Below, piece after piece: positions 1 to 64,000 of a stretch of 64,000 nucleotides of DNA. Both the position numbers and the translations under genes were made by a program. The notes under the pieces were generated by a model. That model saw only the letters and a program-made list of their open reading frames with translations, had not been told where the DNA came from and made no database searches. Location of the stretch: contig JAAYDA010000019.1 in the NCBI GenBank assembly GCA_012729505.1, positions 234 to 64,233 on the forward strand, given 5' to 3'. The number at the start of each line of letters is the position of its first letter. Position 1 is the stretch's first letter. The DNA is from Syntrophomonadaceae bacterium (GTDB lineage: Bacteria; Bacillota; Syntrophomonadia; Syntrophomonadales; DTU052).

Positions 1-1
1 G

Positions 2-190
2 TACAGTATGACCGGTTCAGAAATGATAATCACCGAGCCAACTCCAGGGTACTGGACTACAGGGCCGGGATACTACCCGCCGAAAACGGCAACCATGGAG
101 CCGATCTACGATACCTATACGATATACGGCTGGAAGGAAGTTGACTATGAATCAAACAAGCCGAAGATAAAAACCAGGCTAGTTAGGTGA
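2..190 (+). CDS. 3' end of an ORF that probably enters from the left edge; no family recognised
   Basis: The frame is open from the window edge to the stop at 190. The tail is Tyr/Pro/Thr-rich (GYWTTGPGYYPPK). No motif recognised. Confidence 0.2.
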   Translation, partial: YSMTGSEMIITEPTPGYWTTGPGYYPPKTATMEPIYDTYTIYGWKEVDYESNKPKIKTRLVR

Positions 191-519
191 TACCAGCACA
201 AATTAGTATATTATGCTCGAAAGGAGGGGAGTTCCTTGAACTATCCTTGGAAAAGACTTAAAATAAAAGCAGTTATTTATAGGGATATAAAGCTACAAGC
301 AGGCGGAGCTTGCTGAGGAGTTTAGCAGCCTGATAACAGGGCTGCCGCCTTGACGGGTATAACCATCAAGGGTGGGCCGTTTGACACGGCCTGAAGGGGG
401 AGCAAACGACATTGGGCAGAAATGTACCGACCGATGCGGACCCCAACCATCCTGGTAATCAGGAATCCCCTGGATTTCCCCATGGGGAGGATGTCAATCG
501 AGAAAGGAGGCTGTTAGGC

Positions 520-702
520 TTGAAGCGGGATTTGAAAACTAATCCAAAAGTAAATATCATATATGCTAAAAAAGAGCAGCCGTCCATTGAAGCTAACGAA
601 AAGCTTCCAGAAGGAATAACAGAATCTTTTAAGGAAGTCGTATTGATGAGGCAGGGTAAAATTCCTAAAAAGACTTGGTGGGAGGTTAGGGATGAAATAT
701 GA
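520..702 (+). CDS. putative small antitoxin partner of the downstream RelE/ParE-type toxin (60 aa, TTG start)
   Basis: RBS AAAGGAGG at 503-510 lies 9 nt before an in-frame TTG at 520. The stop overlaps the toxin start by 11 nt. The C-terminus (SFKEVVLMRQGKIPKK) resembles small antitoxin tails as I recall them. Confidence 0.45.
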   Translation: MKRDLKTNPKVNIIYAKKEQPSIEANEKLPEGITESFKEVVLMRQGKIPKKTWWEVRDEI

Positions 703-994
703 GGTCATACCAACCTCGTACTTTCTAAGAAGATTGAAACAACTTAAAGAGCGCGGCGTAGAGCGAGGAGTAGATTCCCTCGCTCTCGGTTTGCAGGAAG
801 GTATTTTTCCTGGAGTTATCATAAAGGGCACCAAAGGTAAGGTTCGCAAGACTCGCATTGAAGCTGCTGGTCAAGGGAAAAGGGGTGGCTTTCGGGTGAT
901 CTATTATCTCTGCATTGAGGAAAACAAAGAAATCTACCTAATAGACGTATACGGCAAAAATGAGAAAGAAACCATAACCCCAGCTGAGATTTAA
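692..994 (+). CDS. RelE/ParE-superfamily type II toxin
   Basis: 100 aa. The GGFRVIYY...IYLIDVYGKNEKE signature is typical of RelE/ParE-like addiction-module toxins. It is translationally coupled to the upstream small ORF. Confidence 0.7.
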   Translation: MKYEVIPTSYFLRRLKQLKERGVERGVDSLALGLQEGIFPGVIIKGTKGKVRKTRIEAAGQGKRGGFRVIYYLCIEENKEIYLIDVYGKNEKETITPAEI

Positions 995-1030
995 CAGCTT
1001 CTAAAACAACAAGAATTGCCCCTATGGTGA

Positions 1031-1066
1031 GCCAAAAGCCCCTTGTTTAAACAAGAGGCTTTTGGC
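1031..1066 (+). terminator. stem-loop downstream of the RelE-like gene
   Basis: GCCAAAAGCC...GGCTTTTGGC forms a 10-bp stem around the palindromic CTTGTTTAAACAAG. It lies about 35 nt after the stop at 994. Confidence 0.5.
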
Positions 1067-1117
1067 GTTAGTAGTTGTAGGAATTATTTCTCTGTGCTTA
1101 AAGCCTAAAAAGAAAGA

Positions 1118-1245
1118 AGACTGCCTTTGTGTAAGGCGGTCTAGTCCCGATGTAGGACCTACCGCCCCGCAAAAAACGGCAACCCCTTTATTAGTTGTAT
1201 GATATCATCTAAAAAATAATACGTCAACGTACCAAAAGGCGGGCT
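1118..1245 (-). ncRNA. copy A of a promoter-bearing ~125-nt repeat (candidate small RNA), leftward orientation
   Basis: On the minus strand: TTGACG (plus 1222-1227), a 17-nt spacer, then TATCAT (plus 1199-1204). An AAGGGGTTGCCG...GGCGG hairpin follows, then a terminal hairpin AGACTGCC..GGCGGTCT at 1118-1142. It aligns along its whole length with copies at 5000-5131 and 5805-5931. Confidence 0.4.
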
Positions 1246-1367
1246 CCTAACACTCAGATCAATAGCTGGGGCTAAAATATTTCACATATGTCCTCAGTCT
1301 TGAGTCACGAATAATCCAGTCTCTCTTGCGCATACTATGTACATAGTGTACGCTAGGAGGTGGAGGG

Positions 1368-1784
1368 ATGTTTATGCAGGACATAATGAGTGCAACAGAG
1401 GTTCGAAAAGAATGGAGCACCTGGGTTGACAGAGTGGTTAGAGAGAAGCCTTTGGTGGTAAAGCGCACCCACGATTACTTTGTAGGAATATCTATTGAGC
1501 ACCTGAAAAAACTACTTGAACCCTACAAATTTGAAATAGAAATTGACGCAGAGAAAAGCGGTGCTTTTGTGGCGTCGTTAAAAGGCTTTGACTTGGTGGT
1601 ATCCGGGCAAAATAAAGATGAGGTGCGCAAAGCTATGGCGCATGAGTTGTTGGAATACGCCCAAGATTATTTTGCGGAATTTGATCTTTATTATAAGGCT
1701 CCCAACCGGCAGGAACACTTTCCGTATTTACTTAAGGTGTTGTTATTGAATGATACTCGGGAGCTTGAAAGACTAATTGCCTAG
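1368..1784 (+). CDS. antitoxin-like protein (Phd/YefM-like N-terminus, HicB/UPF0150-like middle region)
   Basis: RBS AGGAGGTGGAGGG precedes the ATG. The N-terminus SATEVRKEWSTWVDRV..KPLVVKR resembles Phd/YefM antitoxins. No cognate toxin follows because the truncated IS66 abuts the stop. Confidence 0.4.
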   Translation: MFMQDIMSATEVRKEWSTWVDRVVREKPLVVKRTHDYFVGISIEHLKKLLEPYKFEIEIDAEKSGAFVASLKGFDLVVSGQNKDEVRKAMAHELLEYAQDYFAEFDLYYKAPNRQEHFPYLLKVLLLNDTRELERLIA

Positions 1785-2062
1785 ATGCGCCGATAGGTGA
1801 TAGTCTCCGTCTGGGGTTCTTCTGTATGGGGATTGGCGCTCTCTTCAGCCTCGTTGAAAAGGTTAAGCTGTTCGGGCGAAGACTTCTCACTGGAAGAACC
1901 AAAGCGCTTCTGATTTATTAGGCGCAACTGTTCCTCATACCATTTGAGGCGGGAATTAAGCTCGGCGTTCTGCTGTTCCAATGTTAAAATATGTTGATCT
2001 TTTTGAAGCAAAACAGTTTGAAGTTGTTCAACAAGAGCAGCAGAATTTTCATGCTTATCCAT
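1781..2062 (-). pseudogene. IS66 transposase (TnpC) N-terminal fragment
   Basis: LEQQNAELNSRLKWYEEQLRLINQKRFGSSSEK..QLNLFNEAE is the leucine-zipper N-terminus of IS66 TnpC. Only 93 of roughly 500 aa are present. Confidence 0.8.
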
Positions 2063-2137
2063 GTCTTAATTATACCGTAAAATCGGGCTTTTTGCCAGTT
2101 TAATATGCTTAAATTTCCCGAAATATCGGTATTTTTA

Positions 2138-2491
2138 TCAAAGAACCGTTCGTTCTTTTACCGCTTTATGGGCTTGCTTTTGCCGAAGCGATAATCCGTC
2201 CAGAAGCCAGCGCAGTTCCCGATAACTGATGTTAACTACTCTGGTGTTTTCATCCGGCCAGTTGAACTTGCCCCGTTCAAGACGGCGGTAATGCAGCCAG
2301 AAGCCATTATGATCCCATTGCAGGATTTTGAGCTTATTGCGGCTGCGGTTGCAAAATACATAAAGGCTCTGACTGAATGGATCCAGAGCAAATGATTCTT
2401 TGACTACTACAGCTAAAGAGTCGATGGATTTTCTAAGATCAGTGCTGCCGCAGGCCAGGTAAACCTGCCGATTTGAAATGTCACTTATCAT
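2138..2491 (-). CDS. IS66 family accessory protein Orf2 (TnpB)
   Basis: 117 aa with YLACGSTDLRKSIDSLAVVV...LYVFCNRSRNKLKILQWDHNGFWLHYRRLE, the conserved IS66 Orf2 pattern. It overlaps orf1 by 4 nt. Confidence 0.85.
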   Translation of the reverse strand: MISDISNRQVYLACGSTDLRKSIDSLAVVVKESFALDPFSQSLYVFCNRSRNKLKILQWDHNGFWLHYRRLERGKFNWPDENTRVVNISYRELRWLLDGLSLRQKQAHKAVKERTVL

Positions 2492-2799
2492 AGCGTCTTC
2501 AGAACTTTAACAACCTGGCCAAGCAGTTCATGATCAAAGCCATCTTGAACTTCGACTGAGATTTGCCCGACATGGATCATTACGGTTTTAGAATCAAATC
2601 TGGTTCTGACATCAAGCGGCAACCATTTGACTGCGGCATTGTTGGTTTTCGGTTTCGGATTTAACCGTCTGCGCCAGTAATAAAACCGGCTAACGGGTAG
2701 CGAATGCTTCCGGCACCAGGCCACGATGCTCAATCCGCTGCGTTGATAGTCCAAAAACCGTTGTTCCCATTCTTTTTGAAGATTTATCATCCTGAACAC
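2488..2799 (-). CDS. IS66 family Orf1 (TnpA, helix-turn-helix protein)
   Basis: 103 aa. WEQRFLDYQRSGLSIVAWCRKHSLPVSRFYYWRRRL is the IS66 Orf1 HTH motif. Confidence 0.8.
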   Translation of the reverse strand: MFRMINLQKEWEQRFLDYQRSGLSIVAWCRKHSLPVSRFYYWRRRLNPKPKTNNAAVKWLPLDVRTRFDSKTVMIHVGQISVEVQDGFDHELLGQVVKVLKTL

Positions 2800-2873
2800 T
2801 CCTTATTTTAAGGCTCAGGATATTCTCTCAAATCTCATTTGCTTTGTGAATGTGTCCGCGTTTTGACGCTTAC

Positions 2874-3020
2874 TATAAAGTGGAATAACCCAACAGCCTT
2901 ACTGAATTCAACCAGTATATCGACATCACTATTCTCTTTAGCTTCACCCCTGGCAAACGAACCGAATACACCAATGCGGCTCACATAGTATTGCTTGAAA
3001 AAACGGTGGGTATTCTGACC
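2874..3020 (-). pseudogene. nucleotidyltransferase (MNT/minimal NTase) gene fragment disrupted by the IS66 insertion
   Basis: The minus-strand frame reads ..KQYYVSRIGVFGSFARGEAKENSDVDILVEFSKAVGLFHF and runs straight into the IS66 IR at 2873. GSxxRGE..DxD is the NTase motif. No start codon or C-terminal half is present. Confidence 0.5.
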
Positions 3021-3145
3021 TGATTAATATGTTAGAATTAATAAATCTAAGACAGTCGGTTGAGGTAAAAGGTTTTGACCGGCTTTTTAAGTGAGGTCCC
3101 ATTACTTAAGAAAATCCGGTTCGTCCCCATAGAAAGGAATAAACC

Positions 3146-3403
3146 TTGTATTTAGGAATAATTTTTGGCTTATATGTACTGTTTACCATAGGTTTGTATC
3201 ACATACTGGTAGTGAAGCTGGAAGAACGCTACGGGGTATGGCCCTGGCTGGTTTTCCTCGTTATCGGACTGCTGTGTCTGTATTTATCCTGGCGCAGTTC
3301 CAGTGAAGCCTTATCCATGTGGTGGGGATATAACGCCTTTTTAAACCTATGGACCATCAAAGAAATGTTTGAGCAACCCAAGCGGCGTCTGAGCAAGAGG
3401 TAA
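3146..3403 (+). CDS. small predicted membrane protein
   Basis: 85 aa with two hydrophobic helices (GIIFGLYVLFTIGLY; WLVFLVIGLLCLYL). TTG start. No family recognised. Confidence 0.3.
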   Translation: MYLGIIFGLYVLFTIGLYHILVVKLEERYGVWPWLVFLVIGLLCLYLSWRSSSEALSMWWGYNAFLNLWTIKEMFEQPKRRLSKR

Positions 3404-3567
3404 AAGAACTGCCCCTGGTTCATAAATTAAGAAACGGAAGCGATCAATTTCCGGCGGGAGCATGACCGATTCGGCCCTTTGAACGGAAAGTTTGTCCTGA
3501 GACACGAACAGCAAAAACATAATGATAAGCAGCGCGATATAGACCACCGCGAACGGTACAATGGACT

Positions 3568-4488
3568 TTAATCCTTCAACAGGTTCAAGTATTGGGAAAG
3601 CCTTTCCCTTACATATTCGCCCACCATATTCACCATCGGTGACGCGTCGCTGTCCCAATAATAGCTGTCAAAGCAGGCATAATATTTTCTCCTGTCCGCA
3701 AATTTCACGTCGATGGGCGGGTAGCCCGCCTGCATCAGCATTAGATTCAATATCAGCCGCCCGGTGCGTCCATTACCGTCGATGAACGGATGAATTCCCT
3801 CAAAGTTCAGGTGGAACAGCGCCGCCGTTTCTATGGTATGCCGGTTGCCGCGGTGTAAATCCGCAACCAACCCTTCCATTTGAACCGGAACAAGATAAGG
3901 CTGGGGCGGCTCGTGATGCGCACCCATAATCTTCACCGGAATTCTCCGGTACACACCCTTGTCCTCCGGCCGATCCATCAAAACAAGGGAATGGATTTCG
4001 CGGATAATCCGTTCCGAAATCGGGACCTTATCGCTGACGAGCGAAACCACATAAAGAAAAGCGTCACGGTGCCCCACCGCCTCCAGATGGTCTTTCAGCG
4101 GTTTTTTGCCAATCGTCACACCCTCCAAAGCGAGCGCGGTTTCCTGCAGCGTGAGCGTGTTGCCCTCGATGGCGTTCGAGTTGTAGGTGAATTCCACGAG
4201 GAACTCGTCCTGCAATCGTTTCAATTCCCCGCTTGTTAAGGAACGCCGACGGTCAAGTTCCGCTTTCATTCCGTCAATAGACGCGAAAAACGCGGCATAT
4301 TGTTCCGGAATATCCTTGCCTCGCAGACTACGACCGTCAATCGGTTTTAGCGCGTCTGCCGGAATGAGGTAGGAACGTCCTTTCTGAATGGCGCCCTCTA
4401 CCCGCCCCTCGGAACAAAGCAAACGAACCCGACGGTCAGATATGCCCCACCGCTCCGACGCTTGTTTTACGGTCATGTATTGCATCAC
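3568..4488 (-). CDS. Fic/DOC family protein with N-terminal MerR/excisionase-like HTH
   Basis: It carries the canonical Fic motif HPFIDGNGRTGR. The N-terminus TVKQASERWGISDRRVRLLCSEGRVEGA is HTH-like. Confidence 0.9.
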   Translation of the reverse strand: MMQYMTVKQASERWGISDRRVRLLCSEGRVEGAIQKGRSYLIPADALKPIDGRSLRGKDIPEQYAAFFASIDGMKAELDRRRSLTSGELKRLQDEFLVEFTYNSNAIEGNTLTLQETALALEGVTIGKKPLKDHLEAVGHRDAFLYVVSLVSDKVPISERIIREIHSLVLMDRPEDKGVYRRIPVKIMGAHHEPPQPYLVPVQMEGLVADLHRGNRHTIETAALFHLNFEGIHPFIDGNGRTGRLILNLMLMQAGYPPIDVKFADRRKYYACFDSYYWDSDASPMVNMVGEYVRERLSQYLNLLKD

Positions 4489-4577
4489 TTCACCTCCTAA
4501 TCTTTATATAGTATACTACGTTAACGGAATAATATCAATGACATTTCAATAATTATACCCCTATTATTCCGACAAGG

Positions 4578-4853
4578 TTTAAAACATCCGGTTCTCATGC
4601 AATTCGCCACAAATCCTTCGGCTACATAGCCAAGGAATCAGTCAGCAGGCAATCGCAGAAAGCCTTTCCTGCTCACGCAACACCGTAGCCAAGGTGTTAC
4701 ACAGAGCGAAGGAACTTTCCATCGCCTGGCCACTGACACCAGAAACCACCGACGCAGTGCTGGACTGACTATTATATCCAGACTCCGTCACCCCGACAAA
4801 TCGTTGTCTTCCTGATAACGAGTATATCCATAAGGAGATGGCGTAAAAAGGAG
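4578..4853 (+). pseudogene. IS21-family transposase (IstA) N-terminal remnant, frameshifted and truncated
   Basis: One frame reads ..QILRLHSQGISQQAIAESLSCSRNTVAKVLHRAKELSIAWPLTPETTDAVLD then a stop. The next frame continues LLYPDSVTPTNRCLPDNEYIHKEMA then a stop. This is the IstA HTH followed by the PD.EYIHKEL region. Confidence 0.55.
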
Positions 4854-4970
4854 TTAGTCTACCCACTCCAGGATCTGAATGATCTGGGCCACGCTTCTCG
4901 CTTGATTTCCACCTTTGTCAAATTGCCCATCATGTGCTTTCGCAGCGATTATAATCGCTTTATTAAGCAT
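4854..4970 (-). pseudogene. truncated HD-domain ((p)ppGpp-hydrolase-like) gene stub, 38 codons
   Basis: RBS GAAGGGGGG precedes an ATG at 4970. MLNKAIIIAAKAHDGQFDKGG.. matches HD-domain N-termini. The frame ends exactly where the IS21 remnant begins. Confidence 0.35.
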
Positions 4971-4999
4971 TAGAAAAATCCCCCCTTCACATCACTAGG

Positions 5000-5131
5000 A
5001 ACGCCCTTTGCCTCGGTGACGTATTCTTTTTCTGATGAATATCATACAATTTATAAAGGAGTTGCCGCTTTTTACGAGGCGGTAGATCCTAAATCGTGTT
5101 AGACCGCCTTACACAATGAAGGCGGTCTTCT
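5000..5131 (+). ncRNA. copy B of the promoter-bearing ~125-nt repeat (candidate small RNA)
   Basis: GTGACG (5016-5021), an 18-nt spacer, then TATCAT (5040-5045). AAAGGAGTTGCCGC..GGCGG follows, then a terminal hairpin AGACCGCC..GGCGGTCT at 5101-5128. Confidence 0.4.
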
Positions 5132-5249
5132 TACCCCTCCTTCACAGGAATTATAACATGGTTCTACCACAAAAGAGCCCGGCATTAAACCGGGCTTTTC
5201 TGTAAATATATGATACGTTTTTCAAGGTGCTCCTTTAACATTGCGCCGT

Positions 5250-5480
5250 TTAATTATTGGAGGATTGGGTTATTGTCGTCTTAGTTAAAGGCAAAGAAAT
5301 CGCTTCCAGTACCGATAAGTCACTGGCCTTGCTTGCGTTGTCAATATCTATTCCCACTATCCTGCCTTCGGTATCATAGTCAAGCACTACGCCAGGAGCG
5401 ACTTCTTCCGAATCGGCACTGGGTCGTTCAGATAGCTCGATATAAAGGGAATCTGTTTCAGGATAATAACTTAGTTTCAT
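5250..5480 (-). CDS. DUF2283-family small protein
   Basis: 76 aa. MKLSYYPETDSLYIELSERP...GVVLDYDTEGRIVGIDI is the characteristic DUF2283 pattern. Confidence 0.7.
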   Translation of the reverse strand: MKLSYYPETDSLYIELSERPSADSEEVAPGVVLDYDTEGRIVGIDIDNASKASDLSVLEAISLPLTKTTITQSSNN

Positions 5481-5482
5481 TA

Positions 5483-5719
5483 CTACTCCTCCTTCCTAAA
5501 TCCTCTATCAGGGAAGGCATTATGTATAGTTTCGCCGTCTTCCAAGGTTACTACACGAAGGTATTTTTGAATCTCGCTGACGAAAATCCAATGACGAATG
5601 CGTCCATCATCTTGAGTTTCTTTTCGTTCTGGTTGATTGATGGCCTGTAAACACCATTCGCGTTTAATATATGAGCGTTTACGAAGAACTTGTTCCTCAA
5701 ATTATCTGGTCGTCTTCAT
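5483..5719 (-). pseudogene. DUF4258-like gene with an in-frame TAA at codon 6
   Basis: RBS GGAGG precedes the ATG at 5719. The frame reads MKTTR, stop (plus 5702-5704), then FEEQVLRKRSYIKREWCLQAINQPERKE..DGRIRHWIF..VVTLEDGETIHNAF. It ends 2 nt before the DUF2283 start. Confidence 0.5.
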
Positions 5720-5804
5720 ATCAATCCTCCGTTTCCGTACAAATATTATAACATCTGGAAGGTCTTGGTCAAGGAGACATCGCCCTTCGTTGGCCCCAAA
5801 CCTC

Positions 5805-5931
5805 CCACGCTTTTGCCTCGTTGACGTATTATTTTTTAGGTGATATCATACAATTAATAAAGGAGTTGCCGCTTGTGGTATGGCGGCAGGTCCTAATCGG
5901 TTTTAGACCGCCTTACACAAAGGCGGTCTCG
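5805..5931 (+). ncRNA. copy C of the promoter-bearing ~125-nt repeat (candidate antisense/small RNA convergent with a toxin ORF)
   Basis: TTGACG (5821-5826), a 17-nt spacer, then TATCAT (5844-5849). AAAGGAGTTGCCGCTTGTGGTATGGCGGCAGG forms a hairpin, and a terminal hairpin sits at 5905-5929. The element ends 2 nt from the stop of the convergent 28-codon ORF. Confidence 0.45.
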
Positions 5932-6018
5932 TTATTTCTTGTGCATAATACACAAAGAAATGACTCCTAAAATTACTAAGCAGAATTGAAACAATTCGCT
6001 AAATGTAATCATAGGCAT
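5932..6018 (-). CDS. 28-aa hydrophobic peptide, holin-like (type I) toxin candidate
   Basis: MPMITFSELFQFCLVILGVISLCIMHKK has one TM helix and a basic C-terminus, like the 'putative holin-like toxin' peptides of Firmicutes as I recall them. The ORF is absent from the track because it is under 60 aa. Confidence 0.45.
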   Translation of the reverse strand: MPMITFSELFQFCLVILGVISLCIMHKK

Positions 6019-6133
6019 CACCTAGCCGCACTGACCTCACCGCCAAACGGCAACTCCTGAGTTATATTAACATAATATGCTAATTTATGCTGCTGATGCT
6101 GGCATCACAATATTTCTGTTTAAAAGATAATGA

Positions 6134-6176
6134 CCCGCTGCACACTCACGATTAGAAATCACGAGTGTGCAGCGGG
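6134..6176. terminator. strong stem-loop downstream of the 6243-7925 gene
   Basis: CCCGCTGCACACTC / GAGTGTGCAGCGGG forms a 14-bp stem. On the minus strand a moderately T-rich stretch follows it. Confidence 0.6.
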
Positions 6177-6242
6177 CCAGCCTTTCGAACTGCAACAACT
6201 GAGAGTAATAAGACTTAACACTCAATCATTATACTGAGACTG

Positions 6243-7925
6243 TTATTCACCACGTTTATCGGCTTCTTCAGCCCTTAATTCGCGGCGCAGCAACTTATTG
6301 GTTCCCGATTTCGGCAGTGCGTCTCTGAATTCAATATAGCGAGGCGCTTTATGTGGTGACATATTGTCGAGAGACCATTTCTTGAGCTCGTCTTCGGTCA
6401 CCTTGCCTTTAAAGCCTTCCTTTAATACGACAAAGGCCTTAACAACTTCACCCCGTCTCTCATCGGGCACCGGGATTACTGCAGATTCTGCAACCGCTTC
6501 ATTGAAAGATAACAGGGATTCTACATCTTCCGGGAACACTGAGACCCCGGAGACTTTTATCATCTCTTTAAATCTGCCGTACCAGAACAAGTAGCCATCC
6601 TCATCGATCATTCCCATGTCCCCGGTACGGACATAGCCATCAATCAATGCTTCCTCACTAGCTTCAGGCTTATTCCAATATCCTAAGAAGTTGCCCGGAC
6701 CCTTGATGCGGATTTCGCCTTGTTCACCATAAGGAAGAACCTTTTTGGGATCTTCGGTGTCAGTGATAATGATATCGTTTTCCGGCAGCGGGATTCCCTG
6801 GGCACCCCATTTAACCATGTGATAAGGCATCAAAGTATCCAGCGTATGGGTTTCCGTCAGACCGAAAGAGGACTCCCACACTGGGCATCCGGTGGCCTTC
6901 CTGAATTTTTCACTCAATTCCTCATTAACCGGAAGCACGAAGGAGGAGGAGGTACATACCCGCAAGGAGGACAGGTCATATTTGCCCAAGTCCGGATGAG
7001 CGGCAATAGCATGGTTAATGGGCGCAAGTGAATAGAAAAACGTAGCCTTATATTTGTCCATGACAGTCATCAATCCAACTGGATCAGGGGTAGGCAAAAG
7101 AAGCGCCGTACAGCCGATATACCAGGTGGCCAGCATTGCGTCCATACCGGCAATATGATAGAAGGGCATTGCTGTTACGTAAACATCAAAATCACGTACT
7201 CCCCATGCGTAATAAGCGGCATACGGCTTATAAATATGGGCCAAATGGCTTAGCATAGCCCCTTTGGGCATACCGGATGTGCCACTGGTATACTCCAGCA
7301 TGCAAACCTCATCCATATCCCAATCCAGGAATTTATAGGGTGTTGCATCACCATTCTTAAAGACTTCATAAAGATCATCGATATCTTCATCGGCGGTAAT
7401 ATACCTTGGTGTAGTATATGTTTCCGGGATGGGGGCTACTGGTTCCGCCGGGAGAAAATCGTTAAAGTTAGTATAAGCGAGGAATTTAACTGTCGGAATT
7501 TCCGGCCGGACTTTTTTGATAGCGGGGTAGAGAGCATCCGACATCAGAATACCAACCATACCGGCATCGTTGATCTGATAACGAAGCTCCATTTCCTTAA
7601 ACAAAACATTCAGGGGGCAAAGAATGGCTCCCGCTTTCAGGATGCCGAAATGAGCGGCAATATGCTCGGGGCAATTATACATATAAAGCCCGACCCTATC
7701 GCCTCTTTTTACGCCTTTGGATATAAGATAATTTGCTACCTGGTCAGACATTTTGTCCATTTCTTTAAAGGAGATTTCAGTGCCAAAAAATATCGTGCCT
7801 GGCTTGTCACCATAACGTAATGCATTGCGTCTAAGGATTTCATGGCCCGGTATTTTCCCATAAGGGTATTCAAACTTATTAGGTATGCCCAACTTGTCAT
7901 ACCACTTATACCATGGTCTTTCCAT
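6243..7925 (-). CDS. acyl-CoA synthetase / AMP-dependent ligase (paralogue 1)
   Basis: It has the AMP-binding motifs YTSGTSGMPKGA, GLTE and TGD..DEDGY. The start was moved to MERPWYKWYD (ATG 7925) behind RBS AGGAGGAG, because the track's N-terminal extension has no support. Confidence 0.9.
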   Translation of the reverse strand: MERPWYKWYDKLGIPNKFEYPYGKIPGHEILRRNALRYGDKPGTIFFGTEISFKEMDKMSDQVANYLISKGVKRGDRVGLYMYNCPEHIAAHFGILKAGAILCPLNVLFKEMELRYQINDAGMVGILMSDALYPAIKKVRPEIPTVKFLAYTNFNDFLPAEPVAPIPETYTTPRYITADEDIDDLYEVFKNGDATPYKFLDWDMDEVCMLEYTSGTSGMPKGAMLSHLAHIYKPYAAYYAWGVRDFDVYVTAMPFYHIAGMDAMLATWYIGCTALLLPTPDPVGLMTVMDKYKATFFYSLAPINHAIAAHPDLGKYDLSSLRVCTSSSFVLPVNEELSEKFRKATGCPVWESSFGLTETHTLDTLMPYHMVKWGAQGIPLPENDIIITDTEDPKKVLPYGEQGEIRIKGPGNFLGYWNKPEASEEALIDGYVRTGDMGMIDEDGYLFWYGRFKEMIKVSGVSVFPEDVESLLSFNEAVAESAVIPVPDERRGEVVKAFVVLKEGFKGKVTEDELKKWSLDNMSPHKAPRYIEFRDALPKSGTNKLLRRELRAEEADKRGE

Positions 7926-8215
7926 AAACACTCCTCCTGACATTATATTTATTGATCCACTACTTCGACTTCGGCTCAACCCGGCAGGTAACAATACCTT
8001 TGTGCAGTCCCCCTTTGGTAAAGCCGACAAATTCATCCGAGGTATCCAGGGGCGCCCCTTGACGTACATTGTTCGAACACATTAATACCTCGCAAATTAT
8101 TGTGGCAATACTCGAAATATTATATTAATAATATCATATTTGCTAGTGTTGTGTTTCTGTATTCAGTGTTATTTGCCAAACTGGCTGGTAAATTGGGATA
8201 CATTAACCTACCCCC

Positions 8216-8267
8216 GTTAGCTAGATGAGCAGACCCGCCTATAGGCGGGTCTGCTCATCTAGCTAAC
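8216..8267. terminator. long perfect palindrome; terminator after the carboxyltransferase gene
   Basis: GTTAGCTAGATGAGCAGACCCGCC TATA GGCGGGTCTGCTCATCTAGCTAAC forms a 24-bp stem. Confidence 0.7.
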
Positions 8268-8322
8268 AATGATGTAAGTATGAAACACCAATTTCAGTTG
8301 GGTTTCTTCTCTTCTATACGAT

Positions 8323-9933
8323 TTACCATGTATCAACAAAGCTATGCTTGGCGGCTGGTTTTGGTTTGGCCATAGTTGATTCCAGACTCCTTATGATCCA
8401 TTTTCGGGTATCAGCCGGGTCTATTACTGAATCTACTTCCAGATATGCAGCCATATTGACAGCTTTTCCTCTTTGGATCTGCTGGTTAAGAAGTTCATCA
8501 AACAAAGCCTGCTTTTCCACCGGGTCTTCGATAGCGTTGAGCTGCTTCTCATAACCTTTCTTGACAAAGCCCTCCAGCCCCATGCCGCCAAATTCTCCGG
8601 TCGGCCAGGCAGTGATTGGGCTCTGGGTAAAGCCGCCTTTGGCCATAGCCATGGCGCCAAGTCCATAGCCCCGCCTTGTTACAACCGACAAATAAGGAAC
8701 CGTTACATGAGCACCATTTACAAACATACGGCATACATGGCGCACCTGCCCCCGAGTCTCAATATCAGGGCCAACCATAAATCCAGGTGTGTCAATCAAT
8801 GACAAGATCGGCAGACCATGCGCATTACAGATTTGCATTAAACGGGCGGCCTTATCAGCTCCTTCAGCCTCTATAGCTCCGGCCTGATGTTTACAGTTAT
8901 TCGCAATAACCCCAAAGGGTTGTCCTTCAATCCGGATAAAGCCCGTAATCATCTCCAGACCAAAATCCTTTTTTAACTCCAGGAAGGAGTCAACATCTGC
9001 CAGGGTTTTTATCACCAGCCGCATATCATAAACCCGGCGGCGGTTTTCCGGAATCAACTTGCGTAGTTTCTTCTGATCTGGTACCTCCCAGTTTTCCGTC
9101 TTGCCCTGGAAGTAAGACAAGTACTTCTTAGCTGTCGCAACCGCTTCTGCGTCATCCTCTACCAGGATATCAATCACGCCACTCTTGGTCTGTACATCAA
9201 CCGGGCCAATTTCCTCGGGAGAAAACACCCCAATTCCACCACCCTCAATCATGACCGGGCCGCCCATACCAATGTTGGCATTCTTGGTGGCGATAATCAC
9301 ATCACAACACCCCAAGAGTGCTGCATTTCCGGCAAAACACCGCCCTGAAACAATACCTACTATGGGGGCTTTTCCACTGTAGGATCCAAACATGGCAAAG
9401 GTCGTACAATCCAAACCAGCGACCATTAGCCCGGTAGGTCCATCTGCATCAACATCACCAGGTCTGCCTCCGCCTCCTTCGGCAAAAAGGATTAACGGTA
9501 AACATTCTTCATGTGCAATCCGCAGCATGCGATCCTTCTTGCGGTGGTTGAAGTAGCCTTGGGTGCCGGCCAGGACCGAGTAATCATAAGCCAATATAAC
9601 GCAACGGGCTTTATCCGGTCCGAACTGGGAACCGTTAACTGAACCTATTCCGGTAATAAGCCCATCAGCTGGAGTCCTGGTCCGCAAGTCTTCCTCGGAA
9701 CGGCGTCCACGCTGTGCGGCGACCGCTAATGCACCGTACTCGACAAAGCTGTCCGGATCACAAAGCTCGTTAACGTTGGCGCGAGCTGTGCGCTGCTTAG
9801 TCTTCGCACGTTTCGCAACTATATCAGGGCGATTTTCATCCAAACCATAAGTATAAAGCTTGTACATTTCGGCCAATTCCGGACGAATTGCATAATTATC
9901 TGCTTTACTATTTGAGCTGCTGATAACGTACAC
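8323..9933 (-). CDS. acyl-CoA carboxylase carboxyltransferase (PccB/MmdA/GcdA-like, fused two-domain type)
   Basis: 536 aa with two crotonase-like carboxyltransferase halves (..AEGGGGRPGD..; ..LSLIDTPGFMVG..GQVRH..). The exact start is uncertain because a non-ATG start was used by the track. Confidence 0.85.
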   Translation of the reverse strand: MYVISSSNSKADNYAIRPELAEMYKLYTYGLDENRPDIVAKRAKTKQRTARANVNELCDPDSFVEYGALAVAAQRGRRSEEDLRTRTPADGLITGIGSVNGSQFGPDKARCVILAYDYSVLAGTQGYFNHRKKDRMLRIAHEECLPLILFAEGGGGRPGDVDADGPTGLMVAGLDCTTFAMFGSYSGKAPIVGIVSGRCFAGNAALLGCCDVIIATKNANIGMGGPVMIEGGGIGVFSPEEIGPVDVQTKSGVIDILVEDDAEAVATAKKYLSYFQGKTENWEVPDQKKLRKLIPENRRRVYDMRLVIKTLADVDSFLELKKDFGLEMITGFIRIEGQPFGVIANNCKHQAGAIEAEGADKAARLMQICNAHGLPILSLIDTPGFMVGPDIETRGQVRHVCRMFVNGAHVTVPYLSVVTRRGYGLGAMAMAKGGFTQSPITAWPTGEFGGMGLEGFVKKGYEKQLNAIEDPVEKQALFDELLNQQIQRGKAVNMAAYLEVDSVIDPADTRKWIIRSLESTMAKPKPAAKHSFVDTW

Positions 9934-10238
9934 CTTCTCTCTTCATTATTTAACTACTACATTTCCTTTAAGCTTACCAGTTAACAAGTCACAAGACCAA
10001 AACAGTTTTGTTTGTTGGCCCCAAACAAAGCCATTTCATTTACGGTTATACTATCGCTTCTAAGTCGTAAACGGAAGACAATTTATGACTAGAGCATCAT
10101 ATTATCTGCCTGAAGCTGTGACGGTACCTTCTGCCGCTGCCATAAACAAAACCTCCAAACAGATGCTCTCATTCTACATCTGCCCGGAGGTTGCACAAAA
10201 TCTGAAACGGTCTCGAATAAATTAGAAAGAAACCGCCC

Positions 10239-12176
10239 TTATATCTCTATGTTTAACTCCTTCAATCTTCGGTAAAGGGTTGTTCTGGACACACCTAATG
10301 CAATAGCTGTTGCAGATTTTTTATATTTGCATTCAGCCAGGCAATCCAAAATCCTCTGCTTTTCTAAAACTGCCCGTGAAGCACTATTGACGCAGCCCGG
10401 CTGGATATCCATGATAGCAGGTGCAACAATGCTTATCAGCTCACCGGTTATACTTTTTTCGGTCGCCAAAAGCACGGCTCCTTCAATAACATTTTGCATT
10501 TCTCTAACATTGCCGGGCCATTTGTAAGCTCTAAACGCTTCTACTACATCCGGATCGATCTTCAACGCCGGCATATTGAAACGTTGGCAGATCTTTTCCG
10601 TAATAGACCGCGATAATTCCAGAATATCTTCAGGTCTTTCCCGCAAAGGCGGGATTGCAATTTTGATTACCCCTAACCGATAAAAGAGGTCGCGACGAAA
10701 TCGGTTGCGCTCTATTTCGGCTTCCAAATCTTTATTAGTAGCCGCAATGATTCGCACATTGACTGAAACAAATTTGTCTCCCCCCAGGCGCATCACCTTC
10801 TTATCTTCCAAAAACCGCAACAGGGAAGCTTGAATGTCTAACGGCATATCTCCAATTTCATCTAAAAAGATAGTCCCCTGATCAGCTATCTCAAATTTGC
10901 CTAAATTACCGCCCTTTCGGGCCCCTGTAAAAGCCCCGTCCTCATAACCAAAAAGCTCGCTGGCGATTAATTCCCTCGGTAAGGCGGCACAGTTAATGGC
11001 TAAATACGGGTTATTGTTCCTGGAGCTTGCATTGTGCATGGCCTGAGCAACCATATCCTTGCCGGTTCCGCTTTCGCCCAGCAATAAGACATTGGAAGTG
11101 ACTGCCGCTGCGGTCTGCGCGGTTTTCAATATCTTCGAGAAATTTACGTCTTTCGCTACAATATCTTTAAAGGTTACCGTAGCCCCGCCTCCAATATTGT
11201 TTTGAACCAATTTATTGATACGGTGGCGTTCCCTGATAATGATGACTACACCGCCACCTTGCGAATTAACATTTTTCAACGGTGTGCAAGTGACACTGCA
11301 GGGCACCACCTGCTTGCCGATCCTCAGACTGAAGTTCTCATCAGTAAAAGACCGCCCCTGGGTGATCTGGTTGATGAAGTATTGATTATCCGGGTTGTTG
11401 CCTAAAAGGTCGTAAATGCTTTTACCCACCACCGGTTGATTGTTTCCGATATGAAATATTTTGAAACAGTTCTCGTTCATCAGATTGATTACCAGGTTGG
11501 AATCTAATGAAAATAAACCTTCATTCATGGAATCGATAATCACTTCATAAAGGTCCTCAACCTTCTTCTTTTGCATCTTTGATTTAATGTGCATGGCCGC
11601 GGCAACCACCATGCCCAGAGTATGGCTGCCGCCTCCTTTATCATAGGGCGCCACCAACCCCAGCCCCCCAACAAGTCTGCCTTCATCTATAATTGGTGTA
11701 GAAAAACTGCTGACAACATGGGAAAACAGGCAAAAGTGTTCGTAACCATACAAATAATAAGGTTTAGCCAGCAACAAACTCATTGATCCCGAATTGGTTC
11801 CAACCAGTTCCTCCAGCCACAGTGCTCCTGATACAGCACGGGCATCTTTGGCCCAACGAAGTGCTTCCGAGTCCCCAATAACATCAAGCCAACATAGGTT
11901 AGGATCCGATAGCCCTATCACAAATCCCGAACCGGCCACGTATTCCAATAAGCCGTCCATAACCGGGCGGCTGGTTTCTATCAGAAAACTGGAGGCTTCA
12001 CGCCTTTGTTTGAGTTCCGCTTCTGTACAAATATATGGATTTTCCCGTAAATAAGGATTGATCTGGTAATCGCTGCTCCGTTCCCAAGAGTCCCTGATTT
12101 CTGCACGAAGGGAGCTCCGCTTTTCAGGGCAGCGATGCAATTCCTCCCACTTTTGCCGCAGTTCTTTTCTGTTCAC
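10239..12176 (-). CDS. sigma-54-dependent transcriptional activator (sensor domains + AAA+ + Fis-type HTH)
   Basis: It has Walker A GESGTGKD, the sigma-54 contact loop GAFTGA, and a C-terminal HTH (SATAIALGVSRTTLYRRLK). The N-terminal ~330 aa are GAF/PAS-like sensor regions. Confidence 0.9.
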   Translation of the reverse strand: MNRKELRQKWEELHRCPEKRSSLRAEIRDSWERSSDYQINPYLRENPYICTEAELKQRREASSFLIETSRPVMDGLLEYVAGSGFVIGLSDPNLCWLDVIGDSEALRWAKDARAVSGALWLEELVGTNSGSMSLLLAKPYYLYGYEHFCLFSHVVSSFSTPIIDEGRLVGGLGLVAPYDKGGGSHTLGMVVAAAMHIKSKMQKKKVEDLYEVIIDSMNEGLFSLDSNLVINLMNENCFKIFHIGNNQPVVGKSIYDLLGNNPDNQYFINQITQGRSFTDENFSLRIGKQVVPCSVTCTPLKNVNSQGGGVVIIIRERHRINKLVQNNIGGGATVTFKDIVAKDVNFSKILKTAQTAAAVTSNVLLLGESGTGKDMVAQAMHNASSRNNNPYLAINCAALPRELIASELFGYEDGAFTGARKGGNLGKFEIADQGTIFLDEIGDMPLDIQASLLRFLEDKKVMRLGGDKFVSVNVRIIAATNKDLEAEIERNRFRRDLFYRLGVIKIAIPPLRERPEDILELSRSITEKICQRFNMPALKIDPDVVEAFRAYKWPGNVREMQNVIEGAVLLATEKSITGELISIVAPAIMDIQPGCVNSASRAVLEKQRILDCLAECKYKKSATAIALGVSRTTLYRRLKELNIEI

Positions 12177-12202
12177 CGAGTCTTCCTCCTAAACCCCAGT
12201 GA

Positions 12203-12273
12203 TTGAAACAAATTGAAACATTCTGGCCGTATTTTAGGCTGTTTCATTTTAAATATACTTTATTCGTGAAACA
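12203..12273 (+). promoter_or_regulatory. TGAAACA repeat cluster, candidate upstream activator sites for the sigma-54 activator
   Basis: TTGAAACA occurs at 12203 and 12213, inverted TGTTTCA at 12240, and GTGAAACA at 12266. The cluster lies about 110-180 nt upstream of the -24/-12 promoter. Confidence 0.35.
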
Positions 12274-12379
12274 CAATGCAACATAATGTTCAATATGTGC
12301 GTATCAATCCTATATACCACATCATAAGATTCCGATTAAAAACCCTGAAGTTAGGGGCTTCCAGACCCAATTCGTAAGT

Positions 12380-12395
12380 TGGCACACATTTTGCA
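12380..12395 (+). promoter_or_regulatory. sigma-54 (-24/-12) promoter
   Basis: TGGCAC-acatt-TTGCA is an exact match to TGGCAC-N5-TTGCA. It lies about 140 nt upstream of the 12534 start and is divergent from the sigma-54 activator gene. Confidence 0.75.
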
Positions 12396-12533
12396 ATTGC
12401 TAAAAGGCACCGCCGCTCCGAAATAATATCATGACAGGTAAAAGTCTAGGAGGGATGCATCAGCAACCGATGAACAATTTGTACCACATATTATACTTCA
12501 ATTAGCAAACATTAACGAGAAAGGGTGTTGAAA

Positions 12534-14150
12534 ATGATCGACAAAAGCAAACGATTAGTAAGGCCGACTCAAACTCTGGAGCAGGCCGTACCGCTTAAAA
12601 ACAGGCAGATCTATTTTGACAGCATAGCCGAGATGTTCAAAGTGAGAGCTCAAGAATCGCCGGATTCTATATTTGTTTACTACTATGATCAAGTCATTAC
12701 CTATGCCCAGACTAATGAAAGATCTAATCGGGTAGCTAATTTTCTGAAAAGCGAGGGAGTAAAAAAAGGTGATTTCATATCAGTAATGGTTATGAATTCA
12801 CCCGAATGCTACTACACCATGTTTGGAGCCCAGAAGCTTGGAGCAGTCGCCGGTGCGATCAATTATATGCTGAAAGGTCCGGAAATAGCCTATGTCCTTG
12901 ATGACTGCAAACCCAAAGTGGCCTTTGTGAGCAGTGAGTTTATGAGTGAGTTCGCACGCGGCTGGGAATTAGCTGAGCATAAGCCGTTGGTAGTGGAAGT
13001 TGTCACCGGAGTCGATCATGGCACCCAGGTGGCATCTTTTGAACTCACCGATATTCTGGAATCATATCCAAATGACGAAGCCTTAGTGCCTCAGTCACCG
13101 GATGATCCGTTTATGCTGCTCTATTCTTCAGGTACCACCGGACACCCTAAAGGAATTCTGCTTTCCAACCGGAACCAATTGGCGAACTGCCAACTCTCGG
13201 CCAAAATGAAAGTTCTGGAAGCGGGTGACATTATGATGGTCATCCTGCCCATGTTCCATACCAACCCACTTTGCGTTTTCACTTATCCGCTTGCCTACCA
13301 GGGGTTGACCGTTTGTATACGCAAAACATTCTCTCCGGACGACTTCTGGCCCGCACTCATGCAATACGGGGTAACTGTTGTGATGGCAGTTCCAGCCATG
13401 TATGCCTATGTTTATAGCACAATCGATCCTGATACCATAGACCTTTCCAAGCTTAAGCTGAGATATGCCTTCGCAGGCGCAGCCCCATTCCCAGTCGAAT
13501 TGGTTCAAGCCTTCCAGGAAAAGTTTGGGGTAACAGTAATAGACGGCTATGGGCTGACCGAGGCCGCCGGTCTGTCAACCCAGAGTTTCAACCTGCCCGC
13601 GAATTGGAGATCCATAGGAGCAGCCGTCCCAGATCAGGAAGTCGAGATCATGGACGAAAATAACAACATTTTACCCTATGGAGAAAAAGGGGAAATCTGC
13701 ATCAAAAGCGATGTAGTTATGCTGGGATACTTGAATCAGCCCGAAGCAACCGCCGAAGCAATCAAAGACGGGTGGCTTCACACGGGTGACATGGGCTATA
13801 TGGATGAACAGGGTTATGTTTATATCGCCGGACGAAAAAAAGAAATGATCAATCGGGGCGGTGAAAATATTTACCCCCGGGAAATTGAAATACCGTTGGA
13901 AGGTCATCCCCAAATAGCTGAAGCTGTAGTAATAGGTATCGCCGACCCCTCCCTGGGTGAACGAGTAAAAGCCTGCATCATTTTAAAGGAACCCGGAACA
14001 CTCACTGCGGAGGAAGTTAAGACCTATCTGTCCGATAAGATTGCCAAGTACAAAATCCCGGAATTTGTGGAATTTATGAATGATTTCCCGCGTAATTCAA
14101 CCGGTAAGGTACTAAAGCTGGAACTAAAGAAAATGTACGAGGCTAAATAG
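12534..14150 (+). CDS. acyl-CoA synthetase / AMP-dependent ligase (paralogue 2)
   Basis: It has YSSGTTGHPKGI, GYGLTE and TGDMGYMDEQGY. ATG 12534 lies 8 nt after RBS GAGAAAGGG, whereas the track begins at GTG 12525. Confidence 0.9.
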   Translation: MIDKSKRLVRPTQTLEQAVPLKNRQIYFDSIAEMFKVRAQESPDSIFVYYYDQVITYAQTNERSNRVANFLKSEGVKKGDFISVMVMNSPECYYTMFGAQKLGAVAGAINYMLKGPEIAYVLDDCKPKVAFVSSEFMSEFARGWELAEHKPLVVEVVTGVDHGTQVASFELTDILESYPNDEALVPQSPDDPFMLLYSSGTTGHPKGILLSNRNQLANCQLSAKMKVLEAGDIMMVILPMFHTNPLCVFTYPLAYQGLTVCIRKTFSPDDFWPALMQYGVTVVMAVPAMYAYVYSTIDPDTIDLSKLKLRYAFAGAAPFPVELVQAFQEKFGVTVIDGYGLTEAAGLSTQSFNLPANWRSIGAAVPDQEVEIMDENNNILPYGEKGEICIKSDVVMLGYLNQPEATAEAIKDGWLHTGDMGYMDEQGYVYIAGRKKEMINRGGENIYPREIEIPLEGHPQIAEAVVIGIADPSLGERVKACIILKEPGTLTAEEVKTYLSDKIAKYKIPEFVEFMNDFPRNSTGKVLKLELKKMYEAK

Positions 14151-14339
14151 AGCATGATATTTGAAGCTGACATAATGGATATGTAATCTATTGAAAGAAA
14201 GAGCATCCCCTACAACTGGATTTACAGCAAACTTTCGGGAAGAGGCAGCTTTCACTGCCTTTTCCCCTATAATTTCGCTTTTGTCCATAAAAATAAAGCC
14301 TCCGTCCTTTCAATTAGCATATTAAAGGTGGAGACCTCA

Positions 14340-14810
14340 TTATTCGCTTACATCACACAATTCAAAATCGATAATTCTTTTCAGCTCCGCCAGGCTTATT
14401 TCAATTTGATAGCCGATTTTCCCGGCACTGAAAATTATTGTCTCATGATTGTTAGCGCTTTCATCAATTACAGTTTTAAATCTCTTTTTCATGCCAATCG
14501 GCGAACAGCCGCCATGTATATAGCCGGTAAGCGCTAAAAGATCCTTGGACTTAATCATCTCGATTTTCTTTTCCGCCACACTCTTCGCGGCTTTCTTTAA
14601 ATCTAATTCCCTGTTTACCGGAATCAAAAAAACATAATGAGCCGCAGATTTTCCTGTGGTCACCAATGTCTTGAAAACCAGGGCCGGATCCTGAGATAAA
14701 GCCCTGGCAACATCAAGTCCGCTTATCGCCCCAGTATTTACGTAATTGTGGTATGTATATTTGATTTTATTTTTATCCAGGATCCTCATAACATTTGTTT
14801 TATCTTCCAT
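14340..14810 (-). CDS. ybaK: YbaK/ProX-type aminoacyl-tRNA trans-editing deacylase
   Basis: 156 aa. The pattern ..FKTLV....HYVFLIP....LDLKK.A......ELLALTGYIHGGCSPIG is the YbaK family signature. Confidence 0.75.
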   Translation of the reverse strand: MEDKTNVMRILDKNKIKYTYHNYVNTGAISGLDVARALSQDPALVFKTLVTTGKSAAHYVFLIPVNRELDLKKAAKSVAEKKIEMIKSKDLLALTGYIHGGCSPIGMKKRFKTVIDESANNHETIIFSAGKIGYQIEISLAELKRIIDFELCDVSE

Positions 14811-14959
14811 ATGCCTCCACTCCTGCCAAACCCAATGCTCCCTGTATGAACCATTACCAAGATAAAATGGCCGGCAAGCCGGGAACGGCCATTATATTGA
14901 TTATCTCAGGTGGTGGGAAATTCTGTCCAAACTCACATATGCCGATTATAGCATTGAAG

Positions 14960-15838
14960 CTACTTCAAAAACACCGACATTTCCACGGAATTGTTCTCCG
15001 TTCCGGGCCGGCCGTTTAAAAGGTTTTCTCTCCATTGCTTCATATGCAAGTTTCCCTGGGGATGAGTAAATATCATAAACTGTCCATCTTCCAGACCCTT
15101 GAATGCAATATCAACACATTGTTCAACCGGAATCCCCAGACTAACAAACTTCTTGCTGAGATAGTTGGCTTTCATCTGAGCCGGAGTCTTTTTGAAGGCC
15201 ACCCCTTCCTCATCCAGCGCATAGCGAGGAGAGCGGTTTCCCTCGATATCCCCGAAGTCAGTGGCGACAAAGCCCGGGCAAAGACCGTGAATCCATACTT
15301 TAGTGCCTTCGGCGCGCATCTGCAGTTCCAGGGATTCTGTTAGGGATAAGGCGGCGAACTTACTGGCGGCATAGGGTTGATTGGCAGCAAAGGAAAAGAA
15401 CGCCGACACCGAAAGAGTATTGATCACATGGCATTCCCTGTTCTGCTCAACCATGCGAGGGACAAAAGCCTGAGCTGCATATACCAGAGCCATGGTATTT
15501 ACTGCAAAGACCCATTCGAAATCCTTTAGGTAGGCTTCTGTTGCGTGGCCGCCCGCTGAAGCTCCCGCGTTATTAAACAAATAATCAACCGAGCCGAAGG
15601 CATCGAAAGTCAGGTTGGCGAATTTCTGCACCTCTTCCCTGCTGCTGACATCAATTATGTTGGCTATGACTTCCACCCCTCTGGCTTTCAGAGCAGTCTC
15701 CACCTCCGCCAGCTTAGGGCCATTAATGTCGGCCAGGGAAAGCCGGGCCCCATATTCGCCGAACCTCCCGGCCAAGCCTCTGCCAATACCACTGGCAGCG
15801 CCGGTGATAGCTATAATTTTTCCTGTGTAATCAGTCAT
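14960..15838 (-). CDS. short-chain dehydrogenase/reductase (SDR)
   Basis: It has TGAASGIG (the Rossmann TGxxxGIG), NNAG and the catalytic YAASK. Confidence 0.85.
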   Translation of the reverse strand: MTDYTGKIIAITGAASGIGRGLAGRFGEYGARLSLADINGPKLAEVETALKARGVEVIANIIDVSSREEVQKFANLTFDAFGSVDYLFNNAGASAGGHATEAYLKDFEWVFAVNTMALVYAAQAFVPRMVEQNRECHVINTLSVSAFFSFAANQPYAASKFAALSLTESLELQMRAEGTKVWIHGLCPGFVATDFGDIEGNRSPRYALDEEGVAFKKTPAQMKANYLSKKFVSLGIPVEQCVDIAFKGLEDGQFMIFTHPQGNLHMKQWRENLLNGRPGTENNSVEMSVFLK

Positions 15839-15883
15839 GTGTTATCTCCTTTCTGAGATAAGCTAATCCTTACCACTAAAGAT

Positions 15884-18800
15884 TTATTCTACAGGATATT
15901 TGATGTGGCCTTTAGCGGCAAAGTTTAATAAGTACTTATACATTAAGCTCATATCCGGCATTGGACTTTGAATGCCTGTTCCTGCCAAACCCTTTCGGAT
16001 GTTGGTTGTATCAAAATCAGGTTCCATATCGCCGTACCTTCTTACGATTGCGGTTTCTTCCGACTCATCGGCCGCAAAAAGAGATTCCAATATTTTTAAG
16101 ACATTGTTATCCGTAGCTTTAAACAACATCTTCTGCCATTCTTTGTACGGCATAAGTTTGGTCTGATAGCCCAGATTGTTTATGATCGCCTGCAATTCCT
16201 TGACACCGGCAATATCTTTATTAATTACATTAAAGGCTTTGCCAGGTGAGTCCTCCCGGGTGGAAAGAGCAACCACGGCCCGGCTGATAAAGTCAACCGG
16301 AGTAATATAAATGTTCACATTAATATCTGGTATAGCCTCCATCTGAATGCAGGCATTGAGAACCCGACTGACCAAATCGCTCATTTCCCAGATGCCATTT
16401 TTGCTGTCTCCGGTTATGTCACCCGGACGGTATATCGTGGCTTTCAAACCTCTTTGTTCAGCAGCACGAACCAGCTTTTCCGAAACCCATTTCGTTTCCG
16501 AGTACCCCAGAAAATACCCTTCGCCACAGGTTAACGGGTCGTCCTCCAAGGCAGGCTTTTGGAAATGGCTCGGATTATCATAGACACTGAATGTGGATAT
16601 GTAATGGAAGTATTTTGTTTTTTCCCGGCATGCCAGGCGGAGGCATTCAATAGTTCCGTCAACATTGGTCTTCTTAAGATGATTGTACGGAAAAATAAAG
16701 TTTAATAAAGCGCCGTTATGGTATATGGTGTCAATCATTCCGGCTAAAGCACCATACTCACCGGGCTCTATTCCCAATAGCGGTTTGGTCAAATCTCCTA
16801 ATACAGGCTTGATCCTATGGGCATAAGCATCGGCCCATATTTTGTATTTCTCCATGTTGCCCTTGATTCTGGCTAAGCCGTTTTCCTTATTGTCCGCACG
16901 GACATGGCAGTAAAGGTCGGCCTGGGTATGCTCCATCAGTTCTTTGATTAAGTATGCGCCCAAAAAACCCGTTGAACCCGTAAGAAAAACATTCTGCGGA
17001 CAAGAGATATCAGAATATTGATACGGACCGGGAATGATGTCCTCCGGCAACTCACAGTCCGCATAAAGGTAAGTTTTGTCATTCACAATATCTTCCCGCT
17101 TCATTATCTTTTTTATGTGTTCAGCAATTCCCCTGATGGTAGGTTTTTCAACCACATCCTTTAAGATAAGCGTTACTTCGAATTCCTCTTCCAGCGAACT
17201 TAAGAGATGAACCGTATCCAGGGAATCCCCCCCCAGACTGAAGAAGCTGTCTTCTGCAGTAATTCCTTCACCTGTTTCAATGATCTGGCCGAAGATCTTT
17301 TTAATCTTCAATTCCACTTCATCCGTAATTTCACTTTTGGCTTTAGCCGTCTCCACATTTTCAGGTTCAAGCAAGGCATCGGGCATAGTAAACAGCCGCT
17401 TGCTCTCGTAATTTTCCTTCACTTTGAACATCTGAATTTTACCATTGTCAGTTCGCGGCAAACCGCCTTCCCGGACAAAAAACACCTCAAAGGGGCTGAC
17501 TTCAAAATGCCGATGCACACTGTTCCGGATTTCCTCAATTAAGCTTTGGGTATCCAGACCTTCAGTATTGGCTTCAATACCGATCACAACTCGCTCTTTA
17601 CCCTGGATCCTGACAGGGAATACCGACATGGCACAGGGAGCCATGTCTTTTATGTCTTCCTTGATGTTTCGCTCAATATCCTGCGGATATATATTGTGCC
17701 CGTTAATGATGATCAGCTCTTTGCATCGACCAGTGATATAGAGCTCTCCTCCGGAAACAGCCCCAAGGTCCCCTGTTCTCAAATAGAACCCAGGGTGATC
17801 GGCCAATATTCCCCGGAACGTTTTACCGTTCTCTTCCGGCATATCCCAGTAACCGTCAGCAACACTTTCGCTTTGCAGCCATATTTCTCCGATTTCATTC
17901 TCACTGCACACCCTGCCGCTGTCGGGATCTACTACCGCGACTTTTGAATGATTAAATACCTTGCCAACACTGATAATTTCTTTTTTTCTTCCGTCATCCG
18001 CAATGTCTTCCGCTAATAAATTTTTCTGAAATTGCGCATAGCCCACTTCCCTGACCGGTATTTTTCGATTATTTCCTGCCACAAACATGGTTGATTCCGC
18101 CAAGCCATAGGCAGGGCAAAAAGCAAGGCTGTCGAACCCACTCGGACCAAACTTAAGACTGAACATCTTCAGGCTTTGGGAGTCAATCGGTTCGGAACCG
18201 TTTAAGGCGCATTTTAACGAGCTCAGGTCAATTCTCTTCAGGTCCTCTTCTTTAGCAATTTTTGCGCACAAAGCATAAGCAGAATTGGGTCCGGCCGTGG
18301 TATAGGCCTTAAATTCGCTAATAGCCTCCAGCCACCGGACTGGCTTTTCCATAAATGCTTGGGGCGACATAATAACACTTCTAAAATGGTAAAACACATT
18401 AAAAAACAAAAATGCCACTAAGCCGATATTATGAAAAAAGGGCACCCAGGAAACGGCAGTCTCAAAGGGTTCGTCTTTAAAGAAGCCGGCCAGGCTGGCC
18501 ATATTGTGCATCACATTCCTTTGGCTGATCATAATGCCTTTGGGGACGCTGGTAGACCCGGAAGAGTATTGCAGGTAAGCCAAATCATCCGGATTCATGC
18601 CACCTTTAACCCATGCGGCAGGCTCCGTGTCAATCTCTTCAACATTGATGACCGTAACCGCGTCATGAATAAACCTTAATACGGGATTTGTTTTGGCCGC
18701 CCGGAAAAGCGGCGTATTGCAGAGTATAAACTTGGCCCCGGACGAAGCTAATATATTGCTAAACCTTTGTACTTTGGGCTCGTCAATGGGAGGAGGAACC

Positions 18801-19078
18801 AAAACAAATACGGCCCCTGCCATCAAAGCTCCATAAAGGGAATAAACATTATCAGAGGTTTGCGTTGCAAAAACAATGACCCTGTCGCCTTTCTTGATCC
18901 CTTTTTCCTGTAAGTCAGCAGCTATCCTTCTGGCATTGTCATACGCCTCTCGATAGCTGATATTAATATCACACCGGGTACCGTCTTTATAGTTCAGAAA
19001 TGTATACGGAATCCCCTCCGGTTCATCCAACGCCTTTGCTGCTAATATTTCGACGACATTGGTCATGTCCATGGCCAC
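15884..19078 (-). CDS. fatty-acyl-AMP ligase - carrier protein - thioester reductase tri-domain enzyme (NRPS-like / CAR-like)
   Basis: The FAAL-type adenylation domain has LQYSSGSTSVPKG. The carrier domain has FFSLGGDSLD, the phosphopantetheine serine. The terminal reductase has VFLTGSTGFLGAYL. Confidence 0.85.
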   Translation of the reverse strand: MAMDMTNVVEILAAKALDEPEGIPYTFLNYKDGTRCDINISYREAYDNARRIAADLQEKGIKKGDRVIVFATQTSDNVYSLYGALMAGAVFVLVPPPIDEPKVQRFSNILASSGAKFILCNTPLFRAAKTNPVLRFIHDAVTVINVEEIDTEPAAWVKGGMNPDDLAYLQYSSGSTSVPKGIMISQRNVMHNMASLAGFFKDEPFETAVSWVPFFHNIGLVAFLFFNVFYHFRSVIMSPQAFMEKPVRWLEAISEFKAYTTAGPNSAYALCAKIAKEEDLKRIDLSSLKCALNGSEPIDSQSLKMFSLKFGPSGFDSLAFCPAYGLAESTMFVAGNNRKIPVREVGYAQFQKNLLAEDIADDGRKKEIISVGKVFNHSKVAVVDPDSGRVCSENEIGEIWLQSESVADGYWDMPEENGKTFRGILADHPGFYLRTGDLGAVSGGELYITGRCKELIIINGHNIYPQDIERNIKEDIKDMAPCAMSVFPVRIQGKERVVIGIEANTEGLDTQSLIEEIRNSVHRHFEVSPFEVFFVREGGLPRTDNGKIQMFKVKENYESKRLFTMPDALLEPENVETAKAKSEITDEVELKIKKIFGQIIETGEGITAEDSFFSLGGDSLDTVHLLSSLEEEFEVTLILKDVVEKPTIRGIAEHIKKIMKREDIVNDKTYLYADCELPEDIIPGPYQYSDISCPQNVFLTGSTGFLGAYLIKELMEHTQADLYCHVRADNKENGLARIKGNMEKYKIWADAYAHRIKPVLGDLTKPLLGIEPGEYGALAGMIDTIYHNGALLNFIFPYNHLKKTNVDGTIECLRLACREKTKYFHYISTFSVYDNPSHFQKPALEDDPLTCGEGYFLGYSETKWVSEKLVRAAEQRGLKATIYRPGDITGDSKNGIWEMSDLVSRVLNACIQMEAIPDINVNIYITPVDFISRAVVALSTREDSPGKAFNVINKDIAGVKELQAIINNLGYQTKLMPYKEWQKMLFKATDNNVLKILESLFAADESEETAIVRRYGDMEPDFDTTNIRKGLAGTGIQSPMPDMSLMYKYLLNFAAKGHIKYPVE

Positions 19079-19298
19079 ATCTCCTTATAAATCAATGAAA
19101 TCTATATTCTCACGGAATCCACTATAACAGTTTTTCAGTAGGTTATGGGCATAAATGCAAAAAATTCTTACCGCTTTTTTCGAACAGTTTTTCCGACACA
19201 AAAGCCCCGGCCAGTGCCGGAGCTTCTTTGATGAATGCTATCTAAAGGAGTCGCCGCTTGTGGCTTTCCACAGGAACACAGCAAAGGCGATCACATTA

Positions 19299-20036
19299 TC
19301 ATTTTGACCCGCAGAGACAAAAACGGTTTAAACCCAGGATCGCCGCAGCCCCTGCTATCGTCGTACCATAAAAGATCACCGGTTTGCCGGTCTGCAAAAA
19401 ATTCTCCAGGGTATTGTTAACCAAGGTACTCCCCGTAACCAGAAGAACATCACACCACTCAACAATATCTTTGGTATCTGTCTCGCCGCTTTCCACAGTA
19501 ATTCCGTATTTCGGCTGACCAATATTATCCGGGTCCAGATCGGCAATCCGTACGGGAAAACATCGGCTGCAAGCTTCCAGCAGAGCAGGTTGGAAACCAA
19601 TAATTCCCACCTTCGGTTCTCCATACTGTTCCTTAAGATAATGCGTAATGCCTTGTGCGCATTGCTCTGGCTCTTCATTCTTGCAATGCACCGTTTTCTC
19701 CGCCTTGCCTGAATAATTCATCACCGCATTCAGAACAGCCACAAAACAAGCCCGGTCAAAGTTATTATCCAGAGGAAATTCCAGAAAATCCTGAAGTATC
19801 CCGGTGAAATTACGGGGAGAATCTGTGAACGCCTGCCCCAAAGCTCCCTTAAATTCAGCCTGCACCAGACTTTCCTTGCCTTTCAGCAAAGGAAAATCAC
19901 GACGCTGTGGGTTGCCTATAGATTCTTCCGCAGATAAAATCTTGCCGCGAACAACCACCTTTTCCCCCAACAGATGATTAGTCTCAGCTTCCTCTGCCAG
20001 ATAGCCCTGTAATCTTTTCAAAATATCGGTTCCCAT
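19299..20036 (-). CDS. DUF364/DUF4213-type Rossmann-like protein (putative metal/cofactor chelation domain)
   Basis: 245 aa. The C-terminal IGFQP....DLDP..........DVLLVTGSTLVNNTL pattern matches what I recall of DUF364. It sits directly downstream of modC. Confidence 0.5.
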   Translation of the reverse strand: MGTDILKRLQGYLAEEAETNHLLGEKVVVRGKILSAEESIGNPQRRDFPLLKGKESLVQAEFKGALGQAFTDSPRNFTGILQDFLEFPLDNNFDRACFVAVLNAVMNYSGKAEKTVHCKNEEPEQCAQGITHYLKEQYGEPKVGIIGFQPALLEACSRCFPVRIADLDPDNIGQPKYGITVESGETDTKDIVEWCDVLLVTGSTLVNNTLENFLQTGKPVIFYGTTIAGAAAILGLNRFCLCGSK

Positions 20037-20052
20037 TCCTTACCTCCCCCTC

Positions 20053-21144
20053 TCACTCTTCAAGCAAGTGAACATCATTAACATCCGCCGAGAGCCGCAC
20101 CGGTGATCCTTTTTGCAGATTCATCCTTTTCCATTCAGCACCGGACATAACAACCCTATAATTCTCCTGCCCCCTGCAAATGATCTCAACGTGGGTACTA
20201 TGCCAGTTAATCTGCGCAATACGGCAATTCCAGCTATTCACTGCCAAGGATTCATGGCTATCGCTGCTGAGAACTAAATTTCCGGCGCGAATCAAAAGGG
20301 TTACTTCCTGGGCCTCCTTATTGGGCAGCTTGCACTCATTTAAAGGTCCTATCCTAACATTATCACTTCCCGACTGTGCAAACCAGGCTCGTTCTTCCCG
20401 CCATTCAATCCTGCCCTGCAGCAGATTTTCCCCCATTAAAAAATTGGCGATATTCAAGGAAGCCGGTTGTGAAAAAACCTCCAGGGGATTGCCCTGCTGC
20501 AGAACCAGGCCCTGATTCATAACCAGCAGATGAGTACCCATCTGTAAAGCTTCATTAAAGTCATGGGTAACATGGATAGTCCCCAATTCCTCTGCTCTGT
20601 GTATTTCCTGCAGCAATTCCTGCATGGAGCGGCGCGTTTGCGGGTCTAAAGAAGACAGCGGTTCGTCCAGCAAAAGCAGCGGAGGGTGAGTTAAAATAGC
20701 CCTGGCCAGAGAAACCCGCTGTTTTTCACCCCCGCTTAAGAAGCGAGGAAAACGGTTTAGTAAATGAGCTATACCCATGGCCTCAGCCAGTTTATCCACC
20801 CTGCTTAATATTTCAGGCTCCTGGTGTCTATTTTGGGCCTTGGCGCCAAAAAGAATATTGTCCTTGACATTCAGAAAAGGGTACAAGAGGCTGTCTTGAT
20901 AGGCAAAGCCAAATCTTCGAGCTTCAGGTGGCGTCAGGGTAATGTCATTACCCTTTAAGAAAACTTTGCCTCGCGCCGGGCAGCGCAAACCGGCCAAAGT
21001 CTCCAGCAGCATTGTTTTTCCGCAGCCGGTCGGACCCAAAATAACAAGGTATTCGCCCGCCTCCAGAGAAAATGAAACCTCCCGCAGCTGGAAGCTGCCT
21101 GCCTGGACATAAATGTTTTCCACTTCAAAAAGCGCCGGCTTCAT
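20053..21144 (-). CDS. modC: molybdate/tungstate ABC transporter ATP-binding protein with C-terminal TOBE-like domain
   Basis: It has Walker A GPTGCGKT, the signature LSGGEKQRV and Walker B LLLLDEP. A C-terminal extension of about 120 aa is present. It overlaps modB by 4 nt. Confidence 0.85.
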   Translation of the reverse strand: MKPALFEVENIYVQAGSFQLREVSFSLEAGEYLVILGPTGCGKTMLLETLAGLRCPARGKVFLKGNDITLTPPEARRFGFAYQDSLLYPFLNVKDNILFGAKAQNRHQEPEILSRVDKLAEAMGIAHLLNRFPRFLSGGEKQRVSLARAILTHPPLLLLDEPLSSLDPQTRRSMQELLQEIHRAEELGTIHVTHDFNEALQMGTHLLVMNQGLVLQQGNPLEVFSQPASLNIANFLMGENLLQGRIEWREERAWFAQSGSDNVRIGPLNECKLPNKEAQEVTLLIRAGNLVLSSDSHESLAVNSWNCRIAQINWHSTHVEIICRGQENYRVVMSGAEWKRMNLQKGSPVRLSADVNDVHLLEE

Positions 21145-22007
21145 ACCATAACCTCAGTTCGCAGAAACACTTTCAAGATAACTAAAGAAATCAGCGCAAT
21201 CATCAGCATGACAATAGCAGTGGAAATTGCAAACTCAAGATCACCTACAGTCATATTAAGAAAAATAGCGACCGAGAGAGTTTCCGTCTTCATACGCGTA
21301 ATACCGGCCAGCATGGCCGTGGCTCCGAATTCCCCCAGAGCTCTGGTCCAGGCCATGATGAGACCGCTGATAATCCCATTCTTTGCCAAGGGCAAAGTCA
21401 CCTTGCAAAACACCCGGCCAGGTGTAAATCCCAGGGTGCGGGCCACCTTCTCCATGCGGGGATCAATAGAATCAAAGGCCTGCTTAATCGCTTTGATCGC
21501 AAAGGGAGTAGCAATAAACCACTGGGCTATTACAACACCCCGGGGAGAAAAAACGATTTCCAGACCCAGCTTGGTGAGGTGCTCTCCCAGCAAAGGCCCA
21601 AAAAGAATCAGCAAAGCAATCCCGCTGATCAGAGGGGGAAGGACAATGGGAATGTCCAGCAAAGTATCCACAAAAGCCTGCCCCGGGATTCTGCAGCGGG
21701 AAAGAACATAGCCGCTGGGCAAAGCAACGAAAGCCGTTAAAGCCGTAGCCACCAGCGAAGTCCATAAAGTTAATTTTAAAGCAAAATGAAATTCGGGCTG
21801 TTGAATTACGGCCGCAATTGCTGCCCAGCTGCCGTAATAAAACAGCCCGCCAATCAGCACTGCTTGGAAAAGAATCAAACCGGCGAATATTGCCTGGAAG
21901 CAGCGCAGAAAAGTGCTGGGTTCAATCCGTTCACTCTGATTATTATAGCCGCGTCTTAAAACCATATTTTTCGAATGCTGCCGGACCTTCTTCCATAACA
22001 AACTCAA
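21141..22007 (-). CDS. modB: molybdate ABC transporter permease
   Basis: It is a multi-TM protein with the EAA-type loop (..ARTLGFTPGRVFCKVTLPLA..). The true start is probably internal (MVLRRG..) because the track ORF overlaps the modA 3' end. Confidence 0.85.
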   Translation of the reverse strand: MSLLWKKVRQHSKNMVLRRGYNNQSERIEPSTFLRCFQAIFAGLILFQAVLIGGLFYYGSWAAIAAVIQQPEFHFALKLTLWTSLVATALTAFVALPSGYVLSRCRIPGQAFVDTLLDIPIVLPPLISGIALLILFGPLLGEHLTKLGLEIVFSPRGVVIAQWFIATPFAIKAIKQAFDSIDPRMEKVARTLGFTPGRVFCKVTLPLAKNGIISGLIMAWTRALGEFGATAMLAGITRMKTETLSVAIFLNMTVGDLEFAISTAIVMLMIALISLVILKVFLRTEVMV

Positions 22008-22728
22008 TAAAATCAGCCGCTTGTTCCTTGTTAGAGGAGTATTTCAGCAAAGCAACCGGTATTTCTTCTATTTCATTAATCTCAGGATCAATCTCTACTA
22101 CCTCAATTTTATCCCGATCCTTGAAAGTATTGCTGAACTCGACGATACCTGCGTTCCCCTGCCCCATAGTGATTGCGGCCATGACTTTTGCCGGGCTTTC
22201 CGCATTGGACAAAATGTTTTTCTCCACTTCTTCTGCTATACCCAATTTATTAAAAATCTTAAAAGCCGTTTTGCCAATAGCCGTGGCTTCTTTGTCCGGT
22301 ATCACCAGCTTTGTTCCTTCCTTCGCCAAATCCTCAACAGAAGTGATTCCTGCGGGATTCCCCTTGGGAGTAACAATTACCGGGGTATGGTAGGCAACAG
22401 GACCGTCCACACTCTCAAGGTGTCCTTTCTGATTAGCTGCCTCCACGAAGGGCATTCCTCCCGGCATGTAGATATCCCCTTCTTCCATGATCTCCAGCTG
22501 GCCCAGCAGAGTACCGGAATTATTAAAGGATAACTCCACTTTGACTCCGGTTTTTTCTTCATAGGCTTGAGCAAGCTCACTGACCGGGTCTTTTAAGTTA
22601 GCTCCCACATAAGCAAACAGGGTAACCGGCTCGCTTGGCGCTTGGGCAGCCGGTGAGTTGTTACAACCAAAAAGTCCTGCCATAAACACAAGTACCATGA
22701 ATGCTGCTAAAATCCGAGATCTTCTCAT
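21943..22728 (-). CDS. modA: molybdate/tungstate-binding periplasmic lipoprotein
   Basis: The start was set at MRRSRILAAFMVLVFMAGLFGC (lipobox LFGC) behind RBS GGGAGG. It shows ModA-like FAYVGANL....FNNSGTL. Confidence 0.8.
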   Translation of the reverse strand: MRRSRILAAFMVLVFMAGLFGCNNSPAAQAPSEPVTLFAYVGANLKDPVSELAQAYEEKTGVKVELSFNNSGTLLGQLEIMEEGDIYMPGGMPFVEAANQKGHLESVDGPVAYHTPVIVTPKGNPAGITSVEDLAKEGTKLVIPDKEATAIGKTAFKIFNKLGIAEEVEKNILSNAESPAKVMAAITMGQGNAGIVEFSNTFKDRDKIEVVEIDPEINEIEEIPVALLKYSSNKEQAADFIEFVMEEGPAAFEKYGFKTRL

Positions 22729-23093
22729 CACATTCTCGCCTCCCAATTATTATGAAAACCTTTCGGCACCGCCGAGGCAGATGGCCCAAGACTATGCTTA
22801 GTCATCATATTGAATTTGCACCCGATCTGAGAATGCCGGTAAACGCCAGTAAGTTGATTATGCCCCCCTTCCATAACCAGAGGCTTAGAAAACTACATTA
22901 TTAATAAACTTTAAGCCTGGTCTGGTTTGTCTCGCCACACCGGATATGTAACTTAATATAGATTAACATAACTCATCTAAACATGACAAAATTAAATATA
23001 TTTGCGACACACACATAGATTATATATCATAATGTTCTGTTATGTTTGGTTATTTATTGCCCTTGTTGTTAAGCAGTGAAAAAACAATAACTG

Positions 23094-23130
23094 TATAAAG
23101 GCCGCGGCATTTTCTGCCGCGGCCTTTATA
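23094..23130. terminator. perfect palindromic terminator after the 23202-24899 gene
   Basis: TATAAAGGCCGCGGCA TTTTC TGCCGCGGCCTTTATA. Confidence 0.7.
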
Positions 23131-23201
23131 CAGTCATTCAATGATAATTCTCTCGGGTACTCTATTCGTCCCTTATTATTTGGCGACTCCGGGCTATCGC
23201 C

Positions 23202-24899
23202 TCACCTTACTTCCCTTTCTGCATTCATTTTGGCTATCTCTTCTTCCCTGAGTTTGCGCCGTAAAGCTTTGCCAGTATCAGTTCGGGGAAGCTGCTGGCG
23301 GAACTCTATCATTTTCGGAACCTTGTATGCTGCCAGATGCTGCTTGCAGAATGCGGTGAGTTCTTCCTCGGTGACCGCGACTCCTTCCACCGGCTGAATA
23401 AAGGCTTTGACGGTCTCTCCCCGATACTGGTCAGGAATACCTACCACAATGGCATCCTTCACTTTGGGATGCTTCAGCAGCACCTCATCAATGTCCCGGG
23501 GATAAATGTTGAATCCGCCGGCGATGATCATGTCTTTGGTACGATCAACGATGAATATATAGCCCTCCTCATCCATATATGCAACATCACCAGTTCTGAG
23601 CCAGCCTTCAACCATGCTGTTCCTGGTTTCCGCCGGATTATTCCAGTACTCCTTCATCACGGTAGGACCTTTAATCCAGATTTCTCCCCGCTCACCCCGG
23701 GGCACATCCTCCAGGGTTTCCGGACTCACTAAGCGGACATCAAAGTCCGGCATGGGAATCCCGCAGCTGGCAACTTTTTTGGGTCCTTGTACCGGGTTGG
23801 AGATGCCCAAAGCAAAGGTTTCGCTCATGCCCCAACCTTCACTATAGTAGATGTCAAAATCAAGAGCCTTTTCAATCAGCTCCACCGGGCAAGGCGCAGC
23901 TCCGGTCCCGACAAAATCCGTTTTGAGGTTCAAGTCAAGCTCGTCCGCCTGAGGATGATCCAGCACCGCCTGCAGCATAGTCGGTACACATGGCCAGTAG
24001 ACAATCTCGTCATGCTGCTTGAGAGTAGCCACCACCTCATTGGTATCCCACTTGGGCAGGATTACCTGGGTAGCATAGGTAAACATACAATAAAGTATGC
24101 AGCAAACCTCGCCATAAACGTGGAAATAAGGAAGAGTGCAGAATACCCAGCGCCGATCAAGGGATACATCGTCAATAGTCGTTCCCCCCCACCTGCTCAC
24201 AATAACAGTGGCAGCCACCACATTCCCTTGGGTTAATACCGCTCCTTTCGGGACTCCGGTAGTGCCTCCCGTAAATTGAATGATAGCCGGGTCATCCTGA
24301 TCAATAGGAATACGAAGCGGAATTTTGTTGGTACTCTGATCGAGGAGCTGGGAGAGATGATGCCACCCCTCTTCAAGACCTAACTCTTCGGGAGTGCTGA
24401 TCCCTGCTCCATTAACAAAGTCACCCATTCTGGTTACTATAATCAGGGGAATATCAATTGCCTCGCACAAGGCCTTAACATTGGGCAATACCAAATCAAA
24501 GGCGAATAAACCGGTTAAGCCGGTATTGGCGGCAATACCCTTTAATTCTTCGTAAGTGTACATCGGATTAAGGTTAACCACAACGGCCCCAGTCATGAGT
24601 ATTGACCAATAGGCTAAATTAAACTGCGGAGAATTAGGCAGCAATACACCTATACGATCACCCTTTTTCACTCCCAGCTCGACCAGTTTATTGGCCAGAC
24701 GGATACAAGACCGGTATAACTCCAGGTAAGTGATCTCTGTGCCATAAAACCAGGTTGCAGGTCTGTGAGGAACACCATTTGAAGCATTGCGAATAAGATG
24801 CCAGGCCGGAAATTTCGGATAATTGAAAGACCAGGGTACTTTCCAATCGTATTGCTTAATCCACGGGCGCCGCTCAAAAACCTCCTCAGTCAGAATCAT
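23202..24899 (-). CDS. acyl-CoA synthetase / AMP-dependent ligase (paralogue 3, long-chain FadD-like)
   Basis: It has FTGGTTGVPKGA, GWGMSE and TGDVAYMDEEGY. Its N-terminus resembles that of paralogue 1. Confidence 0.9.
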   Translation of the reverse strand: MILTEEVFERRPWIKQYDWKVPWSFNYPKFPAWHLIRNASNGVPHRPATWFYGTEITYLELYRSCIRLANKLVELGVKKGDRIGVLLPNSPQFNLAYWSILMTGAVVVNLNPMYTYEELKGIAANTGLTGLFAFDLVLPNVKALCEAIDIPLIIVTRMGDFVNGAGISTPEELGLEEGWHHLSQLLDQSTNKIPLRIPIDQDDPAIIQFTGGTTGVPKGAVLTQGNVVAATVIVSRWGGTTIDDVSLDRRWVFCTLPYFHVYGEVCCILYCMFTYATQVILPKWDTNEVVATLKQHDEIVYWPCVPTMLQAVLDHPQADELDLNLKTDFVGTGAAPCPVELIEKALDFDIYYSEGWGMSETFALGISNPVQGPKKVASCGIPMPDFDVRLVSPETLEDVPRGERGEIWIKGPTVMKEYWNNPAETRNSMVEGWLRTGDVAYMDEEGYIFIVDRTKDMIIAGGFNIYPRDIDEVLLKHPKVKDAIVVGIPDQYRGETVKAFIQPVEGVAVTEEELTAFCKQHLAAYKVPKMIEFRQQLPRTDTGKALRRKLREEEIAKMNAEREVR

Positions 24900-25213
24900 T
24901 TAATCGCCCCCTCCGATCATCAACACCAAAAACAACAACATGCTAATCACCGCCGACATTTGTTCCTTACCCACCACCTCCTTGAGGCCAGATGAGCAAT
25001 TCCGCCGGTTTTATTCAGAACTGCGCACCTGCTTGTCCCGGCACCAGGGGAACGACACCCTCCTTTCTTCCGAAATTATGGGTTATGAAATTTGTGGCAA
25101 GTATTAAATATGGTGCTGTAAACTGCATATGATGTGATAAGTGGTGCAGTAACTCAGGTGTGTTTAACCGGGCTGCATTTCATTTCAATAAACTGGCAAG
25201 GCATTATAAACTA

Positions 25214-25246
25214 TTATATCATAGAAGCGTAGCTTCTATGATATAA
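25214..25246. terminator. 15-bp palindromic hairpin after the CoA-transferase gene
   Basis: TTATATCATAGAAGC gta GCTTCTATGATATAA. Confidence 0.55.
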
Positions 25247-25280
25247 TCGACGCATGTGCGTTTGGCCGACAGTGAATTGA

Positions 25281-26603
25281 TTAGATGAATTTCATCTTCT
25301 TCGCGGCAAACATCAGTTCGTCGCGGAAATCCGGGTGGGCAATGGAAATAAGTTTTTGCACACGCGTCTTAACACTCTGGCCCTTCAACAGAACCGCACC
25401 GTACTCGGTAACAACCCAGTGGACCTCAGTGCGAGGTGTGGTCACAAAGCTGCCGGGATACAGCTGAGGCACAATTTTAGTCTGCCTTTTCCCCTTCTTG
25501 TCAGTAAAGGTTGACTCGGTACATATGAAGGATTTGCCCCCCTTGGACATCCAGGCGCCCTGAACAAAATCAAGCTGTCCCCCGGTAGAGGCAAACTGGA
25601 TGGGCCCCATAGCTTCAGAAGCGCATTGACCGGTGAGATCGACCTGAAGAGTGGCATTGACAGAGATCATATTGTCATTCTGAGCAATATTAAAAGGATT
25701 GTTGACAAAACCACAGCCGTACATTTCAATCATTGGGTTTTCATCTAAAAAATCATAGAGCTTCTGAGTTCCATTAGCAAAAGCGGCCACCCATTTATGA
25801 GGCATATATGTCTTTCTGGTGCTGGTGATGACCCCTGCTTCATACAATTCCATAAAAACATCCGGTATGACCTCGGAATGAACCCCCAGATCGTGTTTAT
25901 CCATGAGGCAATGTCCGACCGCACCGGGAATGCCTCCTACACCCAGCTGCAGAGTCGCGCCATCGGGAACCATCTCAGCGATATAGTGCCCCATCAAATC
26001 CCATTCCTTTTTAGTCGGGGGTGCCGGAACCTCAATTAAAGGTTCGTCATGTTCAACAATTACATCGACCTCTGATACGTGCAGCTGATTCCTGCCGTAA
26101 GTGCGCGGAGAAAACTTATTGACCTCCACCATCAATAGCCTCCGGTTGGGATTTGACTTTGCCATATCCCAGCCAAAGTCGACACTGATCCCGGTGCTGA
26201 AAAAACCGTGTCTGTCCATGGGAGAAACTTTCAAAATCGAAATATCCACCGGCCGCAGCCCATCTGAAGAAATTTTCTCCAAATCACCGAATTTGTTCGG
26301 AGTGTGAGTGAAATAGCCCTCTCTGATCCTGCTTCTCTCGTCCCGAACAAAGAAAGAATCGAACTCAATCCTGTCCTCGATAGCCGGATCCATCATCGCC
26401 AGGCCATCCGTCATGCTGGCGGCCAAGATGGTGGGCTTGTAAAGCTTGCCCTCCATAACCCTCTTGACCATCGCCGCACATATACCAAGAGGCTGACCGT
26501 TGCCAAAGGCCGAGCTTATCACTTCACCATCACGAATCAATGCAACTGCCTCATCGGGGAGTGTCAGCTTAGCTTTATACATGTCCTGCCATTTCTGATA
26601 CAT
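25281..26603 (-). CDS. acetyl-CoA hydrolase/transferase family protein (4-hydroxybutyrate CoA-transferase-like)
   Basis: 440 aa. The ..LQLGVGGIPGAV.. and ..GPIQFASTGGQLDFVQGA.. patterns are characteristic of the Cat/AbfT CoA-transferase family. Confidence 0.85.
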   Translation of the reverse strand: MYQKWQDMYKAKLTLPDEAVALIRDGEVISSAFGNGQPLGICAAMVKRVMEGKLYKPTILAASMTDGLAMMDPAIEDRIEFDSFFVRDERSRIREGYFTHTPNKFGDLEKISSDGLRPVDISILKVSPMDRHGFFSTGISVDFGWDMAKSNPNRRLLMVEVNKFSPRTYGRNQLHVSEVDVIVEHDEPLIEVPAPPTKKEWDLMGHYIAEMVPDGATLQLGVGGIPGAVGHCLMDKHDLGVHSEVIPDVFMELYEAGVITSTRKTYMPHKWVAAFANGTQKLYDFLDENPMIEMYGCGFVNNPFNIAQNDNMISVNATLQVDLTGQCASEAMGPIQFASTGGQLDFVQGAWMSKGGKSFICTESTFTDKKGKRQTKIVPQLYPGSFVTTPRTEVHWVVTEYGAVLLKGQSVKTRVQKLISIAHPDFRDELMFAAKKMKFI

Positions 26604-26708
26604 AACCTTCCTCCATTCACTTGTTATTCACACGAAAAAACACTTTGTAATGGAATAGTTGTTAAACCCAGTTTTCCGGCTTATCTTCCCATAAAACAAC
26701 CCAAACGA

Positions 26709-26727
26709 CATATGTCAACATGACATG
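26709..26727. promoter_or_regulatory. ATGT-N7-ACAT palindrome (PadR-operator-like), between the CoA-transferase gene and padR
   Basis: CATATGTCAACATGACATG. It shares the CATATGTCA/TGACAT core with the sites at 26829, 27446 and 34964. Confidence 0.35.
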
Positions 26728-26828
26728 TATCTTTATATTTACTATATTCACTTATTTGCATTCCCGTCAAGTTGATTTTTAACGTAAAATGAAGTTTCAT
26801 TGACACAACCCAAGGTTAAAATTACAAT

Positions 26829-26846
26829 AAGTCAAAATGACATATG
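26829..26846. promoter_or_regulatory. PadR-operator-like half-palindrome overlapping the padR start region
   Basis: AAGTCAAAATGACATATG has the same TGACATATG core. Confidence 0.3.
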
Positions 26847-27440
26847 CAGAGGTTAGCAACAATGATAGATTTAGAGCTTATTATTTTGGGTGCGTTAATC
26901 AATGGACCAATGACCGGCTATGATATTAAACATTTAATGAGCTATACTTCCAACTATTTTTTTAAGGTCAGTAACGGAAATCTATATCCTACCTTAAAAC
27001 GCTTTGAATCCTCGGGGTTAGTCAGATCCACTGAACTGATCGAAAATGGCCGCTGTAAAAAAGTCTATGAAATTACCGAGGATGGATACCAAACATTTAT
27101 TGATTATGTAAGCAAACCACTTCGGCCAATCGTTTACAAAGACGAGATGCTTATCCGCATGTACTTTGCAAACAGCTTCCCGGAACATATTCTCCGCAAA
27201 AGTCTGGAACAAAAGCTGGAGATAATCGATGCACTAAGAAAGGATTGCGAAAGAGTAAGGGGCGAACATCAAGATGAGGCCCAAGATAAATATAAGCGTT
27301 TAATAAACAAATTTGGTCTTGAACTGTCAGATTTTATGGAAGGATTCTTTCGGGAATTGTTAGATGAGTTAGATGAACCGGAAGAAATTGAGACAGCAGC
27401 AGCAAACGTGACCCTGCCGGATCCGGAATCGCCCCGGTAA
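26844..27440 (+). CDS. PadR-family transcriptional regulator
   Basis: ILGALINGPMTGYDIKHLM......NGNLYPTLKRFESSGLV is the PadR winged-helix signature. The start may instead be the internal MIDLEL (26862). Confidence 0.8.
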   Translation: MQRLATMIDLELIILGALINGPMTGYDIKHLMSYTSNYFFKVSNGNLYPTLKRFESSGLVRSTELIENGRCKKVYEITEDGYQTFIDYVSKPLRPIVYKDEMLIRMYFANSFPEHILRKSLEQKLEIIDALRKDCERVRGEHQDEAQDKYKRLINKFGLELSDFMEGFFRELLDELDEPEEIETAAANVTLPDPESPR

Positions 27441-27445
27441 CCCGC

Positions 27446-27464
27446 CATATGTCAAACCTGACAT
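27446..27464. promoter_or_regulatory. ATGT-N8-ACAT palindrome (PadR-operator-like) upstream of the HGD-D/activase pair
   Basis: CATATGTCAAACCTGACAT has exactly the ATGT-N8-ACAT spacing reported for PadR operators. Confidence 0.4.
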
Positions 27465-27646
27465 CGGACACCTCATTGCTGTAAATTTCCAACAATAGAG
27501 CCGCCCCTGATATTTCTATATAACTAATTGTAATTAGACATATAACATATTATCGGGTTATCATTCTATTCAGGATCAATGACTGACTGTGATCTTCACA
27601 CACAGAAAGGTTTTTCGATTCTTGAAAAATTATGGGGAGTGATACG

Positions 27647-28795
27647 ATGAGGCCCGGTATATTGGATTCATTTAAAGAGATCAGAGAACAAAACATTATG
27701 ACTCTTAAGCAAAAGAAGGAAGAGGGAGTTAAAGTAGCCGGTATTTATTGCGGATTCTGTCCGCGGGAGCTGGTGCTGGCTGCCGGGGCCATACCGGTGG
27801 GATTATGTGGTACCAGAGATGAACCCATCGCGGCTGCTGAAAAGGATCTGCCCCGCAACCTATGCCCTCTTATTAAAAGCTCATACGGTTTTGCCGTCAC
27901 CGATACCTGCCCGTACTTTCACTTTTCTGACCTGGTTATCGGGGAGACCACCTGTGACGGCAAGAAAAAGATGTTTGAAATCATGGATAAAATCAAGCCG
28001 GTACATGTGATGCATCTTCCCCAAATGCCGGAGAAGCCATCATCCATGACCCTCTGGTATGATGAAATTGCCGATTTAAAAAAAGCCATCGAAGAAAGAT
28101 TCCAGGTTGAAATCACCGAAGAAGCCATCCGCGAAGCCATTCACATCACCAATGAAGAGGCCCGGGCCTTAAAAGATCTGTATGATTTGAATACCGCAAA
28201 ACCAGCCTTGATGACAGGAATCGATTTGCTGATGACCTCCTTCCAGGTTTCATTCAATGCTGATCGCCGGGAAGGGATTGCTATGGTGGATAAACTGGTA
28301 TCCCAGGTACGGGAGCTGGCCCGGGAAGGCTATCATGTTGGAGATGAAAACACCCCCCGGATCCTGGTCACCGGAACCCCCGTAGGCATGGGGAGTGAAA
28401 AGGTAATATCCCTGGTAGAGGAATGCGGAGGTTTGGTGGTAGCCATGCAAAACTGCAGCGGCTATACACCGGCCGAGCTTCACATTGACGAATCCGATTC
28501 CCGGGACCCCCTGATGCTTTTAGCTGAAAAATATATAGGAATACCTTGCTCGATTGTAACCCCGAACCCCGGCAGACGGGATACATTGGAACGAATGATC
28601 TCCAAATTCAAGGTTGACGGAGTGATTGACCTGACCTGGCAGGCCTGCCATACTTTTAATGTTGAATCCTATTTCCTTGAGGATCTGGTGAAAAATAAGC
28701 TCGGGCTGCCATTCTTGCATCTGGAAACCGACTATTCCGATTCTGATCGGGAGACTCTCCGGGTGCGGGTAGAAGCATTTCTGGAAATGATCTAA
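27647..28795 (+). CDS. 2-hydroxyacyl-CoA dehydratase D-component family (HGD-D/BcrC/BadD) protein, single-subunit type
   Basis: About 380 aa with multiple conserved Cys (YCGFCPRE, GLCGT, NLCPLIKS, GETTCDGKKK). It is followed by its activase. The start was set at ATG 27647 behind RBS GGGGAG. Confidence 0.8.
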   Translation: MRPGILDSFKEIREQNIMTLKQKKEEGVKVAGIYCGFCPRELVLAAGAIPVGLCGTRDEPIAAAEKDLPRNLCPLIKSSYGFAVTDTCPYFHFSDLVIGETTCDGKKKMFEIMDKIKPVHVMHLPQMPEKPSSMTLWYDEIADLKKAIEERFQVEITEEAIREAIHITNEEARALKDLYDLNTAKPALMTGIDLLMTSFQVSFNADRREGIAMVDKLVSQVRELAREGYHVGDENTPRILVTGTPVGMGSEKVISLVEECGGLVVAMQNCSGYTPAELHIDESDSRDPLMLLAEKYIGIPCSIVTPNPGRRDTLERMISKFKVDGVIDLTWQACHTFNVESYFLEDLVKNKLGLPFLHLETDYSDSDRETLRVRVEAFLEMI

Positions 28796-28824
28796 ATGAC
28801 CTGGACGTTAAACTGGAGGATAAA

Positions 28825-29598
28825 ATGTTAGTTGCAGGGGTTGATGTAGGCTCTGTTGCTACTAAAGTAGTTATAATCAAAGACGACGCCTTCTATTATA
28901 GAACCGCACCTACCGGATGGAGTCCCCGTGAAGCGGGAGGCCAAGTCTTCAGGGAAGCCTTATCTGCTCTGGGCTGCGCAGCAGAACAGGTGGAATTTGT
29001 GGTTGGAACCGGATATGGCAGGGTATCGCTAAGCTTTGCCGACAAGGCTGTGACCGAGATCACCTGCCATGCCCGCGGTGCGGCCCATCTGGTCCCCGGA
29101 AGCTCTATGGTGATAGATATCGGCGGCCAGGACAGTAAAGTCATTAAAATTGACAACCAGGGCCAGGTCCTGGATTTTGCCATGAATGACAAATGTGCAG
29201 CCGGTACCGGGAGATTCTTGCAGGTAATTGCCGCTTCCCTGGGCAACGATGTAAGTGAATTATCCGATTTGGCAGCGGGAAAGTCCCCCCTGGCCTTGAA
29301 TAGCATGTGTGCCGTTTTCGCCGAATCCGAGGTGATTGGATTACTGGCCTCCGGCCACGATAAAGGTGAAATCGTATCCGGCCTGCACCAGTCAATCGCC
29401 CGGCGTATTGCCAGTATGGTTGGGCGGTTGGGTCATTCCCACCAGGTCACCTTTACCGGGGGTGTTGCCAGAAATGAGAGTATGCGCCGCTCCCTGGAGA
29501 ATGTTTTAGGTATGAAGGTAATAGTGCCGGAGCATTGTCAGATGGCAGGCGCTCTGGGCGCCGCCCTGATTGCCCGGAAACACCGGCCCGAAAAATGA
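28825..29598 (+). CDS. BadF/BadG/BcrA/BcrD-type ATPase, CoA-substrate-specific enzyme activase (HgdC-like)
   Basis: GVDVGSVATK is the actin-fold phosphate-1 motif. IGGQDSK, NDKCAAGTGRF and MCAVFAESEV carry the bridging [4Fe-4S] Cys. Confidence 0.9.
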   Translation: MLVAGVDVGSVATKVVIIKDDAFYYRTAPTGWSPREAGGQVFREALSALGCAAEQVEFVVGTGYGRVSLSFADKAVTEITCHARGAAHLVPGSSMVIDIGGQDSKVIKIDNQGQVLDFAMNDKCAAGTGRFLQVIAASLGNDVSELSDLAAGKSPLALNSMCAVFAESEVIGLLASGHDKGEIVSGLHQSIARRIASMVGRLGHSHQVTFTGGVARNESMRRSLENVLGMKVIVPEHCQMAGALGAALIARKHRPEK

Positions 29599-29691
29599 CC
29601 CCCATTCCCTGTGAACCCCCTCGGACAAATAATATTATAAAGGCAGTGGGTTTTCTCCCGCTGCTTTTTATTTGCCAAACGAATCTCCGCG

Positions 29692-30399
29692 CTACACTCG
29701 GTGAATATTTGATGATTCTATTTGAAAGACATCGACCTTAGCTTCAATTCTGCCAAGGGTAGTTAGGATCTGTTCGTTTATATCGTTTTGGACTTCCCTG
29801 TAGTCATACAATGCACGAATCCTTTCAATGACTTCATTCTCCATCCGCAGCTCCAGCTTATCAACCTTAGTTTCCAGTCTGGTTTGATTGGCCCCGATTT
29901 CATCGACCTTAGCTTCCAGGTTTTCAACCTTGGTCTCCAGATTATCAACCTTGATTTCCAGATTATCAAACCTAATTTCTAATCTGGCCTGATTAGCCCC
30001 GATTTCATCAACCTTAGCTTCCAGGTTTTCAAATTTAGCTTCCAGTCCAGCTTGATTAGCCCCGATTTCATCAACCTTAGCTTCCAAGTTTTCAAATTTA
30101 GCTTCCAGTCCAGCTTGATTAGCTCCGATTTCATCAACCTTAGCTTCCAAGTTTTCAAATTTAGCTTCCAGTCCAGCTTGATTAGCCCCGATTTCATCGA
30201 CCTTGGTTTCCAGATTATCGAACTTAATTTCTAATCTGGCTTGATTGTCCCCAAATTCATCAAATCTAGCTTCCAGTCCGGCTTGATTGCTTTCAATGCT
30301 ATCCATTCGCTGACCCAGAGAATTTACATCAATCTTAATAATGTCAACATCTGATACAACTTTTTCGAGGAGACTTAGAATCCTTGCCTCATTATTCAT
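29692..30399 (-). CDS. coiled-coil repeat protein of unknown function
   Basis: The start was set at MNNEARIL behind RBS GGGGGGAA. The body is made of 21-aa repeats (GANQAGLEAKFENLEAKVDEI), three of them identical. No family recognised. Confidence 0.6.
   Translation of the reverse strand: MNNEARILSLLEKVVSDVDIIKIDVNSLGQRMDSIESNQAGLEARFDEFGDNQARLEIKFDNLETKVDEIGANQAGLEAKFENLEAKVDEIGANQAGLEAKFENLEAKVDEIGANQAGLEAKFENLEAKVDEIGANQARLEIRFDNLEIKVDNLETKVENLEAKVDEIGANQTRLETKVDKLELRMENEVIERIRALYDYREVQNDINEQILTTLGRIEAKVDVFQIESSNIHRV
29991..30202. repeat. tandem 63-nt coding repeat (3.3 units, near-identical)
   Basis: Units lie at 29991-30053, 30054-30116 and 30117-30179, plus a partial fourth. All are inside the coiled-coil CDS. 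Confidence 0.9.
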
Positions 30400-30751
30400 G
30401 CGGTTTCCCCCCCTGTCTTCCGGACGCATTTCAGGCCACTTTACCGAACATATCTAATTCTCAAAAGAGTTTATGGTGTCTTCCTTTTGTATAACCGCTT
30501 CCGGTGAATTTTATTTAATCTATATTATATCCTCACCTTCCAAGATGAGGAAGCGAAAATTATGTATGTCTGCTGATCGGGCTTTGGGCCTGCGTAAGTG
30601 AATTTTATCCAGCCACGGTCCAATATCTCTGCCCAGCCATTATACACTTCTACCCACGAAATCTGCTAGAATATCAAGAGATGGCAGACAAAAGCAGTCA
30701 AAATAACCCTCTTGCCTGCTAATTATAAAATTTATCCAGGAGGGATCGCTT

Positions 30752-31684
30752 ATGTATATTACTTCAACCGGTAAGATTCGCAATAACCTATATATGCTAG
30801 GACACTCAGGTTATCCCATGTTTCTTGTGGACGCGCCAAAACCGGCCCTGTTTGAAGCCGGGGCCTGCTTCACAGGGAAAATGTACGTTGAGGATATCAA
30901 CTCCACCCTGCCCGGCCGGCCGCCCTCGTTTCTTTTTCTTACCCATGCCCATTGGGACCACTGTGGTGCTGTCGCCCATCTGAAGGAGGCCTTCCCGACT
31001 CTGCAGGTGGCCGCGTCGAGTATGGCCGCGGACATTCTCAGACGACCCAATGCCTTGGCTTTAATAAGGAAGCTTAATGATGATGCCCGAACTTATATGG
31101 ACTCCTTTCCCGGAATTGACACATCCCTGTTCATAGATGAAACTTTCCAGCCCTTTGAGGTGGATATTGAGCTGGAGGACAGTTCCGTTATTGATTTAGG
31201 CAACGGTACTACCGTAGAAATATTGGCGACCCCCGGCCACACCCGGGATCACCACAGCTTCTATTTGCCCAGGGAAAAAGTCATGATAGCCGGAGAAGCC
31301 GCCGGCCTGCTTTTAAATACCGGCGAAGTCACCACCGAGTTTTTATTTGATTACGACGCCTATCTTCTGTCTCTGCAAAAGTTAGCGCAGCTCCCCATAG
31401 AAGTATTTTGTCAGGGCCACAACCTGGTTATCATAGGAGAAGAAAAAATAAAGACCTTCCTGGAAAGATCCATCCAGGAAACAATTGATTTTAAAGACAG
31501 GGCTTTAGAACTCCTTGACGAAGAAGACGGCTCTGTAGAACAAGTTATTCAAAGAGTAAAAGCAGAGCGTTATGATCCTATCCAGGGACTTAAACAACCA
31601 GTGGTCCCGTATATGATAAATCTGACCGCTAAGATAAACCACCTGGCCGCCAGAAAAAATCAGCCTTCAGGTGCCGTTACATAA
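30752..31684 (+). CDS. metallo-beta-lactamase-fold hydrolase
   Basis: It has the HxHxDH motif (THAHWDHCG) and a later TPGHTRDH. Confidence 0.75.
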   Translation: MYITSTGKIRNNLYMLGHSGYPMFLVDAPKPALFEAGACFTGKMYVEDINSTLPGRPPSFLFLTHAHWDHCGAVAHLKEAFPTLQVAASSMAADILRRPNALALIRKLNDDARTYMDSFPGIDTSLFIDETFQPFEVDIELEDSSVIDLGNGTTVEILATPGHTRDHHSFYLPREKVMIAGEAAGLLLNTGEVTTEFLFDYDAYLLSLQKLAQLPIEVFCQGHNLVIIGEEKIKTFLERSIQETIDFKDRALELLDEEDGSVEQVIQRVKAERYDPIQGLKQPVVPYMINLTAKINHLAARKNQPSGAVT

Positions 31685-31763
31685 ACAACTAACCCCTGAA
31701 TAAAGGCAGGGGGCTGGGGCAGTCAAACCGCCTCAGCCCCCTATTTCATCAACCCGCTGCCAG

Positions 31764-33206
31764 CTAATCCTGATTTGTGGTAATACCGCAGACATTTTTG
31801 GCCAGCTTTTTAAGATGCTCCAAATTAGCATCCCTTAGAAGCATTACCCGTTGAGCCTGCGGCGAACCCGCTCCATGCATAGATTCAACCAAGGCCGTTC
31901 CTCCCGTGGCGTTTTCAATGAACCGGCCCATTTTGATTCGGTCCATTGCCGGCACATCAGCCCGGGCCTGTGAATACTTTTCCACCATAGGCCCTATTAC
32001 CGGATGAGCCAAATCCTTCTCAGACGGCAGGGTGGCAATAAACCCCCCGGTAATATCGTGGGCCAGACGACAGATTTCATAGTGATAACGAGTTATATGC
32101 TGCTTGGTAATATTAGCATAGGTAGTATGAGGGTAATAATTCCCCGCCGGAAGAGGCCGGGACTCATAACCGGCCGCCAGAGAACTGGCATGCATCGTAT
32201 CATTCATCAAAACCATCTCAATAATTTTATCCCTGATATGGCTGGCCTTGGGCACACCATTATATTCAGCCATAGCAGCACTGGCGCCGATCACCACATC
32301 AAAAACCCCGGCTTTGCAGGCCCCGTAATTTTGGCGGTGGTAAGTCGCGAAGCGTTCCACCATCATACCCACAAATTCAGTTTCCCCGCACATAAATACC
32401 CGTTCCCAAGGAACAAAAACATCATTAAATACCACCAGAGCTTCGCCACCCACCACACCGTAGGTGATATTACCCTGATCCAATTCCCCCAATTTGCGTT
32501 CATCATTAGTTTGACGCCCAAAAATCATTACGATCCCCGGAGTATCCAGGGGCAAAGCAAAGGAGATTGCATAATCCTGATCCTCCGGCTTCATAGCCAC
32601 AGTAGGCATAACCAAAATCTCATGAGAATTGGCCGCTCCGGTTTGATGAGCTTTCGCCCCCCGCACCACGATCCCATCCTCCCTCTTTTCCACCACATGA
32701 ACAAAAAGGTCGGGATCCGCCTGCTTACTCGGCGAAAGACTCCGATCCCCCTTGGGATCAGTCATCCCTCCTACAACCATCAAATCATTCTGTTGAATAA
32801 ACTTGACATAATCACAAATCCTCACAAAATAATCAGTATTATATTTCTGATCAATCTCGTAAGCCACACTGTAGACAGCATTCATTGCATCCCAGCCCAC
32901 ACACCGCTGAAAACAAGTGCCGGTCTTTTGTCCAATAACCCGCAGCAATTTTGACTTTTTGACCATATCATCCCTGGACTGCTGAATATGGGTAAAACGG
33001 TTGATTTTTTCACCGGTCAAACCGGAAGTTGCCACCGATAAATCCATAACCTCAGGATCAAAAGCTATATCATAGGTGAGGGCCGCAGTATTAATATGAG
33101 GTCTGAGATAAGGGTTATCCACGATATTATCAATTCTCTCCCCCATAATATACAGCTCAGTTTTAAGCTCCCTGAGACTTTCCCTATATTCCTGCCCGGT
33201 CTTCAT
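31764..33206 (-). CDS. 4-hydroxybutyryl-CoA dehydratase / 4-hydroxyphenylacetate 3-monooxygenase (AbfD/HpaB) family protein
   Basis: 480 aa. TCFQRCVGWD carries the AbfD-type Cys pair. The acyl-CoA-dehydrogenase-like fold patterns are typical of the family. Confidence 0.85.
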   Translation of the reverse strand: MKTGQEYRESLRELKTELYIMGERIDNIVDNPYLRPHINTAALTYDIAFDPEVMDLSVATSGLTGEKINRFTHIQQSRDDMVKKSKLLRVIGQKTGTCFQRCVGWDAMNAVYSVAYEIDQKYNTDYFVRICDYVKFIQQNDLMVVGGMTDPKGDRSLSPSKQADPDLFVHVVEKREDGIVVRGAKAHQTGAANSHEILVMPTVAMKPEDQDYAISFALPLDTPGIVMIFGRQTNDERKLGELDQGNITYGVVGGEALVVFNDVFVPWERVFMCGETEFVGMMVERFATYHRQNYGACKAGVFDVVIGASAAMAEYNGVPKASHIRDKIIEMVLMNDTMHASSLAAGYESRPLPAGNYYPHTTYANITKQHITRYHYEICRLAHDITGGFIATLPSEKDLAHPVIGPMVEKYSQARADVPAMDRIKMGRFIENATGGTALVESMHGAGSPQAQRVMLLRDANLEHLKKLAKNVCGITTNQD

Positions 33207-33315
33207 TCAAAATCATCCTCCCTCATTAATAATCCAACGGCTTAGCTGCGGTATATCCAAACCGCATAATTTGTTATGGGCATGTTCCCAAAATCCCCAT
33301 ATCAGAAAAGCCTGA

Positions 33316-34935
33316 TTATTCCGGGATATAACGCAATTCCTTCTTCATGACCTTGCCATTAGCATTCCGGGGAAGCTCCTTCACAAATTCCACATAGGTA
33401 GGAGTCTTGAATTTTGCCATCCGGTCCATAACCCAGTCCTTTACTTCCTGTTCAGTAAGTGACACCCCTTCTTTGGGAACCACCACCGCTTTAGTAAGCT
33501 CGCCGAATTTGGCATCAGGCACTCCAACTATAGCAACCTCCAATATTTTAGGATTAGTATATAATACATCCTCGACCTCAACACTGAAAATCTTTTCACC
33601 GCCCCGGTTAATCATGTCTTTGAGCCGGTCCTTAATATAGACATAGCCTTGTTCATCGATAGTAACCATATCCCCCGTATGCAGCCAGCCATCTGTAATT
33701 GCCTGGGCAGTAGCTTCAGGCATTTCCCAGTAGCCCTTAGTCACATTCACCGATTTAATCCACAGCTCGCCTTCCATATTGGGAGGCATTTCCTCTCCCG
33801 TTTCCGGATTAACCGATCTCACCTCCGATACCACCGAAGGGAAGCCTATTGTGGCCGCGTTTACGGATGAATCAGGTGTCAAAGTGCCCGGTGAGGACAC
33901 CTCCGTAAGTCCGTAAGTGTTGTGTACCTTAATCCCCGGTATCCATTCAATTATCTGGCGGATTGACTCGGCGGAAATAGCCGCGCCGCCCATGGCGCCA
34001 ATCCGGAAATGGCTCAGGTCGTATTTCTTGGCATCCGGATGATTCATCATCATAATATAGACAGTCGGTACCGAAAGAGTATGGGTACAGTGCTTTTCTC
34101 CAATAAGCCTTATCATTTCCGCGGCATCCATCTTCGGCATAATGACCGACGACCCGCCCGCGTAAATCAAAGCCATAAGCTGAGCAAACAAACCGGTAAC
34201 ATGGAACAGAGGCACGGCAATAATTCCCCGGTCTTCCTCAGTAATTTCGTAGCTATTAGCGTAAACCATAGCAGAATGAATGCCGTTAATATGACTTGAC
34301 TGTGATCCCTTAGGCTGTCCGGTTGTTCCCGAGGTATAAATGATCCAGGCCGTATCTTCCTCATCCACCGGCACACTCACCAATTCAGCCACATCTTTTT
34401 CGACCAGCTTCGCAAACGGAATAGTACCAGGCATTTGCTCCCCTAATACCACAAACAGCCGACATCGAATCTCATCTTTTATAGGCGCTATGGTCGGTCC
34501 ATAATTTTCCTCTTCGGTGATCAACATGATAGACCCGGAGTTTTCCAGCTGATATTTTATTTCGGCGGATTTCATTTTGTTGTTTAAAAGGACCACAATA
34601 GCACCGGCCCTTATAATCCCGAACATGCTTATGGCACATTCAAGGCAGTTTTTAAACAACAGGCCGATCCGATCACCCTTTTTTATTCCGTAATCATTGA
34701 TAAGTGCCGCGGCCATGTTATTTACTAACCGGTCCCATTCCCGGTAGGTAAGGGTCTGATCCTCATAAATCAATGCGACTTTATCCGGATACTTGGCGAC
34801 CGTCCTCCTAAAGAGCTCATCCAGGGATTTTGGTCTTTCCTTGAAAACATAATTTTCTCGTCCATGTACCATCTGTCTGGTAAGCTTGTCGGTAATTTCT
34901 TTTGGCCAACCCACCTTAGTGCCATCAGCATACAT
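33316..34935 (-). CDS. acyl-CoA synthetase / AMP-dependent ligase (paralogue 4)
   Basis: It has YTSGTTGQPKGS, TYGLTE and TGDMVTIDEQGY. Confidence 0.9.
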   Translation of the reverse strand: MYADGTKVGWPKEITDKLTRQMVHGRENYVFKERPKSLDELFRRTVAKYPDKVALIYEDQTLTYREWDRLVNNMAAALINDYGIKKGDRIGLLFKNCLECAISMFGIIRAGAIVVLLNNKMKSAEIKYQLENSGSIMLITEEENYGPTIAPIKDEIRCRLFVVLGEQMPGTIPFAKLVEKDVAELVSVPVDEEDTAWIIYTSGTTGQPKGSQSSHINGIHSAMVYANSYEITEEDRGIIAVPLFHVTGLFAQLMALIYAGGSSVIMPKMDAAEMIRLIGEKHCTHTLSVPTVYIMMMNHPDAKKYDLSHFRIGAMGGAAISAESIRQIIEWIPGIKVHNTYGLTEVSSPGTLTPDSSVNAATIGFPSVVSEVRSVNPETGEEMPPNMEGELWIKSVNVTKGYWEMPEATAQAITDGWLHTGDMVTIDEQGYVYIKDRLKDMINRGGEKIFSVEVEDVLYTNPKILEVAIVGVPDAKFGELTKAVVVPKEGVSLTEQEVKDWVMDRMAKFKTPTYVEFVKELPRNANGKVMKKELRYIPE

Positions 34936-34963
34936 TTAAATCCTCCCTTTCCTATGGAGCGTC

Positions 34964-35001
34964 TGTCATATGTGAAAACCCAACGGCCTTCACATATGAC
35001 A
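34964..35001. promoter_or_regulatory. 13-bp inverted repeat carrying the same CATATG-TCA/TGA core (operator or terminator)
   Basis: TGTCATATGTGAA-N12-TTCACATATGACA lies between the MBL gene stop and the paralogue-4 ligase start. Confidence 0.3.
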
Positions 35002-35029
35002 AAATTTCTCCAATTTTAATTTCTTCAGA

Positions 35030-35824
35030 CTATTTTCCAGGGAATACTTTGCCATTGATAAACGGGTCATGGCCCGGCAGTATACGCTTACGGCTCCCGG
35101 CCACCTTCAAAACTCGCCACACACTGTTATACCAGTCCATAAGATTAACATGAATTCCAGGAGGATAAAAAGCGTGGCCCGGCTGGGGAATAACTTCAAT
35201 CTTTGCGCCGGTGGCGTCAATAAATTCGGTAGTGTCAGGGTACATATTAAGCTGCATATAAATCAAATCACCGGAGATTACATATTTACCCTCACTGGTA
35301 TTTACTACCGTAGCCTGCTGTCCCATAGTATGACCAGGCACACATATGACATTAACCCCGTCCGCTACCTCATAGCCGTCATCAGCCAGAACCAGATCAT
35401 AACCCTCTAGTTCCCGGAGCAATTCAGCCACGTAAACACCGTCTTGGATGGGAATGGGATTTTTAGCATACTCCCATTCAGTTTTCTGCAAAATAAACTG
35501 AGCATTAGGGAACAAGCCGATATTAGCGGCATGGTCAAAGTGGAAATGAGAAATAATTACGATATCTATATCCTCCGGTTTTAAGCCTACCTTAGCCAGC
35601 CCCTTCCGCATCCCCTCCGGCCCGACTCCCGCAAGAGTGAAGCCATGATAGTTAGGATCGTCCACACATCCGGTATCAACCAATATTTTTTTATCTCCGC
35701 CTTCAATATAGAAAGCGAGAATAGGCACTGTAAAAGCCAGGTCCGGCTGAAGATTAAACGTCATAGTAGCCTTAGTGACACCTATTAAACCTACCTCGAT
35801 CGGATAAATCTTATATTCCGTCAT
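35030..35824 (-). CDS. metallo-beta-lactamase-fold hydrolase (N-acyl-homoserine-lactonase-like)
   Basis: It has the SHFHFDHAAN (HxHxDH) motif. The start was set at MTEYKIYPIE behind RBS AAGGAG. The track extension has no RBS. Confidence 0.8.
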   Translation of the reverse strand: MTEYKIYPIEVGLIGVTKATMTFNLQPDLAFTVPILAFYIEGGDKKILVDTGCVDDPNYHGFTLAGVGPEGMRKGLAKVGLKPEDIDIVIISHFHFDHAANIGLFPNAQFILQKTEWEYAKNPIPIQDGVYVAELLRELEGYDLVLADDGYEVADGVNVICVPGHTMGQQATVVNTSEGKYVISGDLIYMQLNMYPDTTEFIDATGAKIEVIPQPGHAFYPPGIHVNLMDWYNSVWRVLKVAGSRKRILPGHDPFINGKVFPGK

Positions 35825-36243
35825 TTTTGTCACTCCTTTTTTATTGCATTTTCTCCTGGACTGTGATAATCTGAGTTCAGTTTTTTTGAATGGTGTTTTG
35901 GTGATTGCAGGATTGACTGAGATAAATTGGTTTTCCTCCAAATATCACCCCTTTACATAATGGATTTGCGGTATTGGTGGCAGGGACACTGGGGACGTAT
36001 GTGCCTGGTGTGATAATACGTACAATATCCTCTACGGAAATTGTGATCCTTAATAAAATATATGTCAATTCTTGTCGAAGGTCATATCCGGTCATTGATA
36101 AGCAATTAAGCTTGTCTGACTAAAAGAGATGGTCTTTGGTTAGTTTTTTGTTTTTTATTTGGCCTAATTGCTCCGGATTTCACAAATCACCTGAATACGA
36201 AGGAGGGCTGTTGAGAACAGCCCTCCTTCTGTCGTAATATTCT

Positions 36244-37695
36244 TTATGGCATAACCGAGCCGGTTGTGGTTATGGTAACCGTCTCCTTTACCCCGTCCCA
36301 GGCCACATCAGCCCCCAGGGCAGTGCTGACAAACCTCAGAGGCACCAGGGTTCTGCCTTCCTTAATGACCGGCTTCACATCCAGCCGGACCTCTTCCCCA
36401 TTGACCAGGGCCCGGTTGCTGTCAGGAGAAAGCTCCACAGTAGTGCTGCCTTTTACCGCCGTTATCAGGCGGGTGTCATTATCCCAATCCACCTCTGCTC
36501 CCAATGATTCGAAAAGCCCGCGCATAGGCACCAAAACCCGGCCCTCCTGATTTATGGGCGGCACCTCAAAATATAAGCGCTCACCATCTATGTACACCGG
36601 GATCTGAGAAATGATCAATATAGCATTGGCGACCTTGCGTTCACTCCCGCCGGAAGGAGTATTTACCACTTTTTCTCCGGCATATAGGGTGGTGGAGCCG
36701 CCGCCATCCAATGCCATAGCATCCCGGGCACCCAGCTCCTTCATAAGGTCAGCCAAAGCCTCAAATCTCATACCCGCACTTCCGCTGGCATTACGGCCGT
36801 CTACCGTCACCAGCAGCAGATGATTATCAGCCGTTACTCCAATAGCGGAGCGAGGCTGAAGCTGATTCAGATTAGGCTGCAGATTAGTAAGATCCGGTTT
36901 TTGCACCTGTCCGTTCCGGACCAGCAGCGGCCCGCAGCCCAGCATGGCCTTAATATTCTCATAACCGGAAGGATAGTAGGTTGTAACCGATATCTCGTCC
37001 CCCACGGCCAGCTCCGCTATGTTGCCGCTGGTTCCCTGGTAAGACAACACATAGCCATCCTCCGGTATGGGAGCGTTGCCGTAATAAACCTCCTGGATAA
37101 CATCCTTGCCATTCTCCGGCCGGACCGTAAATTCAACCGAAGTCGGGGGAGTACCCGTCTCAGTGCCGTAATCCGGAGTATACAATATGAGCCCGATTCC
37201 GGTCTCATGATTTATAGCTTCGATATTAGACTGAGCAAAGCTTTTGGCTATGGTTAACACCGTATAAGGAGTAAAAATATCAATAAAGGGCGTATCATCA
37301 GCCAACAGCCCAAATGCCGCCGGATCTTTTACCCCCTTGCTGACAATGCGGCCCTCTAAAATGAAGGTATCCGTAGGGATGGCCCGCTTGGACATAACGA
37401 AAAATCCGCCGTTTATTCCTGCCACCGCCATATTATCTTTGGCCATGCCGCTAAGGGCTTGGGTAGTCCCCAGCCCCCCCTGAGCCATAACCAGCCTGGG
37501 CTCCACTCGGGTGTCACTGAGATCCGCCCTAACCACATTTACCACAATAGAACGCCCCTGGCTGTCCTCGCGAACCATAGACGTATATGTAACCCCCCGG
37601 TCCAACTGGACCGATTCCGCCAGACACGGTGCGGGAAATGCCATAACCATAACCATTAACATCAATACAATCTTACGAAAAACCTTAAATGACAT
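36244..37695 (-). CDS. secreted phosphodiester glycosidase (DUF2233) family protein with C-terminal copper-amine-oxidase-N-like stalk repeats
   Basis: It has a signal peptide (MSFKVFRKIVLMLMVMVMAFPAPCLA), then GINGGFF and LDGGGSTTL. The C-terminal VPMRGLFESLGAEVDWD and VPLRFVSTALGADVAWD are stalk repeats. Confidence 0.75.
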   Translation of the reverse strand: MSFKVFRKIVLMLMVMVMAFPAPCLAESVQLDRGVTYTSMVREDSQGRSIVVNVVRADLSDTRVEPRLVMAQGGLGTTQALSGMAKDNMAVAGINGGFFVMSKRAIPTDTFILEGRIVSKGVKDPAAFGLLADDTPFIDIFTPYTVLTIAKSFAQSNIEAINHETGIGLILYTPDYGTETGTPPTSVEFTVRPENGKDVIQEVYYGNAPIPEDGYVLSYQGTSGNIAELAVGDEISVTTYYPSGYENIKAMLGCGPLLVRNGQVQKPDLTNLQPNLNQLQPRSAIGVTADNHLLLVTVDGRNASGSAGMRFEALADLMKELGARDAMALDGGGSTTLYAGEKVVNTPSGGSERKVANAILIISQIPVYIDGERLYFEVPPINQEGRVLVPMRGLFESLGAEVDWDNDTRLITAVKGSTTVELSPDSNRALVNGEEVRLDVKPVIKEGRTLVPLRFVSTALGADVAWDGVKETVTITTTGSVMP

Positions 37696-37946
37696 AATAA
37701 CCTCCTCTTCAAATATCTGCGGCAAAACATCTGTCCCATAGTACTACGCTATGTGGATTGGATAATTACACTAATTCCAAAAATCGAAGTGTTTCCAGCA
37801 TACCCTGATTCAATTAAGCTATCAATGCCGGTTTTCAGAGGCCTTATGTCAATTTGAGGACCTGTCCCTCATTCCCGCGAATATTATCACCGGTCCGGGG
37901 AAATGCGAACATTTACCAATATTTCGGGCAATTAAACCCCAACAGT

Positions 37947-39257
37947 TTAAAAGAGAGTGTAAAAATCATGGGTAAAATAAAGCCGGCCTTCTCCATTGAC
38001 CGCCACCCCGGTTCCGCAATACTTAAGAGTTCCATTCAGAATCGCCTGGCGGTGTCCTTTAGAATTCATCAATTCTTCATGAGCGTTTATGGCGTTCTGT
38101 TGTCCCGCCGCAATATTTTCCGCCACCGTCATGTATGTATAGCCGGTTTTTTTCATTCGGTCCAGGACCGACTTTCCATCCAGGCTATCGTGGCTGAAAT
38201 AATTGCGTTTGGCCATATCCTCACTATGTAATCTGGCAATTGCCGCCACCTTATCATCATAAACGAGAGGTGTCACCCCTTGTCTGGCCCTGACCGCATT
38301 GGTCAAATCGAAAAGCTGCAATTCATTGGCTTTCAAAACACCGGGAGTCAAAACCGCCTCACTGCCTCCATAATCCCGGATGCTGTCGGCCCGGATCAGA
38401 ACAGACGTGACCTTGTTGTTGTCTTGAATATCAATAAACGCCGTCACCCTCATTCCCCCGGTGCTTATCTGCGCGGCAGTCGAAGCTAAGCTTATCCCCT
38501 CCTTGAACACCGTCCGCAAGGTGTCCCGGGTCATACCCGCTTTCAGCCTGCCGTCAAAAGTAAAATTAGCCGCATTAGTATAAACCGCCACAACTGAATT
38601 GTCTTTAATCCCGATTTGCAGGTAGCGGGCGTAGTTGGAATTATAAATATACCACTGGAACCCTGATTCACTTGGGTCTATCCTGGACGGCATACCCATC
38701 TGCCTGATCATCTCGTCTTTAGACTGGCCCGGATAAATCTGCTTATCTCCCACCACCAGGCCATGCCTGCCAGTCACCGCGACTTTATCCTCCAGGGCGG
38801 CAATTTTCGTATTTGCATCCCAGGAAACCTCCATATCCAGGCTTTCCGCCACCAACCTTAGCGGCACAAAGGTCCGGCCCGCCATGATTATCGCCGGACA
38901 ATCCAGCTGCTCCCGCCGGCCGTTAATCTCAGCGTAGCTGCTGCCGATTTTCAGCTCCACCGCCGTACCATCCTTAATTCCCTTTACCGTTCTGGCCTCT
39001 TCATTCCAGCTAACCTCCGCCCCCAACGCCTCAAAGATCACCCTCATAGGCAGCATTATCCGGTTATTAACTATTGAGGGACCCTGGTCGGAAACCAACT
39101 CCCTGCCCTTCAGCATGATTTTGGCCTCAGCCCCGGCCGCAAAACCGGAAAAGGCAGTCACCGCCAGAATCATAACAACTGCCGCCGCCACTGCCCCGAG
39201 CCCCAGCCTCTTCCGGGCTGTATCCCAGTCGCACCAGTAATCCCGTATCATAATCAA
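37947..39257 (-). CDS. secreted CAP/SCP (YkwD-like) domain protein with N-terminal copper-amine-oxidase-N-like domain
   Basis: It has a TM/signal region, the MLPMRVIFEALGAEVSW and FVPLRLVAESLDMEVSW stalk repeats, and a C-terminal CAP motif (HSEDMAKRNYFSH...GHRQAIL). Confidence 0.75.
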   Translation of the reverse strand: MIMIRDYWCDWDTARKRLGLGAVAAAVVMILAVTAFSGFAAGAEAKIMLKGRELVSDQGPSIVNNRIMLPMRVIFEALGAEVSWNEEARTVKGIKDGTAVELKIGSSYAEINGRREQLDCPAIIMAGRTFVPLRLVAESLDMEVSWDANTKIAALEDKVAVTGRHGLVVGDKQIYPGQSKDEMIRQMGMPSRIDPSESGFQWYIYNSNYARYLQIGIKDNSVVAVYTNAANFTFDGRLKAGMTRDTLRTVFKEGISLASTAAQISTGGMRVTAFIDIQDNNKVTSVLIRADSIRDYGGSEAVLTPGVLKANELQLFDLTNAVRARQGVTPLVYDDKVAAIARLHSEDMAKRNYFSHDSLDGKSVLDRMKKTGYTYMTVAENIAAGQQNAINAHEELMNSKGHRQAILNGTLKYCGTGVAVNGEGRLYFTHDFYTLF

Positions 39258-39529
39258 TACTCCTTTGCCCTGGCATTTATGAATATACTATAACATTTTT
39301 TAGGTTATGCGGCAGTTCTGCAGCTCAAGATTATGAACAAAACAGCTTGGGGAACATGTTCCGAATACATGGTATAGAATCACGTCATCATCCTTTTCGC
39401 CAAATAATATGTACTGCCGGTATATATGGGCCTTAGACTCAATATAAATATTTAGGGTATTTGTCGAATTTTTTCTGGAAATAGAGGTTATCATAACCAA
39501 ACAAATTATGATATATTTAGATTGAGACT

Positions 39530-40792
39530 ATGGATTATGAAGCGAGGGTGGTTAAATTGGTTGCGGATTCAGGCCTTCAAATTATAACCTTGGGAAACTT
39601 CGACCTGCGAAACGGCAATGGATCCCTGTTGGAGCCCAAACATAATCGATCTTATAAGATTATGGATCTCTTAAAGCTGTTTATTACATATAAAGATAAA
39701 AACATGATAGCCGATGCCATTGCCGAAAAGCTGTATCCCGAAAATGAGCTGCTGGACCCCAGAAACACATTGCGCACTCAGGTTTACCGTTTGCGCAAGA
39801 TGCTGGCTGAAATGGGGATTATGGACGACCCGGATGATGACCGTTATTGCCAGCTTAACTTTCAAAACGGATATTATGTCTTTTCTTTAAACGGCAACTG
39901 CAATCTTGATGTCGATTTATTCGAAAAGTACATTCAGAACGGCAATACCTTCAAGGACCAGGAGCCTGATCAGGCTATGGACTGGTATCGTAAGGCCCTG
40001 ACCCTTTATAAAGGGGAATACCTGCCGGATAATATGTACACCGAATGGGTCATCCCCACCAGAAACCGGTACCACAGACTTTACTTCCGGGCCTTGCTCC
40101 AGCAGCTGGACCTGCTGAAAAAAGATAACCTCGTCCAGGAAATTATAGAAACCTGTGAAGAGGCTTTTCAAATCGATCCTTACGAAGAAGCTGTTCAGGA
40201 GTACTATCTGGAATCACTGCTGATGCTGGGCCAGATTAAACAGGCCGCCAGCCACTATAAATACATAACCACCAAGCTGAATCAGGAATTGGGTATCAAG
40301 CCCTCCCCCGTTCTGCGGGAAATATATCAGGAAATCAAACGCAAAGCCATTCAGAAAAATGACATGAACTTTTTAGACATTATCCGCGACCTTCAGGAAG
40401 ATGAAGCCGTGGAAAGTGCTTTTGACTGTGATATGGAAGAATTTCGCGCCATTTACAACCTGGAAAAGAGAAAAAGCCTGCGTGATCCGGGCACCTCTTT
40501 TATCGGCTTTGTTTCCGCGCCTGCCGAGATCAGTCAATGGGAGCCCCGGGAGCTGAAAAGCTGTATGCAAAAGGTTAAGGGCATCCTCCTCTCTTCCCTG
40601 CGCCGCGGAGATGTGGTAACCCAGTGGAGCGAACGCACCGTTGTCTTTATTGTAACAGACACCTCCCCGGAGAGCCTGCCCTTCATATCTCGCCGGATCG
40701 AAAACCATTTCGACCGGGAAATTACTATAAAAAATGATGTGCCTTTAAGAATTGATTTTAAACAAATTGACGACAGCCAAGCCCTTCTGTAA
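39530..40792 (+). CDS. SARP/BTAD-family transcriptional regulator with a C-terminal degenerate GGDEF-like domain
   Basis: The N-terminus is an OmpR-type winged helix (..RNTLRTQVYRLRKML). The BTAD/TPR-like core has WYRKALTLYKGEYLPD. The C-terminal ~140 aa end in LRRGDVVTQWSERTVVFIV, which is RxxD plus 5 residues plus SERTV in place of GGDEF. Confidence 0.65.
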   Translation: MDYEARVVKLVADSGLQIITLGNFDLRNGNGSLLEPKHNRSYKIMDLLKLFITYKDKNMIADAIAEKLYPENELLDPRNTLRTQVYRLRKMLAEMGIMDDPDDDRYCQLNFQNGYYVFSLNGNCNLDVDLFEKYIQNGNTFKDQEPDQAMDWYRKALTLYKGEYLPDNMYTEWVIPTRNRYHRLYFRALLQQLDLLKKDNLVQEIIETCEEAFQIDPYEEAVQEYYLESLLMLGQIKQAASHYKYITTKLNQELGIKPSPVLREIYQEIKRKAIQKNDMNFLDIIRDLQEDEAVESAFDCDMEEFRAIYNLEKRKSLRDPGTSFIGFVSAPAEISQWEPRELKSCMQKVKGILLSSLRRGDVVTQWSERTVVFIVTDTSPESLPFISRRIENHFDREITIKNDVPLRIDFKQIDDSQALL

Positions 40793-40839
40793 TCATATAA
40801 CATAACCTTAAACAGCGCGGTAAACCCGCGCTTTTCTGC

Positions 40840-40932
40840 TTTTCATTCCCCCTTTCCCCCTTTCTCCTTTCCCCTCACCCCTTACCCCTTACCCCTTTCC
40901 CCTCACCCCTTTCGCCTCACTCCTCACTCCTT
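40840..40932. repeat. C-rich low-complexity tract (CCCTCAC/CCCTTAC/CCTTTC units), member of the mosaic repeat family
   Basis: ..CCCCTTTCCCCCTTTCTCCTTTCCCCTCACCCCTTACCCCTTACCCCTTTCCCCTCACCCCTTTCGCCTCACTCCTCACTCC.. Confidence 0.8.
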
Positions 40933-40937
40933 ACTTT

Positions 40938-40966
40938 TTGACAAGTAACGCAAATTGCGTTACAAT
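40938..40966 (+). promoter_or_regulatory. sigma-A-type promoter with embedded palindromic operator for the dinJ-like gene
   Basis: TTGACA, a 17-nt spacer, then TACAAT. The spacer holds the perfect palindrome GTAACGCAAATTGCGTTAC (40945-40963). Confidence 0.7.
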
Positions 40967-40988
40967 GTCGGCAAAAGGAGTTGATAAT

Positions 40989-41342
40989 ATGGAAAAGTCT
41001 ACGACCCTGAATCTACGGGTAAATCCTATGGTTAAGCAGCAAGCTGAGAATGTTTTGAAGCAGTTGGGGGTTCCTATGGCTACTGCTGTAGATATGTTTT
41101 TGCGCCAGATCACCCTGACCGGAGGAATTCCCTTTGACGTATCCTTGCCTAAAGCGCCTGCAACCATCAACGCAGATACTATGACGGTAGAGCATCTGCG
41201 TGCAGAGTTGATGGCAGGTTATGAGGATATGAGGCAGGGCAACACACAAGAGGCCCCTGACGCCTTTGCCAAGTTTCGGGAAGCGCACAAAGGTGGTGGA
41301 AGGTTTGGGCGGGAAGGCAAGGGAGAAGATCGAAATGCTTAA
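40989..41342 (+). CDS. RelB/DinJ-family antitoxin
   Basis: RBS AAAGGAG precedes the start. MEKSTTLNLRVNPMVKQQAENVLKQLGVPMATAVDMFLRQI is the DinJ ribbon-helix-helix pattern. Confidence 0.7.
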   Translation: MEKSTTLNLRVNPMVKQQAENVLKQLGVPMATAVDMFLRQITLTGGIPFDVSLPKAPATINADTMTVEHLRAELMAGYEDMRQGNTQEAPDAFAKFREAHKGGGRFGREGKGEDRNA

Positions 41343-41607
41343 CCAAATATCATCAATTCGTGAAGAACTGGCTAATAATTTTACCGTTAAACGCATTGGA
41401 ATTTTCGGCTCATTTGCCCGAGGCGAGGAAAATGCCGAAAGTGATGTAGATATTATCGTTGAGCTTGATGAGCAAACCTTTGATCACTATATGGATTTAA
41501 AATTCCGGCTGGAAGAAGTGCTGCAGCGTCCAGTAGACTTAGTAATTGCCGATACTGTAAAGCCACGCCTTAAAGCGATTATTGAGCAGGAGGTTATCTA
41601 TGCCTAG
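41335..41607 (+). CDS. minimal nucleotidyltransferase (MNT, HEPN/MNT-type antitoxin-like)
   Basis: It has the GIFGSFARGEE..SDVDIIV motif. The start ATG 41335 overlaps the dinJ-like stop by 8 nt. No HEPN gene follows. Confidence 0.8.
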   Translation: MLNQISSIREELANNFTVKRIGIFGSFARGEENAESDVDIIVELDEQTFDHYMDLKFRLEEVLQRPVDLVIADTVKPRLKAIIEQEVIYA

Positions 41608-41609
41608 AG

Positions 41610-41815
41610 ATTCCCTCCATTACCCTCACCCCTCACCCCTCACCCCTCACTCCTCTCGCCTCACCCCTCCCGCAGTAACACGTAGTTAGTTCCACTTGCT
41701 CCCGGAAAGAGATTAAGGAATTAAGGAAGTTCGACGCTCCACGTCGAACCAAGCGAGGAGCACAAATCTCTTAACAAGATTTGGCTCCCGCCTGCCTCAC
41801 CCCTCCGCCTCACTT
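41610..41815 (+). repeat. mosaic structured repeat: C-rich tract + inverted M2 fragment + M1 double hairpin + C-rich tract
   Basis: M1 is GGAATTAAGGAAGTTCGACGCTCCACGTCGAACCAAGCGAGGAGCACAAATCTCTTAACAAGATTTGGCTCCCGCCTG (41717-41794). Related copies lie at 47294, 55848(-), 58503(-) and 63525. Confidence 0.85.
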
Positions 41816-41827
41816 TTCCATGTGCTC

Positions 41828-41930
41828 CTCCTGTGCCTGTTATGTACACTAAAAAAAATTAATAAAAAATTAACATGTGATTCTCTTGTATCTATCCTTG
41901 CAATTCCCCTATGTGATAGTAGGTTATGGT
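41828..41930 (+). promoter_or_regulatory. conserved ~105-nt upstream element (copy 1) with three ATGTRMW direct repeats spaced 33 and 36 nt
   Basis: It aligns with 49201-49305. The repeats are ATGTACA at 41842, ATGTGAT at 41875 and ATGTGAT at 41911. TTGCAA lies between the last two. Confidence 0.4.
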
Positions 41931-41955
41931 ACCAGATAAGCCAGGAGGGTTTAAG

Positions 41956-42165
41956 ATGCCTGATCAATATTGCATACAAGGTTGCACTCATGGGAAGGGA
42001 AACTTCCTTCTTAAAATCCTGTATACGCAAAACGACGATATCCAAGGCACAATTCAATGGCTGGAAGAAGAGAGAACCGTGAATTTTCGCAGCTTCTTAG
42101 AGTTAACCGCCCTCCTATATGAGGCGGTAGGCTTGATAGAAAGTCCACCGGTCTCTCATCCTTAA
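41956..42165 (+). CDS. small cytoplasmic protein (69 aa) heading the fibre operon; unknown function
   Basis: RBS CCAGGAGGG lies 6 nt before the ATG. GNFLLKILYTQNDDIQGTIQWLEEERTVNFRSFLELTALLYEAV resembles a small-protein family I recall next to sipW/tasA-like genes in Clostridia. That recollection is unverified. Confidence 0.4.
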   Translation: MPDQYCIQGCTHGKGNFLLKILYTQNDDIQGTIQWLEEERTVNFRSFLELTALLYEAVGLIESPPVSHP

Positions 42166-42228
42166 AGATATATTGGACAGCAGCTTTAAGTAACGCAACC
42201 AATTATTAGCCCGAAAGTGAGGTACTGC

Positions 42229-42885
42229 ATGATGAAGAAGGAAGGAACCGAAAACATTAATACCCCCGCCAAGCTCCTGAAAATTGCGGCTACCGGTGTG
42301 ATGATAATAGCCTTTACCGCTGGTTCTTTACACCTGGCCACTACCCAATCTTATTTTACCGACAAAGAAACAGGCTTCGCCTCATTTACTCTGGAGGTAA
42401 AACACTCTCAGCATAATTTAGCCGAGCAACTGGACCTTGGGACTAGCAGCACTCCCGGTGAAGAACCAAGCGCTCCCAGCGGAGGCTCAGTCAACCCCGG
42501 CAATGACGGCGACACCGGCGGAGGCGACAATGACGGCAACCCCGACACTGGCGACAACGACGGCGACACCGGCGGAGGTGACAATGACAGCAATACCGGC
42601 GGAGGCGACAACGACGGCAACACCGGCGGAGGCGACAACGACGGCAACACCGGCGGAGGCGACAACGACGGCAACACCGGCGGAGGCGACAGCGGTAGCA
42701 CCGGCGACAGCGGTAGCACCGGCGACAGCGGTAGCACCGGCGACAGCGGTAGCACCGGCGACAGCGGTAGCACCGGCGACAGCGGTAGCACCGGCGATAG
42801 CGGTGGCGGCAGCGACAGCGGTGGCGGCAGCGACGGCGGTGGCGGTAGCGACGGCGGCGGCGGCAGCGACGGCGGCGGCGAATAA
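42229..42885 (+). CDS. secreted protein with SipW-type signal peptide followed almost entirely by Gly/Asp/Asn/Ser/Thr repeats
   Basis: A TM segment is followed by ATTQSYFTDKE, like the SipW-cognate signal motif. A short strand GFASFTLEV comes next. The rest is (GDNDGNTGG)n, (DSGSTG)6 and (GGGSD)n. Confidence 0.6.
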   Translation: MMKKEGTENINTPAKLLKIAATGVMIIAFTAGSLHLATTQSYFTDKETGFASFTLEVKHSQHNLAEQLDLGTSSTPGEEPSAPSGGSVNPGNDGDTGGGDNDGNPDTGDNDGDTGGGDNDSNTGGGDNDGNTGGGDNDGNTGGGDNDGNTGGGDSGSTGDSGSTGDSGSTGDSGSTGDSGSTGDSGSTGDSGGGSDSGGGSDGGGGSDGGGGSDGGGE

Positions 42886-42901
42886 GGAGGCATCCCTGTA
42901 A

Positions 42902-43516
42902 GTGGCTGAGAACGAACAAGCAACCCCGGCGGAGCCAAAAAGAACCGGGTTGGAAAAAGCACTGAAAATAATAGGCAATGTAGTTTGGGGTCTGCTTCTC
43001 ATACTTATAGCCATAAGCATATTCTTCTTCGTACAGTACAAGATAACCGGCGGAACTCCCCAGATACTGGGGCACCGGATGTACATAGTTTTAAGCGGCA
43101 GTATGGAACCGGCGTTCAGTCCCCGCAGCCTGATTTTTGTTAAACCGATGGAGCCGGAGGAGATTCACGAAGGAGACATTATCACCTTCACCGGTGCCCA
43201 GGCCAATAGTAAAGACCTTACCACCCATCGGGTAATAGAGATTGAACGGGATGAAGCAGGGCAGTTAAGCTTTGTTACCAAGGGCGACGCCAATGACGTC
43301 AACGATCCCTACCCGGTACCCGGTGACAGGCTGATAGGCAAAGTAAACCTGGCCCTGCCCTTTCTGGGAGCGGTTATGGACTTTGCCCAGACAAAAGAAG
43401 GAATCTTGGCCTTGATAATTGTCCCCGGCGTTCTCCTCATAGGCATTGAGGCCCGAGGTATTATAGGTAACCTGGCTAAAAAGCCGGAACCGGATAACCC
43501 TGATGATGAAGTTTGA
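42902..43516 (+). CDS. sipW: signal peptidase I, archaeal/SipW type
   Basis: It has an N-terminal TM, the catalytic SGSMEP, THRVIE and KGDAND, and a C-terminal TM. RBS AAGGAGG lies 10 nt before the GTG start. Confidence 0.85.
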   Translation: MAENEQATPAEPKRTGLEKALKIIGNVVWGLLLILIAISIFFFVQYKITGGTPQILGHRMYIVLSGSMEPAFSPRSLIFVKPMEPEEIHEGDIITFTGAQANSKDLTTHRVIEIERDEAGQLSFVTKGDANDVNDPYPVPGDRLIGKVNLALPFLGAVMDFAQTKEGILALIIVPGVLLIGIEARGIIGNLAKKPEPDNPDDEV

Positions 43517-43532
43517 TGGAAGGAGAGAAACT

Positions 43533-44189
43533 ATGAAAAGGAAGATACTGTTTGGATTTCTGTTAATTAGCCTTCAGAGTTTTATGGTAGGAGGCGGCAC
43601 CATGGCTTACTTTACATCCGATGCCACTCTCGCTTCCACTGCTTTTAATTTCAGTACAGTGGACATAAAAATCGTAGAACCCGCTGCTCCCCAGTGTGGC
43701 GGCGGTGGCGGCCAGCAGAGCGCCGCATGGGAAATCACAAATGTCGGAGATCAGGATGTTCAGCTTCGGGTGAAGGTAACAGGGAGATTTGAAAATAATG
43801 AACTCAATACGATGGATACGGAAGAGATAGTTAATCTTACTGGTGAAGCCGACCTCATGAAAGGACCAGGAGGACCAGGAGGACCAGGAGGACCAGGAGG
43901 ACCAGGAGGACCAGGAGGTCCAGGAGGTCCAGGAGGTCCGGGAGGGCCAGGAGGGCCAGGTGGTTCATCCGAGCCTCCCACAGTTGATCTGGTGCCTTGT
44001 AATGGCTGGTATTTAGAAAACGGGTACTATTATTACGATGGTATATTACCCATGGGTGACTCGGTTCCCTTTAGTCTCACATTGAATAAAAGCGGAGGCA
44101 GCACAGGCACCTACAACTATAATCTTGATATCGAAGCCCAAGCCTTGCAGACCGTTAATGAGCCCCAGTGGACAGACGTCAGCTTTTAA
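43533..44189 (+). CDS. TasA/camelysin-like secreted protein with internal (GPG)n linker
   Basis: It has a SipW-type signal ([12 protein letters not shown]). It contains the run GPGGPGGPG... (ten GPG units). The C-terminal [12 protein letters not shown] is like the TasA-family end motif. Confidence 0.65.
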
Positions 44190-44309
44190 TTGCAGGAGAC
44201 ACCCCTTATTATAAATTTTTAGAAATCATAGATTTTTCTACAGTCCAGGGTTCTCTAGTATGCCAAACTTGAAAGGAGGCGAGATACTACTACATATTAT
44301 TCCCCCGAA

Positions 44310-44396
44310 ACAGATAAAGGCAAACCTGCCGAAAGACAGGGACGCAAAGCTATAGGGCCTTTCTGAAAGCAGAATGGCAGCCTGGCCGCCGATAAT
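44310..44396 (+). promoter_or_regulatory. c-di-GMP-I (GEMM-I) riboswitch
   Basis: AAAGGCAAACCTGCCGAAAGACAGGGACGCAAAGCTATAGGGCC....GGCAGCCTGGCCGCCGATAA matches the GGCAAA..GAAAG..GGACGCAAAGCC..GGGTTRCCGA core. It ends about 30 nt before the 44427 start. Confidence 0.8.
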
Positions 44397-44426
44397 TAAG
44401 TAATTAAGTATTGGAGGTAAAAAGGA

Positions 44427-45689
44427 ATGAATAGAAAACTATTATTGAGTTTATTAGCTATCGGTCTGATCGCCGCCCTTATCGGCGGAGCCACCATGGC
44501 ATGGTTTACCGATGAAGAAGCAGTAGCACCGGCAACGTTCACCGCAGGAACCGTGGTTGTAGATGTGGATGGCCCGGAGATTGGAACTCCAGATGGCAAA
44601 TTCTTCGACAATGTTAACCCGGGCGATTGTGCCAATGTTGAGTGGAATGTAGTTAACAAGGGAACCAAGGATGCTTACTTAAGAGTAAAACTGGCCGGAT
44701 CTTGGACAGATGAAAACTTACTTAATAATAACGTATTCTGGGCCCCTGATCCGACCAGCGGCTGGAAGGTTTTTGAAGATGCCGAAGGTGCTGTATGGCT
44801 GGTTTATCCCCAGATAGTAGCGGGAACATATGACAACGAACCAGGTGAATTTGTATCAGTAAAACTTCCCGTCATCATCGGTTTTGACGGCGACCTCACC
44901 GGCAACGTATACCAAGGCAAAACCTATATCCTAGGCGGAGAAGGCAGCGAAGTACAAGCAATTCAGGCTTCCAACGACGCAGCCTTAGCATCATGGGGCG
45001 AAGAATGGTCAGAGATTCTGGGCAATCCTGATTATACAGACGCATACCTGGATGCTGTTGACTACTTCACCAACCCCGAAAGAGGCGGCTATAAGATGCC
45101 TTGCTATGACCGTGGTGATCCTGTAGAAGAGCCCGGTGAGACCACTTTATACGATGTAATCGCTAATGTTATCGTTGCAGGCGGCGGCTCCGTAGTCGGC
45201 GACGACACCAACATAGCACCGAATACTCTCGTAACCCTGACAGCAACTGCTAACGAAGGCTTTGATTTCAAGGGTTGGACCTTGCCCGCAGGCCTGGTCT
45301 TAACTGATGGCAATGAAGAAAGTTCTACAATCGGCTTTGTAATGCCAGCCAATGATGTGAATGTAACCGCTAATTTCGCAGCAACTCCTGCTCCTGTTAA
45401 GTACAATCTGGACGCATCAGCATGGAAATATTATAAGGTTAATTATTGGGAGTATACTTGGGTGAAAAGCACTGATTACGGAACAGTCGCCCCCACCAGC
45501 GGCTCATATGATAAAGACACATCAGTAAAACTGACTGCTTCACCCAAACATGGTAAGAAAGTAAAACAATGGGATGAATACAAGAATGGCGACTGGAAGA
45601 AGATTTCCAATTCCGACGGCAAGACCAGCATTAACGTAACAATGAATGCTGACAAAACTATCAGAGTCGTCTTCTGCGACTGCAATTAA
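44427..45689 (+). CDS. TasA/camelysin-like fibre subunit with C-terminal InlB-B-repeat-like display domains
   Basis: It has a SipW-type signal (GGATMAWFTDEE), then DNVNPGDCANVEWNVVNKG and NVYQG...VQAIQASN. The C-terminal GGSVVGD..VTLTATANEGFDFKGW repeat is also present. Confidence 0.7.
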   Translation: MNRKLLLSLLAIGLIAALIGGATMAWFTDEEAVAPATFTAGTVVVDVDGPEIGTPDGKFFDNVNPGDCANVEWNVVNKGTKDAYLRVKLAGSWTDENLLNNNVFWAPDPTSGWKVFEDAEGAVWLVYPQIVAGTYDNEPGEFVSVKLPVIIGFDGDLTGNVYQGKTYILGGEGSEVQAIQASNDAALASWGEEWSEILGNPDYTDAYLDAVDYFTNPERGGYKMPCYDRGDPVEEPGETTLYDVIANVIVAGGGSVVGDDTNIAPNTLVTLTATANEGFDFKGWTLPAGLVLTDGNEESSTIGFVMPANDVNVTANFAATPAPVKYNLDASAWKYYKVNYWEYTWVKSTDYGTVAPTSGSYDKDTSVKLTASPKHGKKVKQWDEYKNGDWKKISNSDGKTSINVTMNADKTIRVVFCDCN

Positions 45690-45819
45690 TAGCAGGTAAA
45701 CAAATTGCTACACTGAAGAAATCTATTAAATACTAATAACCACCGTAATCCCGGGGTGCGCCCATAGCGCATCCCGGAGGATTACCTGATAAACTGCCCG
45801 AATAAGGAGGGTTGCAGTT

Positions 45820-46575
45820 ATGTTGAGGAGAAACCTAAAAATTATACTGGCCGTATTGTTGGCTTCCTTCCTTATGGCCGGGTCAGCCTTGGGAGCCACC
45901 GGATCCGGGTACAAGATAGTGGGGGAAAGCAACGGATTAGTCATTAGCGCCCCTGACGATCCGGAAAAAACCGATAACCTGAATCCCGGGGACATTAAAA
46001 ACTCACGGCTGGTGCTGAAGAACGAGGGATCTAACACACTGACCGTTTCCATGCGGACGGAGATCACCTGTGAGAACACCATACGCGGCGGTCAACTGGC
46101 CGACATTATGAAGCTGATCATCAAGGACGGCACCCGAGTCATTACCGATGAAACCTTCCGTCAGGCCCATGGCCGGGGGAACTTCGTAATTGGCAGCATG
46201 GCCCCGGGCGATGAAAAGACTCTGTACTTCAACGCGGATCTGCCCGGCGCAGCCGCCAACAACGATTACCAAGGCGCTAAAATGTGTGTTATATGGGTAT
46301 TCACCACTACCAGCAGCTCCACCGGAGGAGGCGGCGGCGGAGGTGGCGGCGGAGGCGGCGGCGGCGGTTTTGTTCCCGATGAGCCGGTCGTTACTCCTGG
46401 GGAACCGGATGTGGTCACCCCCGGTGAAATCCCAACCCCTGATGAAGAAATCATCGTACCGGATGAGGAAACTCCGCAAATGCCCAAAACCGGCGTAGGC
46501 AGCCCTCTGCCCTTTTACGCCCTGGGTGCCTTTGTACTCACCGGCGGAGTCTTCATTCTGAAGAAAAAACAATAA
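45820..46575 (+). CDS. sortase-anchored surface protein with TasA-like N-terminal domain, poly-Gly linker and MPKTG sorting signal
   Basis: It has a Sec signal, then NLNPGDIKNSRLVLKNEG and NDYQGAKMCVIWVF. A G14 run follows, then PQMPKTG, a hydrophobic helix and KKKQ. Confidence 0.75.
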   Translation: MLRRNLKIILAVLLASFLMAGSALGATGSGYKIVGESNGLVISAPDDPEKTDNLNPGDIKNSRLVLKNEGSNTLTVSMRTEITCENTIRGGQLADIMKLIIKDGTRVITDETFRQAHGRGNFVIGSMAPGDEKTLYFNADLPGAAANNDYQGAKMCVIWVFTTTSSSTGGGGGGGGGGGGGGGFVPDEPVVTPGEPDVVTPGEIPTPDEEIIVPDEETPQMPKTGVGSPLPFYALGAFVLTGGVFILKKKQ

Positions 46576-46591
46576 ACTGACACTCAGTAAA

Positions 46592-46627
46592 GAATAGCCG
46601 GTGACCCCGGCTATTCTTTTATTTTGC
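46592..46627 (+). terminator. intrinsic terminator after the LPXTG-type gene
   Basis: AGAATAGCCGG tgacc CCGGCTATTCT followed by TTTATTTTG. Confidence 0.7.
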
Positions 46628-46644
46628 TTAAAGAGGGATGACAG

Positions 46645-47235
46645 ATGCAACGAAAAATAGCGGCGGTACTTTTAATTCTCATCGGTCTGGCTATAGTAAG
46701 CTATCCCCTGGCCCGGGACGCCTACTTTGAATACCAGCAGAGAAAGCTGGCGGAGCTATGGCAGGCCGACCTCCAGCAGATCGACGGCGATGCTGCCATT
46801 GAATATACTATGGCCCAACCGGCCATCGATCTCACCAAAGAAATGGAAGGCCTTTTGATCATAGATAAGATCAAACTGACCGCCCCTATTCTTACGGGGA
46901 TCACCAACCGGAATCTTAATCTCTCCGTAGCCAGTGTGGAAAAAACAGGCCGCCCCGGCGAACCGGGCAACTACTGCATCGCCGGTCACCGCAGCCGTTC
47001 TTACGGTTTATTGTTCAACCGGCTGAACGAATTGGCCGTCGGGGATGATATTGTAGTCCAGACTGAGGATCAGACTTTTGTTTACCAGGTCACTGCCAGC
47101 AAGGTCGTAAAACCGGAAAATGTTGAGCTTCTGAAGCCTGACGGGGACCGAAAGCTCATCACCCTGATAACCTGCGATTACAGCGTAAAAAAACCCTATC
47201 TCCGCCTGATCGTCACGGGGGAATTGGAAGAGTGA
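46645..47235 (+). CDS. sortase-family transpeptidase
   Basis: It has an N-terminal TM, IAGHRS (catalytic His), TLITC (catalytic Cys) and LRLIV (Arg). Confidence 0.85.
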   Translation: MQRKIAAVLLILIGLAIVSYPLARDAYFEYQQRKLAELWQADLQQIDGDAAIEYTMAQPAIDLTKEMEGLLIIDKIKLTAPILTGITNRNLNLSVASVEKTGRPGEPGNYCIAGHRSRSYGLLFNRLNELAVGDDIVVQTEDQTFVYQVTASKVVKPENVELLKPDGDRKLITLITCDYSVKKPYLRLIVTGELEE

Positions 47236-47455
47236 GCATTAGTGAGGCGTAAGGAGTAAGGCGTAAGGCGTTAGGTGTTAGGAGAGATGGGGTAATTAAG
47301 GAAGTTCGACGCTCCACGTCGAACCAAGCGAGGAGCACAAATCTCTTAACAAGATTTGGCTCCCGCCTGAACGCTCCACGTCGAACCAAGCGAGGAGCAC
47401 AAATCTCTTAGCAAGATTTGGCTCCCGCCTGCCTTACCCCTCTCTCCTCACCCCT
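47236..47455 (+). repeat. mosaic structured repeat: G-rich tract + M1 with internal partial duplication + C-rich tract
   Basis: GTGAGGCGTAAGGAGTAAGGCGTAAGGCGTTAGG.. is followed by M1 at 47294-47368. A second copy lacking the first ~16 nt lies at 47369-47433, followed by CCTTACCCCTCTCTCCTCACCCCTCA. The two arms are inverse-complementary in composition. Confidence 0.85.
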
Positions 47456-47457
47456 CA

Positions 47458-48462
47458 TCAACTTCTCATTGTCCGGTTAAACATGACCTGAGCATAGTTC
47501 TCGATGTCATTCGGGGTTAACATATTATATTTCTGTCTTACCGCGCTAAAATACTCTCCAATATCCTCCTTAGCAATTATGCGATTAGAATGGGCGTCAG
47601 ACGGCAGATAGCCGCGGGTTTTGATCCAAGGCATCTCCGAATGCGTAAATCGCTCCAGTATTTTTCCGCTGTAACAGCACAAATGCTGAATCACACTATC
47701 AATAACCGCTTTCTCGGCATCGGTAAAAACAGAAACATCAAACTCTCCGTTGCTTTCAATCTGATCAAAACGGTAATTCGAATAGCGGTTATAAATTTCT
47801 CGATAAACCGGCCCATGCACCCACGCTTCGCAATCATCAACAAATAAGAAAACCTTCATAAAAGCGAAGTAGAAGCCCTGAATATAATACAGCGCCTTTT
47901 GCAACGCCAGAGGAGTGATGTCTTCGCACTGGAACAATAAGTACCCAATAACCGCATCCACTTTAGATGCTTTGTTTATGGGCCGGCCCAGAAATTCTGC
48001 CGTCTGGCGTTTGCTCTTTTCATAGGCTATTTGAGATCTGAGGTTGCCTTTGTTTTCTTCGAGGAATGAAAGGTAAAAAGCCGGATCCCCGTAAATTTTT
48101 TGTAGCATATCAGAATATTGCTTTGTTGGCATATCGCCATCGCAATAGCGGGTAAACGTCATTTCTCCCCAGCCTAAAAGCAGTGACAGCGGCCGTTTGC
48201 CAATGTTATATTTTCGCGGAATCTCTAAGATTTTTTCCAGCGAAATAATGCCGTTTTTTTGACGATAAGCATCATAAAGCGCCTTAAGGTTGCCGTCCTC
48301 GATTTCAGCCGCATAGACTTCGGTGCCGCATTCAGTGCATACAGCTTTATTTCCGGTATAACTATATTCCTCACCTTTCAACGAGCCTTTTAGCGGAACT
48401 CTTTCACAATAATAGGCCACATCTGTTCTGCATTCCTCGCAGAATGTCATTTTCTCATTCAT
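47458..48462 (-). CDS. antitoxin: MqsA-like zinc-ribbon + HTH fused to a DUF4065 (Panacea/SocA-like) domain
   Basis: RBS AAGGAGGAGG precedes the start. The zinc ribbon is CEEC..(34 aa)..CTEC. The HTH-like segment is ISLEKILEIPRKYNIGKRPLSLLLGWGEMTFTRY. The C-terminal LQKALYYIQGFYFAF...WVHGPV resembles DUF4065. Confidence 0.65.
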   Translation of the reverse strand: MNEKMTFCEECRTDVAYYCERVPLKGSLKGEEYSYTGNKAVCTECGTEVYAAEIEDGNLKALYDAYRQKNGIISLEKILEIPRKYNIGKRPLSLLLGWGEMTFTRYCDGDMPTKQYSDMLQKIYGDPAFYLSFLEENKGNLRSQIAYEKSKRQTAEFLGRPINKASKVDAVIGYLLFQCEDITPLALQKALYYIQGFYFAFMKVFLFVDDCEAWVHGPVYREIYNRYSNYRFDQIESNGEFDVSVFTDAEKAVIDSVIQHLCCYSGKILERFTHSEMPWIKTRGYLPSDAHSNRIIAKEDIGEYFSAVRQKYNMLTPNDIENYAQVMFNRTMRS

Positions 48463-48489
48463 AAAGCCTCCTCCTTTCAATTCCAACCC

Positions 48490-48900
48490 TTACTTAAAAC
48501 AGTAATCGATCGGCTTGTTACGCTTATGGAATGATATGACCACCACACGCTTTCCTTCACTGATGCCTATTATGTTAAATTTGGTATAAACATCTACCAT
48601 TTCTTCGTTGCCTTCAAAATTGAATAACATGATCTGTGAACAAAACACATATAAGACTTCATATTCATATCCCAAATTAGTATTTTGTAACGTATGGCAG
48701 AAATCTTCAGGCGCAATTTGTAAAAGAATTTCTTTCTGCTTTTCGCTGGTGAGGTTATACTCGTTTATAAAGTCTACATTTTCCTGTCTATTCTCGTTTT
48801 TAGAAATATAAAAACGGCTCTCTCTTACACAATCCTGTATTGTCTGCAAAGTCAGCACTATTTGCTCTCGTGTATAGTTCTGATCGTAATGCGGATTCAT
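48490..48900 (-). CDS. putative MqsR-like toxin (start uncertain; 48918 is the alternative)
   Basis: It lies directly upstream of the MqsA-like gene with a 27-nt gap. ..EDFCHTLQN....VDVYTKF......VVVISFHKRN parallels MqsR ..DFYKSMT...QDVYRP....LIVSFKEK. The track's N-terminal extension runs into repeat sequence. Confidence 0.45.
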   Translation of the reverse strand: MNPHYDQNYTREQIVLTLQTIQDCVRESRFYISKNENRQENVDFINEYNLTSEKQKEILLQIAPEDFCHTLQNTNLGYEYEVLYVFCSQIMLFNFEGNEEMVDVYTKFNIIGISEGKRVVVISFHKRNKPIDYCFK

Positions 48901-49107
48901 TGCACCACCCCGCACCATCTCTTTGTAATGCAATAATACTATATTATATGCCTTCCGTAAAGTTTTATGCACTAATTGGTTCAGTATAGCTAAGTCATTG
49001 ATCTCTTTTAAAGTTTTCAGACGCTGATTGGAATGTGAGGCGATGATGTGGCACGTGATTAGTTCCAATGCGGCGACTCCCCTCACTTCCCCATCCGCGT
49101 AAATCAT

Positions 49108-49200
49108 AATAATCTGCGTTCATCTGCGTTTTCGTTTCCCCGTTCCCCGTCCCTCGTCTTCCCGTATCTCCTCCCGCCTCACTCCTTTCTCATCGCAACA
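49108..49200. repeat. mosaic repeat fragment (ATCTGCGT units + C-rich tract)
   Basis: AATCTGCGTTCATCTGCGTTTTCGTTTCCCCGTTCCCCGTCCCTCGTC..CCTCCCGCCTCACTCCTTTCTC shares modules with 50571-50690 and 63230-63290. Confidence 0.75.
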
Positions 49201-49305
49201 CTCCCGTGTGCCTGTCATGTACACTAAAAGAGATTCATAAAAAATGTCCGTGTAATTCTCTTATATCTCCCCATGCAATTCCCTTATGTAATAGTAGGTT
49301 ATAGT
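49201..49305 (+). promoter_or_regulatory. conserved ~105-nt upstream element (copy 2)
   Basis: It aligns with 41828-41930. ATGTACA at 49217, GTGTAAT at 49250 and ATGTAAT at 49286 have the same 33/36-nt spacing. Confidence 0.4.
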
Positions 49306-49376
49306 GGCAAAGCTAGTACCGCAAAACCTGACTAGCTGATAATAAAATTATTGAATATATTGGGAGGTAATAGGCG

Positions 49377-50510
49377 ATGAAGAGAAAACTACTATTAAGT
49401 ATACTGACTGTAAGCTTGATCTCCGCTCTTATTGGCGGAGCAACAATGGCCTGGTTCACCGATGAAGCCAAAGTAACAGAAGTACATTTCCAGGCAGGAA
49501 CAGTCAAAGTGGCTACAGATGCGGATTCACCCAACATTGCAGTGCCACCGGGCAAATCACTGGATAATGTTAACCCGGGAGATTGTGCCACCATAACCTG
49601 GAATATTGTTAACGAAGGCACCAAGGCGGCTCAATTGAGAGTCAATCTAAAGGCATTATGGGATGCTGCTCCAGGTATCAGTGAAGATTTAACTTTAGAT
49701 AACGTCTACTACGTTCCTGCTCCTGACAGCAGCTGGGTTCTTTATGAAGACACAAACAAGGTGCTGTGGCTGGTTTATCCCGAATCCGTGCGGGGAACAT
49801 ATAATTCTGCAAATCCTGAAATGCCTTTAGAGCCTGCAGAAATACCGCTTACAGTCGTCATCGGTTTTGACGGTATAGGTACCGGCAACGAATATCAAGG
49901 TGCCGAATTTACCCTGGGCAGTGAAGGCAGCCAAGTAGAAGCTATCCAGGCTTCCAACAACGCCCCCTTGGCAGTATGGGGTGACGAATGGGAGGCAGTT
50001 CTCAATAGAACTTATGTGCCGGTAACTGGTCTGGACGCAAGATACATGAATTATTTCAGCCCGGGACAGCCTGGATATGAAATGGTATGCTTCCAGCATT
50101 TCATCGGTGGAGATGATAACCCTCCTGCCAATAATAAAAAATATAAATTGACCGTCGAAGTATGGGAAGGAGATAGTCAGCGAAACAGTAACCCGTGGAA
50201 GCTTGTAAAAAGTGACCAGCAGGGAGCATCAGACTATGCAGCTAAACTAGTAATACCTAATTTAGCGGCTGACGCAGCAGTGGTGAAATTAACAGCTAAA
50301 GAACACAGCACAGCGCACTTTGTAGAGTGGCAGTATAAAGATGGTTCTGTATGGAAAACATTGACTAACCAAGGCACTACTCAAGGCTCTGGTCAAAGCG
50401 CAATTCACGAATTGAACTTTCCTATTAATACCGAATTTTTAAATAATCCAGATCAAAACGGTAATAATAAAGATATTTATGTCAGAGCCCTCTACGGGTC
50501 TCCCCAATAA
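49377..50510 (+). CDS. TasA/camelysin-like fibre subunit paralogue with a different C-terminal domain
   Basis: It has a SipW-type signal (GGATMAWFTDEA). The first ~210 aa are colinear with the 44427 protein (DNVNPGDCATITWNIVNEG, NEYQG..VEAIQASN). The C-terminal ~170 aa are unrelated. Confidence 0.7.
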   Translation: MKRKLLLSILTVSLISALIGGATMAWFTDEAKVTEVHFQAGTVKVATDADSPNIAVPPGKSLDNVNPGDCATITWNIVNEGTKAAQLRVNLKALWDAAPGISEDLTLDNVYYVPAPDSSWVLYEDTNKVLWLVYPESVRGTYNSANPEMPLEPAEIPLTVVIGFDGIGTGNEYQGAEFTLGSEGSQVEAIQASNNAPLAVWGDEWEAVLNRTYVPVTGLDARYMNYFSPGQPGYEMVCFQHFIGGDDNPPANNKKYKLTVEVWEGDSQRNSNPWKLVKSDQQGASDYAAKLVIPNLAADAAVVKLTAKEHSTAHFVEWQYKDGSVWKTLTNQGTTQGSGQSAIHELNFPINTEFLNNPDQNGNNKDIYVRALYGSPQ

Positions 50511-50570
50511 CCTCCAAACCTGAAATCTAATAACAACAAGGGATGGGTAATCGGCCCATCCCTTATTACG

Positions 50571-50690
50571 TCCCCCCATTCTCCTCCTTCTCACCCCTCA
50601 CGGTCCCCATCTGCGTAAATCTGCGTTAATCTGCGTCTTCGTTCACCCTTTCGCCTTTCGCCTTTCGCCTCACTCCTAACTCCCTCTTGC
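50571..50690. repeat. mosaic repeat fragment (C-rich tract + ATCTGCGT units + TTCGCC units)
   Basis: ..CTCACCCCTCACGGTCCCCATCTGCGTAAATCTGCGTTAATCTGCGTCTTCGTTCACCCTTTCGCCTTTCGCCTTTCGCCTCACTCC.. is the reverse complement of modules at 63230-63290. Confidence 0.8.
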
Positions 50691-50730
50691 ATAATTATTT
50701 TTTTCTGCTAAAATTAGATATAAGTAAAGT

Positions 50731-50812
50731 TGATAAAGGCAAATTCGTCGAAAGGCGGAGACGCAAAGCCACGGGCCTAAGACCGGAAGGTTATGGTCGC
50801 CGGGTTGCCGAT
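50731..50812 (+). promoter_or_regulatory. c-di-GMP-I (GEMM-I) riboswitch, first of a tandem pair
   Basis: AAAGGCAAATTCGTCGAAAGGCGGAGACGCAAAGCCACGGGCCTAAGACC..GGTCGCCGGGTTGCCGATAA aligns closely with the Vc2 aptamer sequence as I recall it. Confidence 0.9.
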
Positions 50813-50831
50813 AATAAAGTGATGATTCCAT

Positions 50832-50869
50832 CATCTGTTTCGGTATCCCGAGGCAGATGTTTTTGTTTT
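50832..50869 (+). terminator. intrinsic terminator / expression platform of the first riboswitch
   Basis: CATCTG..(16 nt)..CAGATG followed by TTTTTGTTTT. Confidence 0.6.
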
Positions 50870-50904
50870 ATCCGACTCTTTGCGTAAAAAGCGAATAGCA
50901 AAAC

Positions 50905-50986
50905 CGATAATGGCAAATCCGTCGAAAGGCGGAGACGCAAAGCCACGGGCCTAAGACCGAAAGGTTATGGTCGCCGGGTTGCCGAA
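50905..50986 (+). promoter_or_regulatory. c-di-GMP-I (GEMM-I) riboswitch, second of the tandem pair
   Basis: AATGGCAAATCCGTCGAAAGGCGGAGACGCAAAGCCACGGGCCTAAGACC..GGTCGCCGGGTTGCCGAAG is nearly identical to the first aptamer. Confidence 0.9.
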
Positions 50987-51024
50987 GTGCGGAAGGCATT
51001 TAATCTGTATTAATGTCTTCATTA

Positions 51025-51062
51025 AAGTCCTCTTCAGGCTTACCCGGGAGAGGACTTTTTTA
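51025..51062 (+). terminator. intrinsic terminator / expression platform of the second riboswitch
   Basis: AGTCCTCT..(14 nt)..GAGAGGACT followed by TTTTTT. It ends about 30 nt before the 51094 start. Confidence 0.7.
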
Positions 51063-51093
51063 ATTCCGATTTTACAAAAGAGGAGTTGTTGAC

Positions 51094-51990
51094 ATGAGGT
51101 CCAAAAAGATTGCCGCCCGGCTTCTAACGTCGATTCTGGCCGCCCTGGTTATTATGGCAGTGTTCGCCGCCCCGTCCCTTGCCGCTGCCTACAGTATCTC
51201 TTTTTCGACTCCCACCATTCAGGTTGCCTCTCCCTCTGTGAACAATACCACTTATGATAAGACCATGTGGGTAGAAGGAACCAGCACCCTGTCCAAAGTA
51301 TGGATTTGTCTGCGGGGACCCAATGGCGAATTAGCCGTCTATCCTGCCGAGGTCAAGAACGGCAGCTTCGGTGAAGAAATATGGCTGCGGTTTGGAACCG
51401 GGAAATATACGGTCTGGGCCGGAGACAATGAAAAGCGTTTTGATGGGAAAATCCGCTTTGAGATTGAGAATTCTTCCCGGGAAGATTACCGCAATCTGGC
51501 CCCATCCGCCCAAGTCAACCCCGAAGATCAATTGATTCAAAAGATAGCGGACAGCATCATAACTGAAAAAATGTCCGATAAGGAGAAGGCTCGGGCTATC
51601 CACGGCTGGGTAACCAACAATATATCCTATGATACCACCGCTTACTTCAGCGGCAATGTTGGATTAAACTCCGCCGCCGATATAATTGCCAGCAAAAAAG
51701 GATTATGCCGGGACTTTTCATTTGTCTATGCTTCCCTGGCCCGCGCCGCCAATATTCCCACCCGGGTCGTTTATGGCGACGCCTGGAACTCCTCTTCCCA
51801 AGCCTACGAAAAACACGCCTGGAACGAATCTTTCATCGATGGTGAATGGATCAATATTGACACCACCTGGGATGCGGGCTATATCAACAGTAAGCAGAAT
51901 TTTGTCCGGGCCGCCGGAGACAAATATTTTAACGCCGATACTATAACCTTCGCCAAGACCCATAAGGTCACATCAGTAACCCTGTTCTAG
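51094..51990 (+). CDS. secreted transglutaminase-like (Cys-His-Asp) protein
   Basis: It has a signal peptide (..VFAAPSLAAA). The transglutaminase core is KKGLCRDFSFVY (Cys), KHAWNE (His) and NIDTTWD (Asp). Confidence 0.8.
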   Translation: MRSKKIAARLLTSILAALVIMAVFAAPSLAAAYSISFSTPTIQVASPSVNNTTYDKTMWVEGTSTLSKVWICLRGPNGELAVYPAEVKNGSFGEEIWLRFGTGKYTVWAGDNEKRFDGKIRFEIENSSREDYRNLAPSAQVNPEDQLIQKIADSIITEKMSDKEKARAIHGWVTNNISYDTTAYFSGNVGLNSAADIIASKKGLCRDFSFVYASLARAANIPTRVVYGDAWNSSSQAYEKHAWNESFIDGEWINIDTTWDAGYINSKQNFVRAAGDKYFNADTITFAKTHKVTSVTLF

Positions 51991-52044
51991 CAAGGAAAAA
52001 ACCGGGCTGCTCACCACAGCCCGGCCTTGATCTCAATTCCCGTA

Positions 52045-53406
52045 TTATTCATTTCTTATGGCTTCCAGAGCACTCAGGTTCATGGCGCGCCGGGCCGGAA
52101 TATAGCCGGAAACAACGCCGATGATGGTGGCAAATATAACTGCAATTATGGCCAGCTCCGGAACTATCACCGACATCTGCCCCACTCCCCCCATGGATTG
52201 CTGACCGTAAATTCTGGCCACTCCCTCATTCAACCCGAATGAGATCAGATAGCTAAGAGCCACCCCCATTAGCCCGCCCCCAAATCCGATCATGGCCGCT
52301 TCCAGCAAAAACATTTTCCTGATATCAGATATATTGGCTCCCAGAACCTTAATAATTCCGATTTCCCTGGTTCTTTCGTAAATGCTCATCATCATGGTAT
52401 TGGCTATGCCTATGGCTGCCACCAAAAGACTTACCGCTCCAATGGCGCCCAAAATGCCCATGATGGTGCGGGATTGTTTTTGCATGGATTCCAGTATCTC
52501 CGTGAGGCTGTGGGCCTGATAACCCATATTTTTAATCTGCTCCTGCACACCTTCTACCTTATCAATATCCAAGGCCTTTACCTTGATAGTCGAATACTTT
52601 TCCTCCTGATTGTTGCGGGTGTTTCTCTGGCCGGTAGCCCGCTGATCCTGTTCGATTATCTCTTCCAGCACCTTAATATTCATATAAGCATTCCAGTCTT
52701 TTTCATCATTGGAACGCACCAGAATACCTACCCCTCTTACCTCATGAGGATCCGGAGCCTTGTAGTCAGAATCCTGAACCGAGCGGCGCGGCTCCCCGTA
52801 ATTGTGATCCGAGCTCATCATAAGCTTGCCGCTTAATAATTTCACCGGCGGCTCCGGTTCCGCTTCCCCTTCTGACATACCTCCGTAGTACATCATCCCC
52901 TCTTGGTCCCGGGAACGGGGATTATAGAAATTGAAAGCCACCTGTTTGCCAAAGACCAGGGCATTCTTATCTGAGGATTGGAGCAAACGGCCTTCTTCTG
53001 CTTCAAAGCCGAAGTTCTCCATAACGTCGGGATTTATACCGACGATGGAAACACCGCCCACCATTCGGCCGGATACCATTTTCATGTAGGTGTTTTTTTC
53101 CGCCATAACCGCTTCAACCCCGGGGATCATCTCGAAAGCCGCCACTGCTGCGTCATCCAGCTTGGCATCCTGCCCTGGCTGGTCGGTGCTGTAGCCATAA
53201 CCTCCGCCGGAGTATACCTGGATAGTATTGAGGCTGCCCATGCTGGCCAGGCTGTCTTTAAAACTCTTCTCCATGGCCAAACCCAAAGAGAGCATTACCA
53301 CAATAGAAGCAGTACCGATAACTACTCCCAAAACGGTAAGAATGGCGCGGGTTTTGCGCCGCATCAAATTGCCGAAGCTCATGGAAATCAGATCAAGATT
53401 ATTCAT
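52045..53406 (-). CDS. MacB/FtsX-type ABC transporter permease
   Basis: It has an N-terminal TM, a large extracytoplasmic domain and a C-terminal FtsX 3-TM bundle (..IGIIKVLGANISDIRKMFLLEA..). Confidence 0.85.
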   Translation of the reverse strand: MNNLDLISMSFGNLMRRKTRAILTVLGVVIGTASIVVMLSLGLAMEKSFKDSLASMGSLNTIQVYSGGGYGYSTDQPGQDAKLDDAAVAAFEMIPGVEAVMAEKNTYMKMVSGRMVGGVSIVGINPDVMENFGFEAEEGRLLQSSDKNALVFGKQVAFNFYNPRSRDQEGMMYYGGMSEGEAEPEPPVKLLSGKLMMSSDHNYGEPRRSVQDSDYKAPDPHEVRGVGILVRSNDEKDWNAYMNIKVLEEIIEQDQRATGQRNTRNNQEEKYSTIKVKALDIDKVEGVQEQIKNMGYQAHSLTEILESMQKQSRTIMGILGAIGAVSLLVAAIGIANTMMMSIYERTREIGIIKVLGANISDIRKMFLLEAAMIGFGGGLMGVALSYLISFGLNEGVARIYGQQSMGGVGQMSVIVPELAIIAVIFATIIGVVSGYIPARRAMNLSALEAIRNE

Positions 53407-55060
53407 CTAAAAACAAGGCCTCTTTTGCTCTCTTCTTTTTGCGATAAATAAAGAACCCTATTGCTGCCAGCAGTATCACCGGCACCGCTGCCATCCACCA
53501 TTTGAAGGACATTTTGCTCTGGCCCTCCATAGGCATGGGCATCTCGTCGGGATTGGGCATAGGCATCGGTTCCCCCACCATCAGCTTAAACTCTTTTTCC
53601 ATCCGGTAATCCTGACCGCCGCCGTCATCGTACTCAAAAACAATTTTCCCCGTTACTTCTCCGGGTTGGTTAGGAATCAAAGTGACATCGTAATAATCAC
53701 TGCCGCCCGAATCCACCGTTCCCAGATACAGTTCACCATCACTGACATCAAAATCGCCAATGGTATGTATTCTCAGATTACGAACCGCGGCCCGTCCGGT
53801 GTTATAAAAGTCAAGGGATATGTGGACAGATTGACCGGCAAAAACCTCCGGCGGGGTTACCGGTTCAGTTATTAACAGCTCCAGGGGCTGCAAAACCGGG
53901 ATGCTTATGATCTCCTGCTCCGTATATTTGTTGCCATCCTCATCCTGAAATTCAATATCGGCGGAAACACTGAAGGTTTGCGATTCCGCACTTTCCTTGG
54001 GCTTAAGGCTGATGGAGGCATCCGCTCTGCCTCCGGCCCCGATTTCCCGGATAAACAGGGTGTTGCCGCTGCCTATCGGCGTAAAGACATTGCCATCAGA
54101 CTTGAGGCTCAGCTTAACATTTTTTACCGCCGTTTGCTCACTGGTATTTATAAGGGATATAGTCAGGGGGAAAGTCTGTCCGGCTACGGTCTGCTCCCCG
54201 CTTCCGTAATTATAGTTACCGATGATAAGTCTGGGGACCAGGTCATCCTGACTTCCTTTGCCTGAAACAGGCAGATATACTTTGGTTTCCTTTTCATATT
54301 CCTGGTTATAATCATCCTTATAGGTCACCTTCAGGTCCAATATATAGGTGCCATCCTTCGTATCCCCATCCACATGAATCCGGAAGGAAGCCGATTTAGT
54401 CTCTTTGCCCTCCATTTGGCCCAGGCTCTGAGCATCTGACCAGTTATCAAGGGTCAGTCCGCTGTTAAAGCCGGCCAGACTGGCCTCCACATCCTTTACC
54501 TTCAGATCTCCCTCGTTGTTAAGGACCAGGGTCACCAGGCTGGTTTTACCCGCCGGCAGACGCTCCCCGGGAAGGCGGACATTCATGAGCTTTACCTGGG
54601 GCTGGCTGAAATCGTTTTCTATTTTTATGTACAGAGTGCTGCTAAACTGTCCCCCGCCTCCATAATCAGAGTCATAGCTGACACTGACATTGACCGGGTA
54701 CACATCCGGCTTGATGTTGGCTGGCACAGTCAAATTAAAACCGGCTACTACCGTTCCGTCGGTTATGGAGGAAATATAACGGGTGAAGGTCATCCTCTCC
54801 GATTCAAAAGGGAACTTATCGTCAACCAGCAGTGATACTTGCAGGTTTTTGGCAGTTCCGGAGGTGGTATTTTCAATAGGCACATTGAGCGATATTTTCT
54901 CACCGGCCTTGAAAACCGGCATCCACCTGTCTCCCGGAATTCTGAGATTTGGCGCTTCAGATGACCCTCGGTCATCCCCATTGGCGGCAAAAACCAGGGA
55001 ACCGCCACATAGCATAATCACCATTAAAAATCCGCACAGTACTAAACGTCCCCATCTCAT
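53399..55060 (-). CDS. secreted beta-sandwich repeat protein (CARDB/COG1361-like) with C-terminal membrane anchor
   Basis: It has a signal peptide and four repeated ~100-aa modules of the pattern 'G....L.V.L.N.G...A.N..V'. A C-terminal TM is followed by KKKRAK. It overlaps the permease gene by 8 nt. Confidence 0.55.
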   Translation of the reverse strand: MRWGRLVLCGFLMVIMLCGGSLVFAANGDDRGSSEAPNLRIPGDRWMPVFKAGEKISLNVPIENTTSGTAKNLQVSLLVDDKFPFESERMTFTRYISSITDGTVVAGFNLTVPANIKPDVYPVNVSVSYDSDYGGGGQFSSTLYIKIENDFSQPQVKLMNVRLPGERLPAGKTSLVTLVLNNEGDLKVKDVEASLAGFNSGLTLDNWSDAQSLGQMEGKETKSASFRIHVDGDTKDGTYILDLKVTYKDDYNQEYEKETKVYLPVSGKGSQDDLVPRLIIGNYNYGSGEQTVAGQTFPLTISLINTSEQTAVKNVKLSLKSDGNVFTPIGSGNTLFIREIGAGGRADASISLKPKESAESQTFSVSADIEFQDEDGNKYTEQEIISIPVLQPLELLITEPVTPPEVFAGQSVHISLDFYNTGRAAVRNLRIHTIGDFDVSDGELYLGTVDSGGSDYYDVTLIPNQPGEVTGKIVFEYDDGGGQDYRMEKEFKLMVGEPMPMPNPDEMPMPMEGQSKMSFKWWMAAVPVILLAAIGFFIYRKKKRAKEALFLDE

Positions 55061-55083
55061 TTTATTCTTCCTCTCTCCCCTGT

Positions 55084-55767
55084 TTATTCTATTCTTTCGA
55101 TAGCTCCGTCCAGGATATGGACAGTCTTGTCCGCTATACGAGCCACATCGCTGTCATGAGTGACGATAACCATAGTCTGCTGATTATCCCGAGCCAATTT
55201 TAAAATCAGCTCTATGATTTCACCAGAGGTTTTGGAGTCCAGGTTGCCGGTAGGTTCATCAGCCAGCATTAACCGGGGCTTGCTGACAAAAGCCCGGGCA
55301 ATTCCGACTCTTTGCTGCTGACCGCCGCTCATCTGGGTCGGCCGGTGATTCAGATGGGTTTTCAACCCGATGGAGGTCAGAATTTTAGCCGCTTCTTTTT
55401 CCCGGACTTGTTTTTTGATTCCGCGAAAGGTCAGGGGCAGACTGACATTTTCCAAAGCGGTAAGGGTAGGCAGGAGGTTATATGATTGGAACACAAATCC
55501 TAAATAACGCTGCCTGAAAAGAACCAGCTGCCGCTCATTCATTTTCTCGATGCTGTTGCCGTTGATTCTGATGGAACCCCGCGTCGGTCTTTCCAACCCG
55601 GCAATGAGGTTAAGGAGGGTAGATTTGCCTGAGCCTGAGGTGCCCAGAATACAGTAAATCTCACCCGTTTGGATGTTGAGTGTAACGTCGTCGAGAGCCA
55701 CGATCTTCTCGTTCCCTACCCGGTATACTTTACGCAGACTCTCGATTTCCACCGCATAATTGTTCAT
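55084..55767 (-). CDS. MacB-type ABC transporter ATP-binding protein
   Basis: It has GTSGSGKST, MSGGQQQRVGIARA and LMLADEPTGNLD. The start was set at MNNYAVEI behind RBS GGAAGG. Confidence 0.9.
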   Translation of the reverse strand: MNNYAVEIESLRKVYRVGNEKIVALDDVTLNIQTGEIYCILGTSGSGKSTLLNLIAGLERPTRGSIRINGNSIEKMNERQLVLFRQRYLGFVFQSYNLLPTLTALENVSLPLTFRGIKKQVREKEAAKILTSIGLKTHLNHRPTQMSGGQQQRVGIARAFVSKPRLMLADEPTGNLDSKTSGEIIELILKLARDNQQTMVIVTHDSDVARIADKTVHILDGAIERIE

Positions 55768-55829
55768 AATACCTTCCGAATATACGTGCTCATTACTAAA
55801 TTGTACCATAAAATATGTAGATTGGATAA

Positions 55830-55950
55830 AAAAAGTGAGAAGTGAGGGCAGCGGGAGCCAAATCTCTCTAAGGAGATTTGTGCTCCCCGCTTGGTTCGAC
55901 GTGGAGCGTCGAACTTCCTTATATTAATGTTACCGAAAACGGGGGGAAGG
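55830..55950 (-). repeat. mosaic structured repeat (M1 in reverse orientation plus flanking modules)
   Basis: Plus 55848-55920 is the reverse complement of M1 (..GGGAGCCAAATCTCTCTAAGGAGATTTGTGCTCC..GGTTCGACGTGGAGCGTCGAACTTCCTTA). CCGAAAACGGGGGGAAGGG follows it. Confidence 0.85.
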
Positions 55951-56002
55951 GAATGATGAAGTAAAAACACAGGACGACTATTTGATTTTATAAAAGGTCG
56001 TA

Positions 56003-57109
56003 CTACTTCCAAATACCAACAGGAGCTTTATTCAATAAGGATTTCCAAATCCGAGTTTTGGACGGCGGTGCACCGATTTTTACAATGTCGATAAAACCTT
56101 CATGGGCAGATGCATTCCCGGAACTGGTAACAGGTCCTGAAAACAAATCTGCTTTTTCTAATTCAATAATTGAATCATCGTCATTAGAAATTTTATCACC
56201 ATAGCCGAAAGACAAAATATTGACTTCGTCCAATTGCTCGGATAGGTATTGCGAAAGAATTAACCCTGTTGACTTCGATATATAGTCTGCCAATACATCT
56301 TGAACCAGCCATATAGTTTTGCCGCCCCAAGCCATTCCAGCTTGTGATTTTACAATAAGTTGGCTTACCATTCTCGCCCAAACTTGACGATAGTTTATGC
56401 CCGGAGCATTATGTTCTGCGCCCTTCAGTATTGCGTCCTCGCAAGCCATAGCAATTTGACTGCGGTTTTTCTTGTTTCCACCCGAAGTGCTTGATGTCAT
56501 AACCTCGATAATTATCAGCGGGTCAGACGGAAAATCGTCAATCCATATTTCGGAATCGCGGAAAGCAAGGGTATACCCATTTTTTGTCGCTGTGCGTTTT
56601 ACAACAGCTAATGGTAACCCCACAAGTTCCGCAACATCGCTCAATCTCTTGCGTTGCACACCTGCAAGCACATAGTCAAAAGTATAATCAAACCACTTCG
56701 CTTCGTCCTCGCTATTAGTCAATTCAGTCTTTATTTTTACTTCCGACCATGCGAAATATTTTTCTCCCTTTTCTAATTCGGAAAAACCGGATAATTGATT
56801 GCGCACATGGGATTGATAATTGGAGAGTTCGCCGTTCTTAAGCGACAGCAAACGGCGTGGGCAAATAATCCACGGCTGCTCACCATAGTGCGTTTGCAAA
56901 GAGCACACACCAATTTGAACAGTATCTTTATTGGGAATTCGTGCGCTCAATTCAGGATTTTTCTTTAGATCAATGGCAGACTGAAAGCGATTACCGCCGC
57001 CATCACATTCAGCGTTCATGAATGGACACCATGCCATACTTAGATTCTGCTCTGCTTCTTTATTCCATCGGTCAAGTCTGTATCCATACAATTCAAATAT
57101 TTTGCTCAC
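56003..57109 (-). CDS. type II restriction endonuclease, NotI-like family
   Basis: The N-terminal WCPFMNAEC..(40 aa)..GVCSL....PWIICPRR mirrors the NotI Cys4 metal motif (CPF..C...GVC...W.CP.R). LIIIEVMTSSTSGG resembles the NotI VLEIQTMDFHG catalytic region. It overlaps the methylase gene by 17 nt. Confidence 0.55.
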   Translation of the reverse strand: MSKIFELYGYRLDRWNKEAEQNLSMAWCPFMNAECDGGGNRFQSAIDLKKNPELSARIPNKDTVQIGVCSLQTHYGEQPWIICPRRLLSLKNGELSNYQSHVRNQLSGFSELEKGEKYFAWSEVKIKTELTNSEDEAKWFDYTFDYVLAGVQRKRLSDVAELVGLPLAVVKRTATKNGYTLAFRDSEIWIDDFPSDPLIIIEVMTSSTSGGNKKNRSQIAMACEDAILKGAEHNAPGINYRQVWARMVSQLIVKSQAGMAWGGKTIWLVQDVLADYISKSTGLILSQYLSEQLDEVNILSFGYGDKISNDDDSIIELEKADLFSGPVTSSGNASAHEGFIDIVKIGAPPSKTRIWKSLLNKAPVGIWK

Positions 57110-58208
57110 TTAAATACCTCCGGATTTCGTTTCCCATAGCATACGCTAATGGTGGCGGAACAGAGTTGGCAACCTGACGATGCTGGTCGAGATTTTTTAC
57201 TGTTCCAGTTCGCGAGCGAATAGGGCCGCATAACATGTAGTCGTCTCCATAACCATGTATTCGCATATACTCTCGTGGCGTTAGATATCTATCTTCTGTG
57301 GGATGATAAAATATCTCTCCACATCTCAACGTATTTGAAGGCTTTTTTCTATCAAGCCTTAAATACTTAGTTGTATCTTTCTTTTGTAGGTTACATCGCA
57401 AATCCACGCTTAAATGCTTTTGTGCAGCCAAATAGGAGCCTTCTGGCACTTGCGCAATACGCTCCCTGTCTCTGGGAGGCGTAACATCAACATGACCGTC
57501 AGCACGGTTATAAATTGTCGTGCCAGGTATTTTGGCATCGGGTTGTCCGAGTCCATTTATTACATCACCAACTGTGAAGTAAGGTGGTAATCCAAATAAA
57601 TTTGGTGTCTCCTCTGGCGGAACATGTGTTCTTGCAGGAAATTCAAAACCATTTTTACCTCGTGTGGCAACAACAAAGACCCTTTCCCTCATTTGAGGAA
57701 CACCGTAATCGGCAGCACAGCAAACTTGCCACTTGGGGATATAATCAATGCTTTCAAGCGCCGCAATAAATTGTTCAAATACGCCGCCTTTCTTCCCATC
57801 CTCGTCTTTTGCGGATAGTATTCCTTTTACTTGTTCAAGCAGAATAACTTTCGGTTTAAAATACTCCGCAAATCTAACTATTTCAAATAACAATGGGCCT
57901 CTTGTATCATTAAGCCCATTTTGCTTTCCAGCTAACGAAAATGGTTGACATGGCGGCCCGCCAAAAAGCAAATCTAAAGGCAATGGTTCAACACCTAAAT
58001 CTGCGCCTAATTGAGCAGGATCTACTTTTCTAATATCTGTTTCAAACACCACAGTATTAGTGCGTTCCCGCTTAATCGCAGCACGAAGTGTTTCACAACA
58101 ATATTTATCTATTTCAAGTTCTGCAAGAATATTGAATCCAGCCTGTCTAATCCCAATATCCATCCCGCCGGCACCAGAAAACAAGCTGATTGCATTTAGG
58201 TTATTCAT
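57093..58208 (-). CDS. DNA (cytosine-5)-methyltransferase
   Basis: It has motif I LFSGAGG, motif IV GGPPCQPFS, motif VI LLEQVKG, motif VIII QMRERVFVV and motif X NSVPPPLA. The start was set at MNNLNAIS behind RBS GGAGG. Confidence 0.9.
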   Translation of the reverse strand: MNNLNAISLFSGAGGMDIGIRQAGFNILAELEIDKYCCETLRAAIKRERTNTVVFETDIRKVDPAQLGADLGVEPLPLDLLFGGPPCQPFSLAGKQNGLNDTRGPLLFEIVRFAEYFKPKVILLEQVKGILSAKDEDGKKGGVFEQFIAALESIDYIPKWQVCCAADYGVPQMRERVFVVATRGKNGFEFPARTHVPPEETPNLFGLPPYFTVGDVINGLGQPDAKIPGTTIYNRADGHVDVTPPRDRERIAQVPEGSYLAAQKHLSVDLRCNLQKKDTTKYLRLDRKKPSNTLRCGEIFYHPTEDRYLTPREYMRIHGYGDDYMLCGPIRSRTGTVKNLDQHRQVANSVPPPLAYAMGNEIRRYLSEQNI

Positions 58209-58384
58209 CGGTATTACCTCCATAGGGTTTTACGGCAATATTGATGCCATTAAATTCTGAGTCACTTGTTACTGTGACAATATCCTTTATTGATAAATTT
58301 GACATAAAACAATCTTTTCCTTTTGGATTTTTCCGCAAAGAGCACAAAAAAGCCTTCGCCCTTAAGCCCTTTGGGATTCTCAAT

Positions 58385-58575
58385 TTTGCCGTAACATTTC
58401 GCTGCCGAAAACGGGGGAAAGAGGACGCAGATATAAAAAGTGAGGCGGGAGGCGGGAGGCGGGAGGAGAAAGGCGAACAGCACGGAGTTAGTTCCGACGC
58501 AGGCAGGCGGGAGCCAAATCTTTTTAAGAGATTTGTGCTCCTCGCTTGCCTCACACCTCACTTCTTAACACACTC
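58385..58575 (-). repeat. mosaic structured repeat (partial M1 lacking hairpin 1, plus G-rich GGGAGGC units)
   Basis: CCGAAAACGGGGGAAAGAGGACGCAGAT..GTGAGGCGGGAGGCGGGAGGCGGGAGG..GTTAGTTCCGACGCAGGCAGGCGGGAGCCAAATCTTTTTAAGAGATTTGTGCTCCTCGCTTGCCTCACACCTCAC. Confidence 0.8.
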
Positions 58576-58578
58576 CCA

Positions 58579-59328
58579 TCAGCCATAAAGACCCGAAACA
58601 AAGCCGCGGGTTCTTTCATCGGCAGGTGAACTGAATATTTCTGAGGTGAGGCCCTTTTCCACTAAGCTGCCATCCAGTAAAAAAACAGTTTCCCCCGCAA
58701 TCCGCCGGGCCTGATAAAGATTGTGGGTAACGATTATGATGGACAGTTCCGCCGCCAGCTTCTGGAGCAGTTCTTCGATCAGACCGGTGGAAGCCGGATC
58801 CAGGCTGGAACAGGGTTCATCCAGCAGGAGAACCTGTGGCTCTATGGCCAAAACCCGGGCCATGGCCAGCCGCTGCTTCTGCCCCCCCGAAAGTTTATCG
58901 GCCGGCCGGTTAAGCCGATCCTTTACTTCTTCCCAGAGAGCCACTCGGGTCAGTTGTTTTTCCACAATGCTGTCCAGCCGGGAGCGTCCTTTTTCTCCAT
59001 AGTACCGGGGGCCAAACAGGACGTTTTCCCTGATGCTCAGCGGCAGCACCGCCGGAGTCTGGTAGACCATTCCCACCTGACGCCTTACGGCGGAGACATC
59101 CTTCACCTGATATATGGAGTTATCAAACACCTGTATATCTCCTTGGGACTTGAAGCCGCTTTCCAGCTCAGCGGTACGATTTATGCTCCGCAATAACGTG
59201 GTTTTCCCACAGCCGGAGGGCCCGATAACAGCAGTAATAGAATTATTCCGAAAAGAAAGATCGATGTTATGTAATATCTCTCCCTTTCCATACCAGGTGC
59301 TGAATTCCTTGATCTCTACAGCATTCAT
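58579..59328 (-). CDS. pstB: phosphate ABC transporter ATP-binding protein
   Basis: It has GPSGCGKTT, LSGGQKQRLAMARV and LLLDEP. It is last in a pstSCAB-ordered operon. Confidence 0.9.
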   Translation of the reverse strand: MNAVEIKEFSTWYGKGEILHNIDLSFRNNSITAVIGPSGCGKTTLLRSINRTAELESGFKSQGDIQVFDNSIYQVKDVSAVRRQVGMVYQTPAVLPLSIRENVLFGPRYYGEKGRSRLDSIVEKQLTRVALWEEVKDRLNRPADKLSGGQKQRLAMARVLAIEPQVLLLDEPCSSLDPASTGLIEELLQKLAAELSIIIVTHNLYQARRIAGETVFLLDGSLVEKGLTSEIFSSPADERTRGFVSGLYG

Positions 59329-60173
59329 CGTGTATTAGTCCTTTCCTGGATGTGTTGCAGCCACAAGGCCAGAGCATTGACAAAGACCAGCATAGCCACC
59401 AGAACAAGTGCGGTTCCATAAGCATTATCCAAAGACATATGCTCGTTAAAAAGAATATACAGGTGATAAGGCAGAGCCATGACCGGCTCCAGCAAAACTC
59501 CGGATGAACCGGCAATAATGGCTGCAGCGGTAACCATAATAGGCGCCGTAGCCCCGGCGGCATAACCTAAGGCCAGCAGAATTCCGGCCAGTATTCCCGG
59601 AGCAGCCCGGGGCAGTATTAACCTGCGGAGAGTATAAGTATCTGCCACTCCCATTGATCTTCCCGCTAATCGATATTCATTGCTGACAGCCCTGAGCGCA
59701 TCCCGGCTGAAGATTACGATAACCGGAAAAATCATTATACTCAAGGCCACTCCTCCGGCCAAAAGAGATATTCCCCAGCGGAGCTCTACTACACACAAGG
59801 CATACACAAACAAGCCTATTACAATAGAGGGCAGGCCCATCATGCTTTGAATTAAAAGGTTTATAGACCGGGCCAGCGATGAATAGCCTCCGTATTCACT
59901 CAGGTAAATGGCGGTGATCAGGCCGGGAATGGCTGCAAAGATCAGGGCCAGCAATACCAGCCGCAGAGTTCCTATTATGGCCGGCCAGATCCCCCCTTCA
60001 CTGCCCAGAGGATAACCGGCGGGACTGCCAAAAATGAATTCCATGCTTATTGAAGGTCCGCCTCGCCAGATTATATACATGAGTATTGCGGCCAGGACCA
60101 GCAGAACAAATAAACCTGAAGCCCAGAAAAAGCCGGTGAGAATATAATCCGAAACTATGCGTTTTTTCAACAA
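59325..60173 (-). CDS. pstA: phosphate ABC transporter permease PstA
   Basis: It is a six-TM permease with the EAA-like loop (..LAGRSMGVADTYTLRRLILP..). It overlaps pstB by 4 nt. Confidence 0.85.
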   Translation of the reverse strand: MLKKRIVSDYILTGFFWASGLFVLLVLAAILMYIIWRGGPSISMEFIFGSPAGYPLGSEGGIWPAIIGTLRLVLLALIFAAIPGLITAIYLSEYGGYSSLARSINLLIQSMMGLPSIVIGLFVYALCVVELRWGISLLAGGVALSIMIFPVIVIFSRDALRAVSNEYRLAGRSMGVADTYTLRRLILPRAAPGILAGILLALGYAAGATAPIMVTAAAIIAGSSGVLLEPVMALPYHLYILFNEHMSLDNAYGTALVLVAMLVFVNALALWLQHIQERTNTR

Positions 60174-60177
60174 TCAT

Positions 60178-61071
60178 TCACCTCTTTAACCCGGCCAGGA
60201 TAGTATTCATCATTAAATTTACCGTAATCACCAGCACCACCAGAACCAGCCCGGCTGCAAACAGAGCCTGGTAATGAGCAGTCCCCGGGGTTGCGCTGCC
60301 TATCTCCAAGGCAATAAGGGCTGACAAAGGCTCACCCTTGCTAAACCACGAAATAGGCAGCAGAAGGGTATTCCCCGCCAGCATAAGCACCGCCATAGTC
60401 TCTCCCATGGCTCTCCCCAGGCCCAGCACCAAAGCTCCGATCATCCCTTTTCTGGCCATGGGGACCAGTATATGAACGGTATAGTATTGTCTGGATACTC
60501 CCAGAGAAAGGCCGGCATAGCGGATTTGCGGAGCAACTGCCCGCAGGGCGGCTTCAGAATTGGCAATAATAAACGGAAGAATCATGATAGCCAGCACCAG
60601 AGAGGCGGCGAATAATGATTCCCCGGAAGCTAAATCAAAGGTGGCCTCAAAATATTTGACCAGTACTGCCGCCCCCAGGAATCCGTATACTACCGAAGGA
60701 ATTCCGGTGAGCATATTCAAAACCGGCCGAATGACAGCCGCCAAGCTCCGGGGAGCAAATTCAGCCATAAAAATTGCACAGCCAAAACCGATGGGAGCGG
60801 CAATGACCAAAGCGCCTAATGCCACCCACAGAGTACTGACCAGCATAGCAGCAATACCCATAATCGGTTCAGCCGCCACCGGCCTCCAGGTGGTTCCCGT
60901 TAAAAATTGGAACACCCCAATATCCGACCATATGGGTAAGCTCTCCCTAAACATAAAAAAGACCATGCCCAGAAGCAGCAGGCTGGATAGGACAGCAATT
61001 GTGGTGACACCGGCAATAAAAGGCTTTTCCCGTTTAGATTTCACGTCTCTTGCCTCACTTGCAGCCAACAA
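60178..61071 (-). CDS. pstC: phosphate ABC transporter permease PstC
   Basis: It is a six-TM permease (..AGLSLGVSRQYYTVHILVPMA..) located between pstS and pstA. Confidence 0.85.
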   Translation of the reverse strand: MLAASEARDVKSKREKPFIAGVTTIAVLSSLLLLGMVFFMFRESLPIWSDIGVFQFLTGTTWRPVAAEPIMGIAAMLVSTLWVALGALVIAAPIGFGCAIFMAEFAPRSLAAVIRPVLNMLTGIPSVVYGFLGAAVLVKYFEATFDLASGESLFAASLVLAIMILPFIIANSEAALRAVAPQIRYAGLSLGVSRQYYTVHILVPMARKGMIGALVLGLGRAMGETMAVLMLAGNTLLLPISWFSKGEPLSALIALEIGSATPGTAHYQALFAAGLVLVVLVITVNLMMNTILAGLKR

Positions 61072-61114
61072 TGGGCAGGATACTAATCCCGCCCATTATT
61101 ATCATCTGCAATTA

Positions 61115-62014
61115 TTATTTCGCTACCGGAACATAACCCATGTCTTCTACTACGGTCAGCCCTTTTTCAGACTGGAGATAATCCAGAAAAGCCTGTTCCT
61201 TGGCGTCAGGCTGGCTGGGGCTCACCAGGAGCAGGGGCCGGCTAATTTTATAGTCCCCGGAGATAATATTTTCAATGGTCGGAGCTATGCCGTCAACACT
61301 CAGGGGTATGATTTTATCAGGATTCTGGTTAACCAACCCGGAAGAAACATAGCCGATGGTCTCGGCATTATCCATGACTTTTCCTGCCAGAGCACCCATG
61401 GAAGGAATCTGTAATGCCTCCGGTGAAATAGGGGTTCCATGCATTACCGCTTTGTCAAACACTTCACTGGCGCCGCCGCCCAAGTCACGTACTGCCACCA
61501 CTATGGGGCGATCAGGCAAGCTGGAGTCTAGTTCTTTCCAGGTCTTGATCTCTCCGGCAAAAATAGCTCTTAATTCTTCAGTAGTCAGATCAGGCTTTAC
61601 ATTCACAATGGGATTCTGGGGATTAACGGCCACATCCAGCACATCTGATCCCAGCTGAACTATAACCCCTTCAGCAAATTGAGCCTTTTCTTCATCATTC
61701 AGATCCTTGGATACCATTCCGAAATCAAAAGTCCCGTCCACAGCCGATTTCAAGCCGAAGCCTGATCCGCCGGTAGACACAAATATTACGATTGGCTCTG
61801 CGGGCAAGCCGGCGTCTACCTTGTCCCATGTTTTGAATTCTTCGGTAAAGTCATCCGCGCATTTGGCAATAATCGGGGACAGAGTACTGGAACCACCTAC
61901 CTTGATGGATGTACTCTGCTCCGAGGTTCCTTCTTGTCCTCCGCCGCAACCGGCCAGAAGAGCCATTGCCAGAACCGCAATCAGCAACAGGGGCAACATT
62001 TTTTTCATTCGCAT
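61115..62014 (-). CDS. pstS: phosphate-binding lipoprotein PstS
   Basis: It has a lipoprotein signal (LLAGC). GGSSTLSP and STGGSGFG are PBP-like phosphate-binding motifs. Confidence 0.85.
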   Translation of the reverse strand: MRMKKMLPLLLIAVLAMALLAGCGGGQEGTSEQSTSIKVGGSSTLSPIIAKCADDFTEEFKTWDKVDAGLPAEPIVIFVSTGGSGFGLKSAVDGTFDFGMVSKDLNDEEKAQFAEGVIVQLGSDVLDVAVNPQNPIVNVKPDLTTEELRAIFAGEIKTWKELDSSLPDRPIVVAVRDLGGGASEVFDKAVMHGTPISPEALQIPSMGALAGKVMDNAETIGYVSSGLVNQNPDKIIPLSVDGIAPTIENIISGDYKISRPLLLVSPSQPDAKEQAFLDYLQSEKGLTVVEDMGYVPVAK

Positions 62015-62255
62015 TATGTATTCTACCTCCCCAAAAATTTTGATAACCTGCTTTGTATATTTTGAATTATCCTTGGTTAAATGTCTAATAACTATATGGA
62101 ATAGTTGCCGCCTGACCGATGGAATTTATGATTCCATCATGAACATGATATAATCTTCATAATTGAATCGTAAGGCTTACGATGCAGATGTACGCTGACC
62201 TCACAGAATCAGCGTCTAAGAATAGGACACAGCAATTATTGAGGAGGTTCTTTAA

Positions 62256-63113
62256 ATGAATTACAAACAAATCAAATACGATGTTACCGACCGCATATGC
62301 ACTATCACCCTTAATCGCCCCGAGCGGTTAAACGCTTACACTGAATTTATGCGTGATGAAATGATAGATGCTATGGACCGCGCAGAAGCTGACGACAATG
62401 TAAGGGTGATAATCGTGACCGGAGAAGGACGCGGATTTTGCGCCGGTGCCGATCTGAGCAGCGGAGGATCTTCCTTTACTTATGATGATGTCTCCGAAGA
62501 AGATCACCGTGATGGCGGCGGCATATTGGCTCTTCGCATTTTTCAATTGAAAAAGCCAATTATTGCGGCAATCAATGGTCCTGCCGTAGGGGTGGGACTC
62601 ACCATGACACTTCCCATGGATATCCGTATAGCTTCCAATACTGCCAGGATGGGCATAGTATTCGCCCGCCGGGGCATAGTCATCGATGCGGGTGCTTCGT
62701 GGTTTTTGCCCAGAGTGGTAGGTATTGGCCAGGCTCTGGAATGGGGACTGACCGGAAGAGTATTTTCTGCCCAGGAAGCTCTGGAACGCCGCTTGGTTAC
62801 TAAAATTGTGGATCCGGAAGAAGTGATTCCCGCCGCCCGGGCCATGGCTCTTGAAATTGCCGATAATACAGCGCCCGTGTCGGTAGCCATGACGCGGCAG
62901 CTGATGTGGACCATGCTGGGCGCCAGCCATCCCATGGAAGCACACCGGATCGAATCCAAAGGCTACCATTGGCTTGGACGCCAACCGGATGCCGCCGAAG
63001 GTGTAACATCATTCCTGGAAAAGCGGCCTCCTGATTTCACCATGAGCCCCGCCCGGGATATGCCCCATTTCTATCCCTGGACACCGGAGCCGCCGTTTAA
63101 AAGTGGAGAGTAG
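62256..63113 (+). CDS. enoyl-CoA hydratase/isomerase (crotonase) family protein
   Basis: ITLNRPERLNA, GEGRGFCAGADL and AAINGPAVGVGLTM are the crotonase oxyanion-hole motifs. RBS GAGGAGG precedes the start. Confidence 0.85.
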   Translation: MNYKQIKYDVTDRICTITLNRPERLNAYTEFMRDEMIDAMDRAEADDNVRVIIVTGEGRGFCAGADLSSGGSSFTYDDVSEEDHRDGGGILALRIFQLKKPIIAAINGPAVGVGLTMTLPMDIRIASNTARMGIVFARRGIVIDAGASWFLPRVVGIGQALEWGLTGRVFSAQEALERRLVTKIVDPEEVIPAARAMALEIADNTAPVSVAMTRQLMWTMLGASHPMEAHRIESKGYHWLGRQPDAAEGVTSFLEKRPPDFTMSPARDMPHFYPWTPEPPFKSGE

Positions 63114-63114
63114 G

Positions 63115-63625
63115 ATAGGCGAGAGGCGTGAGGCGGGAGGAGTGGAGCACGGAGGCCGAAACCGAGCAGATGAATTTGCCGGTTCTCATTCCGGGAGCAA
63201 GTGGAATTAACCACGTGTTACTGCGAAAGGCGGGAGGTGTGAGGCGTGAGGCGAAAGGCGAACGAAGACGCAGATGGGGACCGTCAGGGGAGGGGCGTGG
63301 TTAGTTCCGACGCAGAGACCGTTGGGATGAGGGCCGAGCAAACTCCTGCGAAGGTGAGGTCGGAGAGCAGCCGAAGGACAGGAGGTCCTGAGTCCGCCTC
63401 CTGAGCCATGGAGGGCGAATTGGCGGTGTGCTGCTCGGAGACCGAAACCGAGCAGATGAATTTGCCGGTTCTCATTCCGGGAGCAAGTGGAATTAACCAC
63501 GTGTTACTGCTGAAGTAAACTTGTAAGGAATTAAGGAAGTTCAGCGCTCCACGCTGAACCAAGCGAGGAGCACGAATCTCTTTAGGAGATTCGGCTCCCG
63601 CCTGCCTCACGCCTCACCCTCTCCA
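63115..63625 (+). repeat. ~510-nt block made only of mosaic repeat modules (G-rich tracts, two direct M2 copies, M1)
   Basis: M2 (CCGAAACCGAGCAGATGAATTTGCCGGTTCTCATTCCGGGAGCAAGTGGAATTAACCACGTGTTACTGC) occurs at about 63147-63215 and about 63442-63510. M1 lies at 63525-63604 with compensatory stem changes. Confidence 0.85.
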
Positions 63626-63992
63626 ACTCCAGCAAATACGACTTGATCTCCAATCCGCCGCCGTAACCCACCAGCTTTCCATTACTGCCGATTACCCGGT
63701 GACAGGGGATGAAAATTGCGATGGGATTCCGGTTGTTGGCCTGACCTACAGCCCGGTAAGCCCTGTCATTGCCGATGCTCCGGGCAATTTCCCCATAGGT
63801 GCGGGTCTCGCCATAGGGAATAGTTTGCAGGCTCTGCCAGACCCGCCTCATAAAATCAGTACCCGCCGGTGCCAAAGGCACCGTAAAATCCCGTTGTTCC
63901 CCGGCAAAATAATTCAGCAACTGCCGGCCCGCCTCTTTGATAAGGGCAGTTTCCTCCCTGACCATATGGGGATCCGGCAGGTCACCAGGCAA
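63582..63992 (-). CDS. ogt: methylated-DNA-protein-cysteine methyltransferase (Ogt/Ada C-domain family)
   Basis: It has the active site IPCHRV, and YGEIA and NPIAIFIPCHRVIG. The N-terminus may extend past the window end. The last ~12 codons read into repeat M1. Confidence 0.8.
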   Translation of the reverse strand: MPGDLPDPHMVREETALIKEAGRQLLNYFAGEQRDFTVPLAPAGTDFMRRVWQSLQTIPYGETRTYGEIARSIGNDRAYRAVGQANNRNPIAIFIPCHRVIGSNGKLVGYGGGLEIKSYLLELERVRREAGGSRIS

Positions 63993-64000
63993 ATATACAT

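Follow-up and report, generated by a model that had tools for sequence, protein, structure and literature searches.

Positions 5814-6088 of the window, by which we mean the whole 64,000-nucleotide stretch of Syntrophomonadaceae DNA analysed here, probably constitute a compact type I toxin-antitoxin (TA) module of the bsrG/SR4 kind. One strand carries a short ORF for a candidate membrane toxin, and the other carries a convergent gene for a small structured RNA. The module is conserved in other genomes, its ORF bears the marks of coding selection, promoter and terminator signals are present, and the leader of the toxin gene is complementary to the 3′ untranslated region (UTR) of the same gene, with covariation between the two. 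An earlier note on this DNA had proposed a type I TA candidate resembling txpA/RatA and bsrG/SR4. That proposal has gained ground through the recurrence of the module in at least 16 genomes, the selection on its ORF, covariation in the hairpin that the two genes share, a sub-threshold match of the peptide to the Pfam family Hol_Tox, and likewise sub-threshold matches to the Rfam BsrG model.

The peptide ORF and the RNA gene that faces it

The minus-strand ORF spans 5932-6021 in the ORF listing (29 amino acids from a GTG), and the earlier note had read it as 28 codons from an ATG at 6018 (5932-6018). The ORF itself, its single transmembrane (TM) helix and its basic tail hold up, but the assigned length does not. 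Because two relatives (L081 and L086) have the upstream ATG in another frame and a third (L123) lacks it, we place the start at the second ATG (6012), which yields a putative toxin of 26 amino acids, MITFSELFQFCLVILGVISLCIMHKK (5932-6012, minus strand), with its TAA stop codon at 5932-5934. In relatives, a conserved Shine-Dalgarno (SD) sequence, GGGAGGTGAT, sits 7-8 nt 5′ of this second ATG. The window has the candidate SD sequence AGGTGAT at the same place (6017-6023, minus strand), with 4 nt between it and the ATG at 6012. The module is part of an island that also contains other TA genes along with fragments of IS66.

A convergent ORF of 25-27 codons is intact in 18 of the at least 29 units of the module that we have found, with products such as MVSWPELLSFCLLIVGVVSLCLKHKK, MITYGELYQFCLVILGVISLCIMLRR and MVNWMELFSFIVVIIGVISLCNSCRK. 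Residues E6, F10, G16, S19 and L20 are invariant among these 18 peptides, and the window peptide retains every invariant and near-invariant residue. Variable sites at codon positions 1, 2 and 3 number 15, 12 and 23 of 25 codons, and the mean pN/pS of the ORF is about 0.37, with synonymous sites near saturation. This pattern of substitution indicates that the ORF is evolving as a protein under purifying selection.

The promoters of the two genes appear to be of unequal strength. On the plus strand, the near-consensus promoter proposed previously is present at 5821-5849, with a -35 element TTGACG, a 17-nt spacer and a -10 element TATCAT that is preceded by an extending TG (10 of 12 matches to consensus). 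On the minus strand, the putative toxin promoter is an extended -10 element, TGTTAATAT (6064-6072), with no clear -35 element, and it would start transcription at about 6058. A consensus promoter scan did not call this toxin promoter in the window. The extended -10 element without a -35 element is a feature of the relatives as well as of the window, and in relatives the sequence TGnTAAAAT is located 6-9 nt 5′ of (A)GGAG. A strong antitoxin promoter set against a weak toxin promoter, as predicted here, is an asymmetry typical of type I systems.

From its promoter and terminator, the antitoxin RNA is predicted to be about 85 nt long (5856-5940, plus strand). A covariance model of the unit matches positions 5850-5945 with 103.7 bits, and the RNA is predicted to fold at -38.6 kcal/mol (z = -4.7); z-scores for the RNA folds of all units in the window range from -4.7 to -6.1. 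Both hairpins that had been described in this RNA are present. The arms of the 5′ stem-loop, S1 (5861-5894, plus strand), are AGGAgUUGCCGCU and GGCGGCAgUCCU, and the GC stem at this location reads AGGAgUUGCCGCU...GGCGGCAGgUCCU. The second hairpin, T1 (5905-5929), can form on both strands and ends 2 nt from the toxin stop codon. On the plus strand it serves as the predicted antitoxin terminator and is followed by CGTTATTTCT. Compensatory changes in T1 among the relatives include G-C to A-U, A-U to G-C and swaps of inner pairs. Every unit has the same order of elements, namely a -35 element TTGAC(G/A), a TG-extended -10 element, S1 about 10 nt downstream of the -10 element, a short linker, T1 and a U-rich tract.

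The antisense of S1, which we call T2, falls in the toxin 3′ UTR. Mean folding energies are -16.5 kcal/mol for S1 and -9.1 kcal/mol for its antisense, a gap due to G.U pairs in S1, and the far greater stability of S1 therefore indicates selection on the plus-strand RNA. The antitoxin U-tract is antisense of the Lys/Arg codons of the toxin tail, so that this stretch is doubly constrained. By its sequence, then, the plus-strand unit is an antisense gene with its own promoter and terminator that is complementary to the predicted toxin mRNA. At E <= 10, neither strand of the unit matches an Rfam antitoxin family (RatA, SprA1as, RNAII, Sok and others). Two further candidate features were set aside. 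A third antitoxin hairpin or alternative pairing (GGUC...GACC) is not kept in L061, L073 and L086, and two short frames that follow AGGAG within the unit (MWYGGRS and MAAGPNRF) are not conserved in the other window copies or in relatives.

Predicted pairing of the toxin leader with the 3′ UTR

The toxin leader contains an element, L1 (AGGAGTTGCCGTTTGGCGGTGAGGTC; 6033-6058, minus strand), that is a short copy of S1 in the same sense; within the toxin transcript it is complementary to 5861-5894. As had been noticed before, L1 repeats the AGGAGTTGCCG..GGCGG..AGGTC segment of the plus-strand unit in the same sense, which makes it an inverted repeat in DNA. The repetition exceeds chance: AGGAGTTGCCG occurs six times in the window with at most one mismatch, compared with 1.0 expected, and none of 100 shuffled sequences reaches six.

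In the scheme that we infer for transcript ends, toxicity, RNA binding and decay, the weak extended -10 promoter on the minus strand would give rise to a toxin mRNA from about 6058. This mRNA would carry, in order, L1, the SD sequence and the 26 codons of a membrane peptide that spans the membrane once and has a basic tail, and would then run past T1 and through the antisense of the antitoxin gene to a U-rich stretch after 5861. Pairing of L1 with T2 would close the molecule by a long helix like P1 of bsrG, with the SD sequence and start codon held in local stems. From the plus strand, the strong -35 and extended -10 promoter would drive the RNA of about 85 nt, composed of S1 and T1 and perfectly complementary to the toxin 3′ UTR. 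By analogy with SR4, the two RNAs might first make contact through their T1 loops, after which the antitoxin would zip along the 3′ UTR, displace L1, create a substrate for RNase III and slightly tighten SD sequestration. Because antitoxin pairing would both displace L1 and create this substrate, toxin should be produced only upon loss of the short antitoxin.

Structure predictions are consistent with such a closed mRNA. For 19 toxin mRNAs, models running from the predicted start to the U-tract beyond T2 all show the long closing helix between L1 and T2 in the minimum-energy fold. In these folds a local hairpin contains the SD sequence, another stem contains the AUG, and T1 is preserved. The toxin-sense stretch of 211 nt in the window is predicted to fold at -91 kcal/mol (z = -10). 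In relatives, the SD stem is formed by CACUUCCC and GGGAGGUG, and blocking the 3′ UTR lowers the predicted unpaired probability of the SD sequence from about 0.2 to 0.11. For the window copy, which has no SD hairpin, the same blocking takes the predicted value from 0.27 to 0.30. The effect of the antitoxin on SD accessibility is thus predicted to be small in relatives, with no change in the window copy.

The leader of the window copy keeps L1 but reads GGTCAG-TGCGGCT-AGGTGAT, whereas relatives read GGTCAC-TTCCC-loop-GGGAGGTGAT. An anti-SD hairpin, CACTTCCC-loop-GGGAGG, is found in all other intact loci and is missing from the window leader. There, the SD sequence and start codon are predicted to pair with codons of about 15-19 rather than with an upstream anti-SD sequence. 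Because the window copy lacks the anti-SD hairpin of its relatives, its regulation or activity may differ, and the locus may depend on antitoxin-driven decay alone or may be heading to inactivation.

One could go further and regard the window locus as a fossil, in which the ORF is intact and the leader is damaged by deletion of the SD hairpin and shortening of the SD sequence. The degenerate state of both sister copies in the window, and the failure of the Rfam BsrG model to match this copy, agree with such an inactive state. However, we consider it unlikely that the locus has already decayed so far, given that none of the invariant or near-invariant residues of the peptide is lost and that L1, T2, S1, T1 and both promoters are intact. 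Moreover, an extended ORF-internal stem is predicted to keep the SD sequence and AUG mostly paired even so, and the identical sequence occurs in several independent metagenome assemblies.

A second issue concerns the end of the toxin transcript. The earlier note had the two transcripts share T1 and possibly overlap at their 3′ ends; the shared hairpin stands and covaries, but an overlap limited to that hairpin is less well founded. On the minus strand, T1 is followed not by a U-tract but by an AAAACC-type sequence in nearly all loci, and the next U-tract 3′ of T1 on this strand comes after T2. Because T1 lacks a U-tract on that strand, we infer that the toxin transcript reads through it, and its overlap with the antitoxin is most likely about 85 nt, which is the whole of the antisense RNA. 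The hairpin formed by T2 is weak and has a long loop, and a terminator scan at the locus did not call it, T1 being the only hairpin called. This last result would suit a type I module in which the toxin mRNA stops at T1, with an overlap of about 25-35 nt. In that event there would be no 5′-3′ helix, and L1 and S1 would share an origin as 5′ hairpins that act as stabilisers or bind protein, gene conversion having kept them alike. S1 and L1 do fold separately, and each starts with an SD-like AGGAG near its predicted 5′ end; a common origin of the two 5′ regions was also what the earlier note proposed. Nevertheless, a transcript that stops at T1 seems improbable to us, both for the missing U-tract and for the way in which L1, S1 and T2 vary among loci.

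When L1 and T2 are aligned without gaps, 97.6% of cells are paired, compared with 21-56% in slid controls. Three pairs are changed on both sides, and the one-sided changes in L1 are all C to U, by which wobble pairing is kept. Differences between L1 and S1 are likewise nearly all C to U, such that pairing with T2 is kept and identity is not. The two elements have unlike loops, and this speaks against simple homogenisation. The invariance of S1 in the first set of loci is uninformative, because the first search pattern fixed the S1 sequence, and divergent copies came only from the covariance model search and from a metagenome scan anchored on L1. In the one divergent locus that came from the model search (L059 copy 2), the 3′ arm of S1 is GGCGGTTATTCC and the leader is GGCGGTTATTCAC, where other loci have GGCGGTAGGTCC and GGCGGTTGGTCAC.

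The metagenome scan was anchored on L1 alone and demanded a non-G nucleotide at the first G of GGTCAC. It uncovered a new class in which L1 ends in ...TTAGTC, and in every complete locus of this class T2 is GGACTAGCCGCC or GGACTGACCGCC. An A-U pair takes the place of G-C in these loci, and an earlier U.U mismatch is repaired as well. Thus, selection on L1 only returned compensating changes in T2, with AGTC accompanied by GGACTAG and ATTC by GGAATAA, each of which restores pairing. Cognate duplexes of L1 and T2 are the most stable for both variant classes, and the two elements covary in three sequence classes. This covariation comprises a small number of independent events, about three, and gene conversion acting on the inverted repeats could also have produced it. 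The restriction to wobble changes and the differing loops nevertheless favour RNA pairing. On this model, the toxin leader resembles the antitoxin because both are complementary to the same segment of the toxin 3′ UTR, and the repeat in the leader is better explained by function, namely 5′-3′ pairing, than by the common origin suggested before.

Distribution of the module and its copies in the window

The module is present in at least 16 species-level genomes as at least 29 units; a genome often has two to four of them, and tandem arrangement is frequent. The first scan applied a DNA pattern to one genome per species, and the unit counts are lower bounds. True copies were found in Syntrophomonas species, other Syntrophomonadaceae, Pelotomaculum, a Moorellales MAG and two Bacillota MAGs, and the module is present in digester metagenomes as well. 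The window organism is represented only by short metagenome contigs. About 80% of the listed matches to the first pattern arose by chance in high-GC genomes. A covariance model, for which 19 units were used, found no unit in the searched high-GC genomes with such matches, confirmed the copies found by the pattern and revealed others that the pattern had missed. It scores 68.6-104 bits in full-length relatives and 52 bits in the divergent L059 copy 2. Because similarity of the window to the other loci (by blastn) is confined to 5814-6088, the module is a discrete unit of about 270 bp, and the arrangement of a convergent peptide ORF and a promoter-bearing RNA is kept in all loci.

The earlier note had recognised the plus-strand unit as a repeat, and three copies indeed occur in the window, at 5810-5945 (copy C, plus strand, discussed above), 1238-1102 (copy A, minus strand) and 5005-5144 (copy B, plus strand). 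Only copy C has an intact ORF. Copy B is an orphan antitoxin unit with no downstream toxin ORF (86.2 bits with the covariance model); its promoter is GTGACG-18-TATCAT (5016-5045), and its S1 and T1 are intact. Copy A (1102-1238, minus strand; 85.9 bits) has the promoter TTGACG-17-TATCAT (1227-1199); it reads GGGG instead of GGAG, and its T1 contains a C.A mismatch. It is accompanied by a truncated toxin remnant (..ALVVVGIISLCLKPKKKED; 1062-1121, plus strand), in which the N-terminus is replaced by an adjacent terminator and the stop codon is lost. Copies A and B are decayed or orphan antitoxin genes that may still be transcribed. We also considered a composite transposon formed by the inverted copies A and C and dropped this idea, as copy B is a direct repeat and cross-genome similarity stops at the module borders.

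Across genomes, four of the at least 29 units are toxin-less orphans (copy B, L050, L052 and L079), and units with toxin remnants comprise copy A, L071, L102, L109 and L019. Loss of the toxin with retention of the antitoxin is a pattern typical of decaying TA loci. A more ambitious proposal can be built on these observations, although we think that it stands only a small chance of being correct in full. S1 would mimic the toxin leader sequence, and the antitoxin would act mainly by strand displacement at the closed 5′-3′ helix, yielding an unusually small RNA switch with three states, in which the mRNA is inert while closed, degraded when bound by antitoxin, and translated once opened. The promoter-bearing orphan units that are scattered next to intact modules (copies A and B, L050, L052 and L079) would then be kept as immunity or 'anti-addiction' genes that act in trans against related modules, as parts of a cross-reacting network in syntrophic Clostridia rather than as simple products of decay.

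It seems appropriate to question whether the peptide is a toxin at all. It might be a small, conserved membrane protein that plays a part in physiology, or else a weak toxin like BsrE. The antisense RNA would then only tune the level of the peptide, and no addiction or toxin module would be involved. The toxicity of the peptide is a prediction, and BsrE is itself toxic only upon overexpression (PMC6562991). In addition, the module is chromosomal. Searches with the toxin peptide (tblastn) found nothing in plasmids and one insignificant match (E = 5) in a phage collection, and viral contigs scanned for the T1 core gave 0 matches. We nonetheless judge a role of this type to be quite improbable, because multi-copy and tandem occurrence, patchy distribution and similarity borders at the module edges are marks of selfish TA elements. 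The frequent decay of the toxin only, the location within a TA and IS island, and the weak promoter with a predicted sequestered SD sequence and AUG, as is typical of toxins, all speak for a toxin as well. Finally, that the unit is a non-coding repeat (MITE-like, REP-like or a promoter-terminator cassette) with a fortuitous ORF, as three copies within 5 kb of which two lack the ORF might suggest, is effectively refuted by protein-level conservation of the ORF across genera with synonymous variation, and is further opposed by the lack of terminal inverted repeats or target duplications in the unit and by the conserved arrangement with an ORF-specific promoter, leader and SD sequence.

Relation to bsrG/SR4 and other type I systems

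A search against the holin-like toxin family Hol_Tox (PF16935), which the earlier note had recommended, does recover this family, though below its curated threshold: the window peptide scores 14.4 bits (E = 0.035) against a gathering cut-off of 23.3. Hol_Tox is matched by 11 of 17 family members (best E = 9.5e-4) and is the sole Pfam family matched, except for a weak match to CD225 (E 0.11) in one member. BsrG itself scores 34.5 bits on the same model; its sequence was verified by a 100% tblastn match in SPbeta. Alignment of the toxin family with BsrG by hhalign is not significant, and an NCBIfam search with the toxin peptide gave no match. At the RNA level, the Rfam BsrG model (RF01412) does not match the window toxin mRNA at E <= 10, and it scores 16.5-26.5 bits with the toxin mRNAs of relatives (cut-off 55). 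It aligns with the latter end to end, with its outer helix on L1/T2, its SL1 on the SD hairpin and its UGAUGCnnAUG start region matched. Because two independent sub-threshold signals, one from protein and one from RNA, coincide with a shared architecture, distant homology to bsrG is likely, with membership of the family unproven by curated criteria.

The bsrG/SR4 system resides in the SPbeta prophage of Bacillus subtilis and belongs to the TxpA/BsrG group. Structure probing by Jahn and Brantl revealed that nucleotides 1-35 of bsrG mRNA pair with nucleotides 232-262 in helix P1 (PMC3834814). The 3′ half of P1 is the part to which SR4 is complementary; when SR4 binds, the 5′ end of bsrG is freed, the SD stem grows from 4 to 8 bp and, in addition, RNase III decay is triggered (PMC3834814). 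Reviews state that modules like txpA and bsrG occur only in a few Bacillus species and one Paenibacillus (PMC6562991), and our literature search found no paper connecting Syntrophomonas with type I toxins. The present family would extend the bsrG/SR4 design, in a minimal form of 270 bp, to slow-growing syntrophic anaerobes that include many uncultured members (Syntrophomonadaceae, Pelotomaculum and Moorellales). It would also provide natural covariation support for a 5′-3′ helix that in bsrG is known from in vitro probing only. The peptide alignment and covariance model supplied with this analysis can be used to annotate small genes that current pipelines miss, and the module, as a compact RNA-controlled kill switch, is a candidate genetic tool for anaerobes.

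As in bsrG/SR4, the product is a small peptide with a single TM helix, an N-terminus of the form M-x-(T/S/V)-aromatic-x-E/S-L and a basic tail, and the antisense RNA converges on the toxin gene's 3′ terminus, to a predicted extent of overlap. Also shared, in silico, are pairing of the toxin mRNA 5′ end with its 3′ region and complementarity of the antitoxin to the 3′ strand of that helix, and the SD hairpin of relatives, CUUCCC-UAUGAA-GGGAGG, resembles CCCC-UAUGAAA-GGGG of bsrG. However, the peptide has 26 amino acids rather than 38, the antitoxin is predicted to be about 85 nt rather than 180, and the 3′ strand of the P1-like helix is the antisense of the antitoxin 5′ hairpin. Further differences are that there is no separate strong toxin terminator, that the antitoxin scarcely overlaps the ORF, and that the hosts are strictly anaerobic syntrophs and not Bacillus; the window copy additionally lacks the SD hairpin.

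Among other systems of B. subtilis, bsrE/SR5 and bsrH/as-bsrH (from P6 and skin, respectively) encode toxins of 29-30 amino acids, which is near the size of this peptide. Their 3′-overlapping antitoxins promote decay, and their mRNA structures are reported to be like that of bsrG (PMC6562991). The antitoxins of both are longer (163-200 nt, with overlaps of 100-140 bp), and the likeness to the present module described here is one of size and arrangement. The txpA/RatA pair also has a convergent, 3′-overlapping antisense RNA and a double-stranded SD region, but its toxin is 59 amino acids and RatA is 222 nt. No antitoxin-induced refolding has been reported for that pair (PMC3834814), and the txpA/RatA models gave no match to this module.

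Outside this group, fst/RNAII (par of pAD1) likewise has convergent genes, a shared bidirectional terminator and repeats near both 5′ ends. The DNA repeats of par are direct and thereby give RNAs with mutually complementary 5′ ends. In the present module the repeats are inverted, so both RNAs carry the same 5′ sequence, which differs from the fst/RNAII arrangement, and complementarity instead joins the 5′ and 3′ ends of the toxin mRNA itself. In hok/Sok and aapA1/IsoA1, the full-length toxin mRNA is also closed by a long-distance 5′-3′ helix, but there the overlap of the antisense RNA is with the 5′ portion or with the ORF, and 3′ trimming is needed for activation, whereas the antitoxin here would target the 3′ strand of the helix. 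The module leaves the understanding of type I systems unchanged, and it looks like a new compact family, in syntrophic anaerobes of the Clostridia class, of the known bsrG/SR4-like kind rather than a new type of system.

Surroundings of the predicted toxin-antitoxin modules

The module lies within a defence and mobile-gene island (window 692-5700) that carries, on the plus strand, a RelE-like gene (692-994), a PHD-like antitoxin gene (1368-1784) and a DUF4491 gene (3146-3403), and, on the minus strand, IS66 fragments (1781-2799), a Fic gene (3568-4488), a DUF2283 gene (5250-5480) and, upstream of the latter, an apparently frameshifted ORF (5483-5700). Among relatives of the module in other genomes, the tandem modules of Syntrophomonadaceae MAG CA_145 lie ~4 kb from a group II intron (L008:6130-6423; domains D1-D4, 150 bits), and at locus L011 a tRNA gene precedes the toxin promoter by 150 nt.

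Broken modules in metagenome loci

At the metagenome loci L135 (1931-2230), L136, L144 and L140, the toxin promoter, leader and first few codons are joined to unrelated DNA, which in L135, L136 and L144 includes a nucleotidyltransferase-like ORF as the fusion partner. The antitoxin unit is absent 3' of the fused toxin start in all these loci, which are modules disrupted through rearrangement.

Other structured and repetitive elements in the window

Three c-di-GMP-I riboswitch aptamers, all on the plus strand, score 66-89 bits, which exceeds the gathering scores. Two of the aptamers are arranged in tandem, 174 nt from each other (50728-50812 and 50902-50986), and another is at 44310-44394; one of the three belongs to the GGC subtype. 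A perfect 52-nt palindrome (8216-8267; 26-nt arms without a spacer) separates an acyl-CoA synthetase gene from a carboxyltransferase gene. Long, low-complexity tandem repeats (42471-42899, 43844-43978 and 29839-30321) run in frame, with 9/27-nt units rich in GGC/GAC, 11 copies of GGACCAGGA and six copies of a 63-nt unit; they probably encode surface or collagen-like proteins of repetitive sequence.

We also observed a multi-copy, two-hairpin repeat of ~50-100 nt (..GTTCGACGCTCCACGTCGAAC..GAGCACAAATCTC..GATTTGGCTC..), found on the plus strand (41714-41811, 47289-47448 and 63524-63621) and the minus strand (55873-55921 and 58501-58553) and usually adjoined by C-rich heptad runs (40825-40943, 41597-41673 and 50620-50703). 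Likeness between copies is 82-98%. The repeat resembles a family of intergenic repeats or else a structured RNA element.

What the first reader, a model, noticed from the sequence alone, without database searches (positions are those of the whole stretch)
39530..40792. SARP/BTAD regulator fused to a degenerate GGDEF-like domain that retains an RxxD I-site-like motif
The C-terminal ~140 aa follow the GGDEF-domain layout: F..EFRAIYNLEKRKSLR... then LRRGDVVTQWSERTVVFIV. SERTV sits where GG[DE]EF should be. RRGD lies exactly five residues upstream, which is the position of the c-di-GMP inhibitory site. A catalytically dead GGDEF with an intact I-site is a known c-di-GMP receptor architecture. Fused to a SARP DNA-binding module and placed 1.1 kb from a riboswitch-controlled fibre locus, it could be the transcriptional arm of the same c-di-GMP circuit.
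Basis: inference. Interest (0 to 1): 0.6.

Follow-up and report, generated by a model that had tools for sequence, protein, structure and literature searches.

The report
SARP activator with dead-GGDEF c-di-GMP sensor
This gene encodes a DNA-binding activator fused to a shortened, enzymatically dead copy of the domain that makes the bacterial signal c-di-GMP; the copy keeps only the signal-binding residues, so it is probably an undescribed c-di-GMP-controlled switch for neighbouring cell-surface fibre genes, but binding has not been tested.

Summary
ORF 39530-40792 (420 aa) is a SARP (OmpR-type winged helix plus BTAD) fused to a truncated domain of about 125 aa with a GGDEF fold.

- **Dead enzyme:** SERTV replaces GGDEF, the metal ligands are gone and the C-terminal substrate-binding segment is missing.
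- **Intact I-site:** the PleD triad survives with identical spacing (R358/D361/R389). It is conserved in 57/57, 56/57 and 56/57 relatives, which is better than in the genome's own live cyclases.
- **Context:** all three c-di-GMP riboswitches of this 2.45-Mb genome lie within 11 kb downstream. Homologues elsewhere sit beside TasA/sortase, Flp/Tad or SpaA-pilin operons, often next to riboswitch-controlled DUF553 transglutaminase genes.

Two new points:

- A conserved unnamed small ORF (41956-42165) follows the regulator in nearly all loci.
- TGTGAC-like heptamers repeated every 11 nt, the SARP operator layout, precede that ORF (20 of 24 upstream regions, about 69-fold enriched). In the window they lie at 41821-41904 and 49207-49279.

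The best reading (0.6) is a c-di-GMP-sensing activator of the fibre operons. No paper describing this fusion was found. This scan has already flagged the same architecture in at least 27 other genomes. Ligand binding and DNA binding remain untested.

The parts
39488..39517 (+). Promoter-like site of the regulator gene (TTATCA-18-TATATT, TG-extended)
   Evidence: Consensus scan. This is a pattern match only.
39530..40792 (+). Regulator gene, 420 aa (a gene caller's version starts 6 codons later, giving 414 aa)
   Evidence: P0002. It is single-copy in the genome.
39575..39889 (+). OmpR/PhoB-type winged-helix DNA-binding domain (about residues 16-120); R87 and R89 in the recognition helix are invariant
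   Evidence: Trans_reg_C matches in 56/57 relatives. Foldseek matches EmbR/AfsR and the CovR DNA-binding domain.
39905..40336 (+). BTAD (bacterial transcriptional activator domain), residues 126-269
   Evidence: PF03704, 70.6 bits. Foldseek: AfsR 8k60 E 1e-10, TM 0.75-0.77.
40418..40774 (+). Truncated, catalytically dead GGDEF-like domain (about residues 297-415): alpha-beta-alpha-alpha-beta-beta-alpha-beta
40469..40483 (+). R314...R318, near-invariant arginines at the end of the helix before strand 1, where PleD has its secondary I-site residue R313
   Evidence: 56/57 and 55/57 conserved. The positional equivalence to R313 is inferred from secondary structure (PMC7288161).
40601..40612 (+). 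RRGD = RxxD primary I-site motif (R358, D361)
   Evidence: R358 is conserved in 57/57 and D361 in 56/57. It aligns on RRSD of 4urg.
40628..40642 (+). SERTV in the place of GG(D/E)EF
   Evidence: No family member has GG[DE]EF.
40694..40696 (+). R389, equivalent of PleD R390 (third primary I-site residue), 31 residues after R358 as in PleD and TM1788
   Evidence: 56/57 conserved. Ungapped alignment. PleD numbering from PMC7288161.
40814..40832 (+). Terminator-like hairpin plus T-run after the regulator gene, so the gene is monocistronic
40938..41607 (+). RelB-like antitoxin plus nucleotidyltransferase (MNT-type) cassette inserted between the regulator and its target operon; not part of the system
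   Evidence: Pfam. It is absent at this place in homologous loci.
41821..41920 (+). Predicted operator/promoter 1. Heptamers TGTGCTC 41821, TGTGCCT 41832 and TGTACAC 41843 are followed by an A-tract. Then come TGTGATT 41876, TGTATCT 41887 and TTGCAAT 41898, then an extended -10 TGTGATAGT at 41912-41920.
   Evidence: Sequence. The pattern is found only here and at 49207, with 0.11 expected by chance. The same layout occurs in L007. No RNA-structure signal.
41956..42165 (+). Conserved small ORF (69 aa from the ATG behind the RBS AGGAGGG); three strands plus a helix; no known family
   Evidence: It co-occurs with the regulator in 18 of 20 genomes.
42217..47235 (+). Fibre operon: Gly/Asp/Ser-rich secreted protein, SipW-type signal peptidase, two TasA/camelysin-like proteins, LPXTG protein, sortase
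   Evidence: Pfam and NCBIfam.
44310..44394 (+). c-di-GMP-I-GGC riboswitch aptamer immediately before TasA-like gene 44427-45689
   Evidence: Rfam RF03167, 66 bits.
49207..49295 (+). Predicted operator/promoter 2, with the same layout: TGTGCCT 49207, TGTACAC 49218, TGTAATT 49251, TATATCT 49262, ATGCAAT 49273, TGTAATAGT 49287-49295. It lies before TasA-like gene 49377-50510.
50728..50986 (+). Tandem c-di-GMP-I riboswitches before the Transglut_core/DUF553 gene 51094-51990
   Evidence: Rfam RF01051, 84 and 89 bits. Pfam for the gene.

Best explanation
The gene encodes a SARP-family transcription factor whose C-terminal sensor is a shrunken GGDEF domain. That domain has lost everything needed to make c-di-GMP but has kept the allosteric I-site.

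Most likely mechanism (inferred unless marked otherwise):
1. When cellular c-di-GMP rises, an intercalated c-di-GMP dimer binds R358/D361/R389 of one protomer.
2. As in PleD, the dimer is clamped by an arginine of a second domain. R314 or R318 of a neighbouring protomer are the candidates.
3. This pairs or orders SARP protomers on TGTGAC-like heptamers repeated every 11 nt, which overlap the weak -35 regions of two promoters (41821-41920 and 49207-49295).
4. Transcription of the small-ORF/TasA-SipW-sortase operon and of the paralogous TasA-like gene is activated.

The c-di-GMP riboswitches inside the same locus (before one TasA-like gene and before the DUF553 transglutaminase-like gene) would be a second, RNA-level reading of the same signal.

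Shown here: the domain architecture, the fold, the loss of catalytic residues, the conservation of the I-site, the gene-neighbourhood conservation, and the repeats.

Inferred: ligand binding, dimerisation, DNA binding, and the sign of regulation.
For: **Architecture and fold**
- BTAD 70.6 bits.
- C-terminal profile against solved cyclases, E 1.9e-8 with an ungapped motif alignment.
- AF2 pLDDT 87.5, with Foldseek hits to EmbR/AfsR and then GGDEF domains.

**Dead enzyme**
- No GG[DE]EF in any of 57 relatives.
- The E370 (metal) position is Ser/His/Thr, and strand 1 has no Asp.
- The C-terminal segment is absent.

**I-site**
- R358 57/57, D361 56/57 and R389 56/57. These are among the eight least variable positions of the domain.
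- Spacings +3, +9 and +31 are identical to PleD R359/D362/G368/R390 (PMC7288161).
- In the same genome's live cyclases, RxxD is kept in only 3 of 5 and the R390-position Arg in 1 of 5. So this conservation is not a by-product of the fold.

**Signal present**
- The genome has 7 true GGDEF proteins.
- All 47 regulator-bearing genomes in a 401-genome phylum sample have cyclases, whereas 35 of the 354 others have none.

**Linkage to c-di-GMP outputs**
- All 3 riboswitches of this genome lie 3.5-10 kb downstream.
- Riboswitches lie within a few kb of the regulator in 12 of about 28 loci examined.
- This includes G016, G019 and G021, whose only riboswitch in the whole genome is 1.2-1.4 kb away.

**Targets**
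- Homologues at 28-61 % identity always precede surface-fibre, pilus or adhesin plus sortase genes.

**Operator**
- Heptamers on an 11-nt register occur in 20 of 24 regions upstream of the small ORF: 2.4 per kb against 0.035 per kb elsewhere.
- The window variant is found only at the two predicted promoters, with 0.11 expected by chance.

**Precedent**
- PssE (motif DKDDA, RxxD five residues upstream) binds c-di-GMP with Kd 0.79 uM (PMC4125290).
- YdaK (motif SDERI) needs its RxxD (PMC5422440).
Against: - No binding, footprint or expression data exist.
- The protein itself is below Pfam's GGDEF and Trans_reg_C cut-offs.
- The domain is truncated. Known I-site receptors keep a full-length GGDEF fold, so the pocket may not form in the same way.
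- A riboswitch is near the regulator in under half of the loci. The genus with paired paralogues (G033-G038) has none nearby.
- The heptamer pattern was defined after looking at the same sequences, and related genomes are not independent.
- The cyclase co-occurrence test is uninformative within the class (125/125) and only mildly supportive across the phylum.
Confidence: 0.6

Rival explanations
1. The dead GGDEF domain is a ligand-independent dimerisation or scaffold module. It pairs SARP protomers on the direct repeats, or docks another protein such as the small-ORF product. The conserved Arg/Asp/Arg are then structural or form a protein-protein interface.
For: - GGDEF domains dimerise as part of catalysis.
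- Large SARPs use extra C-terminal domains for oligomerisation (AfsR structures 8hvr and 8k60 appear).
- Other invariant residues of the domain (C300, F305, E312) have no c-di-GMP explanation.
- The small ORF co-occurs tightly with the regulator and could be its partner.
Against: - The three residues conserved are exactly the I-site triad at exactly the canonical spacing. They are better kept than in live cyclases of the same genome.
- The recurrent adjacency to c-di-GMP riboswitches is unexplained by this reading.
Confidence: 0.2
2. The pocket binds a different nucleotide (pGpG, GTP, c-GAMP, c-di-AMP or (p)ppGpp) rather than c-di-GMP.
For: - Degenerate GGDEF domains are known that bind GTP (CC3396) or hydrolyse ATP (YybT), according to PMC7288161.
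- One riboswitch in the locus and three in L005 are the c-di-GMP-I-GGC variant. By my recollection its ligand specificity is not settled.
Against: - GTP and ATP binding by those domains uses the A-site, which is dismantled here.
- The tandem riboswitches next to most homologues are canonical c-di-GMP-I, at 80-91 bits.
- I-sites with RxxD plus the R390-position Arg are documented for c-di-GMP (PMC7288161, PMC4125290).
Confidence: 0.1
3. c-di-GMP does bind, but it switches the regulator off. In cyclases, I-site occupancy immobilises the domains in an inactive arrangement. By analogy, the protein would activate (or repress) the fibre genes only at low c-di-GMP.
For: - In cyclases the I-site is an inhibitory site (PMC7288161).
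- In this locus the riboswitches could supply the positive arm while the protein supplies a negative one.
Against: - Surface fibres, pili and adhesins are typical high-c-di-GMP outputs.
- I-site receptors PssE and YdaK act positively.
- SARPs are activators, and the repeats sit where SARP boxes sit, next to weak -35 regions.
- None of this is decisive.
Confidence: 0.15

Closest known systems
SARP regulators (AfsR, ActII-ORF4, DnrI of Streptomyces; EmbR of Mycobacterium)
   Same: - An N-terminal OmpR-type winged helix plus BTAD.
- Foldseek E 5e-11 to 2e-9.
- Predicted binding to heptamer direct repeats on an 11-nt register next to the -10, which is the classic SARP box arrangement (established knowledge).
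   Different: - Found in Bacillota, not Actinomycetota.
- The C-terminal appendage is a dead GGDEF domain, where EmbR has FHA and AfsR has NB-ARC/TPR.
- The targets are surface-fibre operons, not antibiotic clusters.
- The heptamer is TGTGAC-like, not TCGAGXX-like.
Degenerate-GGDEF I-site c-di-GMP receptors: PssE (Listeria), YdaK (B. subtilis), PelD (P. aeruginosa), PopA (Caulobacter)
   Same: - A GGDEF fold with a destroyed GG(D/E)EF motif and an RxxD five residues upstream.
- PssE (DKDDA) binds two c-di-GMP per protein at Kd 0.79 uM (PMC4125290).
- YdaK's motif SDERI resembles SERTV, and its R202/D205 are essential (PMC5422440).
- The outputs are matrix or surface structures.
   Different: - Those proteins are membrane or polar-localised post-translational effectors with full-length GGDEF domains.
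- This protein is a soluble DNA-binding protein with a truncated domain of about 125 aa.
- Its binding has not been tested.
PleD / TM1788 (4urg) allosteric I-site of active diguanylate cyclases
   Same: - R358/D361/R389 match PleD R359/D362/R390 with identical spacing.
- Arginines R314 and R318 lie where PleD R313 lies.
- 4urg is the best sequence hit to the domain.
   Different: - There is no catalysis to inhibit.
- The site would serve as the only function of the domain.
c-di-GMP-responsive transcription factors (FleQ, VpsT, VpsR, MrkH, BldD, Clp, BrlR)
   Same: They would work alike in one respect: a DNA-binding protein whose activity at biofilm or surface-structure promoters is set by c-di-GMP (my knowledge of the field).
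   Different: - None of them uses a GGDEF-derived sensor or a SARP DNA-binding module.
- There is no sequence relationship.
PucR/CdaR-type regulators with the GGDEF-like domain PF17853 (GGDEF_2)
   Same: A transcription factor that carries a degenerate GGDEF-like domain. 2 of 57 relatives give weak GGDEF_2 hits.
   Different: - They have a different DNA-binding domain and a different domain order.
- I know of no conserved I-site in them.
- The family here matches PF00990 far more often (46 of 57).

Membership tests
SARP family | OmpR/PhoB-type winged-helix DNA-binding domain at the N-terminus | tested here: met
   - Trans_reg_C scores 22.1 bits in this protein, under the 26.2 cut-off.
- It matches in 56 of 57 relatives, best E 4.7e-10.
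- Foldseek matches EmbR/AfsR across this region and CovR DNA-binding domain 3rjp.
SARP family | BTAD domain following the winged helix | tested here: met
   PF03704, 70.6 bits against a cut-off of 22.1, covering profile positions 1-145 of 146.
SARP family | Binds heptamer direct repeats with 11-nt periodicity overlapping the -35 and activates transcription | tested here: inconclusive
   Such repeats are present and about 69-fold enriched upstream of the adjacent operons. Binding and activation cannot be tested with these tools.
Diguanylate cyclase (active GGDEF domain, PF00990) | Sequence membership at Pfam's gathering score | tested here: not met
   16 bits against 23.8 for this protein. Homology is nevertheless supported by the family profile and the fold.
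Diguanylate cyclase (active GGDEF domain, PF00990) | GG(D/E)EF active-site motif | tested here: not met
   SERTV in this protein. None of 57 relatives has the motif.
Diguanylate cyclase (active GGDEF domain, PF00990) | Metal-binding acids (PleD D327, E370) and the C-terminal substrate-binding K442/R446 | tested here: not met
   - Strand 1 is FIGFVS, and the E370 position is Arg here and Ser/His/Thr in the family.
- The protein ends after the fourth strand.
Degenerate-GGDEF I-site c-di-GMP receptors | GGDEF fold with an inactivated A-site | tested here: met
   The fold is truncated relative to known members.
Degenerate-GGDEF I-site c-di-GMP receptors | RxxD five residues upstream of the GGDEF position | tested here: met
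   R358-R-G-D361, then five residues, then S367. Conserved in 57/57 and 56/57.
Degenerate-GGDEF I-site c-di-GMP receptors | Third primary-site arginine (PleD R390) | tested here: met
   R389, 31 residues after R358, conserved in 56/57. PleD numbering from PMC7288161.
Degenerate-GGDEF I-site c-di-GMP receptors | Binds c-di-GMP | not testable with these tools
   This needs purified protein (DRaCALA, ITC or equilibrium dialysis).

The most novel reading that the evidence does not exclude
The SARP-dead-GGDEF proteins are a new, widespread class of c-di-GMP-dependent transcription activators of Bacillota, present in about 12 % of sampled genomes.

Together with their obligate small beta-beta-beta-alpha partner protein and the neighbouring c-di-GMP riboswitches, they would form a two-tier circuit. 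The protein gates transcription initiation, and the RNA gates individual subunits and a DUF553 transglutaminase-like enzyme. This circuit would decide when TasA-type fibres, Flp pili and sortase-anchored adhesins are built.
Probability: 0.4. Interest if true: 0.8.

Novelty: new variant of a known kind. Interest (0 to 1): 0.62.

Why it matters
Few c-di-GMP effectors are known in Gram-positive anaerobes beyond riboswitches, PilZ proteins and a handful of I-site receptors. Transcription factors that read the signal there are largely unknown.

This family would supply one, and it comes with concrete handles for testing:
- a predicted ligand pocket of three residues to mutate;
- a predicted operator (TGTGAC-like heptamers every 11 nt);
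- a predicted regulon (TasA/sortase fibres, Flp/Tad pili, SpaA pilins).

It occurs in 41 of 278 sampled genera of the phylum, so it could explain how many Clostridia, including gut and syntrophic species, switch to surface-attached growth.

It would also show a route by which an enzyme's allosteric product-inhibition site is recycled as a stand-alone sensor on a DNA-binding protein.

Tried and rejected
- **The search for related loci** with the 57-sequence alignment failed because there was no conserved 7-10-column stretch. I used the look-up of encoding contigs, the genome search and the fetch from genomes instead.
- **MAFFT with real GGDEF domains** mis-threads the N-terminal half: it puts the family's C-D-x-x-x-F helix on the DxD-FK motif. 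I rejected that threading because the HMM alignment and the AF2 secondary structure agree with each other. Only the motif half is used.
- **RNA reading of the 105-nt element:** folding gave z-scores of +0.33 and -0.32, and a relaxed Rfam search found nothing there. I therefore read it as DNA-level promoter/operator.
- **Small ORF:** no Pfam, NCBIfam or PDB sequence match and no significant fold match, best E 0.41. Its function is left open.
- **Cyclase co-occurrence within the class** is uninformative, 125/125.
- **Literature:** SARP/BTAD with GGDEF/c-di-GMP gave only co-mentions. Geobacter GSU1771 is a SARP with a receiver domain, not a GGDEF domain.
- **Model coordinates** are not exposed, so the 3-D clustering of R358/D361/R389 and the place of C300/F305 were not examined.
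Full report
**What is there.** The window holds an uninterrupted ORF at 39530-40792 on the + strand, 420 aa. It has a promoter-like site upstream (39488-39517) and a hairpin plus T-run just after the stop (40814-40832), so it looks monocistronic. The host genome (2.45 Mb, 80 contigs, 100 % complete) carries a single copy. I did not verify the taxon.

**The N-terminal two thirds are a SARP.** BTAD scores 70.6 bits over residues 126-269. The OmpR-type winged helix is just under Pfam's cut-off in this protein (22.1 against 26.2 bits) but matches in 56 of 57 relatives. The AlphaFold2 model built on 57 relatives (mean pLDDT 87.5) has EmbR and AfsR as its best structural matches (E 5e-11 to 2e-9, TM up to 0.77 on the target). 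R87 and R89 in the recognition helix are invariant.

**The C-terminal third is a GGDEF-derived domain.** Three lines of evidence agree.
- On its own the protein gives only 16 bits against PF00990. However, 46 of 57 relatives match it, best E 3.5e-7.
- A profile made only from the last 135 residues of 30 relatives finds solved diguanylate cyclases (4urg E 1.9e-8, then 4wxw, 6zxm, 7e6g, 3ezu and others).
- After the SARPs, the fold search lists dozens of GGDEF domains, for example 6khu (TM 0.68, rmsd 2.7 A over 117 columns), 4zvg, 4urg and 3ign.

The predicted topology is helix 302-318, strand 324-329, helices 332-336 and 339-356, strands 362-365 and 370-375, helix 380-397 and strand 407-412. 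This is the GGDEF core, and the protein ends where the cyclase's last helix and strand would begin.

**It cannot be a cyclase.**
- The ungapped alignment to TM1788 puts RRGDVVTQWSERTV on RRSDVVARYGGDEF, so SERTV stands exactly where GGDEF should.
- Across 57 relatives the first Gly position is never Gly and the second is Gly in only 5. The metal-ligand position (PleD E370) is Ser/His/Thr, and strand 1 carries no Asp.
- The segment that holds PleD K442/R446 is missing. Residue roles are taken from PMC12943098.

**The I-site is intact and under selection.** PleD's allosteric site is R359 and D362 (RxxD), R390, and R313 from the neighbouring domain, with GGEEF at 368-372 (PMC7288161).
- Here R358, D361, S367 and R389 have the same spacings (+3, +9, +31).
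- R358 is invariant, D361 is 56/57 and R389 is 56/57. These rank among the eight least variable positions of the domain.
- Two further near-invariant arginines, R314 and R318, sit at the end of the helix before strand 1, the place of PleD R313. This equivalence is by position only.
- As an internal control I aligned five genuine GGDEF domains of the same genome. All have GGDEF or GGEEF, but only three have RxxD and only one has Arg at the R390 position. The dead domain therefore keeps the c-di-GMP-binding residues better than the live enzymes do, which argues against a merely structural role.

**Context in this genome.** The genome encodes seven proteins that pass the GGDEF cut-off at full length. 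It has only three c-di-GMP-I-type riboswitches, and all three lie downstream of this gene.
- One (the GGC variant, 44310-44394) sits immediately before a TasA-like gene.
- A tandem pair (50728-50986) sits before a Transglut_core/DUF553 gene.

The genes between are a SipW-type signal peptidase, three TasA/camelysin-like proteins, an LPXTG protein and a sortase. The 1.1 kb between the regulator and this locus is a RelB-like/nucleotidyltransferase toxin-antitoxin cassette that homologous loci lack.

**Context elsewhere.** Relatives at 28-61 % identity sit directly upstream of several kinds of surface-structure genes:
- a 1263-aa surface protein plus SipW, TasA-like and sortase genes (L001);
- an Flp/Tad pilus operon (L007, G081);
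- a 1083-aa protein plus sortase (L009);
- three SpaA-type pilin genes (L011/G027);
- or simply a DUF553 gene (L005, L012).

A covariance model built from the riboswitches found aptamers inside 12 of about 28 fetched loci (the window, L005, L007, L009, L012, G016, G019, G021, G022, G025, G074, G081). Where the neighbouring gene could be identified by similarity, it was a DUF553 gene. In G016, G019 and G021 the only riboswitch of the whole genome lies 1.2-1.4 kb from the regulator. The association is frequent but not universal: the genus with paired paralogues (G033-G038) has none nearby.

**A conserved partner gene.** Nearly every locus has a small ORF directly after the regulator and before the fibre genes.
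- In the window it is 41956-42165: 69 aa from the ATG behind an AGGAGGG ribosome-binding site.
- Its core of about 45 aa (FL.KV.F.QN..WQG.I.W...K...FRS.LE...L..EA) occurs singly, as two adjacent ORFs, or duplicated within 156-182-aa proteins.
- No Pfam, NCBIfam or PDB sequence match exists. The model is three strands and a helix (core pLDDT 88-94), with no significant fold match.
- Among 125 genomes of the class, 18 of the 20 that have it also have the regulator. Only 2 of the 103 without the regulator have it. Relatedness of the genomes inflates any formal test.

**A predicted operator.**
- Each carries heptamers on an exact 11-nt register. In element 1 these are TGTGCTC 41821, TGTGCCT 41832 and TGTACAC 41843, then an A-tract, then TGTGATT 41876, TGTATCT 41887 and TTGCAAT 41898, then a TG-extended -10 (TGTGATAGT, 41912-41920).
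- The second copy has the same layout from 49207.
- TGTGCCT-N4-TGTRCVC occurs exactly only at these two places in 64 kb. There is one further 1-mismatch hit, and 0.11 is expected by chance.
- The 61 %-identical regulator in L007 has the same arrangement before its small ORF.
- More distant loci show two to seven TGTGAC-like or GGTGAC-like heptamers at 11-nt steps, typically ending about 9 nt before a -10-like hexamer.
- A simple two-half-site pattern hits 20 of 24 regions upstream of small ORFs, at 2.4 per kb against 0.035 per kb in the other 630 kb examined. The pattern was chosen after seeing the data.
- The element shows no RNA-structure signal.

This is the operator geometry established for SARPs, so the regulator very probably acts at these promoters.

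**Distribution and a refutation attempt.** The C-terminal profile finds the family at E <= 1e-18 in 47 of 401 genomes sampled across the phylum (41 of 278 genera), nearly always in ORFs of 400-450 aa. It is often present as two paralogues a few kb apart. If the domain senses c-di-GMP, carriers should make c-di-GMP. All 47 carriers encode GGDEF enzymes, while 35 of the 354 non-carriers do not, so about four cyclase-less carriers would be expected by chance. Within the class the test is uninformative, 125 of 125.

**What it is and is not.**
- It is a member of the SARP family by domain content.
- It is not a diguanylate cyclase.
- It has every sequence feature that defines degenerate-GGDEF I-site receptors such as PssE (DKDDA, Kd 0.79 uM; PMC4125290) and YdaK (SERTV-like SDERI motif, RxxD essential; PMC5422440). 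It differs in being soluble, DNA-binding and truncated.
- Functionally it would belong with c-di-GMP-responsive transcription factors such as FleQ, VpsT, MrkH and BldD, but it is unrelated to any of them.

Full-text searches found no paper describing a BTAD/SARP-GGDEF fusion as a receptor.

**Prior notes of this scan.** The same architecture was noted in at least 27 other genomes (28 notes), with similar conclusions and no experimental test. One note reports a GTGTGAC promoter box. Those are AI notes and not independent evidence. My heptamer consensus was derived from the sequences before I read them.

**Verdict.**
- Confidence in the architecture is about 0.97.
- Confidence that it regulates the adjacent small-ORF/fibre operons through the phased heptamers is about 0.75.
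- Confidence that it does so in response to c-di-GMP bound at R358/D361/R389 is about 0.6.
- It is a new variant of two known kinds (SARP activator, I-site receptor) and not a categorically new thing.

Noticed in passing
window 41956-42165 (also L007 3318-3569, L001 11459-11785, L009 11430-11708, L011 11567-12115 / 14929-15453 / 19329-19847): An unnamed small protein family (about 45-aa core, three strands plus a helix). It is always the first gene after the SARP-GGDEF regulator and before fibre, pilin or adhesin genes, and is sometimes duplicated in tandem or within one protein. It has no Pfam, NCBIfam, PDB or fold match. It co-occurs with the regulator in 18 of 20 genomes.
   Followed up: partly
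window 40938-41607: A RelB/DinJ-like antitoxin plus MNT-type nucleotidyltransferase cassette is inserted between the regulator and its target operon. Homologous loci have only 200-500 nt there.
   Followed up: partly
window 51094-51990; L005 11697-12494; L012 11647-12402; L007 11670-12575 (-); L009 15842-16735 (-): A Transglut_core/DUF553 gene is the recurrent target of tandem (double or triple) c-di-GMP riboswitches and travels with the regulator. In G022 and G025 the order is riboswitch, then DUF553, then regulator on one strand, so the regulator may be co-transcribed under riboswitch control there.
   Followed up: partly
L005 11357-11682: Three near-identical c-di-GMP-I-GGC aptamers in tandem, spaced 124 nt apart, lie between the regulator gene and the DUF553 gene.
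   Followed up: no
G071:C1:2356130-2356983 (class survey): Four c-di-GMP-I aptamers sit at a regular spacing of about 256 nt on one strand. Genomes of genus g25 carry up to 27 riboswitches each, against 1-5 in most relatives.
   Followed up: no
L007 483-1730 and 1871-3112; G033, G034, G036, G037, G038, G081: Two paralogous SARP-GGDEF regulators lie in tandem or a few kb apart (32 % and 61 % identical to the window's protein in L007), each followed by its own small ORF and heptamer repeats.
   Followed up: partly
L011 / G027 (L045) 11300-19850: Three consecutive units occur, each made of three GGTGAC heptamers at 11-nt steps, a 172-182-aa double-module small protein and a large SpaA-type pilin gene. 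This looks like a modular regulon layout.
   Followed up: partly
window residues C300 and F305 of the regulator (40427-40444): Two invariant residues (57/57) at the start of the dead GGDEF domain are not explained by the I-site model. They may form a domain interface or a further ligand contact.
   Followed up: no
window 41610-41670 and 41790-41815; 49140-49190: C-rich 'CACCCCT'-type short repeats flank the operator elements and the toxin-antitoxin cassettes. Earlier notes describe them as mosaic repeats.
   Followed up: no

Follow-up and report, generated by a model that had tools for sequence, protein, structure and literature searches.

Repeat copies in the window

The window, by which we mean the whole 64,000-nucleotide stretch of DNA that was analysed, belongs to an uncultured Syntrophomonadaceae bacterium. 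Its proteins are annotated at NCBI as "MAG: Syntrophomonadaceae bacterium", and its DNA was also found in anaerobic-digester metagenomes. The spacers of its right-hand part contain M1, an intergenic repeat of 75-79 nt that comprises two hairpins, H1 and H2:

41722-41800 (+): full M1 copy, covariance model score 108.5 bits
41729-41749 (+): H1 of the 41722 copy, 8-bp stem, loop CTCCA
41753-41791 (+): H2 of the 41722 copy, 3+5+7 bp, bulged A at 41756 and 41762, linker CCAA before H2
47297-47372 (+): full M1 copy, first unit of a tandem pair
47373-47437 (+): 62-nt partial tandem duplicate of M1 (3' half of H1 plus H2)
55842-55921 (-): full M1 copy, between the 368-aa ORF of a presumed restriction-modification (R-M) pair and an ABC ATPase gene
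58498-58567 (-): partial M1 copy, H2 without H1, 11 nt past the pstB stop
63532-63610 (+): full M1 copy, compensated variant (H1 GA>AG / TC>CT; H2 A-T>G-C)

A first-pass annotation had placed the repeat at five sites, with a partial internal duplication near 47294 and a partial copy near 58503. Pattern matches and the covariance model locate M1 at all five; the duplication is the 62-nt unit listed above, giving a tandem of 1.8 units at 47297-47437, and only H2 is present at the pstB site. The core 20-mer CAAGCGAGGAGCACAAATCT has six matches in the window at up to three mismatches against 0.01 expected, and the 21-mer of H1 has three against 0 expected. No further copies were found between 1 and 40 kb by a covariance-model search with the filters off. 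The 55842 copy carries the variant GCGGGGAGC and has a longer H2 loop, while the 63532 copy contains the final codons and stop (63582-63584) of the convergent MGMT gene. The neighbouring genes named at first pass were MNT (NTP_transf_2), sortase, pstB and crotonase, all of which stand, and a "restriction enzyme", which is only plausible: the 368-aa ORF adjoins a C5 methylase but has no Pfam match.

The window holds several other features. Two paralogous clusters, marked by the repeats D8, D13 and D18 and a 99-nt promoter-region repeat (41832-41930 / 49207-49305), contain camelysin-like (Peptidase_M73/InlB B-repeat) and transglutaminase-like genes preceded by c-di-GMP-I riboswitch aptamers. There are three of these aptamers, at 44310-44394 and, as a tandem pair, at 50728-50812 and 50902-50986. 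The secreted-protein cluster, whose last gene is a class D sortase, includes long in-frame repeats of 9 and 27 nt (42471-42899, 43844-43978) that encode tracts either rich in G/D/N/S or collagen-like (GPG). Inverted repeats of approximately 170 nt (1068-1238 / 5810-5979), 4.6 kb apart, enclose toxin-antitoxin genes (RelE-like, PHD-like) and a Fic/HTH gene together with IS66 remnants (TnpB_IS66 and a truncated transposase leucine zipper; ORFs 692-4488), and the region 1068-5979 may be a decayed mobile island. A perfect 52-nt palindrome at 8216-8267, with 26-nt arms and no spacer, lies between two minus-strand genes.

Covariation of the two hairpins

H1 has the form GTTCGACG-CTCCA-CGTCGAAC and H2 the form GCG-A-GGAGC-A-CAAATCT / AGATTTG-GCTCC-CGC, with two bulged A residues on the 5' arm. 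The first-pass annotation had described both hairpins as maintained by compensatory substitutions, and the 63532 copy bears this out: its H1, at 63539, reads GTTCAGCG-CTCCA-CGCTGAAC, a change of two neighbouring pairs that affects both arms, and its H2 carries CGAATCTC/GAGATTCG. When compared with their own shuffles, the window copies gave fold z-scores of -5.3 to -5.9, with none of 200 shuffles as stable. An alignment of 17 copies, 16 of them distinct, has 96.1% of its stem cells paired; sliding the partners by 1-3 columns lowers this to 27-50%. Double-sided changes affect four pairs (8 cells), and the resulting covariation score was reached by none of 500 shuffles.

The compensatory changes correspond to approximately four independent events across the M1 copies. 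They take in the two adjacent H1 pairs, whose changes are common to the 63532 copy and its ortholog in the nearest relative (locus L061), the conversion of A43-T62 to G-C, and that of G37-C67 to A-T, the latter with a G-U intermediate in L009:6578. The variant 5' arms GCGGGAAGC and GCGGGAGCC (no bulges) keep a full stem via a register shift or bulge loss. G-U pairs occur three times, on the given strand only (H1 of L009:6785, H2 of L009:6578 and H2 of L010:513), and the mirror A-C case was not seen among the aligned M1 copies, with register shift allowed for. The H1 loop and the CCAA linker are invariant; the H2 loop is hypervariable, with at least nine versions that include indels.

In this small sample, the M1 hairpins are constrained as single-stranded nucleic acid. 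The selection on an RNA or ssDNA structure that was proposed at first pass keeps the support of 96% pairing, the compensatory changes, the given-strand G-U pairs and the H2-loop variation, but loses the argument drawn from a sense location 3' of genes (see below). Selection is not the only source of compensatory changes in DNA palindromes, as templated (quasipalindrome) mutation can produce them too. A palindromic operator for a dimeric regulator was rejected, as both half-sites change together and a hairpin fits better.

M1 beyond the window

As the first-pass annotation had suggested, a covariance model (R1) was built from M1 and run over all fetched loci. It revealed more copies in the same organism and in the nearest relative:

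L002:4685: same organism, just past the right end of the window
L009:6578 and L009:6785: same organism
L010:513 and L010:657: same organism
L016:10545: same organism
L026:3110, L026:5435 and tandem array L026:13109-13262: same organism
L069:10062: same organism
L060/L061: nearest available relative, crotonase 93% identical

The sample comprises approximately 18 copies, with no complete genome among the sources; the 17 copies used for the stem statistics derive from the window, five further contigs of this organism and the nearest relative. A pattern scan of genome contigs returned a single chance match, in a high-GC Solirubrobacterales MAG, and did not return the window's own species. The scan of metagenome contigs gave 22 loci. 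Seven derive from this organism and contribute four additional spacers; 15 lie in genomes or contigs of 51-73% GC and match by chance. Both scan patterns demanded GGAGCAC and hence missed the variant GCGGGAAGCAC (L061, L069 and L026:13109). The patterns were unable to match the GCGGGAAGC variant, and both the copy number and the taxonomic spread of M1 are therefore under-estimated.

None of the 30 loci obtained from a pattern scan of viral contigs was confirmed by the covariance model, and a plasmid BLAST with the M2-M1 composite (M2 being a neighbouring repeat described below) as query gave no match. Searching M1-encoded peptides against a protein database, in which spurious or extended ORFs were sought, gave one useful match, P0245, which led to L069; an exhaustive representative search yielded only leucine-rich-repeat-like chance matches. 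Spurious ORF calls over M1 include P0245 and a 114-aa ORF at L002 10741-11085. Rfam 15 contains no M1 match at gathering score and nothing meaningful up to E = 5. At the fetched loci of relatives with crotonase identity of 81% or less, or pstB identity of 76%, both M1 and the heptamer arrays that accompany it are absent.

M1 as a tile in an intergenic repeat mosaic

M1 is one tile of a rapidly changing intergenic mosaic, observed in a single uncultured Syntrophomonadaceae lineage of anaerobic digesters, that also includes heptamer arrays, an M3-M2 unit and ATCTGCGT repeats:

41623-41669 (+): heptamer array (CCCTCAC)n beside M1
47241-47284, 47432-47457, 55833-55846, 58442-58475 and 63604-63621: similar heptamer arrays beside M1
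40849-40935, 49136-49191, 50620-50703, 63117-63144 and 63223-63262: other heptamer arrays
63300-63515 (+): M3-M2 composite repeat, directly 5' of M1, a long imperfect hairpin of about 200 nt
63136-63229: further copy of M2
41638-41712: inverted M2 fragment

Heptamer arrays fill most spacers between 40.8 and 64 kb; heptamers and M1 are confined to this part of the window, with none in 1-40 kb, and heptamer arrays also occur in the 93% relative. Their units include CCTCACC, CCTTTCG, CCTCCCG and CCTTACC, such that "CCT" recurs every 7 nt. In several arrays, a terminal CTCACTTTT is immediately followed by a promoter-like TTGACA (40938; L026 near 13050). The arrays recall the heptamer repeats of cyanobacteria and Beggiatoa (PMC4679880), but differ in sequence.

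The 5' edge of M1 always abuts TAAGGAA heptamers and its 3' edge always pyrimidine-rich GCCTNNC heptamers, with ends that are sharp and identical in unrelated flanks (5' TAAGGAAG, 3' GCCTGCC). Three spacers have the order M3-M2-M1: the one in the window, the one at L002:4685-5000 and, with an intron interrupting it, one in L026. Copies that share a spacer are arranged head-to-tail (47297/47373, L026:13109-13262, L009:6578/6785 and L010:513/657), the only inverted pair being L026:3110/5435, and the tandem junction, CCTG followed by AACGCTCC, is identical at the 47373 duplicate and in the L026:13109-13262 array.

The nearest relative provides one orthologous comparison. In its crotonase/MGMT spacer, M1 is present as the compensated variant seen at 63532, but it is inverted and lies at the opposite end. 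The two copies agree at 62 of 64 non-loop positions. By comparison, identity at crotonase third codon positions is 75.5%, and the spacer is otherwise rearranged and mostly unalignable. This indicates either constraint on M1 or recent exchange. The inverted heptamer arrays at the spacer ends would offer a simple route to inversion of M1.

The company of the heptamers raises an alternative in which M1 is a functionless by-product of recombination, slippage or gene conversion among heptamer arrays, its hairpins being kept by templated quasipalindrome correction. The outer stem of H2 (GCGAGGAGC/GCTCCCGC) indeed resembles an inverted pair of heptamer units, M1 always lies within heptamer arrays, partial and tandem forms are common, and the spacers are quickly remodelled between relatives. 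Such an origin is at odds with the sharp ends of M1 in unrelated flanks, with the near-identity of the non-loop positions across a species split at which crotonase third positions have fallen to approximately 75%, and with the contrast between an invariant H1 loop and linker and a hypervariable H2 loop. We therefore regard it as unlikely.

Genomic context and orientation

The context tally covers 13 independent M1 spacers. Three are co-directional with M1 in sense, two are co-directional with M1 antisense to both neighbours, four are convergent, three are divergent, and one, that of the L026:13109 array, is unassigned:

41722: co-directional, M1 sense, between MNT and the surface-protein cluster
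55842: co-directional, M1 sense, between the R-M pair and the ABC ATPase
58498: co-directional, M1 sense, between pstB and the methylase
L069: co-directional, M1 antisense to both, between mazG and hup
L009 (two copies): co-directional, M1 antisense to both, between an EF-G-like gene and OLE RNA (RF01071, 479 bits)
47297, 63532, L016 and L061: convergent
L002:4685: divergent, 84 nt ahead of a crotonase start
L026:3110 and L026:5435: divergent, 58 and 92 nt ahead of starts, pointing outward
L010: divergent, 107 nt ahead of a small ORF, opposite a T-box-led operon

M1 is thus found mostly at gene ends, with nine of the 13 spacers convergent or co-directional. It had been stated at first pass that M1 always lies at the 3' end of a gene in sense orientation. 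This is true in the window only, where each copy has a same-strand gene 5' of it, at 114, 61, 81, 11 and 418 nt. Even there, the 47297 and 63532 copies occupy convergent spacers and are nearer to the stop of the opposite-strand gene, with about 400 nt of other repeats between crotonase and the 63532 copy. Outside the window, the antisense copies of L069 and L009, the divergent spacers and the inverted ortholog all depart from the rule, which is a sampling effect of the window. Orientation bias and covariation were two of the properties on which the first-pass annotation had staked its proposal: the former fails, whereas the latter holds, from only about four events.

A different regularity emerges when the nearer gene boundary is considered. 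The 3' side of M1, running into C-rich GCCTNNC heptamers, faces this boundary, and the complementary reading of M1 follows a gene stop in six spacers, at 0-106 nt. For five of these the gap is 0-57 nt and contains only purine-rich heptamers between the stop and M1; for L009 the gap to the antisense M1 is 106 nt, with the gene's own terminator in between. Coding sequence can extend into the element: the last 12 or so codons and the stop of the window's MGMT gene are supplied by heptamers and the H2 arm and loop of M1 (63582-63620), and at L016:10545-10624 a penicillin-binding-protein ORF reads through the whole of M1 to a TAA at its 5' edge.

Several of the neighbours deserve separate mention. 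The presumed R-M pair (56003-58223; a C5 DNA methylase and the 368-aa ORF) is bracketed by direct M1 copies (55842-58567) and sits between pstB and an ABC transporter operon; no relative was found that is close enough to reveal the empty site. The OLE (ornate large extremophilic) RNA at L009:5741-6326 (-) is followed by a gene for an OapA-like small membrane protein, a 187-aa ORF at L009:5166-5729 (-), and the two antisense M1 copies lie 250-540 nt upstream of the RNA. A T-box leader occupies L010:30-219 (-), in the divergent spacer and on the strand opposite to the two M1 copies.

The orientation data bear directly on whether M1 is a dedicated sense-strand 3'-UTR RNA element, a stabiliser or terminator selected at particular gene ends. 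All five window copies have a same-strand gene 5' of them, G-U pairs occur on the given strand only, and the C-rich, G-poor tract after H2 could resemble a Rho loading region behind a protective hairpin. Such a role is contradicted by M1 lying antisense between mazG and hup in L069 and antisense to both the EF-G-like gene and OLE RNA in L009, by the three divergent spacers in which M1 is located 32-107 nt upstream of start codons, and by the inversion of the orthologous copy in the nearest relative. Relatives at 76-81% identity also lack M1 at the ends of orthologous genes (the region downstream of pstB says little here, the closest database pstB being 76% identical and synteny lost), and no U tract follows the sense hairpins. 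The 3:2 ratio of sense to antisense in co-directional spacers hints at no bias. We consider a dedicated element of this type improbable.

Recombination sites and transposons

The possibility that M1 is a recombination site bounding gene cassettes, either integron attC-like or Xer/dif-like, derives from direct copies that bracket the R-M pair (55842 and 58498), the sortase-linked surface-protein cluster (41722 and 47297) and the MGMT gene (63532 and L002:4685). As in attC, one arm of H2 bears two extrahelical bases, and GTCGAAC approximates RYYYAAC. The window and the fetched flanks yielded no integrase or recombinase gene, and the R''/R'-like boxes GTTCGAC and GTCGAAC are 5 nt apart in the wrong order, and pair as the 8-bp H1 rather than closing the site. 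Furthermore, the bracketed segments are multi-gene and of mixed strand, M1 occurs in both orientations, and copies lie beside core genes (mazG/hup, the penicillin-binding protein, OLE). A cassette-bounding role is accordingly very doubtful. An integron attC site specifically was rejected on the basis of the box order, the missing integrase and the mixed orientations.

A MITE, the alternative named at first pass, here taken to be mobilised in trans by a DDE transposase, would fit a small, interspersed, intergenic and structured repeat in a window with IS66 remnants, but is highly improbable given ends (TAAGGAAG and GCCTGCC) that are not complementary and form no terminal inverted repeat, no duplicated bases in the flanks of any of the 11 M1 copies inspected, and a GC content of 53%, which is not AT-rich.

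The complementary strand and a group II intron

On the sense strand, no T run adjoins either stem in the window copies, and a canonical intrinsic terminator on this strand was rejected; the hairpins are instead followed by a C-rich, G-poor heptamer tract. The complementary strand presents H2', UUGG, H1' and UUCCUUAAUUCCUUA in this order, and as judged from sequence may have a weak Rho-independent-terminator shape. Antisense H1' is followed by TTCCTTAAT, with five T in the first nine bases, although, unlike in intrinsic terminators, the U tract is interrupted (UUCCUUAAU). The antisense H1 at 55893-55915 was the top terminator-like site of a scan and is the sole M1 copy above threshold. Within the window, no canonical hairpin-plus-T-run terminator lies next to a stem in the M1 spacers, while several M1-free gene ends have one; ordinary terminators of the genome, such as those at 46589-46629 and 40814-40842, carry uninterrupted T runs and show no sequence relationship to M1.

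A group II intron at L026:3190-5092 (contig Ga0209510_1001068) starts 8 nt after an antisense H1 and in the same orientation. It is confirmed by Rfam RF02001, RF01998 and RF00029, and encodes an RT/maturase without an endonuclease domain (En-less). The sequence reads ...CGTCGAAC TTCCTTAT up to the intron junction and GTGCGCCC beyond it, and the insertion splits an M1-M2-M3 composite that is intact at 63300-63610 of the window. Introns of group IIC are described as sitting 3' of terminator motifs or of other inverted repeats (PMC1702495), and the use of antisense H1 and its T-rich tail by an En-less intron in the same orientation resembles this homing at terminators.

Comparison with known repeat families

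REP/BIME elements comprise GTAG- and CGTC-tagged families (PMC3733652) and are RAYT-associated (PMC2817692). Like M1, they are short, hairpin-forming extragenic repeats found mostly between convergent or unidirectional genes, in which stem variants stay complementary and G-T pairs occur. Both are also species-specific, combine with other motifs into mosaics, and have neither terminal inverted repeats nor target-site duplications. The geometry of CGTC-type REPs (stem of 8-9 bp, loop of 4-5 nt, tail CCA) is matched by H1 in every full copy (8 bp, CTCCA, CCA(A)), a resemblance only, as the tag is missing. REP/BIME units carry a terminal GTAG or CGTC tag, whereas CGTC occurs in M1 only inside the H1 3' arm, by the loop, and the hairpins are flanked by GGAAG (5') and CCAA (3') for H1, and by CCAA and CTGCC for H2. 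The REP unit is also a single palindrome of 20-40 nt, commonly in inverted (HH/TT) dimers, in contrast to the fixed pair of different hairpins in M1 and the head-to-tail arrangement of neighbouring copies. The RAYT (IS200-like Y1 transposase) gene is flanked by repeats, of which there are more than 100 copies per genome; gene calls and scans of the window and fetched loci revealed no Y1 transposase. CGTC/GTAG REPs were not reported in Firmicutes in the survey PMC3733652.

The pneumococcal SPRITE, for which enrichment at convergent gene ends (3') is described, consists of an 18-bp duplex followed by a tract of approximately 48% U (PMC3049150). Judging by predicted structure, from which the likeness is drawn, SPRITE would be the nearest described functional analogue of M1, and a close one: both are Firmicute interspersed repeats with a duplex and then a moderately U-rich tract (about 48% U in SPRITE, 53% in the antisense M1 tail), and both are distinct from ordinary terminators. 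M1 shares no sequence similarity with SPRITE and differs in having two hairpins, in carrying the U-rich tail on the complementary strand only, and in also occurring upstream of genes. The streptococcal BOX elements, boxA-boxB(n)-boxC (PMC3049150), are likewise modular, with anything from 0 to n tandem repeats of the internal module, have strong predicted RNA structure, cluster with other repeats and show orientation-dependent effects. The ends of BOX are mutually pairing inverted repeats, whereas M1 has no such ends and no sequence similarity to BOX.

Discussion

M1 belongs to none of REP, BOX or SPRITE by sequence or defining motif, and is a new family of a known kind. The first-pass annotation had offered a 3'-UTR stabiliser or terminator, a REP-like element and a recombination site as options, and the second of these fits best in terms of location, complementary stems, G-T pairs, mosaic organisation and the lack of terminal inverted repeats and target-site duplications. 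We favour, with a probability of roughly 55%, a discrete REP/BIME-, BOX- or SPRITE-like repeat module that probably acts as a transcript-end marker or protector, and propose that it has spread via a hairpin intermediate or by heptamer recombination. M1 has been copied as a sharp-ended unit into at least 13 spacers in both orientations, and forms partial copies and head-to-tail sub-unit duplications. Where transcribed, the two stable hairpins would provide a transcript-end structure, serving as a 3'-exonuclease barrier and/or an aid to termination. M1 could be used from either side, the complementary strand being the more terminator-like.

Spread could involve a single-stranded hairpin intermediate and an IS200/RAYT-like enzyme or, alternatively, template switching or recombination within heptamer arrays. 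No transposase of any type was found beside M1, the window and fetched loci containing only IS66 remnants and a group II intron. The three divergent spacers of the 13 are a counterpoint to the transcript-end role, as they offer no obvious client for it.

A bolder form of this transcript-end module is conceivable, although we hold it to be a long shot: M1 together with its obligatory flanks (TAAGGAA 5', C-rich GCCTNNC 3') might constitute a mobile, polar transcription-boundary module, copied as an ssDNA hairpin by an enzyme so far unlinked to such Firmicutes repeats. M1 opens no long-standing question, and its impact is small unless it proves to be a polar terminator or to have a new mobilising enzyme. 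Were the polar module real, it would act as a terminator or insulator in one direction while being permissive to transcription in the opposite one, and the intergenic mosaic of this lineage would be a toolkit for rewiring operon boundaries.

Repeats that form small hairpins shape the ends of transcripts, cause breaks in metagenome assemblies and give landing sites to mobile elements. Here, M1 hosts a group II intron and supplies the last codons or stops of the MGMT and penicillin-binding-protein genes. Annotating it prevents spurious ORF calls and explains contig breaks, and M1 is a possible strain marker. REP-type repeats are poorly documented in Clostridia, and a defined family in a syntrophic digester bacterium thus aids annotation.
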